Assembly: GCA_964637655.1 (NCBI GenBank)
Contig: CAZWUZ010000002.1
Location: forward strand, 1 to 46,208
DNA length: 46,208 bases
Source of the DNA: an uncultured bacterium
Lineage (GTDB): Bacteria; DAOPZR01
Direction of reading: 5' to 3'
Positions within the stretch are counted from its first letter, which is position 1. The number at the start of each line of letters is the position of its first letter. A program made the translations under genes and the position numbers. Under the pieces are notes generated by a model. It did not search any database, was not told the DNA's origin, and was given only the letters and a program-made list of their open reading frames with translations. Below, in pieces: positions 1 to 46,208 of the stretch.

Positions 1-188
1 TGGGACTGCGGCGAGTGTTCGTGACGGTCTTTTCATATAATACCGCGGCGCTGAAATCATACGCGCGGGCGGGATTCGAAAAGGAGGCGATCTTGCGGCG
101 GCACCTGTACCGCGGGGGAAAGTACCACGACGTCATAGTGCTGGCCGCGCTCTCAACATGCTGGACTCAAAATACAACAAGACAGTAG
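1..188 (+). CDS. GNAT (RimJ/RimL, PseH-like) N-acetyltransferase, 3' partial
   Basis: Frame from base 3 reads GLRRVFVTVFSYNTAALKSYARAGFEKEAILRRHLYRGGKYHDVIVL to TAG at 186-188, a typical RimL-type C-terminus. Not in the ORF track. Confidence 0.8.
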   Translation, partial: GLRRVFVTVFSYNTAALKSYARAGFEKEAILRRHLYRGGKYHDVIVLAALSTCWTQNTTRQ

Positions 189-1039
189 CGGTGGTTCAGG
201 CCAGAATGAATTCCACCCGGCTGCCGGGCAAGGTGCTCATGCCGCTGGGTGGCGAGTCGGTGTTCGCCCACCATGTCGCGCGCCTGCGGCAGGTGCAGGG
301 ACTCGACGGCGTGTTCCTCGCCACGTCGCGCGAGAAGGAAAACGAGCCGCTCATTGCCGAGGCGGAACGCCTCGGCTGCGGCTGGTATGCGGGCGCGGCG
401 GAAGATATCGTCGAACGACATCTCGCCCTGTGCGAGCGTGAAGGGGCGGACGCGGTCGTGCGCGTCACCGGCGACTGCCCGCTGTTCGACCCGGAGATCA
501 CCACGCGCTTCCTTGTCGCCTACCGGGAAACCCCGTGCGACCTTGTCTGCTGCGGCAACCTGCCGATGCTGCACGGCACGCTCTCCGAACTGATCGCCGC
601 GGACGCGCTGCGCCGGGTGCATGCGGCGTATCGCGGCCCGGCCATCTCCCTGCCCATCCGCGAGCATCCGGAGGCGTACCGCATCGTGACGGTCGCGCAG
701 GAGGAACGCCTGCTGCGCCCTGAGTACCGGCTGACGCTGGACGAGGAGGACGATTACCGCCTGCTCAGCGCGATCTACACCGCCCTGTATCGCGGCACGC
801 CGCTGCGGCTGGCGGAGGTCTACGCCTGGCTGGACGACAATCCGGGGGTGGCAGCCTGCAATCGCGGAGTCGCGACCAAGGGGGTCAACGCCTACGCTGC
901 CGCGTTGCAGGCAGCACCGCGCTACCGGGTGCTGGAGACGGGAGGGCTGCCGGTGGTGCTCGACGCTGCCGGCAATACGGTGCCGCTGGCGGAGCTCGAG
1001 GCGTTCATCGCGGCAGCGAAGCGCGAACCGGGCGCATGA
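158..1039 (+). CDS. spsF: SpsF-like cytidylyltransferase
   Basis: VQARMNSTRLPGKVL, VRVTGDCPLFDP and RLTLDEEDD motifs. Confidence 0.85.
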   Translation: MLDSKYNKTVAVVQARMNSTRLPGKVLMPLGGESVFAHHVARLRQVQGLDGVFLATSREKENEPLIAEAERLGCGWYAGAAEDIVERHLALCEREGADAVVRVTGDCPLFDPEITTRFLVAYRETPCDLVCCGNLPMLHGTLSELIAADALRRVHAAYRGPAISLPIREHPEAYRIVTVAQEERLLRPEYRLTLDEEDDYRLLSAIYTALYRGTPLRLAEVYAWLDDNPGVAACNRGVATKGVNAYAAALQAAPRYRVLETGGLPVVLDAAGNTVPLAELEAFIAAAKREPGA

Positions 1040-3055
1040 CGGAAGAGCCGCTCCTCCCGCCGGCGGCGCAGGTGCGCCGGGCGGTGCTGTTCGAGGAACT
1101 CAACCTGCTGACGCTGCCGCTGGCGCATGCCTGCCGCCTGGCGGGCGGCACCGTCTGGTTCCTGTACACGCGTGCGGCATGGCAGCAGCCGCAGCAGTTG
1201 GCGGAACTGCAGCGGCGCGGACTGCGCTGGTTGAGCTACCATACCGCGCCGGATACCCTGTTTTTCGACGAGGTGACTGTGCAGCGCCGGCTGTTTGCCG
1301 GGTGCCGGCCGGCATGGTTCGCGGACGGGGCATTGCGGAACCACTGCCTGGAGCAGCGACGCGGGGACGGGCGCTTTGCGGAGAAGATGGAGGCGGGACT
1401 GGCGCGGCTGCTGTATGACCGCCTGACGCGTCCCGCGCGCCTGCTGACGGGCGGCACCCTGCTGCGCGCACACTACCCGTCGGCATCGCTGACCCTGGTG
1501 CCGTGGGACTGGCCGGCATGGCTGGCGGCACCGGCGGCGGCCGGCCTGTCGCGGACGGCGCTTCTGCTGGCACGCGTGCGNNNNNNNNNNNNNNNNNNNN
1601 NNNNNNNNNNNNNNNNNNNNNNNNNNNNNNNNNNNNNNNNNNNNNNNNNNNNNNNNNNNNNNNNNNNNNNNNNNNNNNNNGCGCATTGCCTGGCATGACG
1701 TGTGGCGCCCGCGCCTGCGCCGGCTGCTGGCGCGGCAGGAAACGTCGCCGGCCGTGCCGGCTGCGGCGGCAGATGCAGAGGCGCTGTTCCTCGTACACAA
1801 GGACATCCATTACGGGCGGCTGTTCACCAAGAACCTGTACTACGACGAGCAGGCGGAAAGTCCGCTGCATCCGCGGCGGCTCTTCCATCTGTTTGTCGAG
1901 CCGCCCGACCGGTTGAGTGAGCGCTATTGCCGCATGCAGGGCATCCCGCACGCGCGGCTTGACCGGCTGCGCCGTGCCCCGCGGCCACCGGTGGAGCAGC
2001 AGCAGGCGGAACGGGAGACCGCGCGCATGCTGTGCCTCGGCTGGCGCGACTGGCGGGCGGGGCAGCCGGCCTCGTTGCTGCTGACTCTGTTGAAACTCCA
2101 GCAGCAGGTGCAGCTGACCGCCGGCGTGCTGGCGATGTTTCCCGCCGCCCGGCTGGCCCTGGTCGACTACGACCTGGTGCTTGCGCCGGCGGTGAATGCG
2201 GCCCTGGCGGCGCGCGGGATCATCACGCTGGCGGCGCAGGAACGCGGGCATATTGTCTTCCTGCGCCAGCCGCAGCTGTTCGCGTTCGACCATTACGCGG
2301 TCTGGGGCAGAGCGCAGGAGCTTTTCGCCCGCGAGCAGGGCGGCTGCAGCATCGGCGCCTATCATCACCTCGGTATCCCGCGCAGTGACGCCATCCTCGC
2401 GACAGCCGCGCGTCCCTGCCCGAAGTACGAACTGATACGCCGGCAGCGGCGCCTGGTGGTTGCGCTTGACTGGCACTCGTCGAGCACCCCGTATGACATG
2501 GGGAGTGCCGGCTATCCGTCGATCAGCCGCAATAATCGCGCTTTCTACACGGCGCTGCTGCGCCTGGCGCGGGCATTCCCCGGCTGCCATTTCGTCGTCA
2601 AGGGGAAGAATACCGATTTTGTGCGGCAGGACTACTATCGCGAGCTGCTGGCGTCACTGACCGCGCTGCCCAATTTTTCCATCGAGTCGCAGCTGCGGGC
2701 GTATCGCCCGGCGACGATGATGGCGCAGGCGGACCTGGTTATTGCCTGCCACACCTCGCTGGCGGAGGAAGCGCTGGCCTGCGGCAAGCCGGCAGTGCTG
2801 TACAATCCGTTTGCCTACCCGCCGGCGGAACAGGATGCCTTTGCCGCAGCCGGCATCGTCGCCCACAGCGATGCAGAACTGCAGGACCTGCTGACCCGCT
2901 GGCAGGCAGGTGACTGGCCTGCACCGGCGGCGCTGGCGGCACTGCGGCAGGAATTCTACGGCGGCGAGGCCGGCGGCGCGGTCGCTGCGGAACTGCGCCG
3001 TCTGGCACGGCAACTTCTGGCGGACCCTATCCGGCATGACGGAGGAAGAACATGA
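1036..3055 (+). CDS. Large glycan-biosynthesis protein with GT-B-like C-terminus; probably one gene split by the 100-N gap
   Basis: ATGA-coupled at both ends, and both frames are open up to the gap. Merging the shared GCG across the gap gives in-frame ARVRIAWHDVWR. C-terminal ADLVIACHTSLAEEALACGKP. Confidence 0.65.
1581..1680. other. Assembly gap (100 N)
   Basis: Run of N of placeholder length. Confidence 0.99.
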
Positions 3056-3894
3056 GTGTTTTCTTTATCGCGGAAATCGGCATCAATCACAACGGCGACC
3101 TGCAGATTGCGAAGCGGATGATCGACATGGCCAGGGAATGCGGCTGCGACGCGGTCAAGTTCCAGAAGCGGACGATCGATGCCGTCTACACGCCGGAACT
3201 GCTGGCCAGTCCGCGCGAGAGCCCGTGGGGGACAACGCAGCGCCACCAGAAGGAGGGGCTTGAATTCGGGACGGCGGAATACGACGAGATCGACCGCTAC
3301 TGCCGGAGTATCGGCCTGCCGTGGTTCGCCTCGGCCTGGGATCCGGCCAGCCAGGAATTCCTGCGCCGCTACGACCTGCCGTACAACAAGCTCGCCTCGG
3401 CGATGCTTACCCACGGTGAAATGGTGAACATGATCGCGGCTGAGGGGAAGAAAACCTTCATTTCGACCGGGATGAGCGACTATGCAGTGATTGACGGGGT
3501 GGTGGAGGTCTTCCGGCGGAAAAACTGCCCGTTTGCACTGCTGCACTGCGTATCGACCTATCCGTCGGACGACGCGGAATGCAACGTGCGCACGGTGGCG
3601 ACGCTGCGCGAACGCTACGGCTGCGAAGTGGGCTACAGCGGGCATGAGCGCGGCATCCTCCCCTCCATCCTCGCCGTGGTGTTCGGGGCGACGATTATCG
3701 AGCGGCACATCACCCTCGACCGGACGATGTACGGGAGCGACCAGGCGGCGTCACTGGAGAAGAAGGGGATCCAGCTGGTCATCGGCTACAGCCGCGACGT
3801 GCCGGCAATCATCGGCGACGGGGTAAAGCAGGTGTCGGAGAAGGAGCGGGCGGTGGCGGCCAAGCTGCGTTACTTCGCGCCGCACGAGGAGTAG
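3052..3894 (+). CDS. neuB: N-acetylneuraminate (nonulosonate) synthase family protein, no C-terminal SAF domain
   Basis: IAEIGINHNGD, DAVKFQKR, HCVSTYP, GYSGHE, IERHITLDR; only 280 aa; GGAGGA RBS. Confidence 0.92.
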   Translation: MSVFFIAEIGINHNGDLQIAKRMIDMARECGCDAVKFQKRTIDAVYTPELLASPRESPWGTTQRHQKEGLEFGTAEYDEIDRYCRSIGLPWFASAWDPASQEFLRRYDLPYNKLASAMLTHGEMVNMIAAEGKKTFISTGMSDYAVIDGVVEVFRRKNCPFALLHCVSTYPSDDAECNVRTVATLRERYGCEVGYSGHERGILPSILAVVFGATIIERHITLDRTMYGSDQAASLEKKGIQLVIGYSRDVPAIIGDGVKQVSEKERAVAAKLRYFAPHEE

Positions 3895-3897
3895 ACG

Positions 3898-4698
3898 ATG
3901 CACTGTACCGGACTGACCACGATCAACGTCGAACTGACCTCGCGCTGCAACAAGGCATGCTGGATGTGCGGCCGGCGCGAACGCGACCGCGAGCGCGGCG
4001 ACCTCGCCTACGGCGACATGGAATTTGCGCTGGTCGAGCGCATCGCCGCGCAGGTGGAGCCGGGCATGGTGGTACAGCTGCACAACAACGGCGAGCCGCT
4101 GCTGTATCCGCGTTTCGGGGAGGCGGCGCGGTTGTTTGCGGCGCGCGGCTGCCTGGTGAACACGGTCAGCAACGGTAAGCTGCTGGTGGAGAAGGCGGAC
4201 GAAATTGTCGGGGTGCTCGACACGCTGGCCATCTCGGTGTTCGAGAACGACGAAGAGGCGGACGCGCAGTTCCCGGTGATCGAGGAGTTTCTGCGGCGCA
4301 AGGAAACGCGGAAACCGTTCACCATGCTGCGCTTTATCGGGCAGGTGAACGAGAACCGCTACGCGGCGCTGCCGGCGCTGCCGATCCGGCGCCTGCTGCA
4401 TGCGGCGAAGGGGAGCGTCGAGTACCGGCGCCGGAATCCGACCATACCGGAAATCGGCGTCTGCCTTGACTTCCTGCACCACCTGGCCATCGACCGGCAC
4501 GGCGATGTGTCGGTCTGCGTGCGTTTTGATCCGCAGCGCGAGCTGGTGCTGGGCAGCATCCGTGAACAGACGCTGGCGCAGCTGTGGCAGTCGCCGAAGC
4601 GGATGCACATGAAGGAACTGCACTGCGCGGGACGGCGGGGGGAGATTCCCTACTGCGGCGACCGTTGCAGCTACTGGGGGGTGCCCACCGGTGAATAA
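3898..4698 (+). CDS. Radical SAM protein with C-terminal SPASM/twitch domain
   Basis: ELTSRCNKACWMC, NGEPLL, C-terminal CLDF...GDVSVC...CGDRC. Confidence 0.88.
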   Translation: MHCTGLTTINVELTSRCNKACWMCGRRERDRERGDLAYGDMEFALVERIAAQVEPGMVVQLHNNGEPLLYPRFGEAARLFAARGCLVNTVSNGKLLVEKADEIVGVLDTLAISVFENDEEADAQFPVIEEFLRRKETRKPFTMLRFIGQVNENRYAALPALPIRRLLHAAKGSVEYRRRNPTIPEIGVCLDFLHHLAIDRHGDVSVCVRFDPQRELVLGSIREQTLAQLWQSPKRMHMKELHCAGRRGEIPYCGDRCSYWGVPTGE

Positions 4699-5443
4699 GG
4701 TTATTGCGGTCATCCCGGCCCGCGGCGGATCGAAGCGGGTGCCGGGCAAGAATGTGAAGCTGTTCGGCGGCTATCCGCTGCTCGCCTACGCCATCGCGGC
4801 GGCACGCCTGGCACGCACGGTCGAGCGCACCATCGTGTCGACCGACGCGCCCGACATCGCGGCGCTGGCGCGCAGGTACGGGGCGGAGACGCCGTTCCTG
4901 CGCCCGGCGGAATTCGCTACGGACAGTTCGGGGGATATCGACTTCGTGCGTCACCTGCTCGACTGGCTGCGCGACCACGAGGGAGGGGAACCGGAGTACC
5001 TGGTGCACCTGCGCCCGACGACCCCGCTGCGCGATCCGGAACTGATCGACCGCGCGGTCGGCGACCTGACGGCGCGCCCGGAGGCGACGGCGCTGCGCTC
5101 GGTGCATCCGCTGCGCGAGTCGCCCTACAAGCAGTTCGTCATCGAGCACGGCTACCTCGCGGGCATGTTCCCGCACGATCCGCGCCCGGAATACTACAAC
5201 CTGCCCAACCAGGTATTCCCGCCGGCCTACCAGCCGGACGGGCTCGTTGACGTGCTCAAGACCGACACGGTGCGCCGGCTGGGCGTGCTGCACGGCACGA
5301 AAATGCTCGGGTTCGTCGTGCCCGATCCCGGCGAGATCGACACACCGGAGGATTTTGCCTACGTCGAGCACCTGCGCACGCAGCGCGGCAGCGTGCTGCG
5401 CGACTGGCTGCAGCAGAACTTCGCCCCGGAGGCACAGTCATGA
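4691..5443 (+). CDS. neuA: Acylneuraminate cytidylyltransferase
   Basis: IPARGGSKRVPGKN, VSTD, LRPTTPLR, EIDTPEDF. Confidence 0.9.
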   Translation: MNKVIAVIPARGGSKRVPGKNVKLFGGYPLLAYAIAAARLARTVERTIVSTDAPDIAALARRYGAETPFLRPAEFATDSSGDIDFVRHLLDWLRDHEGGEPEYLVHLRPTTPLRDPELIDRAVGDLTARPEATALRSVHPLRESPYKQFVIEHGYLAGMFPHDPRPEYYNLPNQVFPPAYQPDGLVDVLKTDTVRRLGVLHGTKMLGFVVPDPGEIDTPEDFAYVEHLRTQRGSVLRDWLQQNFAPEAQS

Positions 5444-6831
5444 GCGGCCACGCCATCAGTGAGCGGCCGGTGCGGGTGCCGCGCGTACACACCCGCTACC
5501 GCCGTATCGTCACCAGCATTCCCAATCTCGGCACGCTGCGCGTGCTGCGCCGGCTGTCGCGCTGCGAGGCGCGCGCTATGCACGGGCAGCTCCCCGTGCT
5601 GTGGGACCGGGCGGAGGGAGCGCAGGTAACGGACGGGTTCGGCAACCGCTGGCTCGATTTCACCTCGACCATTTTCGTTGCCAATACCGGACATGCCAAC
5701 CCGGCGCTGGTGCGTGCGCTGCAGCGGCAGCTGCGGCAGAAACTGGTGCACACCTACACCTTCGCCAGCGGGATCCGCGCGGCATTTCTCGAGCGGCTGA
5801 TCGCGTTCTGCCCGGCCCCGCTGGAAAAGGCGTTCCTGCTGTCGAGCGGAACGGAGGCGACGGAATGCGCGGTGAAACTGATGCGCCTGCACGGGCAGCA
5901 GACATCGCGACACAAAGTCGGCATCGTCTCGTTCACCGGCGCGATGCACGGACGGACGATGGCGGCGGAGCTGCTCAAGGGAATGCCCGACACGTCGCCG
6001 TGGGTGGTGAATCGCGATCCGCAGTTCCACCACCTGCCCTTTCCCTTCCCGTGGAACGAACACGGCGGCGACTGGGGCGCGCAGTTCCGGCGCGATATGC
6101 AGGCGCTGCAGCGGCGCGGGGTGCGGGTGGAAAAACTGTGCGGCTTCATGATCGAATCGTACCTCGGCTGGGGCGCCATCATGTACCCGAAGGCGTATAT
6201 CCGCGCGCTGGTGCGGTTCGCGCGGCAGCACAACCTGCTGGTCTGTTTCGATGAGATCCAGAGCGGCTACGGGCGCACCGGGAAACTCTTCGCCTACGAG
6301 CATTACGGCGTACGTCCCGACCTTGTCTGCACCGGCAAGGCGATGAGCGGCGGACTGCCGCTGTCGGCGGTCATCGGTCGCCGGCGTATTCTCGACCTGC
6401 CGGGAGTCGGCTCGATGAGCAGCACGCACTCGGCCAACCCGCTCTGCTGTGCCGCCGGACTGGCGACCATTGACGAAATGGAGCGGAAACACCTCGTGCG
6501 CGAAAGCGCACGCCGGGGGAAGATCCTGCATGCCGGCCTGCAGCGGCTGCAGCGACAGTACCCGGAACGCATCTGCTGTGTGCTGGGAACGGGGATGGTG
6601 GCGGCCCTGATCATATGCGACCCGCGCAGCGGACGGCCTGACGGCGAATTCGCCTCGCGCGTCTGCGAACTGGCGATGCGTAAGGGGCTGCTCATGGTGC
6701 ATACCGGGCGGGAATCGATCAAGATCGGCCCGCCGCTGACCATTCCCGACGCGGCGCTGCGCGAAGGCATTGCGGTTATCGGCGAATGCTTTGCGGAACT
6801 GACGGCCGCCCGGCCGCGGCGGACGCGATGA
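5440..6831 (+). CDS. Class III PLP aminotransferase
   Basis: SGTEATE, HGRT, FDEIQSGYGRTG, GKAMSGGLP. Confidence 0.9.
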   Translation: MSGHAISERPVRVPRVHTRYRRIVTSIPNLGTLRVLRRLSRCEARAMHGQLPVLWDRAEGAQVTDGFGNRWLDFTSTIFVANTGHANPALVRALQRQLRQKLVHTYTFASGIRAAFLERLIAFCPAPLEKAFLLSSGTEATECAVKLMRLHGQQTSRHKVGIVSFTGAMHGRTMAAELLKGMPDTSPWVVNRDPQFHHLPFPFPWNEHGGDWGAQFRRDMQALQRRGVRVEKLCGFMIESYLGWGAIMYPKAYIRALVRFARQHNLLVCFDEIQSGYGRTGKLFAYEHYGVRPDLVCTGKAMSGGLPLSAVIGRRRILDLPGVGSMSSTHSANPLCCAAGLATIDEMERKHLVRESARRGKILHAGLQRLQRQYPERICCVLGTGMVAALIICDPRSGRPDGEFASRVCELAMRKGLLMVHTGRESIKIGPPLTIPDAALREGIAVIGECFAELTAARPRRTR

Positions 6832-7271
6832 AGGCGGTGCGACATACCGGCATCGTCGTGCATGACCTGCCGGCAATGCGGGCTTTCTATACGGACCTGC
6901 TCGGGCTGCGCGCGGTGCGCGAGGCCGACGAACAGGGACCGTACCTGGCGGAGCTGCTCGGCCTGCCCGGCGGACGCGTCCGCACGGTGAAACTGGCGGC
7001 CGACGACGGGTCGCTTGTTGAACTGCTGCACTTCCGCGAACCGGCAGCGTCGCCGGCGGCCGCGAAAAGCCTGACCCGGAACGGGATCACGCATCTGGCT
7101 TTCACGGTAGCCGATCTCGCCGGACTGGTCGGCCGCCTGATCGCGGCCGGTTTCGCGCCGGTCTCACCGGTGCAGACCGCGCCTGACGGTGCGGCGCGGG
7201 TGGTGTTTGTCTGCGACCCCGAAGGAAACTATCTCGAACTGGTGGAAGAACTGCCGCCGGCGGAGGGATGA
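6828..7271 (+). CDS. VOC (glyoxalase-like) family protein
   Basis: ATGA-coupled start at 6828; HTGIVV..FY..LLG, HLAFTV, DPEGNYLELVE. Confidence 0.88.
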   Translation: MKAVRHTGIVVHDLPAMRAFYTDLLGLRAVREADEQGPYLAELLGLPGGRVRTVKLAADDGSLVELLHFREPAASPAAAKSLTRNGITHLAFTVADLAGLVGRLIAAGFAPVSPVQTAPDGAARVVFVCDPEGNYLELVEELPPAEG

Positions 7272-8222
7272 ATGACGATGCGCTGCCCGTTGTGCAACCA
7301 CCACGCGACCCAACGCCTGACTGACCGCCTGCGCCACGGCGAACGCCGCCCGGTCTATTACTGCCCGCAATGCGAACTGGGCATGCTGCCCGAGAAGCAG
7401 GACCAGCGGAAGCTGAGGGCCTATTACGGCAGCGAGTACCGCCGGACGTTCACCCCGGTGCTGACGCAGGCGACCGACCCGGCGGCGCTCTTTGCCACCT
7501 ACGCGCCGTTCCAGGCGGAACGGCTGGCGCTGCTGCGTCCGCATCTGACGCGGCGCATGCGCCTGCTCGAGATCGGCTGTTCCGCCGGCATGTTCCTCCA
7601 CCATGTGCGCCCGCTGGTCCGCGAGGCGGTCGGGGTCGATTACGATGCGGCCTCGGCCCGCTACGCGGCACGCAAATGCCGCTGCCGCGTGCTGACCGAC
7701 TGCGCCGACGATGAGGTGCTGCGCGACGGGCCGTTTGATGCCGTCTGCCTCTTCCAGACGCTCGAGCATGTCAAGGATCCGGTGGCGTTTATGCGCATGG
7801 TCCGCCGGTTCGTGCGGCCGGGCGGCCTGGTGCATGTCGAGGTGCCCAACCTGCGCGATGCGCTGCTGCATCTGTACGACCTGCCGCGCCACCGTCAGTT
7901 CTATTTCCACCGGGCGCATCTCTGGTATTTTACGGCGCGCAGCCTGCGCCTGGTCATGCGCGCGGCCGGCTGGTCCGGCCGCATACGGTACACGCAGGAT
8001 TACAACCTGCTCAACCATCTGCACTGGGCGGACACCGACACCCCGCAGCAGGACTGCCTGGCCGGTCTCTCGGCGCCGCGCCTCCCGCTGCGTTCCACCG
8101 CGTCGGCGTCGGTTCGCCGGCAGCTGAACGCGTTCCTTGCCCGCACGGATACGGCGTACCGGCAGCTGCTGATGCGCCTGGGGATGACTGCGAACATGGC
8201 GTTTATCGGCAGGGCCCGCTGA
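7272..8222 (+). CDS. Class I SAM methyltransferase with N-terminal CxxC..CxxC
   Basis: CPLC, CPQC, LLEIGCSAG, LEHVKDP, VEVPN. Confidence 0.88.
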   Translation: MTMRCPLCNHHATQRLTDRLRHGERRPVYYCPQCELGMLPEKQDQRKLRAYYGSEYRRTFTPVLTQATDPAALFATYAPFQAERLALLRPHLTRRMRLLEIGCSAGMFLHHVRPLVREAVGVDYDAASARYAARKCRCRVLTDCADDEVLRDGPFDAVCLFQTLEHVKDPVAFMRMVRRFVRPGGLVHVEVPNLRDALLHLYDLPRHRQFYFHRAHLWYFTARSLRLVMRAAGWSGRIRYTQDYNLLNHLHWADTDTPQQDCLAGLSAPRLPLRSTASASVRRQLNAFLARTDTAYRQLLMRLGMTANMAFIGRAR

Positions 8223-8241
8223 TGCGGTGCGGACAGCACTG

Positions 8242-10029
8242 ATGAGCGGACACCTGCTCCTTGCCGCCGGCAGCATGCCGGCGGATGCCGGTGCGGACGT
8301 GTGCGTGGCGCTGACCCCCGAAGCGATGGCGGCAGCTGACGCAAACGGGCAGCCGTACACGACGCCGGAAACGTATTTCACTTACGCGGAACTGGACGGT
8401 TTCATGCGCGAGCAGGACCGCAGCGAATGGTTCTGCGCGCGCCTCGACGCGATACTGGAGGCGGCACTGCCCGAGCGTGACCGCGCGGCGCTCACCCCGG
8501 CGGTCGCGCACCGCTACTACTTCAAGCAGCTGTGCGATCCGCTATTCGTCCGGACATTCGAACTGGAACGTGTGCTGCGTGCACTCAAGCCGCAGCAGGT
8601 AACCTACCTGGCGGGGGAGGAAACGCACTCAGTGCCGCACCTGTATCACGATCCGGATGCCTACGGTTCGGCTCTCGCGGCACTTGCCGGTCCGGCGGGC
8701 ATACCGATGCGGCGTGTGGCGGCGGCGCCGGCAGCAGCAGGACCGCTACCGGCAGCCCGGAGGGAAGCCGGCTGGCGGCAGCTGCGGCGCCGCGGGCGGA
8801 AGGCGGAAGCCGCGCTGCGCTGCGCTCTGCGCAATCTGCTCAACCGGCAGCGGCAGGGAACGGTCATGACGACACCTGACTGCCGGCTCGGACCGGCAGT
8901 GCAGAAACTCGGTTACGCGCTGACGTACCTGCCGGAATGCACGGCGGCGACGATACCGTCAGCGTGGCCCGCCGCCTGGCTGCCCCTGGCGGAACTGCTG
9001 GAAGCGGTGCGTCGTGACCGTGAGATTGGCGCCTGGCTGGCCCGGGAGGCTGATCTGTTTCCGCTGCTCGCGCCGGGGTTGCGTCAGTACCTGCAACGCC
9101 TGCCGGCACTGCTCGCCTACGCGCGCGCCCTGGCGGCACAACTGACGGCGGAGCGGATCCGCGCGGTGGTGCTCGATTCGTTCAGTGCGGGCGCCGGCGA
9201 TGCGCGACCACTGGCGGCACACGCGGCGCGGCAGTGCGGCATTCCCTGCGTTTCCGCCCAGCATGGCGCTGACGGTGTGCACGCGCGCCCGTTCCAGACC
9301 CACTACCTTGAACTGCCATACGCGACCACCCATCTCGTCTGGGGGGCGCAGGTACGCGACAACCTGCAGCGTGTTTATGCCGCGACGCAGATCGCGGTGT
9401 ACGGACCGACGCACGGGCGCCTGCAGCCGCAGCCGGCGGCGCCCGGCCGGGCGCCGCTCATCGTCTGCGTGCTGCGCGATTTCCGCTACGAGCATCCGCT
9501 CTACGCGTGGGACGACCCGGCCTGGAACTACTCTGCCCGCACCTACTGGCAGTTTGCCGCCGCGCTGGCGGAACAGGTATGCCGCGGACGCGGAGAGTGC
9601 CGCGTGGTCATCAAGCTGTACCCCGCGGAACGTCCTGCCGTCGTGCGTCTGTTCCGGGAACGATACGTCACCACTGACGGGCAGGTCGCGGTGGTCAGCA
9701 GCGAGGAATCGCTCGAGCGGCTGCTCACGCAGGCCGGACTGCTGGTCTGCGACTGGCTCGGCACCCCGTTTTTCCAGGCTGCACCGCTGCCGTGTTCCAT
9801 CATCGTGCGCAGCCTGACACGGCATGACCCGGCGGCGGAACGGGCGGCACGCACGCGGGCCGCGTTTCCCGGCAGCGACGCGGAACTCGCGGCACTGCTC
9901 GACACGTACTGCCGCACCGGCAGCGTGCCGCGCGAGGGGGAAGACGACCTGTTCGTGCGCGGTTATCTCAACGGCCTGTGTTGCGACCGGCAGACGCTGG
10001 CGCGGTCCGTGCGGGGAGACGGCGCATGA
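8242..10029 (+). CDS. Large unassigned glycan-biosynthesis protein (GT-B-like)
   Basis: About 595 aa; SAQHG, LVWG, VIKLYP, LLVCDWLGTP. Start is ATG 8242 or GTG 8227. Confidence 0.6.
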   Translation: MSGHLLLAAGSMPADAGADVCVALTPEAMAAADANGQPYTTPETYFTYAELDGFMREQDRSEWFCARLDAILEAALPERDRAALTPAVAHRYYFKQLCDPLFVRTFELERVLRALKPQQVTYLAGEETHSVPHLYHDPDAYGSALAALAGPAGIPMRRVAAAPAAAGPLPAARREAGWRQLRRRGRKAEAALRCALRNLLNRQRQGTVMTTPDCRLGPAVQKLGYALTYLPECTAATIPSAWPAAWLPLAELLEAVRRDREIGAWLAREADLFPLLAPGLRQYLQRLPALLAYARALAAQLTAERIRAVVLDSFSAGAGDARPLAAHAARQCGIPCVSAQHGADGVHARPFQTHYLELPYATTHLVWGAQVRDNLQRVYAATQIAVYGPTHGRLQPQPAAPGRAPLIVCVLRDFRYEHPLYAWDDPAWNYSARTYWQFAAALAEQVCRGRGECRVVIKLYPAERPAVVRLFRERYVTTDGQVAVVSSEESLERLLTQAGLLVCDWLGTPFFQAAPLPCSIIVRSLTRHDPAAERAARTRAAFPGSDAELAALLDTYCRTGSVPREGEDDLFVRGYLNGLCCDRQTLARSVRGDGA

Positions 10030-11165
10030 ACCTTCCCTGCGACTATCCGTTCACCCACTTCGAGGTGAACCACCCCAACGGTGACGTCACCTGCTGCTGC
10101 CAGCAGACGCGGGTGCTCGGCAATATCAACCGGCAGAGCGCGACGGAGATCTGGAACGGCGAGGGGTATCGCGACATGCGGCGCCGGTTCCTTGCCGGGG
10201 ATATCCTGAGTGTCTGCCCGGGCGAATGCCCGGTGCTGCACGGCTGGAAACAGAACGAGCGGCTGGACTGGTACCGCACCCGGCCGATGTCGTCGCCCGT
10301 CAGGCGCAATGCGGAACGCAACGAGCAGGAGCAGGCGGACGGTGCGCTGCAGCTGGTGTCGCAGCCGCGCTGGCTGCGCTATGCCGCCTCCTACCGGTGC
10401 AACCTGCGCTGCTACCACTGTTTTCAGGCGCAGGACCGCACCGCGCAGGCGGAGCTGCCCGACAGTTTCTTCGCGCAGGCGCGGGCCTGGTTGCCCGCCC
10501 TGCAGATGGTCTTTCTCTACGGCGGCGAGCCGCTGCTCGAACCGCGGAACCTGGCGCTGGTGGAGGAGATCGCGGCGCAGGGGGAAGTAGAAGTGCGGCT
10601 GTCGCTGATCACCAACGCGGCAGTGCTCAGCGAAGCCTGGCGCAGTGCGCTGGCGCGGGTGCGCCCGGGCATCGTCAGCATGTCGCTCGATACGTGTGAT
10701 CCGGCGCTGTTCGCGGAACTGCACCCACCGGCACGCTGGGATACGGTGCTGGCCAACGCGCGTTTTCTCGCCGGGTGGGCGCGTGCCCGCGGCGAGACGG
10801 CATGCTTCGGCTTCACCATGAACCGGAGGAACTGCGGGGAGCTGCCGGCCTTCGTCGATTTCTGCGCGGCGGAGGGGGCACTGGCGACGTTCCAGCTGGC
10901 GCATAACGTATTTCGCGACGCGCGGTTTGCCCGCACCTACGCCCTGCACACGCGCGGTGACTTCCGCCGGCTGCTGCCCCTGCTGCAGGCGGCGCAGGCG
11001 CGGGCGCGCGCGCACGGCATGCACGAGACGGAACGCAACCTGGCGGAGTTCATCACGCAGGCGGAAAAGCGCAGCCGCTGGCAGCCGCTGCTGGCGCTGC
11101 GGCGGCGCTGGCACCGCTGGCGCCGGCAGCGCGCGGCGATACGCGCAGAGGAAGGTGACCGATGA
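10026..11165 (+). CDS. Radical SAM protein with N-terminal SPASM/twitch-like domain
   Basis: ATGA start at 10026; CDYPF..GDVTCCC..CPGEC precedes CNLRCYHC and GGEPLL. Confidence 0.85.
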   Translation: MNLPCDYPFTHFEVNHPNGDVTCCCQQTRVLGNINRQSATEIWNGEGYRDMRRRFLAGDILSVCPGECPVLHGWKQNERLDWYRTRPMSSPVRRNAERNEQEQADGALQLVSQPRWLRYAASYRCNLRCYHCFQAQDRTAQAELPDSFFAQARAWLPALQMVFLYGGEPLLEPRNLALVEEIAAQGEVEVRLSLITNAAVLSEAWRSALARVRPGIVSMSLDTCDPALFAELHPPARWDTVLANARFLAGWARARGETACFGFTMNRRNCGELPAFVDFCAAEGALATFQLAHNVFRDARFARTYALHTRGDFRRLLPLLQAAQARARAHGMHETERNLAEFITQAEKRSRWQPLLALRRRWHRWRRQRAAIRAEEGDR

Positions 11166-12202
11166 CGGCAGCAAAGGACCGGGAGGCAGTGATGCAGCGG
11201 CGGTATGCCCTGCTGCCGGCGCTGCGCGACTATGACCGCCTGACGCTGACCGGCACCCCCTACCTGATGTTTTTCAACCAGCCGGAGTTCCGCTCGGCGG
11301 CATGCACCACTGACGCACTCGGCTTCCGCTTCTCCTACGCGGGAGACACGGCTGTTGATTATGCCGGTTTCCGGGCGGCGCCCGGCCGGAAACGCGTGCT
11401 GCTGGGCGGATCGACGGCGTTCGGCATCGGGGTGAGCAGCGACCGGCTGACGCTGGCCAGCCGCCTCAACGAAACGGGAGGGCTACTGTGCTGCAACGCG
11501 GGGCTGCGCGCCGGCAACAGCACCCAGGAGCTGCTCACCTGCCTGCTGCGGTTCGCCGACATCGACGGTCTCGAGCAGATTATCATTGTCAGCGGTATCA
11601 ATGATCTCGAACTGCTGCACAGCGCACCGGTATACGGGGGGGACGGCGGCGCGTTCTACTATCAGCAGTCGTGTCCGCTGGCCGGCGCGCCGCTCGAGCA
11701 CTGGCTTTGGCTCGAACGGCCGGCGTCTGCGCTGCTGCGCGAGCGGAACTGGCAGTGGCTGCGCCGGAAGGCTGCGCACTTCCTGCGCGGGCGCACGCGC
11801 TCTCCGCGGGCGGCCGGATCACCCGACGATCTGCAGCGCCTGCTGCGGCGCAACCTCGGCGTGCTGGGCTCGTTTGCGCGGGCGCGCGGCATCGATATCA
11901 CCTACGTGCTGCAGCCGTTCGCGCTCTGGCTCGACCGCGAACTGTCACCCGAGGAAGCGGAGCTTTTTGCGTTGCTTGATGCCCTGCCGGACAACCCGCT
12001 GCGCGACCATGCGGCGGCCATGCGCCGGCAGCGCGGGACGTATACCGCGATGGTGGAGCAGGCGGCCCGGGCGGGCGGGGTGCGGTTTATCGATGCCACC
12101 GCGCACTTCAACCGGCCGGGATGGCTGTTTGCCGACCGTGTGCACCTTACTGATGACGGTACCGGGCACCTGGCGGCGCTGCTCAGCGAGGCGGGCCTGT
12201 GA
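11162..12202 (+). CDS. SGNH/GDSL hydrolase-like protein (resembles the IopA-type family)
   Basis: PYLMFF..TDALGFR, GGSTAFG, NAG, SGINDL, DRVH blocks. Confidence 0.75.
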   Translation: MTAAKDREAVMQRRYALLPALRDYDRLTLTGTPYLMFFNQPEFRSAACTTDALGFRFSYAGDTAVDYAGFRAAPGRKRVLLGGSTAFGIGVSSDRLTLASRLNETGGLLCCNAGLRAGNSTQELLTCLLRFADIDGLEQIIIVSGINDLELLHSAPVYGGDGGAFYYQQSCPLAGAPLEHWLWLERPASALLRERNWQWLRRKAAHFLRGRTRSPRAAGSPDDLQRLLRRNLGVLGSFARARGIDITYVLQPFALWLDRELSPEEAELFALLDALPDNPLRDHAAAMRRQRGTYTAMVEQAARAGGVRFIDATAHFNRPGWLFADRVHLTDDGTGHLAALLSEAGL

Positions 12203-12291
12203 GGCGCCGGCTGCGCGCGTTGTGGGCATGGCTGCGCTCGTTCTGGCAGCCCCCTGACGATCCGCCGCAGGACATCTACCCGCTGTGGTGA
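12199..12291 (+). CDS. 30-aa microprotein MRRRLRALWAWLRSFWQPPDDPPQDIYPLW
   Basis: Fills the gap exactly, with GTGA overlaps to both neighbouring genes; GAGG upstream. Confidence 0.7.
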   Translation: MRRRLRALWAWLRSFWQPPDDPPQDIYPLW

Positions 12292-13148
12292 GGCGCTGGA
12301 CCAAGATCCACCTGGCGGAGGCACCGCCGCTTCCCGCGAGCACGACCCCGGCCGAGCGCTATGCCCGGCAGATGGGCGGCTACGGGGCTGATGCCGACTG
12401 CGCCACGCCGGACACGTTCCTGCGGCGGTATTTTTCCGGGCGGCTGCAGACCTATCACCGGCTGCTGATCCGCCATCTGCGTCCGGGCATGCGGGTGCTC
12501 TGCCTCGGCAGCGGGCGCTGCGTCAATGAATTGCTGCTGGCCCGGCACGGCTGCCGGGTCACCGCCTGTGACCTCGCCTACCCGCCCTGCCTGGCACCGT
12601 TGCAGGCCGCGTGCCCGGCGCTGGAATTTCGTGCGGCGGACATCACGCGGGAACTGCCGGTCGCTGCCTGCGATGCGGTTGTCGCGCTGAGCGTGTTCTA
12701 CCATTTCCCGCCGGCGGTGCTGCGGCAGCTGGCACAGCGTATCGCGGCGGCACTCCCGCCGGGCGGCGTACTGCTCTGCGATGTCGGCGGCGCGGCGGAC
12801 AGCCTGCTGACCCGCCTGCTCGATGAGGTCGTGGTGCCGCTTGACCAGTACTGGTACCGCTATGTACGCCGCGCGCCGGGCTGGCACCTGCAGCGGGAAG
12901 TGCTCGGCTACCGCTACACGGACCGGGAAGTGACCGCGATATTCACCGCGGCCGGATTGCAGCTGCAGGACGTGCAGCGGCATGACCACCGGTCGGAGCT
13001 GTGGCGCAGCTGGTTCTGCCGCCACCGGCTGCAGGGGACGTCGCGCTGGCGGCCGCTGCTCGAACGGCTCGGGGCGCAGATGCCGTACGTGCGCCTGTTC
13101 AGATTCACACGTCCGCATGCAGCTACTCTCACGGCAGGAGCATCATGA
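12288..13148 (+). CDS. Class I SAM methyltransferase
   Basis: VLCLGSGRC, VTACDL, ADIT, LPPGGVL; the coupled GTG at 12288 is preferred over 12285. Confidence 0.82.
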   Translation: MRRWTKIHLAEAPPLPASTTPAERYARQMGGYGADADCATPDTFLRRYFSGRLQTYHRLLIRHLRPGMRVLCLGSGRCVNELLLARHGCRVTACDLAYPPCLAPLQAACPALEFRAADITRELPVAACDAVVALSVFYHFPPAVLRQLAQRIAAALPPGGVLLCDVGGAADSLLTRLLDEVVVPLDQYWYRYVRRAPGWHLQREVLGYRYTDREVTAIFTAAGLQLQDVQRHDHRSELWRSWFCRHRLQGTSRWRPLLERLGAQMPYVRLFRFTRPHAATLTAGAS

Positions 13149-14731
13149 TGCGACGAATCATTCTCTGGTCGCCGGTTTCCGACGATATGCGCCACTACCT
13201 CGCTGCCGGCGGGGCGCGCGGGCTGTTCCTGCCGCCCGTCGGGCTGCTGCTGGTTGCGCAGGAATTGGAACGCGCGGGGTTTGCGGTCACCCTGGTTGAC
13301 GGCAATTTCGATCTCGACTATCTGCCGCGCCTGGTGCAGCAGGCAGCGGCGCAGCGGGAGGAACTGGTGTTCATCGGCGCCTATCTCGCGCTGCTGCAGC
13401 TCAAGGATTTCCGGCAGGCGGCGACCGCCCTGCGCGCGGCGGCGCCGGGAGTGCCGGTGGTGGTCGGCGGGCCGTTCCCGTCGGTGTTTACCGCGGCGGC
13501 AGCGGGCAGCCCGCTCATCGACATCTGCTGCACGGGCGACGGCGCCCGGGTGGCGGTTGCCCTGGCCGGGCACCTCGCAGCCGGGCGCGACTGGCGTTCC
13601 CTCCCCAACCTGGCCTATGCCGACAGCGGACAGGTGGTGACCACGCCGCGCGAGTGGTTTGACGAGCTCACCGGTGACAATGTCGTGCAGTACGAGCGGT
13701 TCTTTCCCGTCGACGAGTACGCCCCGCATTTTTCGCTCTACCTGCCGCCGCGCGACGGGTGGCAGCGCGCGCTGCCGCTGCTCACCGGGCTCGGCTGTTC
13801 CTACAAGTGCGCGTTCTGCGAAAATGCCGTGCTCGGACACAAGCACCGCTCGCTGCCGGCGGAGGCGATTGTTGAACGGATGCGGCATTATCACGAGCGA
13901 TACGGGATCGAGGCGTTCGCCCTGTTCGACGAGGATTTCTTCATCGATCGTGCGCGCCTGCTGCGCTTCATCGAGCTGCTGGAGGCGGCCCGCCTGCCCG
14001 TGCGCTGGGGGACGCAGTGCCGGGTCAATTATTTCCGCGACGGCTATATCGACCGTGAACTGCTGCGGCGGCTGGCGGCGGTCGGCTGTGTGCGGCTGTC
14101 GATGGGCGTGGAGAGCGGCTCGCCGGCGATGCTCAAACTGCTGCGCAAGCAGATCACCCCGGAACAGGTGCTGGCCGCGGCGGACACAGGCAGCGACTCT
14201 CCGATCGTCTTCACGTTCTCGCTGATGATCGGACTGCCCGGGGAAACGCGCGCCGACCTGTTTGCCACCCTCGATCTGATGCTGCAGGCGATGCAGCGCA
14301 AGCCGAACTGCCACGTCTCCGCGGTCCATCCGTACTGGGCCTTTCCCGGCACCCCGCTCGCCCGTCTGGCGGAGGAACGCGGCGGCTACTCGGCGCAAGG
14401 GCTGTCGCTGGACGAACTAGCCGACCTGTCGCTCGAGGAATACAACCGGCGTATTCTCGGAACGTCGGATGACGCGGCGCGAATGCCGGTGCAGCACTTT
14501 CTGACCGTCATGACCATGCCGGCGCAGTACCGCTATTACCGGCACCTGTTCCGGCTGCTGGCATGGTGCGTCCAGCAGCGACGGCGCCGCGGCTGGTATA
14601 CGGGACTGGCCGACCTGTATCTGCTCTACCGGGGCAAGCAGGCATGGCATTACCTGCACAAGCAGGCCGTGCCGGCCCTGAAACAGGCGGTACGGCGGCT
14701 GCTGCGCGGTGAGCGTAAGGAGGGGGTATGA
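13145..14731 (+). CDS. B12-binding domain radical SAM protein
   Basis: GGAG plus ATGA start at 13145; PPVGL, VVVGGPFPS, GCSYKCAFC, DEDF, GVESGS, IGLPGET. Confidence 0.88.
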   Translation: MMRRIILWSPVSDDMRHYLAAGGARGLFLPPVGLLLVAQELERAGFAVTLVDGNFDLDYLPRLVQQAAAQREELVFIGAYLALLQLKDFRQAATALRAAAPGVPVVVGGPFPSVFTAAAAGSPLIDICCTGDGARVAVALAGHLAAGRDWRSLPNLAYADSGQVVTTPREWFDELTGDNVVQYERFFPVDEYAPHFSLYLPPRDGWQRALPLLTGLGCSYKCAFCENAVLGHKHRSLPAEAIVERMRHYHERYGIEAFALFDEDFFIDRARLLRFIELLEAARLPVRWGTQCRVNYFRDGYIDRELLRRLAAVGCVRLSMGVESGSPAMLKLLRKQITPEQVLAAADTGSDSPIVFTFSLMIGLPGETRADLFATLDLMLQAMQRKPNCHVSAVHPYWAFPGTPLARLAEERGGYSAQGLSLDELADLSLEEYNRRILGTSDDAARMPVQHFLTVMTMPAQYRYYRHLFRLLAWCVQQRRRRGWYTGLADLYLLYRGKQAWHYLHKQAVPALKQAVRRLLRGERKEGV

Positions 14732-15714
14732 ATACCCGGGTCAACGACAACTTTCACCATCTGGGCGGCGATGACGTGCTGCAGCGCGCGGACGCGCGTT
14801 TCCGCGAGTACCGCCGGCAATGGCAGGAAAACCCCGATACCTTCACGGTGGCGCCCTACCCGCTGTTTCTTGATATCGAGGTGACCAGCGCCTGCAACCT
14901 GCGCTGCCCGTTCTGTGCCACAACCTACCGCGGCGCGAAAATCAGCCGCGGGTTCATGACCGGAGAACTCTACCGGCGCATCATCGACGAGGGAGCGGGT
15001 CACGGGCTGTACGGCGCCAAGTTCAACATCCGCGGCGAGCCGCTGCTGCACCCGGAACTGCCGGCGTTTGTCGCCTACGCGAAGCAGCGCGGCCTGCTCG
15101 ATGTCTACTTCAATACCAATGCGCAACTGCTCGACTACGATTGCGCCCTGCGGCTGATCGATGCCGGGCTCGACCGCATCTCCGTCTCCATCGAGGGGAC
15201 GACGGCGGCGGTGTACGAGCACTACCGGCCGGGCGGGACCTTCACGCGCCTGCGGGCCAACCTCGAAGGGCTGCTGGCGGCGCGGCGGGCGCGGCAGGTG
15301 ACACATCCGCGCATACGTATCCAGTCGGTGATGATTCCCGAGCTGGCCGGGGAACTCGCCGCCTATGCCGCGTTCTGGCAGCCCTATGCCGATGAGATCG
15401 CCTACCTCGATTACAAGGAAATGAAGGAACGCCGCCGGGGCCTGGCCTGCCACTGGGCCTGTCCGCAGCTCTGGCAGCGCATGGCGGTCTGGTGGGACGG
15501 CACGGTGGTTCCGTGCAATCACGATGATGATGCGCGGCTGGCACTCGGCAACGCCGGCACCCATACCCTGCGTGAACTGTGGCACGGCGAAGCGCTGCAG
15601 CGGGTGCGGCAGCAGCACCGTGACGGCCTGGCGCACACGGTGCCGGCATGCGACGGCTGCTACCTGCGCGACAGTGAAATCAGCAAGGACGGGAACCGAT
15701 GCCAGAACCTGTGA
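14728..15714 (+). CDS. Radical SAM/SPASM(twitch) protein
   Basis: EVTSACNLRCPFC, RGEPLLHP, CPQLW..DGTVVPC..CDGC. Confidence 0.9.
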   Translation: MNTRVNDNFHHLGGDDVLQRADARFREYRRQWQENPDTFTVAPYPLFLDIEVTSACNLRCPFCATTYRGAKISRGFMTGELYRRIIDEGAGHGLYGAKFNIRGEPLLHPELPAFVAYAKQRGLLDVYFNTNAQLLDYDCALRLIDAGLDRISVSIEGTTAAVYEHYRPGGTFTRLRANLEGLLAARRARQVTHPRIRIQSVMIPELAGELAAYAAFWQPYADEIAYLDYKEMKERRRGLACHWACPQLWQRMAVWWDGTVVPCNHDDDARLALGNAGTHTLRELWHGEALQRVRQQHRDGLAHTVPACDGCYLRDSEISKDGNRCQNL

Positions 15715-16778
15715 ACCTGCCGCGCCTGCCCGCGTGGCTTGACCGCGTGGCGCGTATCGACAATGAGGCGCTCGACCGCAGCCGCTTCCTGCGCTGTGAC
15801 AAGAACGAGAACCTGCTGCCGCTGCCGCCGCGCGCGCTGGCCCGCATCCGACGGGCAATGACCGGCGATTTTCTCGGCTGCTATCCGCAACCGCACCTGC
15901 TGCTGCCGCCGCTGGCGCGCTCGCTCGGGCTCACGCCCGACCAGGTGTATCTCACCGCGGGCTCGGATGCGGGAATCAAGGCGGTGTTCGAGGTGCTGGT
16001 GCGTCCCGGCGCGCAGATCGTGCTGCCGACACCCTCATACGCGATGTACGGGGTCTATGCGCAGCTCTTCCGCGCCCGGGTGACCGCCATCGCCTGCGAT
16101 GCGCACCTGCAGCTGCCGCTGGCGGAGGTGCGCCGTGCCATCACCCGGCGGACCGCACTGGTGATTATTGCCAACCCGAACAGTCCGACCGGCACGGCGG
16201 TGGAGCGTCATGAACTGCTGCGCCTGGTGCGGTATGCCGGACGTCTCGGTGTGCCCGTACTGGTGGACGAGGCCTATTATCCGTTCCATCCCGAGACGAT
16301 GGTTCCCCACCTGCGCGCCTGTCCCAACCTGCTGGTGACGCGCACCTTTTCCAAGGCGTACGGACTGGCGGCGGCGCGGCTCGGTTGTGTCGCAGCATCG
16401 CCGCGCTTCATCGCCGCCCTGAAAAAATGGCGGCCGATGTATGAGGTGAACGGGCTGGCGGTCATCGCCGGCCTGGCCCTGCTTGCCGAACGGCGTGCCG
16501 TGGCGCGCATGGTGCGCGAGACCGTGGCAACGCGGGAATGGCTGTGCCGGCAGCTTGAGCAGGCCGGCCTGCCGGTGCTGCCGTCGGCTGCGAATTTCCT
16601 CAATGTGCGGGTCGGGCGCGAACGTGTGCCGGCAGTGCTGCAGCGCCTGCGCCGGCACGGGGTGCTGGCGAAAACATTTTCGGGACATCCGCTGCTGGCG
16701 GAATGCGTGCGCATCTCGCTCGGCCCGCGGCGCGACATGGCGCGGGTGGCGCGGTTACTGGCTGCCGGAGGAAAATAA
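15699..16778 (+). CDS. HisC/CobD-like class I/II PLP-dependent enzyme
   Basis: DKNEN, GSD, NPNSPTG, VDEAY, RTFSKAYGLAAARLG. Confidence 0.88.
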   Translation: MPEPVNLPRLPAWLDRVARIDNEALDRSRFLRCDKNENLLPLPPRALARIRRAMTGDFLGCYPQPHLLLPPLARSLGLTPDQVYLTAGSDAGIKAVFEVLVRPGAQIVLPTPSYAMYGVYAQLFRARVTAIACDAHLQLPLAEVRRAITRRTALVIIANPNSPTGTAVERHELLRLVRYAGRLGVPVLVDEAYYPFHPETMVPHLRACPNLLVTRTFSKAYGLAAARLGCVAASPRFIAALKKWRPMYEVNGLAVIAGLALLAERRAVARMVRETVATREWLCRQLEQAGLPVLPSAANFLNVRVGRERVPAVLQRLRRHGVLAKTFSGHPLLAECVRISLGPRRDMARVARLLAAGGK

Positions 16779-16780
16779 CC

Positions 16781-18271
16781 ATGAATATCCTGCTGGTGTT
16801 TCCCAACGCGGTGCTGCAGAATCCACCGCCAATGAGCATCGCGCTCTTTACCGCGCTGCTCCGGCCGCTCGGGGTCTCGCTGCACCTGTTTGACACGACA
16901 CTTTACGACACCGAGGAGCGGACGTCGGACAAGACCAAGGAGCAGCACCTGCAGGTGCGGCCGTTCAGTTTCACGGAACGCAACATCACGCTCAACACGA
17001 CCGATATGTACGAGGATTTCCGCCACTGCCTGGAGCAGGTGCAGCCCGAACTGATCGCCTTGTCGGCCAACGAGGTGACGTTTCCGACCGGCATGGAGCT
17101 GCTGCGTCGCGCCCGCGGTGATGCGGCACTGGCGCGCGCCACGGTCGTGGCAGGCGGGGTGCTGGCCACCTGCGCGCCGGAGTATGTGCTCGGACACGAG
17201 GGAATCGATGCGGTGGTGTGCGGCGAAGGAGAAGGGGCGCTTGTCGATATTGTCGGGCGGCTGCAGCGTGGCACCGGCCTGAACGGCATTGCCAATGTCC
17301 GGGTGAAGGACCGGGCCACGGGGGCGGTCACCGGCAGCCCGCTGCGCCCGCCGGTTGTGCTTGATGACCTGCCGCTCCCCGACTACAGCCTGTTCGACGA
17401 GCGGCGGTTCTACCGGCCGATGGCGGGCAGGGTCTGGCGGCTGTTTCCCGTGGAAAGCAGCCGCGGCTGCCCCTACCGCTGCACCTTCTGCAATTCGCCT
17501 TCACTCGAGGAAATGTACCGTGCCGACACCGGGCGCGGGTTCTTCCGGCGCAAATCGGTTGCCCGCCTGGAGCGCGAACTGCGCGACCTCAAGGAGAAGT
17601 ACGGTGCCGAATATATCTATTTCCTGAGCGACACGCTGCTGGCGATGTCGGACAACGAGTTTGACGAGTTCTGCCGCATGTATGCCGGCATCGGCTTGCC
17701 GTTCTGGTGCCAGAATCGCGTCGAGATGGTGACCGAACCGCGCATGCGGCGGCTGAAGGAGATCGGCTGCCACCGCATGTCGGTCGGCATCGAGCACGGC
17801 AATGAGGAATTCCGTTTCCGCATGCTCGACAAGCGCATCACGAACGCCGCCATCATCCGCGCGTTCGAGATCCTCGCGCAGGTCGGGATCCCGGCAACCG
17901 CGAACAACATCGTCGGGTTCCCCGACGAGACACGCGAACTGGCGATGGATACGGTGCGGCTGAACCGGCAGATACCGTACGATACGGTCAACGCCTACGA
18001 ATTTACCCCCTTCCGCGGCACCCCGCTGCACCGCTATTGTCTTGAGCGGGGCTATATCAGCGAGGACACGGTGCTTACCTGCATGACCAAGGGAACGGTG
18101 CTGCGCATGCCGCAGTTTCCGCCGCAGGACATTGAGGGACTGGTACGCACGTTCGCGCTCTACACCCGGCTGCCGGAGGAACGCTTCCCCGAGATCCGCC
18201 GGGCGGAAAACGATGACCGGCTCTTTGCCCGGCTGAGCGCGGAATATCAGAGGCTTCAGTTCGGCAAATGA
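16781..18271 (+). CDS. B12-binding domain radical SAM protein
   Basis: GGAGGA RBS, ATG 16781; VVAGGV, GEGE, SRGCPYRCTFC, GIEHG, VGFPDET. Confidence 0.9.
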   Translation: MNILLVFPNAVLQNPPPMSIALFTALLRPLGVSLHLFDTTLYDTEERTSDKTKEQHLQVRPFSFTERNITLNTTDMYEDFRHCLEQVQPELIALSANEVTFPTGMELLRRARGDAALARATVVAGGVLATCAPEYVLGHEGIDAVVCGEGEGALVDIVGRLQRGTGLNGIANVRVKDRATGAVTGSPLRPPVVLDDLPLPDYSLFDERRFYRPMAGRVWRLFPVESSRGCPYRCTFCNSPSLEEMYRADTGRGFFRRKSVARLERELRDLKEKYGAEYIYFLSDTLLAMSDNEFDEFCRMYAGIGLPFWCQNRVEMVTEPRMRRLKEIGCHRMSVGIEHGNEEFRFRMLDKRITNAAIIRAFEILAQVGIPATANNIVGFPDETRELAMDTVRLNRQIPYDTVNAYEFTPFRGTPLHRYCLERGYISEDTVLTCMTKGTVLRMPQFPPQDIEGLVRTFALYTRLPEERFPEIRRAENDDRLFARLSAEYQRLQFGK

Positions 18272-28160: not shown

Positions 28161-28405
28161 CAGCGCCGCGGCGGCGGACAGAGGAGCAGCAGTTCCTGCA
28201 CGCGCGCGAGAAGCGCCGCTACCGGCGCCTGCTCGCACGCGACCGGCGGCAGGGAGAGCAGTTCCTGTAGCGCCCCCTGCAGCGCGCGCAGCAGGATACC
28301 GGCGGCGGCGGGGGTGAGACTTTCGTCGTCAAAGTGCCGGCGGATGAGCGTGAACTGCCGCTGCAGGAAGACGATCGCCGGCGTGTGCCGGCGCGGCGGC
28401 GGCAT
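28160..28405 (-). CDS. Small hypothetical helical protein (about 81 aa)
   Basis: Fills the pdp-MBL gap; TGATG overlap with the MBL start; start codon uncertain. Confidence 0.5.
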   Translation of the reverse strand: MPPPRRHTPAIVFLQRQFTLIRRHFDDESLTPAAAGILLRALQGALQELLSLPPVACEQAPVAALLARVQELLLLCPPPRR

Positions 28406-28452
28406 GCGCGGCGTCGCGCCTTTGACCACCAGCGGAGTGCGGCGGCGTGCGG

Positions 28453-29796
28453 TCACGGGCGCGGCAGGTCGACGCGCGTCACCGCGTCGATGGTGACGTC
28501 GCTGTAGATGAGCGGCGGCAGTACCGGGGCGCTGTCGCTGAACGAGTAGGCGGAGAGAAATTCGGGCAGCACCTTTTCCGTGAACTGCGCAATGTCGTTG
28601 ACATGGGCGAGGGCGATGACTTCGCCGGCCGCGACCTTTGCCCCGACCTTTCTCTCCAGCAGGTAGCCGACCGACAGGTCGAGCACCGAGTCCTTGGTGA
28701 CGCGCCCGGCGCCCAGTGCCTGCGCGCACATCCCCACCTTGAGCGCGTCGATGCCGCTGATATAGCCTGCCTGCGGCGCCTTGACCTCGACGACGTGCGG
28801 CGCCCGCGCGAACTTCCCGGGCAGCCGCACGTACGACGGGTCCCCGCCCTGGCATTCAGCCATGCGCGCGAAATTATCGACTGCCGCCCCTGAGGCGATG
28901 ATGCTGTCGAGTTTCGCCCGCGCCACGCCTGCGTCTGTCGCCAGTTGCGCCATGAGCAGCAGGCGCGTCCCTTCCTGCAGCACCAGCTCCGTGATGTCCG
29001 CCGGTCCCTGCCCCTGCAGAATTTCGACTGCCTGCACCATCTCGAGGTTGTTCCCCACCGCGCGCCCGAGCGGCTGGTTCATGTCGCTGATAATAGCCCG
29101 CACGTCCTTGCCCAGGTTGACCCCGATCTCGATCATTGATTTCGCCAGGCCGACAGCATCGTCGTACGACTTCATGAAGGCGCCCGCGCCCGTCTTGACG
29201 TCGAGCAGCAGCGCGTCCATCCCCTCGGCGAGTTTCTTGCTCATGATGCTTCCGGAGATCAGGTCGATGCTGTCGACGGTGGCGGTAACATCGCGCAGCG
29301 CGTACATCAGTTTGTCGGCGGGGGCGATGTCGGGGGTCTGTCCCATGATGACGTAGCCGGCGGTGCGCAGCGCGTGCTCGATCTCGGGGACGGTCAGTTC
29401 GACCCTGAACCCGGGAATCCCCTCGAGCTTGTCGAGCGTGCCGCCGGTGTGCCCCAGCCCGCGCCCCGACATCATCGGCACCACGGCGCCGGCGGCGGCG
29501 ACGAGCGGGCCGAGCGCGAGCGACACCCCGTCGCCGACCCCCCCGGTCGAATGTTTGTCCACCTTGTGTCCCGGGATGGCGGAGAAATCGAGTTTCGTGC
29601 CGGAGTTGAGCATGCCGAGCGTCAGGTCGGCGCGCTCGCGCCCGTCGAGTGTGCGGATGAAGACTGCCATGAGGAAGGCGGCCATCTGGTAGTCGGGGAT
29701 CTCTCCCGCGGTGAATCCGTTGACGACGTGCAGGATCTCCTCGCGGCTGAGCGTGCCGCCGTCGCGTTTTTTCGTGATGATGTCATAAAGGCGCAT
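28453..29796 (-). CDS. pdp: Pyrimidine-nucleoside/thymidine phosphorylase
   Basis: MRLYDIITKKRDG, DKHSTGGVGD, MSGRGLGHTGGTLDKLE, YALRDVTATV, SIMSKK; GGAGGA RBS. Confidence 0.95.
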   Translation of the reverse strand: MRLYDIITKKRDGGTLSREEILHVVNGFTAGEIPDYQMAAFLMAVFIRTLDGRERADLTLGMLNSGTKLDFSAIPGHKVDKHSTGGVGDGVSLALGPLVAAAGAVVPMMSGRGLGHTGGTLDKLEGIPGFRVELTVPEIEHALRTAGYVIMGQTPDIAPADKLMYALRDVTATVDSIDLISGSIMSKKLAEGMDALLLDVKTGAGAFMKSYDDAVGLAKSMIEIGVNLGKDVRAIISDMNQPLGRAVGNNLEMVQAVEILQGQGPADITELVLQEGTRLLLMAQLATDAGVARAKLDSIIASGAAVDNFARMAECQGGDPSYVRLPGKFARAPHVVEVKAPQAGYISGIDALKVGMCAQALGAGRVTKDSVLDLSVGYLLERKVGAKVAAGEVIALAHVNDIAQFTEKVLPEFLSAYSFSDSAPVLPPLIYSDVTIDAVTRVDLPRP

Positions 29797-29826
29797 CGGG
29801 CAGGTCCTCCGCCGCGGGATGGCGCA

Positions 29827-29855
29827 AGCATACCTGCTGCCCGCCGACGCGTCAA
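29827..29855 (-). promoter_or_regulatory. Sigma70-type promoter of pdp
   Basis: Minus strand TTGACG (29855-29850), 17 nt, TATGCT (29832-29827). Confidence 0.7.
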
Positions 29856-30028
29856 GTTTGAGGCATGTGCGTTGTAGCCCCCTCCCGTCAGACCGGACGG
29901 TTAGCGATGCGTGGTTTTGCCGAAATGCGGCCGTTACTATGCCGCACAACGCAGCACATTGCCGGTCATCGTTGAAAAAGCACACACGTGGCCCCGTATC
30001 GTGCTTGACGATGGAACGGGAAAAGTGA

Positions 30029-31393
30029 TCAGGCAGCTTTTCGTTTGGGCGGCGGAGCCGGTTCCACCAGCGAACGGATGGCGTCACGCTGTTTCTGCCG
30101 CAGGCGTCCGCGCGCCATCGCCAGCATGACAATCAACGCCATGCCCATCCGGCAATGCATCTTGTCGATACCACGGATGTGATGCTGCTCGAAGCCGAAG
30201 GAGACATCCAGACGGCTGTTGATCCGTTCCACGGCTGTCCGCTGCTTGTAGAGCCGCTTGAACGCATGCGTATGCCGGGCCAGTGGCGTGAACAACCGGC
30301 GATCTTTCGCCAGCGGAATACGCACTATCCGTCCGAAGCCGGTCGTTTTCCCGTTGCCACAGAGGTCACGGCCCTCGCAGGTACAGTTGTACGCCGCCGC
30401 CGGGCAGCGGTATTTCAGGCAGGCACGTTCCTTTTCGAAGCCCATAAAAGTCATCGGCCGTTCCGTGCCCGTCTCCGGACACAGGCATGACACTTCGCCG
30501 TCCTGGTTGTAAACAACGTTATCTGCCTTCGCCAGGTTTACCGAACGCGTCTTTTCTTCCCGCTCCTGCCAGCAATGGCGGTTGTGAATCACCGGCATGA
30601 TTTCATACTCGTCCCACAGCAGGACGTTATTCTCCGTCGAATCGAATCCGCGGTCCCCCACCAGGGTCTCCGCATTCGCACAAATCTGCGGGTGCCGCTC
30701 CCAGTGCTGCTGCAGCAGCACCGGGAGTTGTTCGGTATCAGTCACCTTGGCCGTGGTGATGGTGAACCCCAACGGCAGTTCGTACGTCACGTCAGCCAGC
30801 AGATGCACCTTGTAGCCGAACCACCAGATCTCTTTCTTGCGCACCTTCCCGCTGGCATCAACCGTTTCATAATGCTTCGCTCCGTATTCCGCGTCTGTGT
30901 CCCGTCGGCCATCACGCCGCCGGTTGTCAGTGCGGTGCCGTGCGGCACTCCAGATGGCTTTCCCGTCCGCACCCAGACGTCGGCCCAGCTGCGGCAGATG
31001 CCGGCGCAGGTGTTCCACCTGCTGATGGAACATGGCATCGATTGCTTTCCGTTCCTGTTTCAGTTTGCCGAGGAAGCGGCTGAAGACCCACGACGGCGGC
31101 ACGGCGGCGACACCGGACGTGGTGGAGAACCCGCACAGGCGCAGCAGATCCCCGTTGCGCAGCAGTTCGCGGCGCAGTTGTTCAACGCTGGCGTGCTGGT
31201 ACACCAGTCCGGCCAGCAGCGCATTCCACAAGGCGCGGACCGGATAGTCATTCCGCCCCCTGCCGCGGGCGTGTTCCAGTTTGGTCATCAGGGTTTCGTC
31301 TTCGATGTTGTCCAGCACCAGCTGCAGGCGGGCAAGGTCTCCCTGCTCATAGACGTCTTGCCAGGTGAAGAGACTCCGTTGTACAATAGCCAT
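30029..31393 (-). CDS. DDE transposase
   Basis: GRNDYP..LRREL..CGF, ADGK, WFGYKVHL, GDRGFDS, YKQRTAVERINSRL; GGGAGG RBS before ATG 31393. Confidence 0.92.
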   Translation of the reverse strand: MAIVQRSLFTWQDVYEQGDLARLQLVLDNIEDETLMTKLEHARGRGRNDYPVRALWNALLAGLVYQHASVEQLRRELLRNGDLLRLCGFSTTSGVAAVPPSWVFSRFLGKLKQERKAIDAMFHQQVEHLRRHLPQLGRRLGADGKAIWSAARHRTDNRRRDGRRDTDAEYGAKHYETVDASGKVRKKEIWWFGYKVHLLADVTYELPLGFTITTAKVTDTEQLPVLLQQHWERHPQICANAETLVGDRGFDSTENNVLLWDEYEIMPVIHNRHCWQEREEKTRSVNLAKADNVVYNQDGEVSCLCPETGTERPMTFMGFEKERACLKYRCPAAAYNCTCEGRDLCGNGKTTGFGRIVRIPLAKDRRLFTPLARHTHAFKRLYKQRTAVERINSRLDVSFGFEQHHIRGIDKMHCRMGMALIVMLAMARGRLRQKQRDAIRSLVEPAPPPKRKAA

Positions 31394-31462
31394 GGGTTGA
31401 TTCCCCTCCCTTTGGGAATGTCCTACGGCGATTGTACCGCAATCTCCGTCGGGAATCAACCC
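31394..31462. repeat. Perfect 12-bp inverted repeat covering the transposase initiation region
   Basis: GGGTTGATTCCC (31394-31405) and GGGAATCAACCC (31451-31462). Confidence 0.85.
31431..31459 (-). promoter_or_regulatory. Internal transposase promoter
   Basis: Minus strand TTGATT (31459-31454), 17 nt, TACAAT (31436-31431). Confidence 0.65.
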
Positions 31463-31736
31463 GCTTTTCTCTCGTTTTCCGTCGCTGTAACCGTCTGGGG
31501 TGAAAATCCCGGTTTGGCCGGGATCCGCACAGCCTCTCCGTCGGGCATGGTGGGGTAGTTTGCCCTGAAAGTTTTCTGCGGCCTGTCGCTGGTTTTACAG
31601 CGCAGATGCCTCAGTTTTTGCCCTGTATATTTCCGGCGGCGGTTATGCTGCCGCTGTGCTTGCACGCTGCCATGCAATATGTTATACGTTTCCCGTTATT
31701 GGGAGTCCGGCGTGAGCCGGACAAAGGGGAAACGAA

Positions 31737-32642
31737 ATGGGAGTCGTGTGTCTGGTCCGGGCCGCGGGGGCGGTGTGCCTCCTGCTGTCCGTTGTGTCAG
31801 GTGTGTGGGCGGCGGAAGCGCCGCCCGCGGACGCGTTTGCGCTGCTGGCGCAGCAGTTGCAGCAGCAGGCGGCGACCGCGGGGTGCACGGTGGCGTACGT
31901 CGTGCATGACCTGCGGCGCGGCGACGCGGTGCATGCCGGCAGGAACATCATCCTGCCGGCGGCGTCGCTGATCAAGGTGCCGGTGCTGGTGGAGGCCTTC
32001 GCACAGATCGATGCGGGACTGCTCCGGCCGGATGACACCTTCGTGCTGCGCGAGAGCGACAAGACGGGGGGCTCGGGGATCCTGCGCTACTGCGCGGCGG
32101 GGACGGTCTGGACGGCGCGCGACCTTTTGCGCCTGATGATTGTCAAAAGCGACAACACGGCGACCGACATGCTGCTCGCCCGCCTGGGGATGGCGCGGAT
32201 CAACGCGCGCATGCGCCGGCTCGGGCTGACGGCCACGCGGGTGCGGCGGAAGATCCTCGACTACGCGGCGCTGCGACGCGGCATCGAGAACACGACGACG
32301 GCCTACGAAATGGCGCGGCTGCTGCAGCTGATTCACACCGGGCGGGCGGCGTCGCCCGCGTCGTGCCGCGCGATGCTCGATATCCTGCTCGCGCAGGAGT
32401 ATAACGACCGCATCCCGCGCCTGCTGCCGGCCGGCGTGGCGGTGGCGCACAAGACGGGCACGATGCACCGGCTGACCCACGACGCCGGCATCGTCTACAC
32501 CCCTGATGGCGGCGCGTTCAGCATCACGGTGCTGGTGCAGGGGCTGGAAGAAACCGGCGGGGAAACGCTGATCGCGCAGCTGGCGCGGCGGGCATACGAC
32601 TACTTCGCGGCGGCGCCGGCCACGGCGACTGCGGTACGGTAG
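31737..32642 (+). CDS. Secreted class A beta-lactamase-related serine hydrolase (PBP-like)
   Basis: Signal peptide; ASLIK, SDN, HKTG motifs. Confidence 0.88.
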   Translation: MGVVCLVRAAGAVCLLLSVVSGVWAAEAPPADAFALLAQQLQQQAATAGCTVAYVVHDLRRGDAVHAGRNIILPAASLIKVPVLVEAFAQIDAGLLRPDDTFVLRESDKTGGSGILRYCAAGTVWTARDLLRLMIVKSDNTATDMLLARLGMARINARMRRLGLTATRVRRKILDYAALRRGIENTTTAYEMARLLQLIHTGRAASPASCRAMLDILLAQEYNDRIPRLLPAGVAVAHKTGTMHRLTHDAGIVYTPDGGAFSITVLVQGLEETGGETLIAQLARRAYDYFAAAPATATAVR

Positions 32643-32659
32643 CGGAAAGGGAATCGGGT

Positions 32660-33670
32660 ATGGCGGAATCTGCGGCAACGGTGACGGCAATGGCGACGGT
32701 CGGGGCCCTGCTGCAGCAGACGCGTGCGGCCCGCAACCTGACCCTGGCGCAGGCGGCGGAGGAGACGAAGCTGTCGGTGTCCTTTCTCGCGGCGCTTGAG
32801 GCGGACGACTTTGCCGCGCTCCCCGGCGGTTCGTATCCGGCCATCTTCCTGAAAACCTACGCCCGCTTTCTTGAACTCGATGCAGCGGTGCTGCTCAAGC
32901 ATTACTACGCGCAGGTGCGGGCAACCGACGCGGCGGCGATCGCGGCCACCGCGGCGCAGCAGGCGGGTGACTGGTGGCGCGACCGGCGCGTCATTGCCGG
33001 CGCGGCCGTGGCAGCGATACTGGTCGGTATTGCCCTGGTGCTGCCGGCAGAGCAACCGGCGGACGAGCCGGCCCCGTCTCCGGCCCCGGCGGCGGATACC
33101 GTCCCGGCCCCGGCGATGACCCTGACTGGCGACTGGCCGGCGCGCGTCGCGGCGGCAGCGACGGCGGCGGAAAAGGAACAGCTGGCGCGCGAACTGCAGC
33201 CGCAGGCGGAACAGGCATCCGACCCGCTGGTCGCCGCCGAATTCTACCGGCTGCTGGCGCAGGTGCAGCCGCGCTTCCGCCTCGCCGACACCCTCGACCG
33301 GCTGGCGAAGCGCGAGTATGATGCCGGGGCGCAGCGGTTTGTCGCCCGTGACTACGCGGCGGCCCTGCCGCCGCTGCGTCGCGCCACGCTTATCAATCCC
33401 GCGGATGCCTATGCGCATTTTCTGCACGGGCGCGCGCTGGAACTGACCGGTGACGTGGCCGGCGCGGAACAGGCCTATCGCGCGGCCATCGCCGGCAACA
33501 AGCCGGCATTCGCCCGGTATCACTACTACCTCGCGGCGCTGCTGGAAAAGCGCGGCGATCGCGACGGGGCGCGCGCGGCGCTGCAGGCGTTCCGCGCCGC
33601 CGGAGGCGACCGCCGGGCGCCCAATCTTGACGCGGAAGCGGCGAAACTCGCCGCCCGCCTGGCCCAGTAG
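32660..33670 (+). CDS. RodZ-like HTH + TM + TPR protein
   Basis: VGALLQQTR..LE....LP..Y...FLKTYARFL, single TM segment, Pro linker, C-terminal TPR-like repeats. Confidence 0.8.
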   Translation: MAESAATVTAMATVGALLQQTRAARNLTLAQAAEETKLSVSFLAALEADDFAALPGGSYPAIFLKTYARFLELDAAVLLKHYYAQVRATDAAAIAATAAQQAGDWWRDRRVIAGAAVAAILVGIALVLPAEQPADEPAPSPAPAADTVPAPAMTLTGDWPARVAAAATAAEKEQLARELQPQAEQASDPLVAAEFYRLLAQVQPRFRLADTLDRLAKREYDAGAQRFVARDYAAALPPLRRATLINPADAYAHFLHGRALELTGDVAGAEQAYRAAIAGNKPAFARYHYYLAALLEKRGDRDGARAALQAFRAAGGDRRAPNLDAEAAKLAARLAQ

Positions 33671-33685
33671 GGCGCCGCATGGCCG

Positions 33686-33852
33686 CCCGGCAGCAGCGCC
33701 GGTTCTCCCGGCTGCTGCTTGAGGACTGCAGCGCCGCCGGCGGCGCGGGATTCCGGGCAGCGGCCCCGGTGGTGCTTCCTGCCGCCGGACGGCGCGGTAG
33801 CGGGCGATGAACGCCGCCCCCCGGCAGCAGCGACGGTTCTCCCGGCTGCTGC
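33686..33852 (+). repeat. 33-bp direct repeat (32/33) duplicating the PBP1A 5' end
   Basis: CCCGGCAGCAGCG[C/A]CGGTTCTCCCGGCTGCTGC at 33686-33718 and 33820-33852. Confidence 0.85.
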
Positions 33853-35867
33853 GCCCGCTGCTGCTGCATGCGGCCAGTGCCTGCCTGATGGTGGTGGCGG
33901 GGGTCTACGCGGCGATGCTGGTGCAGCAGCTGGCGGCGGAACTCTACCGCGACAGCGGCATCGCCTCCTACTCGCCGCACGAGGCGACGCTGGCGCTTGA
34001 CAACGAGGGGGAGATCATCGCCCGCCTCTACCTCGAAAACCGCGAACTGCTGCGCCTGACCGACGTGCCGCCGCGGGTCATCAACACCTTCCTCGCCACC
34101 GAGGACCACACCTTCTACGCGCACCACGGGTTTTCGCCGCGCGGGCTGGCGCGCGCCACGCTGCGCAACCTGCGGGCGGGGCGCACGGTCGAGGGGGCGA
34201 GCACCATCACCGAGCAGCTGGCCAAGAACATGATCGGCAACATGGAACAGACGTTCAAGCGCAAGTTCCGCACCATCCTGCTCGCGCTCGAACTGGAACG
34301 CCGCCTGACCAAGGACGAGATCCTGGAAAAATATTTCAATCAGATCTATTTCGGCGACGGGGTGTACGGGCTCAAGGCGGCGGCGCGCTTCTATTTCAGC
34401 AAGGAGGTGAAGGACCTCACGCTGCTCGAGGCGGCGGCGCTTGCGGGGGTGCCGAAAAATCCCTCGCGCTATTCGCCGTACAGCAACCGCGAGGAATGCC
34501 TCGGCCGGGCCCGCGACATTCTCGCCCGCATGCGCCAGCTCAATCTCGTTACCGATGCCGAGCACGCGGCAGCGCTCAACGAGGCGCTGGCGCTCGGGTC
34601 ACGCGAGATCCTGCGCTACGAGACGCAGGCGCCCTATTTCGTCGAGTATATCCGTCGCGGTCTTGTCGAACAACTCGGCAAGAACCTGCTCTACTCGGGC
34701 GGGCTGCGCATCCACACCACGGTCAGCCTGAAGATGCAGCATGCGGCCGAAGAAGCGCTGCTCACCACCACCGACCGGCAGGGAGCGGTGCTCGTCCTCG
34801 ATCCGCGCAGCGGGCAGATCAAGGCGATGGTCGGCGGGCGCGGCACGCCGGGCGACCAGTACAATCGCGCGGTGCAGGCGCAGCGCCAGCCCGGGTCGGC
34901 GTTCAAACCGTTTGTCTACCTGACGGCGCTGATGAAGGGATATACCGCGGCGACCATCCTCAAGGACGAGCCGACGACCTTCCCCGAGTTCGGCAACTGG
35001 AAACCGCAGAATTACTCGCGCAATTATATCGGGCCGGTCGCGTTGCAGCGGGCGCTGGAACGTTCGCTCAACATTCCCACCGCCGTGCTCGCCGACCATG
35101 TCGGCATCAGCAGTGTCATCGAGACGGCGCAGAAACTCGGCATCGCCTCGCCCCTGCAGCCGGCGCTGTCGCTGGCCCTCGGCGCCGGCGAGGTCAACCT
35201 GATGGAAATGACTGCCGCCTACGCGGTCTTTGCCAACGGCGGGGTGCGCTGCGCCCCGTCCGCCATCCGTCACATCACCGACGGCGAGGGCCGCATGCTC
35301 GATCAGGTGACGGCGGATGACGGACACGTCATCACGCTCGATTTTGACCGCCCGCGGCACGCGGTGCTCAGTGCCAACCACGCCTATCTCATCACCCATA
35401 TCCTGCAGGGAGTGATGACCCGAGGGACCGGGGGCGGCAGCAACCTTGCCCGCCCCTGCGCCGGCAAGACGGGCACGACCGACAACGAGAAGAGTGTCTG
35501 GTTCATCGGCTATACGCCCGACCTGGTCTGCGGGGTCTATGTCGGCAATGATGACAATACCCCGTTGCGCCGCCGGGGCGGTGCAGCGGTAACCGGGGGC
35601 AGCATTCCGGCACCGGTCTGGAAGAAGACGATGACGGCCGCCCTGGCGGGGCGTCCGGCTCTGCAGTTCCAGGTGCCGTCGACGCAGATCGTCTTTCGCG
35701 AGGTTTGCACCACCTCGGGGATGCTGGCGGTGGAAGGGTGCCCGGGCGAACGCATGGCGTTCATGGCGGGGACGGAACCGGTGCAGTCGTGTGTTACGTG
35801 TCTTGGCAGCGACGGACTGCTGCCGCTCAACGCGGAGGAGATCTTCTATGATGAAATCGGCTGGTAA
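33807..35867 (+). CDS. Class A penicillin-binding protein (PBP1A family)
   Basis: TM segment; EDHTFYAHHG, GASTITEQL, RKFR, KDEILEKY; QPGSAFKP, SLN, GKTGTT. Confidence 0.95.
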   Translation: MNAAPRQQRRFSRLLRPLLLHAASACLMVVAGVYAAMLVQQLAAELYRDSGIASYSPHEATLALDNEGEIIARLYLENRELLRLTDVPPRVINTFLATEDHTFYAHHGFSPRGLARATLRNLRAGRTVEGASTITEQLAKNMIGNMEQTFKRKFRTILLALELERRLTKDEILEKYFNQIYFGDGVYGLKAAARFYFSKEVKDLTLLEAAALAGVPKNPSRYSPYSNREECLGRARDILARMRQLNLVTDAEHAAALNEALALGSREILRYETQAPYFVEYIRRGLVEQLGKNLLYSGGLRIHTTVSLKMQHAAEEALLTTTDRQGAVLVLDPRSGQIKAMVGGRGTPGDQYNRAVQAQRQPGSAFKPFVYLTALMKGYTAATILKDEPTTFPEFGNWKPQNYSRNYIGPVALQRALERSLNIPTAVLADHVGISSVIETAQKLGIASPLQPALSLALGAGEVNLMEMTAAYAVFANGGVRCAPSAIRHITDGEGRMLDQVTADDGHVITLDFDRPRHAVLSANHAYLITHILQGVMTRGTGGGSNLARPCAGKTGTTDNEKSVWFIGYTPDLVCGVYVGNDDNTPLRRRGGAAVTGGSIPAPVWKKTMTAALAGRPALQFQVPSTQIVFREVCTTSGMLAVEGCPGERMAFMAGTEPVQSCVTCLGSDGLLPLNAEEIFYDEIGW

Positions 35868-37155
35868 GTTCGCGCTGGTCATCCTGCTGGCGTTGTGCGT
35901 CGTGACGCCGGCGTCCGCGGCGCCGGTACCCGAACTGCGCGGGCGGTTGCTCGATATCTCGGTTGAATACGGGTTTGCCTTCATCAATCTCGGGGTGCCG
36001 ACCGGGGTGAATATCGGCGACCTGTTCCTCGTCACCGGGGCTGATGGCACACCGCTTGCCCGGGTGCGCGTCAGCAAGGTCTACAACGATTTCTGCGAGG
36101 GCGACGTTGTCGAGAAGTTCCAGCCGCACCTGCTGCGCAGCGGTTTGAGCGCCGTGCGCGAAACGGCTGACCGCCAGACTCAGCCGGCGCCCGTGACCCC
36201 GGACCCGCCGGTGACGCCGGCACCACCGGTGACGCCGGTGCGGCCGGTGCCCCCCGCGGTGAGCGCGGCGCAGGTGGTGGCGACGCTGCACAAAACCCTG
36301 GCGCGCCCCGGCATCGTCGAGCACCCGCTGGCGGTGACAGTCAACGCCGACCGCAAGATCTATTTCCTCGATACGCGCCACCACGCGGTGATGCTGTGGC
36401 AGGATATCAATGCCGCGCCGGTGGTGCTCCCGACCGCGCCGGCCGCGACGCTGGGCGGTGGCTACTATTTCGGGAGCGGGCCGGGGCAGTTCGCCTGCCC
36501 GTCGGCGATTGCCAGCGATACCGCCGGACTGCTCTATGTCGCGGACGCGTTCAATAACCGCGTGCAGGTGCTCGACCGGGCCGGACGCGTACTGCGTCTT
36601 GCCGGCGATGAGGGACTGCCGCTCAACCGTCCGGCCGGACTGGCCGTGCACAGCGGCAGCGGCACACTCTACGTCGCCGAAACGGGGAGCGGACGCATCC
36701 GCCAGTTTGCCGCAAACGGTGCCCCGGGGCGGATCTTTTCCGCGCGCGACGGTTCGTTCCGCCCCTACGGGCTCGCGGTCATACAGGAACATCTGTATGC
36801 CGCGGACGGGGCGGGGCGGCGCATCGTCGTCTTCAACCGTGCCGGTGACGAGGTGGCTTCGTTCGGGGCGGGCCTGCTGGTGGCGCCGCGCGGGGTTGCC
36901 GGCAACGGCGGCGACCTGCTCTTTGTCGCCGACCCGGGCGCGGGCTGCGTCTTTATCTACAACGCCGGCGGGGTGCTGCAGGGGCGTATTGCCGGGCCGG
37001 AACTGAACCGCCCGTTCGACGTCGCCTGGCATCCGGAAGGGAAACTGGTGGTTGCCGACCCGGCCACCAATGCCCTGCTGCTCTACAGCGTGGCGCGCGC
37101 GACGGCCGCTGCGCGCACGGCCGTCAGCGCGCCGGTTCCTGCAGTACGGCAATGA
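35848..37155 (+). CDS. Secreted NHL-repeat beta-propeller protein
   Basis: Signal peptide from ATG 35848/35851; N-terminal beta domain; PVTP linker; GQF..P.AIA..LYVAD..N.RVQV repeats. Confidence 0.85.
   Translation: MMKSAGKFALVILLALCVVTPASAAPVPELRGRLLDISVEYGFAFINLGVPTGVNIGDLFLVTGADGTPLARVRVSKVYNDFCEGDVVEKFQPHLLRSGLSAVRETADRQTQPAPVTPDPPVTPAPPVTPVRPVPPAVSAAQVVATLHKTLARPGIVEHPLAVTVNADRKIYFLDTRHHAVMLWQDINAAPVVLPTAPAATLGGGYYFGSGPGQFACPSAIASDTAGLLYVADAFNNRVQVLDRAGRVLRLAGDEGLPLNRPAGLAVHSGSGTLYVAETGSGRIRQFAANGAPGRIFSARDGSFRPYGLAVIQEHLYAADGAGRRIVVFNRAGDEVASFGAGLLVAPRGVAGNGGDLLFVADPGAGCVFIYNAGGVLQGRIAGPELNRPFDVAWHPEGKLVVADPATNALLLYSVARATAAARTAVSAPVPAVRQ
36190..36240 (+). repeat. Three 18-bp tandem units encoding PVTPxP
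   Basis: PVTPDP-PVTPAP-PVTPVR; CCGGTGACGCCGG repeated. Confidence 0.7.
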
Positions 37156-37618
37156 CCGCGTCGGTGACGTCGGCTGACGGATGGCCGAAGAGGAGGTTGC
37201 TTTTTTCGATGATGAGCAGGTAGTTCTGCTCGCGCCCGACGCGTTCCACCGCCTGCAGCACGCGCGCCATCAGCGCGGCGGCGGGCGTGGCGGCGGCGGC
37301 GGTGGCGGGCGGGGGAGCGAGCAGCGCCTGCAGCGACTCGATGGTGCGCTCGACCGCGGTGGCGGAAGCGGGTGCGTCGAGTTCGCGGATACGCAGGTCG
37401 TACCAGTCGGCGCTCAGCGCGCCGAAGGCGGTGCGGATCTCCTCGGGCGAGCCCGCCGGGGAGGGACGCGCGGCGGGAGCGAACGGTACGGCTTGCGCGG
37501 AAGCGAGTACGCGGCCGAGATCGACGTAGCCGAGGCGCATGCCGGTGGCAGGCGCGGCGGCAGCCGCGGGGAACGCGGTAAGGCAGCACAGGCAGCAGAG
37601 CAGCAGGAAAGAACGCAT
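37124..37618 (-). CDS. OmpH/Skp-like periplasmic chaperone
   Basis: Signal peptide, LGYVDLGRVL, AVERVGREQNYLLIIEK..LLFG...DVTDAVI; GGAGGT RBS. Confidence 0.8.
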   Translation of the reverse strand: MRSFLLLCCLCCLTAFPAAAAAPATGMRLGYVDLGRVLASAQAVPFAPAARPSPAGSPEEIRTAFGALSADWYDLRIRELDAPASATAVERTIESLQALLAPPPATAAAATPAAALMARVLQAVERVGREQNYLLIIEKSNLLFGHPSADVTDAVIAVLQEPAR

Positions 37619-37641
37619 ATTCACCGACCTCCGGTGCCGCG

Positions 37642-37670
37642 AGTATAGGCAAGAAGGCAGCGGAAGTCAA
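37642..37670 (-). promoter_or_regulatory. Sigma70-type promoter of the OmpH-like gene
   Basis: Minus strand TTGACT (37670-37665), 17 nt, TATACT (37647-37642). Confidence 0.75.
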
Positions 37671-37682
37671 ACGGACGGGAAC

Positions 37683-38687
37683 ATGGGCAGGGAAGCGCAC
37701 AAACGGCGCGGTTGTTTCTGGCAGCTCTTCACGTATGGTGTGGCCGCGGCGTGCTATGCCGTGGTGCTGGGGGCATCCTTCGCGGGGGCACTCTACACCC
37801 TGACCGCCTCGGGAGAGATCGTGACGGTACCTGAGGTGGTCGGCAAACTGCGCCCCGAAATCGAGGCGCAGCTCCCCGCCGGGCTGACGCTGCGCGTCAT
37901 TGACGAGGCCTGCTCGCTCCCCGCCGGGACCATCATCTCGCAGAACCTGCCGCCGGGCCGGACGGTGAAACTGCCGCACCAGCTCGAGGTGCGCGTGTCG
38001 CAGGGGAGCGACCAGCGCCCGGTGCCTGACCTCATCAATCTGCCGCTCGAGTATGCCCTGGAACAGCTGGAACGTGACGGGTTGCGGGCGGGAACGGTGC
38101 AGGAGGCGGAGATTGACAACTCGCCGGTGCTCGACGGGGCCATTCTCGAAACGCGGCCGCCAGCGGGCACCATGCTTCCGGTGGGGGGCAAGGTCGACCT
38201 GACGGTGCGTCGCGAGGCGCGCGAACTGCTCGCCCAGGTGCCCGATCTCGTCGGGCGGCGGCTCAGCGAGATGCAGTCACTCGCTGACGGGTTGGGCCTG
38301 CGCGTCGACCGTGTCGACCGCCGGCTTGACTACAACCATCCGGCCGGTACCGTCATCGAGCAGTCACCGGTGCCGGGCACGCCGCTGACCGAGGGGATGC
38401 TGCTGCACCTGGTGGTGGCCGACGACGGGAGTGGCATGCCGGCGGCGGCGGCGGGACGGGCGGCGGTGGCGGTCGCGCCGCGCGCGGTGCCGCTCTACTT
38501 TGTCGTTCCCCCCGGCGTGGGCAACTACGATGTCCACGTCACGCTCTCCGACGCCAATGGTGATCGCGAGGTCTTCCGCGACAGTTGCGAACCGGGCCGG
38601 CGGCTGCTGCTCAATCTTGCGGTCAACGGCAGCGGCTACGCCTACATCTATGTCGGTGGCGAACTCAACAAGGTCGTGCCTCTCTGA
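37683..38687 (+). CDS. Membrane-anchored triple PASTA-domain protein without a kinase domain
   Basis: N-terminal TM segment; VPEVVG..GTIISQ, VPDLIN..GAILET.P, VPDLVG..GTVIEQSP. Confidence 0.85.
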   Translation: MGREAHKRRGCFWQLFTYGVAAACYAVVLGASFAGALYTLTASGEIVTVPEVVGKLRPEIEAQLPAGLTLRVIDEACSLPAGTIISQNLPPGRTVKLPHQLEVRVSQGSDQRPVPDLINLPLEYALEQLERDGLRAGTVQEAEIDNSPVLDGAILETRPPAGTMLPVGGKVDLTVRREARELLAQVPDLVGRRLSEMQSLADGLGLRVDRVDRRLDYNHPAGTVIEQSPVPGTPLTEGMLLHLVVADDGSGMPAAAAGRAAVAVAPRAVPLYFVVPPGVGNYDVHVTLSDANGDREVFRDSCEPGRRLLLNLAVNGSGYAYIYVGGELNKVVPL

Positions 38688-38688
38688 G

Positions 38689-39432
38689 ATGATGCTGCCC
38701 GCGCGCGCCGTTGCTGTCGTGCAGCTGCGTGCCGGGTCCACCCGCCTGCCCGGCAAAGCGCTGCTGCCGCTCGCCGGCATCCCGCTCGCCGTACAGGTGC
38801 TGCGCCGCCTGCGCGCGGTGCCTGACTTCGCGCAGGTGGTTGCCGCGGTGCCCGACCAGGAGGAGGACCGCGTCTTTTTCCGCCTCGCGGCGGAGTGCGG
38901 CTGCGTGGCGGTGGCCGGTTCGCGCGACGATGTGCTGGGGCGTTTTCTCATCGCGCTCGACGCCTATCCGGGCGACCCGGTGGTGCGTTTCTGCGGGGAT
39001 AACCCGCTGCTCGCCACGCAGCTCGTGCCGCATGCGCTGGCGGAACATGCGCGCGCGGAGGCCGACTGGACGGCGCTGACCGGGCTGCCGCTCGGCTGCG
39101 GGTTCGAGGTCATCCGCGCGGACGCGCTGCGCCGTGCCGCGGCGGAAGCGACGCTGCCGCATCAGCGCGAGCATGTGACACCCTACCTGCGTGAGCACCC
39201 GGAACGCTTCCGCCTGCATCAGCCGCCGTCCCCGGTCGCCTACCCGGCGGGACTGCGCCTGACCGTCGATACCGCCGATGACTACGCGCTGCAGCAGCGC
39301 GTCTACGACGCGCTGAGCGTTGACGGCAACGTAGTGGCGCTTGACGAAGCCGTGGCGCTGCTGACACGCAACCCGGAGTGGGCGGCGCTCAATGCCCACG
39401 TGCCGCAGAAACCACCGACGAGCGTCGGATGA
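38689..39432 (+). CDS. spsF: Second SpsF-like cytidylyltransferase
   Basis: VQLRAGSTRLPGKAL, GSRDDVLGRF, GDNPL, REHVTPY, RLTVDTADD. Confidence 0.87.
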   Translation: MMLPARAVAVVQLRAGSTRLPGKALLPLAGIPLAVQVLRRLRAVPDFAQVVAAVPDQEEDRVFFRLAAECGCVAVAGSRDDVLGRFLIALDAYPGDPVVRFCGDNPLLATQLVPHALAEHARAEADWTALTGLPLGCGFEVIRADALRRAAAEATLPHQREHVTPYLREHPERFRLHQPPSPVAYPAGLRLTVDTADDYALQQRVYDALSVDGNVVALDEAVALLTRNPEWAALNAHVPQKPPTSVG

Positions 39433-40355
39433 TCTGGCTGCGCGCCGATGCCGATGCCCGCCTCGGGGCGGGCCATCTCGTGCGCATGGTCGAACTGCAG
39501 CGGCGCCTCGGCCCGCTGGCGCGGCTGCTGGTCAAGCGCGATCTGCTGGCGACCTGCATCGCGGCGCAGGCCGCGGTCGACTGGTTCGACGCGGGGAAGG
39601 TGCCGCTCCCGGACCTGCACGCGGACGACACGGTGGTCTTCGATGTCAAGCATCTGCCCGCGGCCGCCGTGCAGGCGGTGCGTGCCGCCGGCGCGCGTGC
39701 GGTGGTTATCGAGGATGACGGCAGCGCGGGACGCAAGGCCGACCTGCTCGTCGACTGCAACCGCCTGCCCGACGAGGCGGAAAACCCGCAGCGCGAATGG
39801 TTCGGGCCGAAGTATCCGCTGTTGCGCGGCAATGTCGTGCAGTTGCGGCGCGCGCCGCAGCAGAAGAAGCCGCATCATGTGGTCATTGCGCTCGGCGGCG
39901 GCGATGCCGGACCGCTGGCGGTGACGCTGGCCAACCACCTGCAGCAGGCGCGCCTGCGCCTCAGCATCCTCGCTGGCTGGGGGGAGAGTCAGCAGCCGTC
40001 GTTGCCGCGCGGGGTCGAGTGGCAGCGCGCCACCCCGCATGCACTCACGCTGCTGTCGTCCGCGGATGTGCTGGTCTGTGCCGGCGGCGTCACGATGTGG
40101 GAGGGGTTCTGCCTCGGGCGCACGGTGGTAGTGCTGCCGCGCAGCGCGGAACAGGAACGCAACGCGCGCCGGCAGGACACATTCGCCTTTACCGCGCCGG
40201 CCGGCGATGTCAGCACTGCGGCGGCACTCGTGCAGGAGTGCGTGCGCGTTCCCGCGCTCGCCTATCAACGCGCGCGCGCGGCGTATGAGACGGTTGACGG
40301 CCATGGCCTTGACCGTCTCGAAGAGTGGCTGGTATCCCTCCACGGTCGCACCTGA
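39429..40355 (+). CDS. PseG/SpsG-like NDP-sugar hydrolase/glycosyltransferase
   Basis: RADA...GAGHLVR, IEDD, GPKYPLLR, LGGGD, ADVLVCAGGVTMWE, EQERNA. Confidence 0.8.
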   Translation: MIWLRADADARLGAGHLVRMVELQRRLGPLARLLVKRDLLATCIAAQAAVDWFDAGKVPLPDLHADDTVVFDVKHLPAAAVQAVRAAGARAVVIEDDGSAGRKADLLVDCNRLPDEAENPQREWFGPKYPLLRGNVVQLRRAPQQKKPHHVVIALGGGDAGPLAVTLANHLQQARLRLSILAGWGESQQPSLPRGVEWQRATPHALTLLSSADVLVCAGGVTMWEGFCLGRTVVVLPRSAEQERNARRQDTFAFTAPAGDVSTAAALVQECVRVPALAYQRARAAYETVDGHGLDRLEEWLVSLHGRT

Positions 40356-40476
40356 CGGGTTGTGTAAAAAAAGAAACACCCGCAATAAGGGAAAACACTA
40401 AGCCGATATAGCAAGGGATAGCGATTGCAAGTTGGCGCTGATAATCAGGTGTGTTGCAACAGATGCATGCAATTAT

Positions 40477-40505
40477 TTGACAGCAGAATACCGGATACAT
40501 AAAAT
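40477..40505 (+). promoter_or_regulatory. Near-consensus sigma70 promoter of the giant surface protein gene
   Basis: TTGACA (40477-40482), 17 nt, TAAAAT (40500-40505), in an AT-rich intergenic region. Confidence 0.8.
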
Positions 40506-40555
40506 AGTTGCATGTCCAATGAACAGGTTTTGACCTGACGTGTGGCCTGCCATTG

Positions 40556-43500
40556 ATGCGTCCTGAAACGGCGGGCACTGCGCGCCCGTTCGGGCTGTGG
40601 TGTACGCTGTTCTTCGTGCTCGTACTCTGCTGGGGGATTCCGGTCCCGGCCGCGGCGCTCACCTGGAGTACCGGCACGCCGCTGCCGTTCACGCTGGTCT
40701 CTGCCGCCTCGGTCAAACTGGGTGACACGCTCTACGTGGTGGCCGGTACTGCCAATGGCATTGAAACCGGGGCGGTCTGGGGCTACAGTCCCGCGCGCGG
40801 CTGGGTGTCCGGCGGCGCCTTGCCGTACACATGCAAACGTGTCGCTGCTGCCGCCTACGGCAGCGAGACCATATTCGTCGCCGGCGGCACCATCAACATC
40901 ACTGACACGGCGGCGTTCACCGCCTTCAACGTGCGCACGGGCGCGAGTGTCTCCTATACGCCGCTGCCGGCGACGCTGAGCCGCGGCGTGGCGGTGGTAT
41001 TCGGCGACACGCTCTATATCATTGGCGGCAGGTTCAATGCCAGCAGCGGCTACGATACGGTTTATTCCTACTACCTGCCGCAGGGCCCGACGGGCATGTG
41101 GCGGGAGAATGCCATTGCGCACCTCATTGACGGGCGCGAGCAGCATGTCGCGTTTGTTGCCAACAACGGCATCTACCTCGCCGGCGGCTTTCGCAGCGTC
41201 GGGGCTGCGACCGTTGGCAGTATGTACTTCTACAATTTCGGCGGCGACACGTGGCTGACCCGCCCGGCCATGCCGCAGCCGCGCGAACAGGCGGGCTGGG
41301 CGCAGACCGCCGACACGGTCTATGTCATCGCCGGCACGTCGGACGGAATTGATTCGGTCCCCACGGTCTATGCCTTCCGCCTTGCGGCCGAGGCATGGAC
41401 CACCGAAACCTCCCTGCCGGCGGCGCGCAAACTGCTTGTTGGCGGCGCGCTGGGCGACACCATCTACGCCGTCGGCGGCATGAACAGCGTTTCGCTCGCT
41501 TCGGTCGACGCTGCCGGTGTCCCGGCGCCTGCGGCCGGCTTCAGCGACGGCGGCAGCGTGACGGTCTTTGTCAGCAACCTTGGCGACAGCAGCAACCCGG
41601 TGAGCGGCGATACCACATCCGCGTTCGGCGGCATCAGCGAGGCGATGGCCGCGCTCGACCCGGCGAACGGGGTCGATACGATCATTGTCTATAGCTACTA
41701 CGATCCCGCGTCACCGGGGGATGATTCATATACGCTGACCGTTCCCGTCTATTGCGACACTGGCGTTACCCTGACTTCGTATTTCGCGCTGTACGGTCAG
41801 GACACCGGTGGTGGCGCCGATACGTGGGCGAAGATAAGTCACAACAGCGATACGACGGTGATCCGGGCCACGCCGGGCGAGAATATCACCATCCGCGGGT
41901 TCATTCTCGACGGCGGCATCGGCAAGTATACCGGCACGAACCATTATGCGCTGAGCGTTTCGCGCGGCTGCCTGATCGAACAGGTGGAGCTGTACGGTTT
42001 CTTCCGCGCCTTCTCCATCGGGGGCGGCAACACCGTCAGCCAGGTCTATTCGCACGATAATGAGGACAACGCGGTCTGGACGAATTCCGGCGCCGGGAGC
42101 ACCTCCTTCAGCAATTGCAGCTTCAGTAATGAGGGGAAGAAGGCGTTCTATTTTGTCGCCGGGGCGAGCGGTCACACGGTAAGCAATACGGTTATGGAAA
42201 ATTGCGAGGCGGGGGTCTGGGCGGTCGCCACCGCGGATAACAATTCATTCATCGGCAATTCGATTGCCGGCAGCAGCGACATCGGTATGTACATCGAAGG
42301 TGACAATAGCAGGGTCTCATCCAACCGGATCGCGGGCAATGGCGCCGGCGGTTTCGAGTTTGCCGGAACGACCACGGGCTATTTGCAGCAGAATGATATT
42401 GTCAACAATGACAGCTACGCCATTTCGCTGACCGGGACACTGAGCGGCATCGCGATCAACCGTAATAATATCGCGCCGTCAACCGCCCTGCCCGACAGCG
42501 GCATATACGCTGACGCCACTGGCAGCGATACCTTCGACCTGCTGCGCAACTACTGGCATACGACGAACGAGGATTCTATAGCCGGCTGGCTGCACGGCAG
42601 CAGCGCCGACTCCATCGCGTGGTACCCGTATCGGCTCGGCAGGGTCGACACCGCGGCGGGCGCCGACACCGTGGCGCCCGCCAGTCCGTCCGGCCTGGCG
42701 GCGGACACGTCGACGGGCGGTCAGCTTACCCTGACCTGGACCGGGGTGACGTTGAACGAGGATGGTTCGGCCTGCGCCGACCTCGCCGCCTACAACGTCT
42801 ACCGCTGTACCGCGGCCCTGGCGCCGGTGGCGGACTGGAAGGCGGTGTACCTTGGCAGTTCGCCGGATACCATGTACGTCGACACGATGGTGATGGCAGG
42901 CGTGACCTACTGCTACCGGGTAACCGCCTACGACAACCACAGCCCGTGGGAAAACGAGAGCTTCTTCAGCGACACGGTCACTGTGACCGCGGCCGCAATT
43001 GACACCTTCGGTCCGAACCAGTGGTACGTCAGCACCGCGGGTGATACCGCCAACGACGGACTGACGTGGGGGACGGCGAAACGCTACCTCGGCAACCTCC
43101 TGCGCGGGTCATGCAATCAGGCCGGCCCGATTCTCCTGACACAGGGTGACACCGTCAACCTCGGGGCGGGCACCTGGAGCGAGACAGTGAGCATCGGCAC
43201 CCACTACGTTGCGCTGGTCGGCCAGGACTCGGCAGCGACGAGTATCGATCTGCTGGACAGCAGTGCGCCGGGCAAGCCGGCCGCGATTACCGCGACCGGC
43301 GTCATCGGTGCCACCATCGCCAATCTGCAGGTGGGTAATGCCGCGTATGGCATTCTGCTCAATAACGCTGACAATGCAATGGTCAGCGCGGTCACGGTCG
43401 GAAACTGCCTGTACAACGGTGTGCGTATCTATATCGGGGCGGACAGTGCCGTACTCAGCAACTGTCACCTCGACGGCGCGGGTGAAGATGCGCTGCTGAT

Positions 43501-46208: not shown

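Follow-up and report, generated by a model that had tools for sequence, protein, structure and literature searches.

Among the described systems closest to the gene pair reported here is one found in the gvg cluster of Pseudomonas fluorescens WH6, which is responsible for production of 4-formylaminooxyvinylglycine (FVG). In the published accounts, GvgB is a 27-aa lysine-rich ORF that is required for FVG: deletion of gvgB abolishes production, and complementation in trans is successful. The core of gvg-like clusters is given as gvgA, B, C and F, and according to the gvg papers, gvgB has been dropped by RefSeq. In a gvgA knock-out, transcript levels across the entire operon are reported to fall about 100-fold. 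A review derives the backbone and the alpha-nitrogen of FVG from free L-homoserine (PMC13232609), and the available text of the gvg papers gives no mechanism for GvgB.

A second system is that of crocagin in Chondromyces crocatus, where the leader peptidase CgnD frees the C-terminal Ile-Tyr-Trp core of the 21-aa peptide CgnA in vitro (PMC10070186). The CgnA leader is described as rich in positive charges, and CgnD as an enzyme of very slow turnover for which no binding of CgnA was detected (PMC10070186). CgnA and its relatives end in N-x-Y-W, and in supplementary sheet 1 of the crocagin paper, the precursors of network 1 end in x-Tyr-Trp, with the exception of one truncated entry. A third system is the published tyrosine shuttle, in which the Tyr of a C-terminal FxYxxF hexapeptide is acylated and an SGNH partner then takes over the group on its Ser, as DltD does from DltX (a membrane microprotein) and PatB from PatA; the DltX motif and PatB are described as working outside the cytoplasm (PMC12148441). 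In the literature searched, we found neither crocagin or CgnD joined with gvg nor DltX joined with either, and the tail strings IYPMF, SIYPMF and IYPLW were not found. Papers on mangotoxin, the Klebsiella O-antigen and tRNA deacylases likewise yielded nothing on CgnD or GvgA in the text available. As described below, these three separate literatures (the essential small ORF gvgB, the crocagin peptidase CgnD and the MBOAT-SGNH tyrosine shuttle) meet in one gene pair.

A microprotein gene between SGNH and methyltransferase genes

We examined a stretch of DNA of 46,208 nucleotides (the window) that includes a nonulosonic-acid glycan operon. The initial annotation had placed a 30-aa ORF within this operon, and its coordinates, GTG start, codon count, TGA stop and translation all agree with the sequence (Table 1). 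As had also been pointed out, the ORF overlaps both of its neighbors: its GTG forms GTGA with the TGA of the 346-aa SGNH ORF, while its TGA forms GTGA with the in-frame GTG at 12288 of the methyltransferase gene. The two junctions are identical, each reading GTGAGGCGC, and they account for both copies of GTGAGGCGC in the window. Two copies somewhere in the window are in themselves not unusual; at least two were present in 43 of 100 shuffles. The first methyltransferase start in the ORF list is a GTG at 12285, one codon ahead of that at 12288, and the next in-frame start is at 12372. An early start (12288 or 12285) is favored by the third-position GC of 0.89 over 12288..12370.

Table 1. Features of the microprotein locus and associated genes (window coordinates).
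Feature	Position	Strand	Details
CgnD/GvgA-type SGNH hydrolase, 346 aa	11162..12202	+	Pfam Lipase_GDSL_2, E 1.3e-07
Shine-Dalgarno-like GAGG	12188..12191	+	7 bases upstream of microprotein GTG; read from sequence
Microprotein gene	12199..12291	+	GTG start, 30 codons + TGA stop
Head, residues 1-16	12199..12246	+	Arg- and Trp/Leu-rich; aligns with basic-hydrophobic heads of relatives
Pro/Asp-rich linker QPPDDPPQD, residues 17-25	12247..12273	+	Pro-Pro-x-Asp run ahead of tail common to related loci L001 and L026
C-terminal tail Ile26-Tyr27-Pro28-Leu29-Trp30	12274..12288	+	Conserved functional end
Class I SAM methyltransferase, translationally coupled to microprotein	12288..13148	+	Pfam Methyltransf_23/25/11/12
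Radical SAM/SPASM enzyme	14728..15714	+	57% identical to L001:7187-8161

By length alone, the microprotein ORF is not beyond chance: an open stretch of 29 codons has a probability of about 0.5 at this composition, and the window contains 447 ORFs of at least 30 aa. Its codon-position GC (0.67/0.57/0.90) agrees with that of the flanking genes (0.71/0.51/0.83 and 0.73/0.53/0.83), and in the other two frames of the same 90 bases, the 0.90 GC peak is shifted away from the third codon position. A C-terminal extension of the SGNH protein was considered and rejected, as SGNH homologues stop at the same place, and so was a known RNA, terminator or promoter, as 12199..12291 has no Rfam match and neither element was found in the stretch.

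The head of the encoded peptide probably acts as a leader or anchors it peripherally to the membrane. The amphipathic helix that the initial annotation had seen here is upheld in part, in that the best 11-residue stretch of the head has a hydrophobic moment of 0.70, but shuffling these residues gives a value as high in 22% of cases. The net charge of the window peptide is +2, compared with a family median of +7. A phmmer search of 1.84 billion representative proteins with the 30-mer gave no match. In the ESM Atlas, the window peptide retrieved just weak look-alikes with a value of 0.80, which shuffled proteins also attain one-third of the time, and its single match in Pfam (E up to 10) was noise, as were its NCBIfam matches.

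Conservation and selection across related loci

Through the neighboring SGNH protein, we gathered 80 related loci from contigs other than metagenomic and viral ones. The scan beside SGNH homologues that had been called for in the initial annotation found a small ORF with a Tyr-Pro tail at every one of them, with exactly one ORF ending in Y-P-[L/M/H]-[F/W]-stop per locus (80/80), whereas the expectation by chance is 0.008 such sites per locus (16 sites in 2000 block-shuffled loci). The exact form that had been predicted, [DN]IYP[LM][FW], is limited to two of the 80 loci (L001 and L006), although its core Y-P-[L/M/H]-[F/W] is conserved. In most cases (73/80), the small ORF lies directly downstream of the SGNH gene on the same strand, with a gap of -4 to 105 bases, and the 4-base overlap seen in the window recurs in 16/80 loci. 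Nearly all of the related small ORFs start with ATG and have a Shine-Dalgarno-like site ahead, mostly AGGAG or GGAG. The tail of the window peptide, Asp-Ile-Tyr-Pro-Leu-Trp, is the same as that of L001 and L006, as is its position relative to the SGNH gene.

Within the 81 family members, the Tyr and Pro of the tail are invariant (81/81), position -2 is Met, Leu or His, position -1 is Phe or Trp, and position -6 is Asp, Ser or Thr in all 81 and never Phe. Strong purifying selection acts on the last 8 codons, with a pN/pS of 0.079 at a pS of 0.52, and the head is the fast-evolving part, with a pN/pS of 0.84 (569 same-length pairs in both cases). Five of the 81 members have a transmembrane helix as the head, and the heads of the rest are basic-hydrophobic. 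Membrane association, which the initial annotation had proposed, is plausible for the window copy, which is not among the five with a transmembrane head. According to whether -6 is Asp or Ser/Thr, the SGNH proteins fall on two sides of a single branch of their tree (support 99/100), and none of 500 label shuffles gave as good a division. Three SGNH columns separate the two groups, including column 117, close in sequence (a few residues) to the invariant Asn112, and column 329, which adjoins the catalytic His328. Relatedness alone could account for this apparent co-variation between peptide and enzyme.

The microprotein is a member of a family of peptides, 26-46 aa long and uncurated, of which GvgB is the known representative. 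All 258 named database relatives (E <=0.01) carry the name "hypothetical", and searches of Pfam and NCBIfam with 10 relatives gave noise only, the family having no model in either. A search for fused forms gave three matches at E <=1: two look like over-called ORFs, and one partial record (P0133) reads in frame from the SGNH C-terminus into the peptide, perhaps through a lost stop codon. It is the conservation in related loci that is decisive for 12199..12291 being a real gene, one missed by annotation pipelines, and the occurrence of a small Tyr-Pro-tail ORF in 80/80 loci lends good support to a functional pairing with SGNH. That it is both a real gene and a functional partner of the SGNH enzyme is, in our judgment, very probable.

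The SGNH partner and its relation to CgnD and GvgA

The window SGNH enzyme has Ser84, Asp325 and His328 as its catalytic residues, in addition to Asn112 and Asn147, and the catalytic ones are invariant in 80/80 sequences. It matches the CgnD structure (PDB 8a2n) with a phmmer E of 1.5e-40 and a family-profile E of 5e-99. When its AF2 model (pLDDT 83) was searched with Foldseek, 8a2n was again the best match (TM 0.72/0.82), and the next matches had TM <=0.41. Judged by sequence and model, the enzyme and CgnD are clearly homologous, with the same predicted fold and Ser-Asp-His triad. No N-terminal hydrophobic segment was found in any of the 80 SGNH sequences, and the window enzyme, which has no signal peptide or membrane segment, is predicted to be cytoplasmic. 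Its closest protein relatives are metagenomic. The window's other GDSL gene (20797..21999) was rejected as a paralogue, and it lacks such a peptide.

The window pair resembles GvgA/GvgB in several respects. The small ORF directly follows an SGNH "esterase/lipase" gene, it encodes a head that appears basic and has no transmembrane segment, followed by a C-terminal Tyr-Pro-x-aromatic tail, and the SGNH enzyme is homologous to GvgA (about 32% identity). The peptide of the Pseudomonas loci in our survey, with 27 aa and 8 Lys, agrees with GvgB as published. The differences are that the window tail is Asp-Ile-Tyr-Pro-Leu-Trp rather than Ser-Ile-Tyr-Pro-Met-Phe, that the window SGNH is not part of the GvgB-type clade with its 68 members, and that the window is a nonulosonic-acid glycan operon in which neither a gvgC-like oxidase nor a gvgF-like carbamoyltransferase was found among the 39 ORFs scanned with Pfam. 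Across the related loci, a gvgC-like protein with a haem-oxygenase-like domain occurs in 40/80, and a gvgF-like carbamoyltransferase is nearby in 53/80. GvgC was searched against the PDB alone and as a profile of 30 sequences, and neither search found a relative or a link to CgnB/E. LysE exporters occur in the gvg loci, and ABC transporter genes adjoin SGNH in L001 and L026. We regard the window copy as a divergent variant of the family within a nonulosonic-acid glycan operon.

Compared to CgnA, the window peptide is similarly short, with a positively charged leader and an end consisting of a polar residue-x-Tyr...Trp. Its tail is Tyr-Pro-Leu-Trp, however, whereas CgnA has Asn-Ile-Tyr-Trp without the invariant Pro-x. 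The window also differs from the crocagin cluster in gene order and pathway, and no CgnB/CgnE or CgnC was detected in it: Pfam scans of the window ORFs gave no member of the CgnC-type 2-oxoglutarate dioxygenase family, and four ORFs without a family assignment had no match but one unrelated among PDB chains including CgnB/E (E <=0.1) in single-sequence searches, which could miss distant relatives. The carbamoyltransferase and methyltransferase reported for crocagin are also found in many related loci. In the compact Acidimicrobiia loci L040 and L048, a carbamoyltransferase adjoins SGNH; together, the carbamoyltransferase (L040, L048), methyltransferase (L048, L005), SGNH and peptide correspond to four crocagin functions, namely CgnI, CgnL, CgnD and CgnA.

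The initial annotation had further linked the tail to SxtK-like small proteins, and this link was not supported. GvgG, which the gvg paper likens to the Sxt ORFs, and the saxitoxin proteins SxtJ/SxtK are also small unannotated ORFs in a similar kind of cluster, but ORFs of this small membrane type, located after the carbamoyltransferase gene of related loci, have an N-terminal transmembrane helix, no Tyr-Pro tail and no Pfam match, and they constitute another family. The earlier interpretation as a whole is partly supported, with the SGNH pairing retained and the SxtK connection set aside.

Possible roles of the peptide

The gene is conserved, selected as a protein and always paired with the same SGNH family, one member of which is a proven peptide-cleaving hydrolase. 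The best reading is that the microprotein is a dedicated peptide substrate or partner of the SGNH enzyme, which would act on the invariant tail. The initial annotation had offered, as an alternative, a peptide substrate for the flanking methyltransferase and radical SAM enzymes; the substrate idea gains support from the homology of the SGNH enzyme to the peptide-cutting CgnD, and the peptide would then be a substrate of the SGNH enzyme first. In the mechanism that we infer, the basic/hydrophobic head would act as a leader or membrane tether while the C-terminal tail Asp-Ile-Tyr-Pro-Leu-Trp-COOH goes into the active-site channel of SGNH, which would process the peptide and cut the tail off, possibly once it has been modified by neighboring enzymes. 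By analogy with the cut of CgnA by CgnD between Asn and Ile-Tyr-Trp, this cut would fall between Asp25 and Ile26, and the freed or processed tail might then be used by the surrounding glycan/nonulosonic-acid pathway. We hold this series of steps tentatively, with slightly less than even confidence. Speaking against it are the very slow turnover of CgnD and its undetected binding to CgnA, the departure of the window tail from that of CgnA, the failure to find CgnB/CgnE-like or CgnC-like genes in the window by the searches above, and the product of the one genetically studied system, FVG, which in the published account is not peptide-derived.

The same tail is found in clusters of unrelated chemistry (amino-acid antimetabolite, macrolide and glycan), which would not be expected of a classical RiPP core. 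Classical RiPPs usually conserve the leader, whereas in the microprotein, the head is the variable part. The interchange of such heads with transmembrane helices suggests anchoring rather than leader recognition.

A somewhat unlikely but serious alternative, which follows the acyl-carrying Tyr of the initial annotation, is that the peptide is a cytoplasmic counterpart of DltX/PatA. Tyr27 would hold an acyl, aminoacyl, carbamoyl or glycosyl ester that the SGNH Ser loads, unloads or passes on, with the head at the inner membrane face and the peptide re-used. Like DltX, the peptide is a microprotein with an SGNH partner and a C-terminal hexapeptide that has Tyr at -4 and an aromatic residue at -1 (both 81/81 in our family), and the published hexapeptide does hand its acyl group from Tyr to an SGNH Ser (PMC12148441). 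A carrier would also be consistent with the transmembrane or basic-hydrophobic heads, the movement of the two-gene pair between unrelated pathways, the frequent carbamoyltransferase nearby and the reported need for gvgB even though the FVG atoms come from free homoserine. However, the first motif residue is Asp, Ser or Thr and never Phe, and no MBOAT or other known loader was found among the 39 window ORFs scanned or the 66 ORFs of 8 related loci. The window peptide, unlike DltX, has no transmembrane helix, and its enzyme, predicted to be cytoplasmic and without a signal peptide or membrane segment, contrasts with the extracytoplasmic DltX motif and PatB of the published account. Furthermore, the window SGNH has no sequence relation or close fold relation to DltD/PatB; among solved structures, that of the peptidase CgnD comes nearest, and the matches listed include no DltD or PatB chain. 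Weaker evidence against a carrier is that no large protein with this tail was found, the three longer matches looking over-called or read-through.

It is distinctly unlikely that the peptide is neither cut nor used as a carrier and is instead a subunit whose tail binds SGNH and tethers it to the membrane or a transporter, or switches it on. The universal pairing with frequent translational coupling, the anchor-like heads, the transporter genes mentioned above and the in-frame joining of SGNH and peptide in P0133 would all suit such a subunit, and the transcript drop reported for the gvgA knock-out hints at a regulatory side. Yet P0133 is a single partial record, the homologue CgnD is reported to act catalytically on its own peptide, and the selected part of the microprotein is a free C-terminal hexapeptide with an invariant Tyr-Pro, which suggests a ligand of the active site rather than a helix used for docking. 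Scarcely credible is the possibility that the 93 bases are an untranslated spacer that is open by accident in a GC-rich genome. The length statistics and the failure of the 30-mer to find a phmmer match are what such an accident would give, but the comparative data already contradict it, namely the tail shared with L001 and L006 at the same place relative to SGNH and the presence of such an ORF in 80/80 loci against 0.008 per shuffled locus; the codon-position GC of a coding frame and the lack of an Rfam match, terminator or promoter in the stretch also stand against it.

Action of the SGNH enzyme on the tail, which we prefer, offers a concrete and testable answer to what has been asked since 2016, namely that the Tyr-Pro tail of GvgB is what GvgA acts on. 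It would also make the gene pair a marker of peptide-dependent steps in clusters, the glycan operon of the window among them, that would otherwise be taken as pathways for sugars or small molecules alone. A broader and rather unlikely proposal is that GvgB/CgnA-like peptides and CgnD/GvgA-type SGNH enzymes form one widespread, portable two-gene module in which the C-terminal Tyr of a ribosomally made peptide tethered to the membrane is a cytoplasmic covalent handle. If this were true, intermediates (homoserine-derived in FVG, nonulosonic-acid side chains in the window) would be built on or passed via the Tyr handle and freed by SGNH, in a cytoplasmic, MBOAT-free counterpart of the DltX/PatA shuttle, and gvgB would be essential, even though no FVG atom is reported to come from GvgB, because the GvgB Tyr is the handle.

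Other genes of the window

The segment 9978..15714 encodes, besides the SGNH enzyme, the methyltransferase and the radical SAM/SPASM enzyme, a radical SAM and a B12 radical SAM protein. For the window's radical SAM, aminotransferase and transferase genes, NCBIfam matches all fall under the cut-off and do not distinguish a peptide from a sugar substrate. A methyltransferase gene follows the peptide gene in L005 and L048 as well, and phmmer detects no specific similarity to CgnL in the methyltransferases of the window and L048. The radical SAM/SPASM enzyme may be part of the peptide's pathway, a link that we infer: its relative in L001 directly follows the microprotein gene.

Junctions and coding signal of the microprotein ORF

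The 30-codon ORF described in the initial annotation reads out with the translation given there, and the coupling claimed on both of its sides is confirmed. Its GTG shares a GTGA with the stop of the 346-aa SGNH ORF, while its TGA shares a GTGA with an in-frame GTG (12288) of the 287-aa methyltransferase ORF, for which the ORF listing starts one codon earlier (GTG 12285) and the next in-frame start does not occur until 12372. Both junctions (12199-12207 and 12288-12296) read GTGAGGCGC, which occurs nowhere else in the window, and consequently the microprotein and the methyltransferase ORF both begin Met-Arg-Arg. By a rough estimate, the 5-base match beyond the coupling GTGA is expected about 1 in 200 times; the repeat could reflect chance, a common initiation context, or a relic of small-gene insertion. 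A GAGG lies 7 bases 5' of the microprotein GTG, and the microprotein stretch contains neither an Rfam match nor any promoter-like or terminator-like site. By itself the ORF is not significant, as the window contains 447 ORFs of at least 30 aa, and 29 codons remain open at this composition with P ~0.5. Its GC by codon position (0.67/0.57/0.90) follows the pattern of the flanking genes, and in the other two frames of the same 90 bases, the 0.90 peak moves to the first or second position.

Coordinates of selected features in the window
Feature	Coordinates	Strand	Description
Radical SAM protein	9978-11165	+	N-terminal SPASM/twitch domain; NCBIfam N_Twi_rSAM, E 2e-29, below cut-off
SGNH hydrolase	11162..12202	+	
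Microprotein ORF	12199..12291	+	GTG start, 30 codons, TGA stop
DDE transposase gene	30029-31459	-	in lower-GC stretch (0.61)
Class A beta-lactamase-family ORF	31737-32642	+	
Repeat-rich ORF	40553-46207	+	runs off window end, more than 1885 aa; G+C drops to 0.57

Conservation across related loci

In the protein collection, the SGNH enzyme has 10 relatives besides itself, at identities of no more than 37%. Their C-termini coincide with the SGNH end, which rules out the small ORF as a lost C-terminal piece of the enzyme. A genome scan with an alignment of nine SGNH relatives (one genome per species) yielded 434 matching stretches, 258 of them encoding a relative, and the best 80 of these were kept (L001-L080). 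In six-frame translation, 79 of the 80 loci contain exactly one ORF ending Y-[P/A]-[L/M]-[F/W]-stop, and in the remaining locus, L003, this ORF ends in Tyr-Pro-His-Phe. The pattern Y-P-[L/M/H]-[F/W]-stop is found at 80 sites in the 80 loci versus 16 sites in 2000 block-shuffled loci, and its one site in the window is the microprotein ORF. A conserved small ORF beside SGNH homologues, as initially predicted, is thus present in all 80 loci with this relaxed tail, whereas the tail in the exact form proposed, [DN]IYP[LM][FW], occurs in only 2.

In 73 of the 80 loci, the small ORF immediately follows the SGNH gene in the same orientation; the spacing is -4 to 105 bases, and 16 loci have a 4-base overlap like that of the window. 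Among the exceptions, it is upstream in L013, divergent in L072, and separated by one intervening gene in L059, L069, and L071 (an aminotransferase in L071, where scanned). In L068, the SGNH gene and its small ORF (6996-7079) are both out of frame in the assembly, the cause being either degeneration of the entire pair or sequencing errors at homopolymers. In L080, the start had been set too early. In nearly all loci, the start is an ATG after an AGGAG/GGAG-like site.

Over 569 same-length pairs, pN/pS is 0.079 in the last 8 codons (at pS 0.52) versus 0.84 in the head, indicating that the tail is kept as protein while the head drifts. All 81 peptides have Tyr at position -4 and Pro at -3, with M (75), L (5), or H (1) at -2, F (76) or W (5) at -1, I (73), N (5), or three others at -5, and S (65), D (12), or T (4) at -6. 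L001 and L006 share the exact tail of the window copy, Asp-Ile-Tyr-Pro-Leu-Trp, and a Pro-Pro-x-Asp run N-terminal to the tail is common to the window, L001, and L026.

Types within the family

In a maximum-likelihood tree of the 80 SGNH proteins, one branch (support 99/100) splits 68 partners of [S/T]-Ile-Tyr-Pro-Met-Phe peptides from 12 partners of Asp-x-Tyr-Pro-x-[F/W] peptides, the latter including that of the window, and none of 500 label shuffles matches this split. Such clustering can arise from relatedness alone, and the branch of the window SGNH is long (3.1), making its exact placement unsure. Three SGNH columns separate the two groups, including column 117, a few residues past the invariant Asn112, and column 329, which adjoins the catalytic His328; we take this as no more than a lead. 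Five of the 81 heads are transmembrane-like (L001, L002, L003, L006, and L045), the others being basic-hydrophobic. The net charge of the window copy is +2 versus a median of +7, and its head is not among the 29 of 81 whose hydrophobic moment is matched in no more than 5% of shuffles. With its Asp-type tail, its Trp-rich head, and its location within a glycan operon without a carbamoyltransferase or oxidase partner, the window copy represents a divergent variant.

Relation to GvgB

Neither the window peptide nor any of 10 relatives has a matching model in Pfam or NCBIfam. With a profile built from 62 peptides, 258 proteins are matched at E <=0.01 among 5.8 billion; the named ones are all 'hypothetical' or 'uncharacterized', none has a Pfam domain, and among the matches listed (120 of 258), every tail is Ser-Ile-Tyr-Pro-Met-Phe. 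ORF clustering over all loci resolves two conserved neighbours in the large SGNH clade: a 735-aa protein, encoded directly 3' of the peptide, whose C-terminal domain is haem-oxygenase-like (40 loci) and a carbamoyltransferase (53 loci). This set is the gvg arrangement known from the literature. For Pseudomonas fluorescens WH6, gvgA is described as an 'esterase/lipase', gvgC as haem-oxygenase-like, and gvgF as a carbamoyltransferase; gvgB is an ORF of 27 aa that contains 8 lysines and lacks a membrane segment, and its annotation was removed by RefSeq; deletion of gvgA or gvgB abolishes 4-formylaminooxyvinylglycine (FVG), and both are complemented in trans (bioRxiv 10.1101/080572). The core of gvg-like clusters is reported to be gvgA, B, C, and F, found in Proteobacteria and Actinobacteria, with a piece of the aldgamycin cluster counted among them (PMC8064604). 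The Pseudomonas peptides from our related loci are 27 aa with 8 Lys and are therefore GvgB, to which the portions of the gvg literature searched assign no function. Unlike the gvg clusters, the window has neither the carbamoyltransferase nor the oxidase among its 39 ORFs scanned.

Many of 43 loci examined contain a second conserved small ORF 3' of the carbamoyltransferase, with an N-terminal transmembrane helix and a ...SYW... or ...AWD... motif (such as L015:11411-11554, L030:8375-8515, and L005:1121-1264), which is probably GvgG. It lacks the Tyr-Pro tail and has no Pfam family; the suggested likeness of the microprotein to SxtK is not supported. In P0133, a partial 210-aa database protein of metagenome source, the SGNH C-terminus continues in frame, with no intervening stop, into a GvgB-like peptide, as a result either of natural fusion or of stop-codon loss.

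Relation to CgnD and possible roles of the peptide

The SGNH profile matches one solved structure, that of CgnD (8a2n, E 5e-99; E 1.5e-40 with the window SGNH alone). CgnD is also the best structural match (TM 0.72/0.82) of an AlphaFold model of the window SGNH (pLDDT 83, pTM 0.84), followed by ordinary SGNH esterases at TM <=0.41. Ser84, Asn112, Asn147, Asp325, and His328 are invariant in all 80 SGNH proteins, none of which has an N-terminal hydrophobic segment, and they are therefore predicted to be cytoplasmic. CgnD, the crocagin-pathway hydrolase, has a Ser79/Asp325/His328 triad, and its dimer forms two channels leading to the active sites. Acting slowly in vitro, it frees the modified C-terminal core, Ile-Tyr-Trp, of CgnA, a 21-aa precursor with a leader rich in positive charges; no CgnA binding was reported as measurable (PMC10070186). 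CgnA and related precursors tabulated with that paper end in N-x-Y-W or similar (PMC10070186).

A short basic peptide with a C-terminal x-Tyr...aromatic paired with this SGNH family is thus a general arrangement. Its pieces are already known, gvgB by genetics and CgnA/CgnD by biochemistry, and in the literature searched, no work joins gvgB with CgnA/CgnD or either with DltX. Because the pairing is general and the enzyme acts on the peptide in one member, CgnD, we conclude that the microprotein is very probably the peptide partner of the adjacent SGNH and its tail the part that the enzyme would handle. By homology, the simplest mechanism would be a cut on the N-terminal side of Ile26, the head serving as leader or anchor. 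This mechanism is supported by the Acidimicrobiia loci, in which the carbamoyltransferase, SGNH, peptide, and methyltransferase correspond in function to CgnI, CgnD, CgnA, and CgnL of crocagin; the carbamoyltransferase adjoins the SGNH in L040 and L048, and the methyltransferase follows the peptide in L048 and L005. Further support comes from L001 (Omnitrophota), in which a radical SAM/SPASM enzyme 57% identical to that at 14728..15714 in the window directly follows the peptide.

Several observations sit poorly with a plain RiPP reading: the conserved part is the 'core' and not the 'leader', the head is exchangeable for a transmembrane helix, and the same tail is found in clusters for unrelated products. 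Moreover, a review traces the FVG backbone and alpha-nitrogen to free homoserine (PMC13232609), so GvgB is required although the product does not derive from it. All four points fit the main rival, a membrane-tethered, re-usable carrier or shuttle, which we consider possible but rather unlikely. A chemical model for it is DltX/PatA, in which the Tyr of a C-terminal FxYxxF hexapeptide is acylated and passes the group on to the Ser of its SGNH partner (PMC12148441), and the microprotein has its Tyr and terminal aromatic at the same positions; however, the first residue of the hexapeptide is never Phe in this family, no MBOAT occurs among the 39 window ORFs scanned, and the SGNH enzyme is predicted to be cytoplasmic and is CgnD-like. 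A pure docking or regulatory subunit is unlikely, and a chance ORF is exceedingly improbable.

Genomic context

The window (G+C 57-72%) contains a long + strand glycan operon of the nonulosonic-acid type, from 158 to about 26240. Besides NeuB, three CMP-sugar-type cytidylyltransferases, aminotransferases, and methyltransferases, it encodes five radical SAM enzymes, of which two bind B12 and three have SPASM/twitch domains, together with a glycosyltransferase, epimerases, a deacetylase, and two GDSL/SGNH proteins. The 39 window ORFs scanned include no carbamoyltransferase, no haem-oxygenase-like oxidase, no MBOAT, and no 2-oxoglutarate dioxygenase. Directly 5' of the SGNH gene is a radical SAM gene that probably begins further downstream than listed, since its listed start overlaps a 600-aa ORF (8227..10029). 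Positions 1750-13032 of L001 carry NeuB, cytidylyltransferases, SGNH, peptide, radical SAM/SPASM, aminotransferase, and two B12 radical SAM enzymes, as in the window. Its pathway enzymes are 29-64% identical to those of the window, the highest being a cytidylyltransferase (64%, 21996..22751 versus L001:8166-8915) and the radical SAM/SPASM enzyme (57%), both clearly exceeding the SGNH (32%).

Five Acidimicrobiia loci (L005, L017, L024, L040, and L048) have a compact set of carbamoyltransferase, small membrane ORF, SGNH, peptide (tail Asp-Asn-Tyr-Pro-Met-Phe), and methyltransferase, flanked in L040 by housekeeping-type genes; for work on the pair, these loci may offer the simplest setting. In the window as a whole, there are four CTP_transf_3 cytidylyltransferase paralogues (158, 4691, 21996, and 38431, all +), and the transposase gene adjoins the beta-lactamase-family ORF in a stretch between the glycan operon and a cell-wall gene block (class A PBP, PASTA protein). 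The ORF at the window end combines Kelch repeats with many right-handed beta-helix/NosD repeats.

Follow-up and report, generated by a model that had tools for sequence, protein, structure and literature searches.

The 46,208-nucleotide stretch of DNA analyzed here (the window) ends inside a giant open reading frame (ORF). In the encoded protein, P0001, Asp is followed by Ser or Thr (D-[ST]) about three times as often as composition predicts, and this signal is specific and directional. Alignments with distant relatives indicate that the excess is an inherited hallmark of a whole giant-protein family. From the statistics, the conservation, and the sharing of motifs across taxa, we infer a mostly structural acid–hydroxyl pair, [D/E]-[S/T], a preference that falls a little short of an even chance. 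A relaxed signal for sugar attachment comes second.

Overall Organization of the Giant Protein

The frame runs on the + strand without a stop from a TTG at 40553 (ATG at 40556) to 46207. A sequence-only reading of the window had put it at 1884 codons or more; the exact length is 1,885 codons from the TTG and 1,884 from the ATG. P0001 reads as the first 1,885 residues of a giant exported through Sec, with one Kelch domain and three PbH1 beta-helices parted by two linker and FN3 modules, as follows.

40556..46207, + strand: giant ORF, N-terminal part (P0001), 1,884 codons from ATG; C-terminus beyond the window end
40556..40657, + strand: predicted Sec signal peptide, residues 2–35, cleavage after A-A-A, read from the translation by eye
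40658..41557, + strand: Kelch beta-propeller, ~residues 36–335, boundaries approximate (Pfam Kelch_1, Kelch_6; PDB Kelch matches)
41558..42637, + strand: beta-helix domain 1, N-terminal cap and PbH1 coils, ~residues 336–695, boundaries approximate (Pfam Beta_helix/NosD)
42638..42997, + strand: linker (V-D-T-A-A-G-A-D-T-V-A-P) and FN3 domain 1, ~residues 696–815 (Asp columns 699/705; alignments with Bacillus, Paenibacillus, and PDB 3mpc/5g56)
42998..44062, + strand: beta-helix domain 2, ~residues 816–1170 (best Pfam Beta_helix stretch 959–1117)
44063..44422, + strand: second linker and FN3 domain 2, ~residues 1171–1290 (54% identical to the first copy as aligned)
44423..46207, + strand: beta-helix domain 3, residues 1291–1885 and beyond (best Pfam NosD stretch 1398–1541; NCBIfam para_beta_helix)

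The N-terminus, judged by eye from the translation, has the basic n-region, hydrophobic core, and A-A-A/L cleavage site of a non-cytoplasmic protein. The propeller is matched by Pfam Kelch_1 (39.1 bits, cutoff 20.1) and Kelch_6 (26.6 bits, cutoff 25.3), and all 13 PDB matches to this part are Kelch proteins (KLHL12, KLHL3, and others; best E 7e-11). Four of its blades read G-D-T-[LI]-Y and one reads A-D-T-V-Y. The PbH1 assignment is supported by Beta_helix (280.5 bits, cutoff 25.9, 10 stretches), NosD (229.3 bits, cutoff 23.6, 8 stretches), and NCBIfam para_beta_helix TIGR03804 (40.9 bits, cutoff 19.45). Beta-helix 1 has 165 homologous domains across 74 relatives, beta-helix 2 carries the cap motifs G-D-T-A-N-D-G and G-D-T-V-N..G-T-W, and beta-helix 3 comprises ~20 PbH1 coils with D-[ST]-N at the turns and holds 25 of the 67 D-[ST] sites. 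Pfam fn3 scored 17.4 bits against a cutoff of 25; both copies nonetheless align with annotated Bacillus FN3 proteins, and a joint FN3 profile that includes Bacillus sequences matches PDB Fn3 3mpc and titin FN3. The exported, surface-type build of Kelch, beta-helix, and FN3 parts proposed from sequence alone is thus borne out by the signal peptide read by eye and the Kelch and helix Pfam matches, and for FN3 it is suggested by the alignments.

P0001 is not NosD, the nitrous-oxide reductase maturation protein, since it scores 94.6 bits against the subfamily cutoff of 300 (TIGR04247); the window is also without nos genes. Its domains suggest that the giant most likely works at the cell surface, in adhesion or in carbohydrate binding.

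Excess of Asp-Ser/Thr Pairs in P0001

Asp precedes Ser (33) or Thr (34) at 67 of its 109 occurrences, which is close to an earlier hand count of about 65 of about 110. This share of 61% stands far above the Ser+Thr content of 19.2%, as had been claimed: shuffling the residues 5,000 times gave 20.8 pairs on average (sd 4.0, maximum 36; z ~12). DT (3.3x expectation) and DS (3.1x) are the most over-represented dipeptides of the protein. The ratio for D[ST] is ~3.2 (3.21–3.23), compared with 1.15 for E[ST], 0.79 for N[ST], and 0.90 for G[ST]; A[ST] is at or below expectation. Reversed and spaced controls are depleted ([ST]D 0.67, D-x-[ST] 0.81, N-x-[ST] 0.72), and DG (0.89) and DN (1.04) are not enriched. 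The excess was expected to run alike through the Kelch, beta-helix, and FN3 parts, and it does, with ratios of 4.06 in the Kelch part, 2.5, 2.8, and 3.77 in beta-helices 1, 2, and 3, and 2.88 and 2.73 in the first and second linker/FN3 parts.

The strict Bacteroidota O-glycosylation motif, D[ST][AILMTV], occurs 36 times against 8.6 expected, and the broadened Tannerella forsythia motif 47 times against 14.0, a density of 1 site per 40 residues. These counts bring in the second reading, in which the D-[ST] pairs serve as acceptors for a general, Bacteroidota-related periplasmic O-glycosylation with a relaxed two-residue [D/E]-[S/T] sequon, which we rate as a substantial possibility below the structural one. 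Both the directionality of the excess and its restriction to an acid before Ser/Thr speak for such a sequon.

Could the excess be an artefact of composition or chance? P0001 is rich in Ser+Thr (19%) and Asn (8.8%) and poor in charge; Lys+Arg+Glu+Gln make up <8%, with Lys, Arg, and Glu scarce and Asp the chief charged residue. Its D-[ST] sites are also not independent, because the protein is made of internal repeats. However, the composition-keeping shuffles, the control dipeptides, and the column-specific null given below contradict this explanation, and the trait recurs in 105 relatives at ~30–35% identity. We reject it as having a practically negligible probability.

A cause at the DNA level is likewise ruled out. 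The sites use a variety of codons (GAC 39, GAT 28; ACG, ACC, TCG, TCC, and others), and the pattern is therefore not due to any one nucleotide word. Ser after Asp has a TCN codon in 26 of 33 cases, compared with 43% overall, and TCN is one base from the ACN codons of Thr; this preference would suit a sequon.

A Trait of a Giant-Protein Family

The D-[ST] excess is common to 105 distant relatives, giant beta-helix/FN3 proteins from metagenome-assembled genomes (MAGs) labelled Lindowbacteria, Hydrogenedentota, or unclassified ‘bacterium’; the representative genomes scanned with P0001 gave no relative. Among 150 diverse relatives, the median D[ST] was 2.31 times expectation, compared with 0.97 in a control set of 120 PBP1 homologues, and at least 61% of Asp residues precede Ser/Thr in 20 of the 150. 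P0001 lies at the high end of the family, its 3.21 being reached by 5 of the 150. Pooling of 47 family ORFs gave 2.54 (3,932 of 7,491 Asp). In the 105 family proteins the ratio was still 2.26 in regions outside any P0001-homologous envelope, a spread that fits a recognition motif as well as it fits a structural pair.

The Lindowbacteria/Hydrogenedentota-like giants (P0002–P0008, P0137–P0169, loci L001–L045) have the same module set as P0001 at 30–45% identity, namely the beta-helix cap, PbH1 coils, a linker of the form W..D-S..P-x-R-L-G..D-T..G-A-D-T-x-A-P, and FN3. There are several copies per genome, of up to 7,712 residues. The nearest relatives reach ~45% identity at most in the best-conserved module, and whole-protein matches of the exhaustive search ≤42%. 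Unlike P0001, the family generally has no Kelch region alongside the beta-helix matches, as only 2 of 105 proteins do (P0170 and P0181). The giants are annotated as ‘right-handed parallel beta-helix repeat-containing proteins’, none with a studied function.

Among 18 complete relatives, 6 have T9SS-type C-terminal matches (Por_Secre_tail/CHU_C type) at E ≤ 1e-3, of which only L010 and L045 are above the Pfam cutoff; 2 have a dockerin and 10 neither type. A PorV gene adjoins one family giant. NCBI taxonomy places Hydrogenedentota within the FCB group, and an excerpt of a 2025 review reports the glycosylation motif as enriched in non-cytoplasmic proteins of Bacteroidota, with similar enrichment in Fibrobacterota. 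Together with the predicted signal peptide of P0001, these points favor a sequon. Against it, the named relatives of the window's PBP1 are Nitrospirota, Armatimonadota, and Betaproteobacteria (41–45% identity).

The Same Folds and Motifs in Other Taxa

Equal enrichment in the same folds of other taxa had been named beforehand as the outcome that would speak against a sequon. Instead, Kelch, beta-helix, and FN3 comparators lie at 0.62–1.60. Generic Kelch proteins (n = 40) gave 1.28 (418 of 1,938 Asp), and four Firmicutes FN3 proteins gave 1.12–1.45, compared with 2.3–3.1 in the giant family. Beta-helix comparators from other taxa were few, plasmid searches at E 1e-3 giving 4 comparators in all, with ratios of 0.62–0.82 in three haloarchaeal beta-helices and 1.60 in one from Deinococcus. 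At E 1e-8, beta-helix 3 matched nothing among plasmids, and a large protein search with this domain by itself yielded 2 matches and no taxon-labelled comparator. Since the same folds in other taxa are not so enriched, fold alone gives no threefold excess. This absence favors a sequon spanning the Kelch, beta-helix, FN3, linker, and unaligned regions, and it counts against a purely structural role, as do the Kelch data: columns aligned with G-D-T-x-Y are D[ST] in merely 1–6% of Kelch homologues, and in human KLHL alignments the Asp recurs at the blade position and the Thr does not.

Individual motifs, on the other hand, do cross lineages, which goes against lineage-bound acceptor sites, several being common to Firmicutes or an archaeon. 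In four Bacillus/Paenibacillus FN3 proteins, the Asp residues of ‘G-A-D-T-x-A-P’ and ‘Y-x-D-[ST]’ are invariant and Ser/Thr follows in 3 of 4 at each; PDB Fn3 3mpc/5g56 have Y-T-D-T-G at the same column as the family Y-x-D-[ST]. One haloarchaeal beta-helix has the cap sequence P-G-E-T-I..G-T-Y, and in the haloarchaeal and Deinococcus beta-helices most D[ST] pairs stand in the same ‘x-D-S-x-x-V’ context.

Conservation and Coupling of the Paired Residues

Most P0001 sites are bound to alignment columns: 54 of 67 sit where D[ST] recurs in relatives, 20 of them in columns with D[ST] in 50% or more of relatives and 34 in columns with it in 10–50%. At variable or unaligned columns, 13 of 47 Asp residues form D[ST] (ratio 1.44, p = 0.10). 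Asp is 96–99% conserved in relatives at columns 699, 705, 777, 817, 1175, 1181, and 1248; the linker Asp is found in 98% of relatives at columns 699 and 705 and in 98–99% at columns 1175 and 1181.

Such conservation of linker Asp in both copies would suit Ca2+. The acid–hydroxyl pairs might coordinate Ca2+ or undergo some other modification, with linker Asp stiffening the joints of a long extracellular rod, although we give this only a slim chance. Ca2+-stiffened linkers are known in giant bacterial adhesins, Asp is the main charged residue of P0001, and Glu can stand in for it, as for a carboxylate ligand. However, Pfam and NCBIfam scans of P0001 gave no RTX, cadherin, or EF-hand match, neither DG nor DN is enriched, and a site would need more than a single Asp and a single hydroxyl.

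The choice of hydroxyl residue is fixed per column. Over 41 recurrent columns the minor hydroxyl residue has a median share of 0.11, and only 12 columns are mixed at 20% or more; at column 699 Thr outnumbers Ser by 226 to 4, and at column 892 Ser outnumbers Thr by 189 to 2. This conflicts with the free Ser/Thr interchange that a sequon predicts. In recurrent columns, the next residue is Ser/Thr in 77% of the rows with Glu (143 of 186) and 83% of those with Asp (4,866 of 5,878), compared with 28% of those with Asn; wherever Asn or another residue replaces the acid, Ser/Thr falls to ~26–28%. Glu thus substitutes fully in this conservation test, which is not an enzymatic one, whereas in the Bacteroidota system, according to an excerpt of the 2025 review, Glu is not tolerated in B. 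fragilis and is rare elsewhere.

The same review gives L/I/V/T/A/S as ~90% of third residues in Bacteroidota and N/E/Q/P/D as <1% each. A comparable preference is absent from the family, where the third residue is near background: L/I/V/T/A/S account for 54.7% against a background of 49.5%, N/E/Q/P/D for 20%, and Leu is depleted (0.65). At variable columns, L/I/V/T/A/S make up 44.4%, compared with 44.5% for the same columns, and Asn is the commonest third residue (22%), as it is in P0001 (14 of 67).

In favor of a sequon, acid and hydroxyl co-occur at variable columns 2,038 times against 1,266 predicted from column composition, i.e., 1.6-fold, and a column-specific null still left 1.56–1.61; eight control dipeptides gave 0.69–1.10 in the same test. 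The two residues are thus gained and lost jointly. This favors a recognition motif, yet it would fit a structural pair equally.

Genomic Context and Other Exported Proteins

Carbohydrate genes precede the giant gene in the window.

158..26243, + strand: nonulosonate/surface-carbohydrate gene cluster (NeuB at 3052–3894, and Pfam families)
38431–39432, + strand: cytidylyltransferase gene directly upstream (Pfam CTP_transf_3, 80.9 bits)
39378–40355, + strand: PseG-like gene directly upstream (NCBIfam PseG 64.5 bits, under the cutoff of 153.55; no Pfam match even at E 0.05)
40477..40505, + strand: sigma-70-like promoter match (TTGACA, 17 nt, TAAAAT; 11/12 consensus) in a 200-bp AT-rich gap upstream of the giant gene

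The cluster contains NeuB, four CTP_transf_3 genes, five radical-SAM genes, methyltransferases, aminotransferases, and epimerases. Its weak matches to the Leptospira-type surface-carbohydrate families TIGR04326/04331/04396 are all under cutoff; its unassigned genes resemble, if weakly, surface-polysaccharide families rather than protein-glycosylation genes, which counts against the acceptor-site reading. The promoter scan of 38300–40800 found 2 sites against 0.1 expected from shuffles. By its match to the consensus, the giant gene has a promoter-like site of its own, another point against that reading.

The sequence-only reading had the protein coated with the nonulosonate glycan encoded nearby. 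The Pse-like genes abut the giant gene, but the link to the nonulosonate cluster is one of adjacency only, and the giant gene starts after the 200-bp gap with its own promoter-like site. A scan of 44 window ORFs (E ≤ 1e-5) gave no flippase, Wzy_C/PglL-type O-antigen-ligase, STT3, PMT, or GT-C domain, and the oligosaccharyltransferase search that the sequence-only reading had called for thus ended without a candidate in the window. Relaxed scans of six unassigned window ORFs gave weak GT-B or capsule-like hints and nothing stronger. Near the family giants, GT-C membrane glycosyltransferases occur in 3 of 45 close loci (PMT_2 in L007 and L032; DUF2079 in L038), a point in favor of glycosylation. 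Because the transferase and ligase of the Bacteroidota system are themselves still undiscovered, according to an excerpt of the 2025 review, a cognate transferase is beyond homology search.

A general sequon should also enrich other exported proteins, and the samples available, small and short of a whole genome, do not bear this out. Of the 104 Asp residues in the window's five remaining exported proteins, 7 precede Ser/Thr (ratio 0.7; 3 strict motifs). Neighbors in related MAGs had per-protein medians of 0.96 with a signal peptide (n = 22) and 0.82 without (p = 0.18). Pooled, they differ (71 of 349 vs. 79 of 802 Asp; Fisher p = 2.5e-6), a difference that is not counted as support because few proteins drive it and the medians agree. 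Signal-peptide proteins in 11 distant loci, 9 with FCB-type names, gave 1.05 overall.

Structural Pair or Acceptor Site

In the structural reading, [D/E]-[S/T] pairs would mark the points at which turns lead into beta-strands. In the beta-helices these are the caps and the PbH1 turn that precedes the Asn ladder; the others are the linker from helix to FN3, the strands of FN3, and the blade strand of the Kelch part. The carboxylate and the neighboring hydroxyl would form a cap that makes the turn more rigid, Ca2+ possibly being bound by the two Asp residues that are invariant in the linker, and the many internal repeats of P0001 would multiply the number of pairs. A structural origin is consistent with a family trait of column-bound sites, fixed Ser or Thr, equivalence of Glu and Asp, motif classes found outside the lineage, indifference to the third residue, and unenriched exported proteins. 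The unenriched folds elsewhere, the rarity of G-D-T-x-Y in Kelch homologues, and the KLHL blades speak against it, and the variable-column coupling would suit a recognition motif just as well. To our knowledge, no structural motif of the form [D/E]-[S/T] has been described for all three folds.

What stands of the proposed Bacteroidetes-like sequon is that the excess is real, that it is specific to the family when the same folds elsewhere are compared, and that T. forsythia offers a precedent. Five predictions of such a sequon fail, namely those on the third residue, strict Asp, Ser/Thr interchange, lineage-bound sites, and enrichment in other exported proteins. If the pairs were nevertheless acceptor sites, a substantial possibility though second in rank, dozens of turn positions would be modified before export, probably via T9SS, as in the T. 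forsythia S-layer, and the glycan might include the neighboring nonulosonate. In its boldest form, the proposal is that a relaxed [D/E]-[S/T] sequon operates outside Bacteroidota and has been packed by evolution into every tolerant turn of Lindowbacteria/Hydrogenedentota-like T9SS-type giants with dozens of glycans each; glycosylation at these sites in this sense is rather unlikely. Addition of a modified nonulosonate from the neighboring genes as the glycan cap makes the proposal improbable.

A literature search found no paper on either reading, sequon or structural pair, for Lindowbacteria/Hydrogenedentota-like lineages. As a sequon, the two- to threefold, acid-specific, directional D-[ST] excess of this large family would be the strongest hint to date, at the level of sequence, of a Bacteroidota-type system beyond Bacteroidota, in uncultured lineages of which NCBI files one in the FCB group. 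The family would offer a dense natural site set for working out the enzyme rules, and its pattern of sites, combined with the GT-C/TPR genes next to certain giants, could lead to the undiscovered O-oligosaccharyltransferase. A structural pair would represent an undescribed capping motif common to beta-helix, FN3, and Kelch modules, and a warning that a single repeat-protein family can drive motif-enrichment scans for glycosylation.

Comparison with Known Systems

Bacterial Fn3 domains (PDB 3mpc and 5g56; Bacillus/Paenibacillus plasmid FN3 proteins L057–L060) share 31–36% identity with the P0001 FN3 and have two motifs in common with it; one, D-[ST]-x-[AS]-P, precedes strand A, and the other, Y-x-D-[ST], precedes the Y-x-Y-x-V strand. 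The third FN3 site of P0001 (F-S-D-[ST]) and the upstream V-D-T are absent from the Bacillus/Paenibacillus proteins. The PbH1 coils of NosD (PDB 7o0y), AlgG (PDB 4ozz and 4nk8), and AlgE4 (PDB 2pyg) align to the family profile with E values of 4.5e-13 to 2.8e-5. Unlike P0001, these solved proteins are single-domain, with ~380–490 residues, and their equivalent turn reads s-x-N-N or D-N-S, not D-[ST].

In an excerpt of the 2025 review, general O-glycosylation of Bacteroidota is described as the one type of bacterial O-glycosylation for which use of a sequence motif is known, its reach into sister phyla is posed as a question, and some T. forsythia strains are said to have the pseudaminic acid of the glycan swapped for legionaminic acid. 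An excerpt of the T. forsythia study (PMC8550257) presents T9SS cargo as the main D-S/T O-glycoprotein class, with 120 of 312 sites in 18 proteins, and reports 19 of 20 predicted sites occupied in TfsB and DSL/DTL as the most frequent sites. As far as that excerpt describes them, TfsA, TfsB, and the T9SS cargo resemble P0001 as large exported surface-type proteins with many D-[ST] sites, and this precedent argues for a sequon. Like that cargo, P0001, known here from its sequence, is exported, has 36 strict and 47 broadened motifs with nonulosonate genes alongside, and has relatives with T9SS-type tails. At a length of ~1,360 residues, TfsB would have ~1 site per 68 residues, compared with 1 per 40 in P0001. 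The P0001 family differs from the T. forsythia system in that its D-[ST] sites have no third-residue preference, with Asn frequent and Leu depleted, and in that Glu is equivalent to Asp.

Domain organization of the giant protein

The open frame proposed from the sequence alone was confirmed: it starts at TTG 40553 (ATG 40556) on the + strand and stays open over 1,885 codons, as far as the window reaches, and it was overlooked by the ORF track because it has no stop there. The first 35 residues of its product, P0001 (1,884 codons from ATG 40556), look like a Sec signal peptide when the translation is judged by eye. Pfam searches detected Kelch repeats at the N-terminus, right-handed β-helix and NosD-type PbH1 repeats over most of the remainder (10 and 8 stretches), and a sub-threshold fn3 match. 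The parts were delimited by comparison with relatives, and their boundaries are approximate.

Parts of P0001 (residues)
About 36–335: Kelch
336–695: β-helix 1
696–815: linker and FN3, first copy
816–1170: β-helix 2
1171–1290: linker and FN3, second copy
1291 to past 1885: β-helix 3, running beyond the window

The G+C content of the giant gene is 0.57–0.64, down from 0.65–0.72 across most of the window. An AT-rich gap of 200 bp, which contains a sigma-70-like promoter match (11/12), parts it from two upstream genes. Within 40356–40552, no obvious Shine-Dalgarno sequence was seen by eye ahead of ATG 40556, and the strong −35/−10 match lies 50 bp upstream. Farther upstream are genes of PASTA, NHL, PBP1, RodZ-like and beta-lactamase-like types; beyond them come a transposase and, last, the nonulosonate cluster of 26 kb.

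Features upstream of the giant gene
158–26243 (+): nonulosonate/surface-sugar cluster, unusually elaborate
30029–31459 (−): transposase ORF (DDE_Tnp_1/DUF772), with the sugar cluster on one side and the cell-wall genes on the other
31737–35867: class A beta-lactamase-family gene (Beta-lactamase2, 230 bits), adjoining a RodZ-like HTH_25/TPR gene and a bifunctional PBP1
37539–38687: PASTA-repeat protein
From 38431: cytidylyltransferase gene (CTP_transf_3 type), just upstream of the giant gene
Directly upstream of the giant gene: PseG-like gene, score under the NCBIfam cutoff

The transposase ORF coincides with a local G+C dip (0.61 in the 2-kb bin at 30–32 kb). The PASTA-repeat ORF aligns only to the extracellular part (model positions 301–562) of a PknB-type kinase model and contains no kinase domain; the annotated start of the following gene falls within it, which leaves the start codons in this region uncertain.

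Excess of Asp-Ser/Thr pairs

An earlier hand count of roughly 65 Asp-Ser/Thr pairs among about 110 Asp residues was close: Ser (33) or Thr (34) follows 67 of the 109 Asp in P0001. Shuffling gave an expectation of 20.8 (sd 4.0) with a maximum of 36 in 5,000 shuffles, and chance or composition is excluded as the source. No dipeptides in the protein are more over-represented than DT and DS, and the signal is specific, with ratios of observed to expected counts of 1.15 for E[ST], 0.79 for N[ST], 0.90 for G[ST], 0.67 for [ST]D, 0.81 for D-x-[ST] and 0.72 for N-x-[ST]. As had also been claimed, the Kelch, β-helix and FN3 parts share the excess, at 2.5 to 4.1 times expectation per domain. A nucleotide word as the cause is out, since the codons are mixed; TCN codons account for 26 of the 33 Ser following Asp, versus 43% of Ser overall. 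Elsewhere in the window, the D[ST] ratio is 1.2 in 30 cytoplasmic-type proteins (57 of 555 Asp) and 0.7 in the five other exported proteins (7 of 104 Asp). Within the window, the trait is peculiar to the giant protein.

Relatives of P0001

No close relative of P0001 was found in the collections searched, and the best whole-protein matches share about 30–35% identity. An exhaustive protein search returned 9,291 sequences at E ≤ 1e-3, with 141 at E ≤ 1e-30. Among the best 150 of the 9,291, the median D[ST] ratio was 2.31 and the distribution was bimodal, β-helix/FN3 relatives lying at about 2.3–3.1 and Kelch-only proteins at about 0.5–1.4. Ser/Thr follows at least 61% of Asp in 20 of these 150, and five equal or pass the 3.21 of P0001. 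The median of a control set of 120 PBP1 homologues was 0.97. The few named relatives of the window's own PBP1 belong to Nitrospirota, Armatimonadota and Betaproteobacteria (41–45% identity).

A scan of representative genomes with the module alignment yielded 56 loci, 45 close and 11 distant ones at the FN3 level, with taxon labels taken from record titles. Nine of the 11 distant loci bear names that we take to be of the FCB group (Neomarinimicrobiota, Melioribacteraceae, Bacteroides, Bacteroidota, Salinibacter, Salinivenus and Gemmatimonadetes). The close loci are labelled Lindowbacteria (seven, two MAGs), Hydrogenedentota (three, two MAGs), Dependentiae (five, one MAG) or only "bacterium" (30), and family genes occur in several copies per genome. 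Hydrogenedentota, the sole lineage looked up for FCB membership, is placed in that group by NCBI; the position of the candidate phylum Lindowbacteria is uncertain. In the 47 family ORFs of the close loci, 3,932 of 7,491 Asp precede Ser/Thr (2.54). In the 80,486 residues that lie beyond the P0001-homologous envelopes of 105 family proteins, the ratio was still 2.26 (2,642 of 5,912 Asp), part of which may come from divergent repeats. Among 18 family ORFs that are complete at the 3′ end, a T9SS-type sorting domain was matched in six (E ≤ 1e-3; two above Pfam cutoffs), a dockerin in two and neither in ten, and PorV is a neighbour at one locus. The sorting-domain matches and the PorV neighbour indicate that the relatives are exported surface proteins, some of them probably T9SS cargo.

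Comparison with the same folds in other taxa

The sequence-only reading had raised the alternative that homologous folds of non-glycosylating taxa carry an equal excess. Taken as whole proteins, they do not. Kelch regions of 40 unrelated proteins gave 1.28 (418 of 1,938 Asp), versus 3.31 (18 of 29) in the two Kelch-bearing family proteins. Whole-protein ratios were 1.12–1.45 for four Firmicutes FN3 proteins and, in a β-helix comparison resting on four proteins, 0.62–0.82 for three haloarchaeal proteins and 1.60 for one from Deinococcus.

Individual motifs are nevertheless common to these taxa. Four Bacillus/Paenibacillus FN3 proteins all keep the Asp of D-[ST]-x-[AS]-P and that of Y-x-D-[ST], and Ser/Thr comes next in three of the four at each; the Fn3 structures 3mpc and 5g56 have Y-T-D-T-G at the latter column, and titin FN3 has no Asp there. 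One haloarchaeal β-helix has the cap P-G-E-T-I..G-T-Y, and most D[ST] pairs of haloarchaeal and Deinococcus β-helices lie in an x-D-S-x-x-V coil context, as in the family. The fold thus accounts partly for the excess. Outside the family, the closest FN3 relatives are small proteins of two FN3 domains, encoded on Bacillus/Paenibacillus plasmids (loci L057–L060) in a conserved row with genes for a "low copy number virion structural protein", PA14, discoidin and LamG; the row resembles structural modules of prophage or phage-plasmid type.

Within the family, Asp is kept in 98–99% of relatives at P0001 columns 699, 705, 817, 1175 and 1181, with D[ST] in 87–96%; columns 866, 892 and 1337 have D[ST] in 85–86%. 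All 20 of the P0001 Asp (of 109) in columns with D[ST] in ≥50% of relatives are followed by Ser/Thr, as are 34 of the 42 in 10–50% columns and 13 of the 47 in variable or unaligned columns (1.44, p = 0.10). Asp 794 and Asp 1265 (window about 42932 and 44345), in the FN3 motif A-Y-D-N-H-S, are 97–98% conserved and the next residue is freely S/N/T/A; thus, not every invariant Asp belongs to an acid-hydroxyl pair.

Nonulosonate cluster and candidate glycosyltransferases

The cluster contains NeuB, four CTP_transf_3 cytidylyltransferases (the fifth begins at 38431), five radical-SAM proteins (two B12-binding, three with SPASM), two methyltransferases, two aminotransferases, two GDSL proteins, one deacetylase and epimerases. 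Three large ORFs (451, 600 and 564 aa) weakly match Leptospira-type surface-carbohydrate families, all under cutoff.

The proposal that this cluster supplies a glycan for the giant protein is the weakest part of the sequence-only reading. It draws on adjacency: pse-like genes lie directly upstream of the giant gene, and the large cluster ends 14 kb off. The giant gene, however, has its own promoter-like site, and a transposase and unrelated cell-wall genes separate it from the cluster. Flippase, PglL/Wzy_C, STT3 and GT-C domains are missing from the 44 window ORFs scanned, and the cluster's unknown genes weakly resemble surface-polysaccharide families. We consider the link improbable.

In related MAGs, membrane GT-C-type genes stand beside family giants, namely PMT_2 genes at L007:229-2016 and L032:256-2148 (one TPR-fused) and a DUF2079 gene at L038:9321-10751 with GT2 and methyltransferase genes nearby. 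These are possible protein-glycosylating enzymes. D[ST] is also enriched in the L032 PMT_2 protein itself, at 2.42 times the expected count.

Structural pair or glycosylation sequon

With expected counts computed per column pair (Asp at j, Ser/Thr at j+1), Asp and Ser/Thr co-occur at 1.61 times expectation in variable columns (2,038 vs 1,266) and 1.56 times in intermediate ones, against 0.69–1.10 for eight control dipeptides at variable columns; generic Kelch alignments showed no such coupling (0.90–1.02). This excess over the controls argues that the pair is selected as a unit. At 41 recurrent columns, Ser/Thr is next in 83% of rows with Asp, 77% with Glu, 28% with Asn and 17–32% with other residues. 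Judging from these alignments, the conserved unit is an acid-hydroxyl pair, the hydroxyl disappearing along with the acid.

Over the whole family, 54.7% of third residues are L/I/V/T/A/S (background 49.5%); Leu is depleted (0.65), and N/E/Q/P/D reach 20%. In variable columns, the L/I/V/T/A/S share is 44.4% with the pair and 44.5% in rows without it, with Asn commonest (22%). The choice of Ser or Thr is fixed by column (median minor share 0.11; 12 of 41 columns mix at ≥20%). Among non-family neighbours in related MAGs, with signal peptides called by a crude hydrophobicity rule, the median ratio was 0.96 for signal-peptide-like proteins versus 0.82 for the others (p = 0.18), and ratios of at least 2 occurred in 7 of 22 and 7 of 44, respectively. 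Signal-peptide proteins of the 11 distant loci, mostly with FCB-type names, gave 1.05 overall. Small DUF11-like or cohesin-like proteins and a membrane glycosyltransferase of PMT_2/TPR type are among the high outliers of the non-family neighbours. Small non-family exported proteins at L029:3071-4153 (14 of 20 Asp), L030:10948-11784 (9 of 19) and L038:2376-3893 (14 of 32), with weak DUF11-like Pfam matches or none, suggest that the trait may extend past the β-helix family.

Our tentative preference, held at a little under even chances, is that most of the excess reflects a structural acid-hydroxyl pair at turn-to-strand junctions, because a third-residue preference is absent, Ser and Thr are column-fixed, other exported and distant-locus proteins are unenriched, Glu is equivalent to Asp, and motifs are common to other phyla. 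Such a pair would have been inherited by a repeat-rich family and then multiplied through repetition. The same five features weigh against a relaxed O-glycosylation sequon. Yet coupling as a unit is expected of a short recognition motif, the hydroxyl is co-lost with the acid, and the lineage specificity, export and T9SS context fit as well. To our knowledge, no other mechanism produces in exported proteins an excess that is directional, specific to an acidic residue and spread across folds, and a relaxed sequon therefore remains a serious rival, possible though doubtful. That part of the sites serves Ca2+ binding or another modification is very unlikely. The structural and glycosylation readings are compatible, since acceptor sites could have been derived from structural turn motifs.

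The precedent of T. forsythia strengthens the glycosylation reading: 18 of its T9SS cargo proteins bear 120 of 312 sites, and 19 of 20 sites of TfsB are occupied. Its most frequent sites are DSL and DTL. Cross-glycosylation of foreign motifs is reported for B. fragilis and T. forsythia. Unlike the family, the Bacteroidota glycoproteomes described in a review (PMC12871550) have about 90% L/I/V/T/A/S as third residue and under 1% each of N/E/Q/P/D. In the solved β-helices NosD, AlgG and AlgE4, the coil turn is s-x-N-N or D-N-S.
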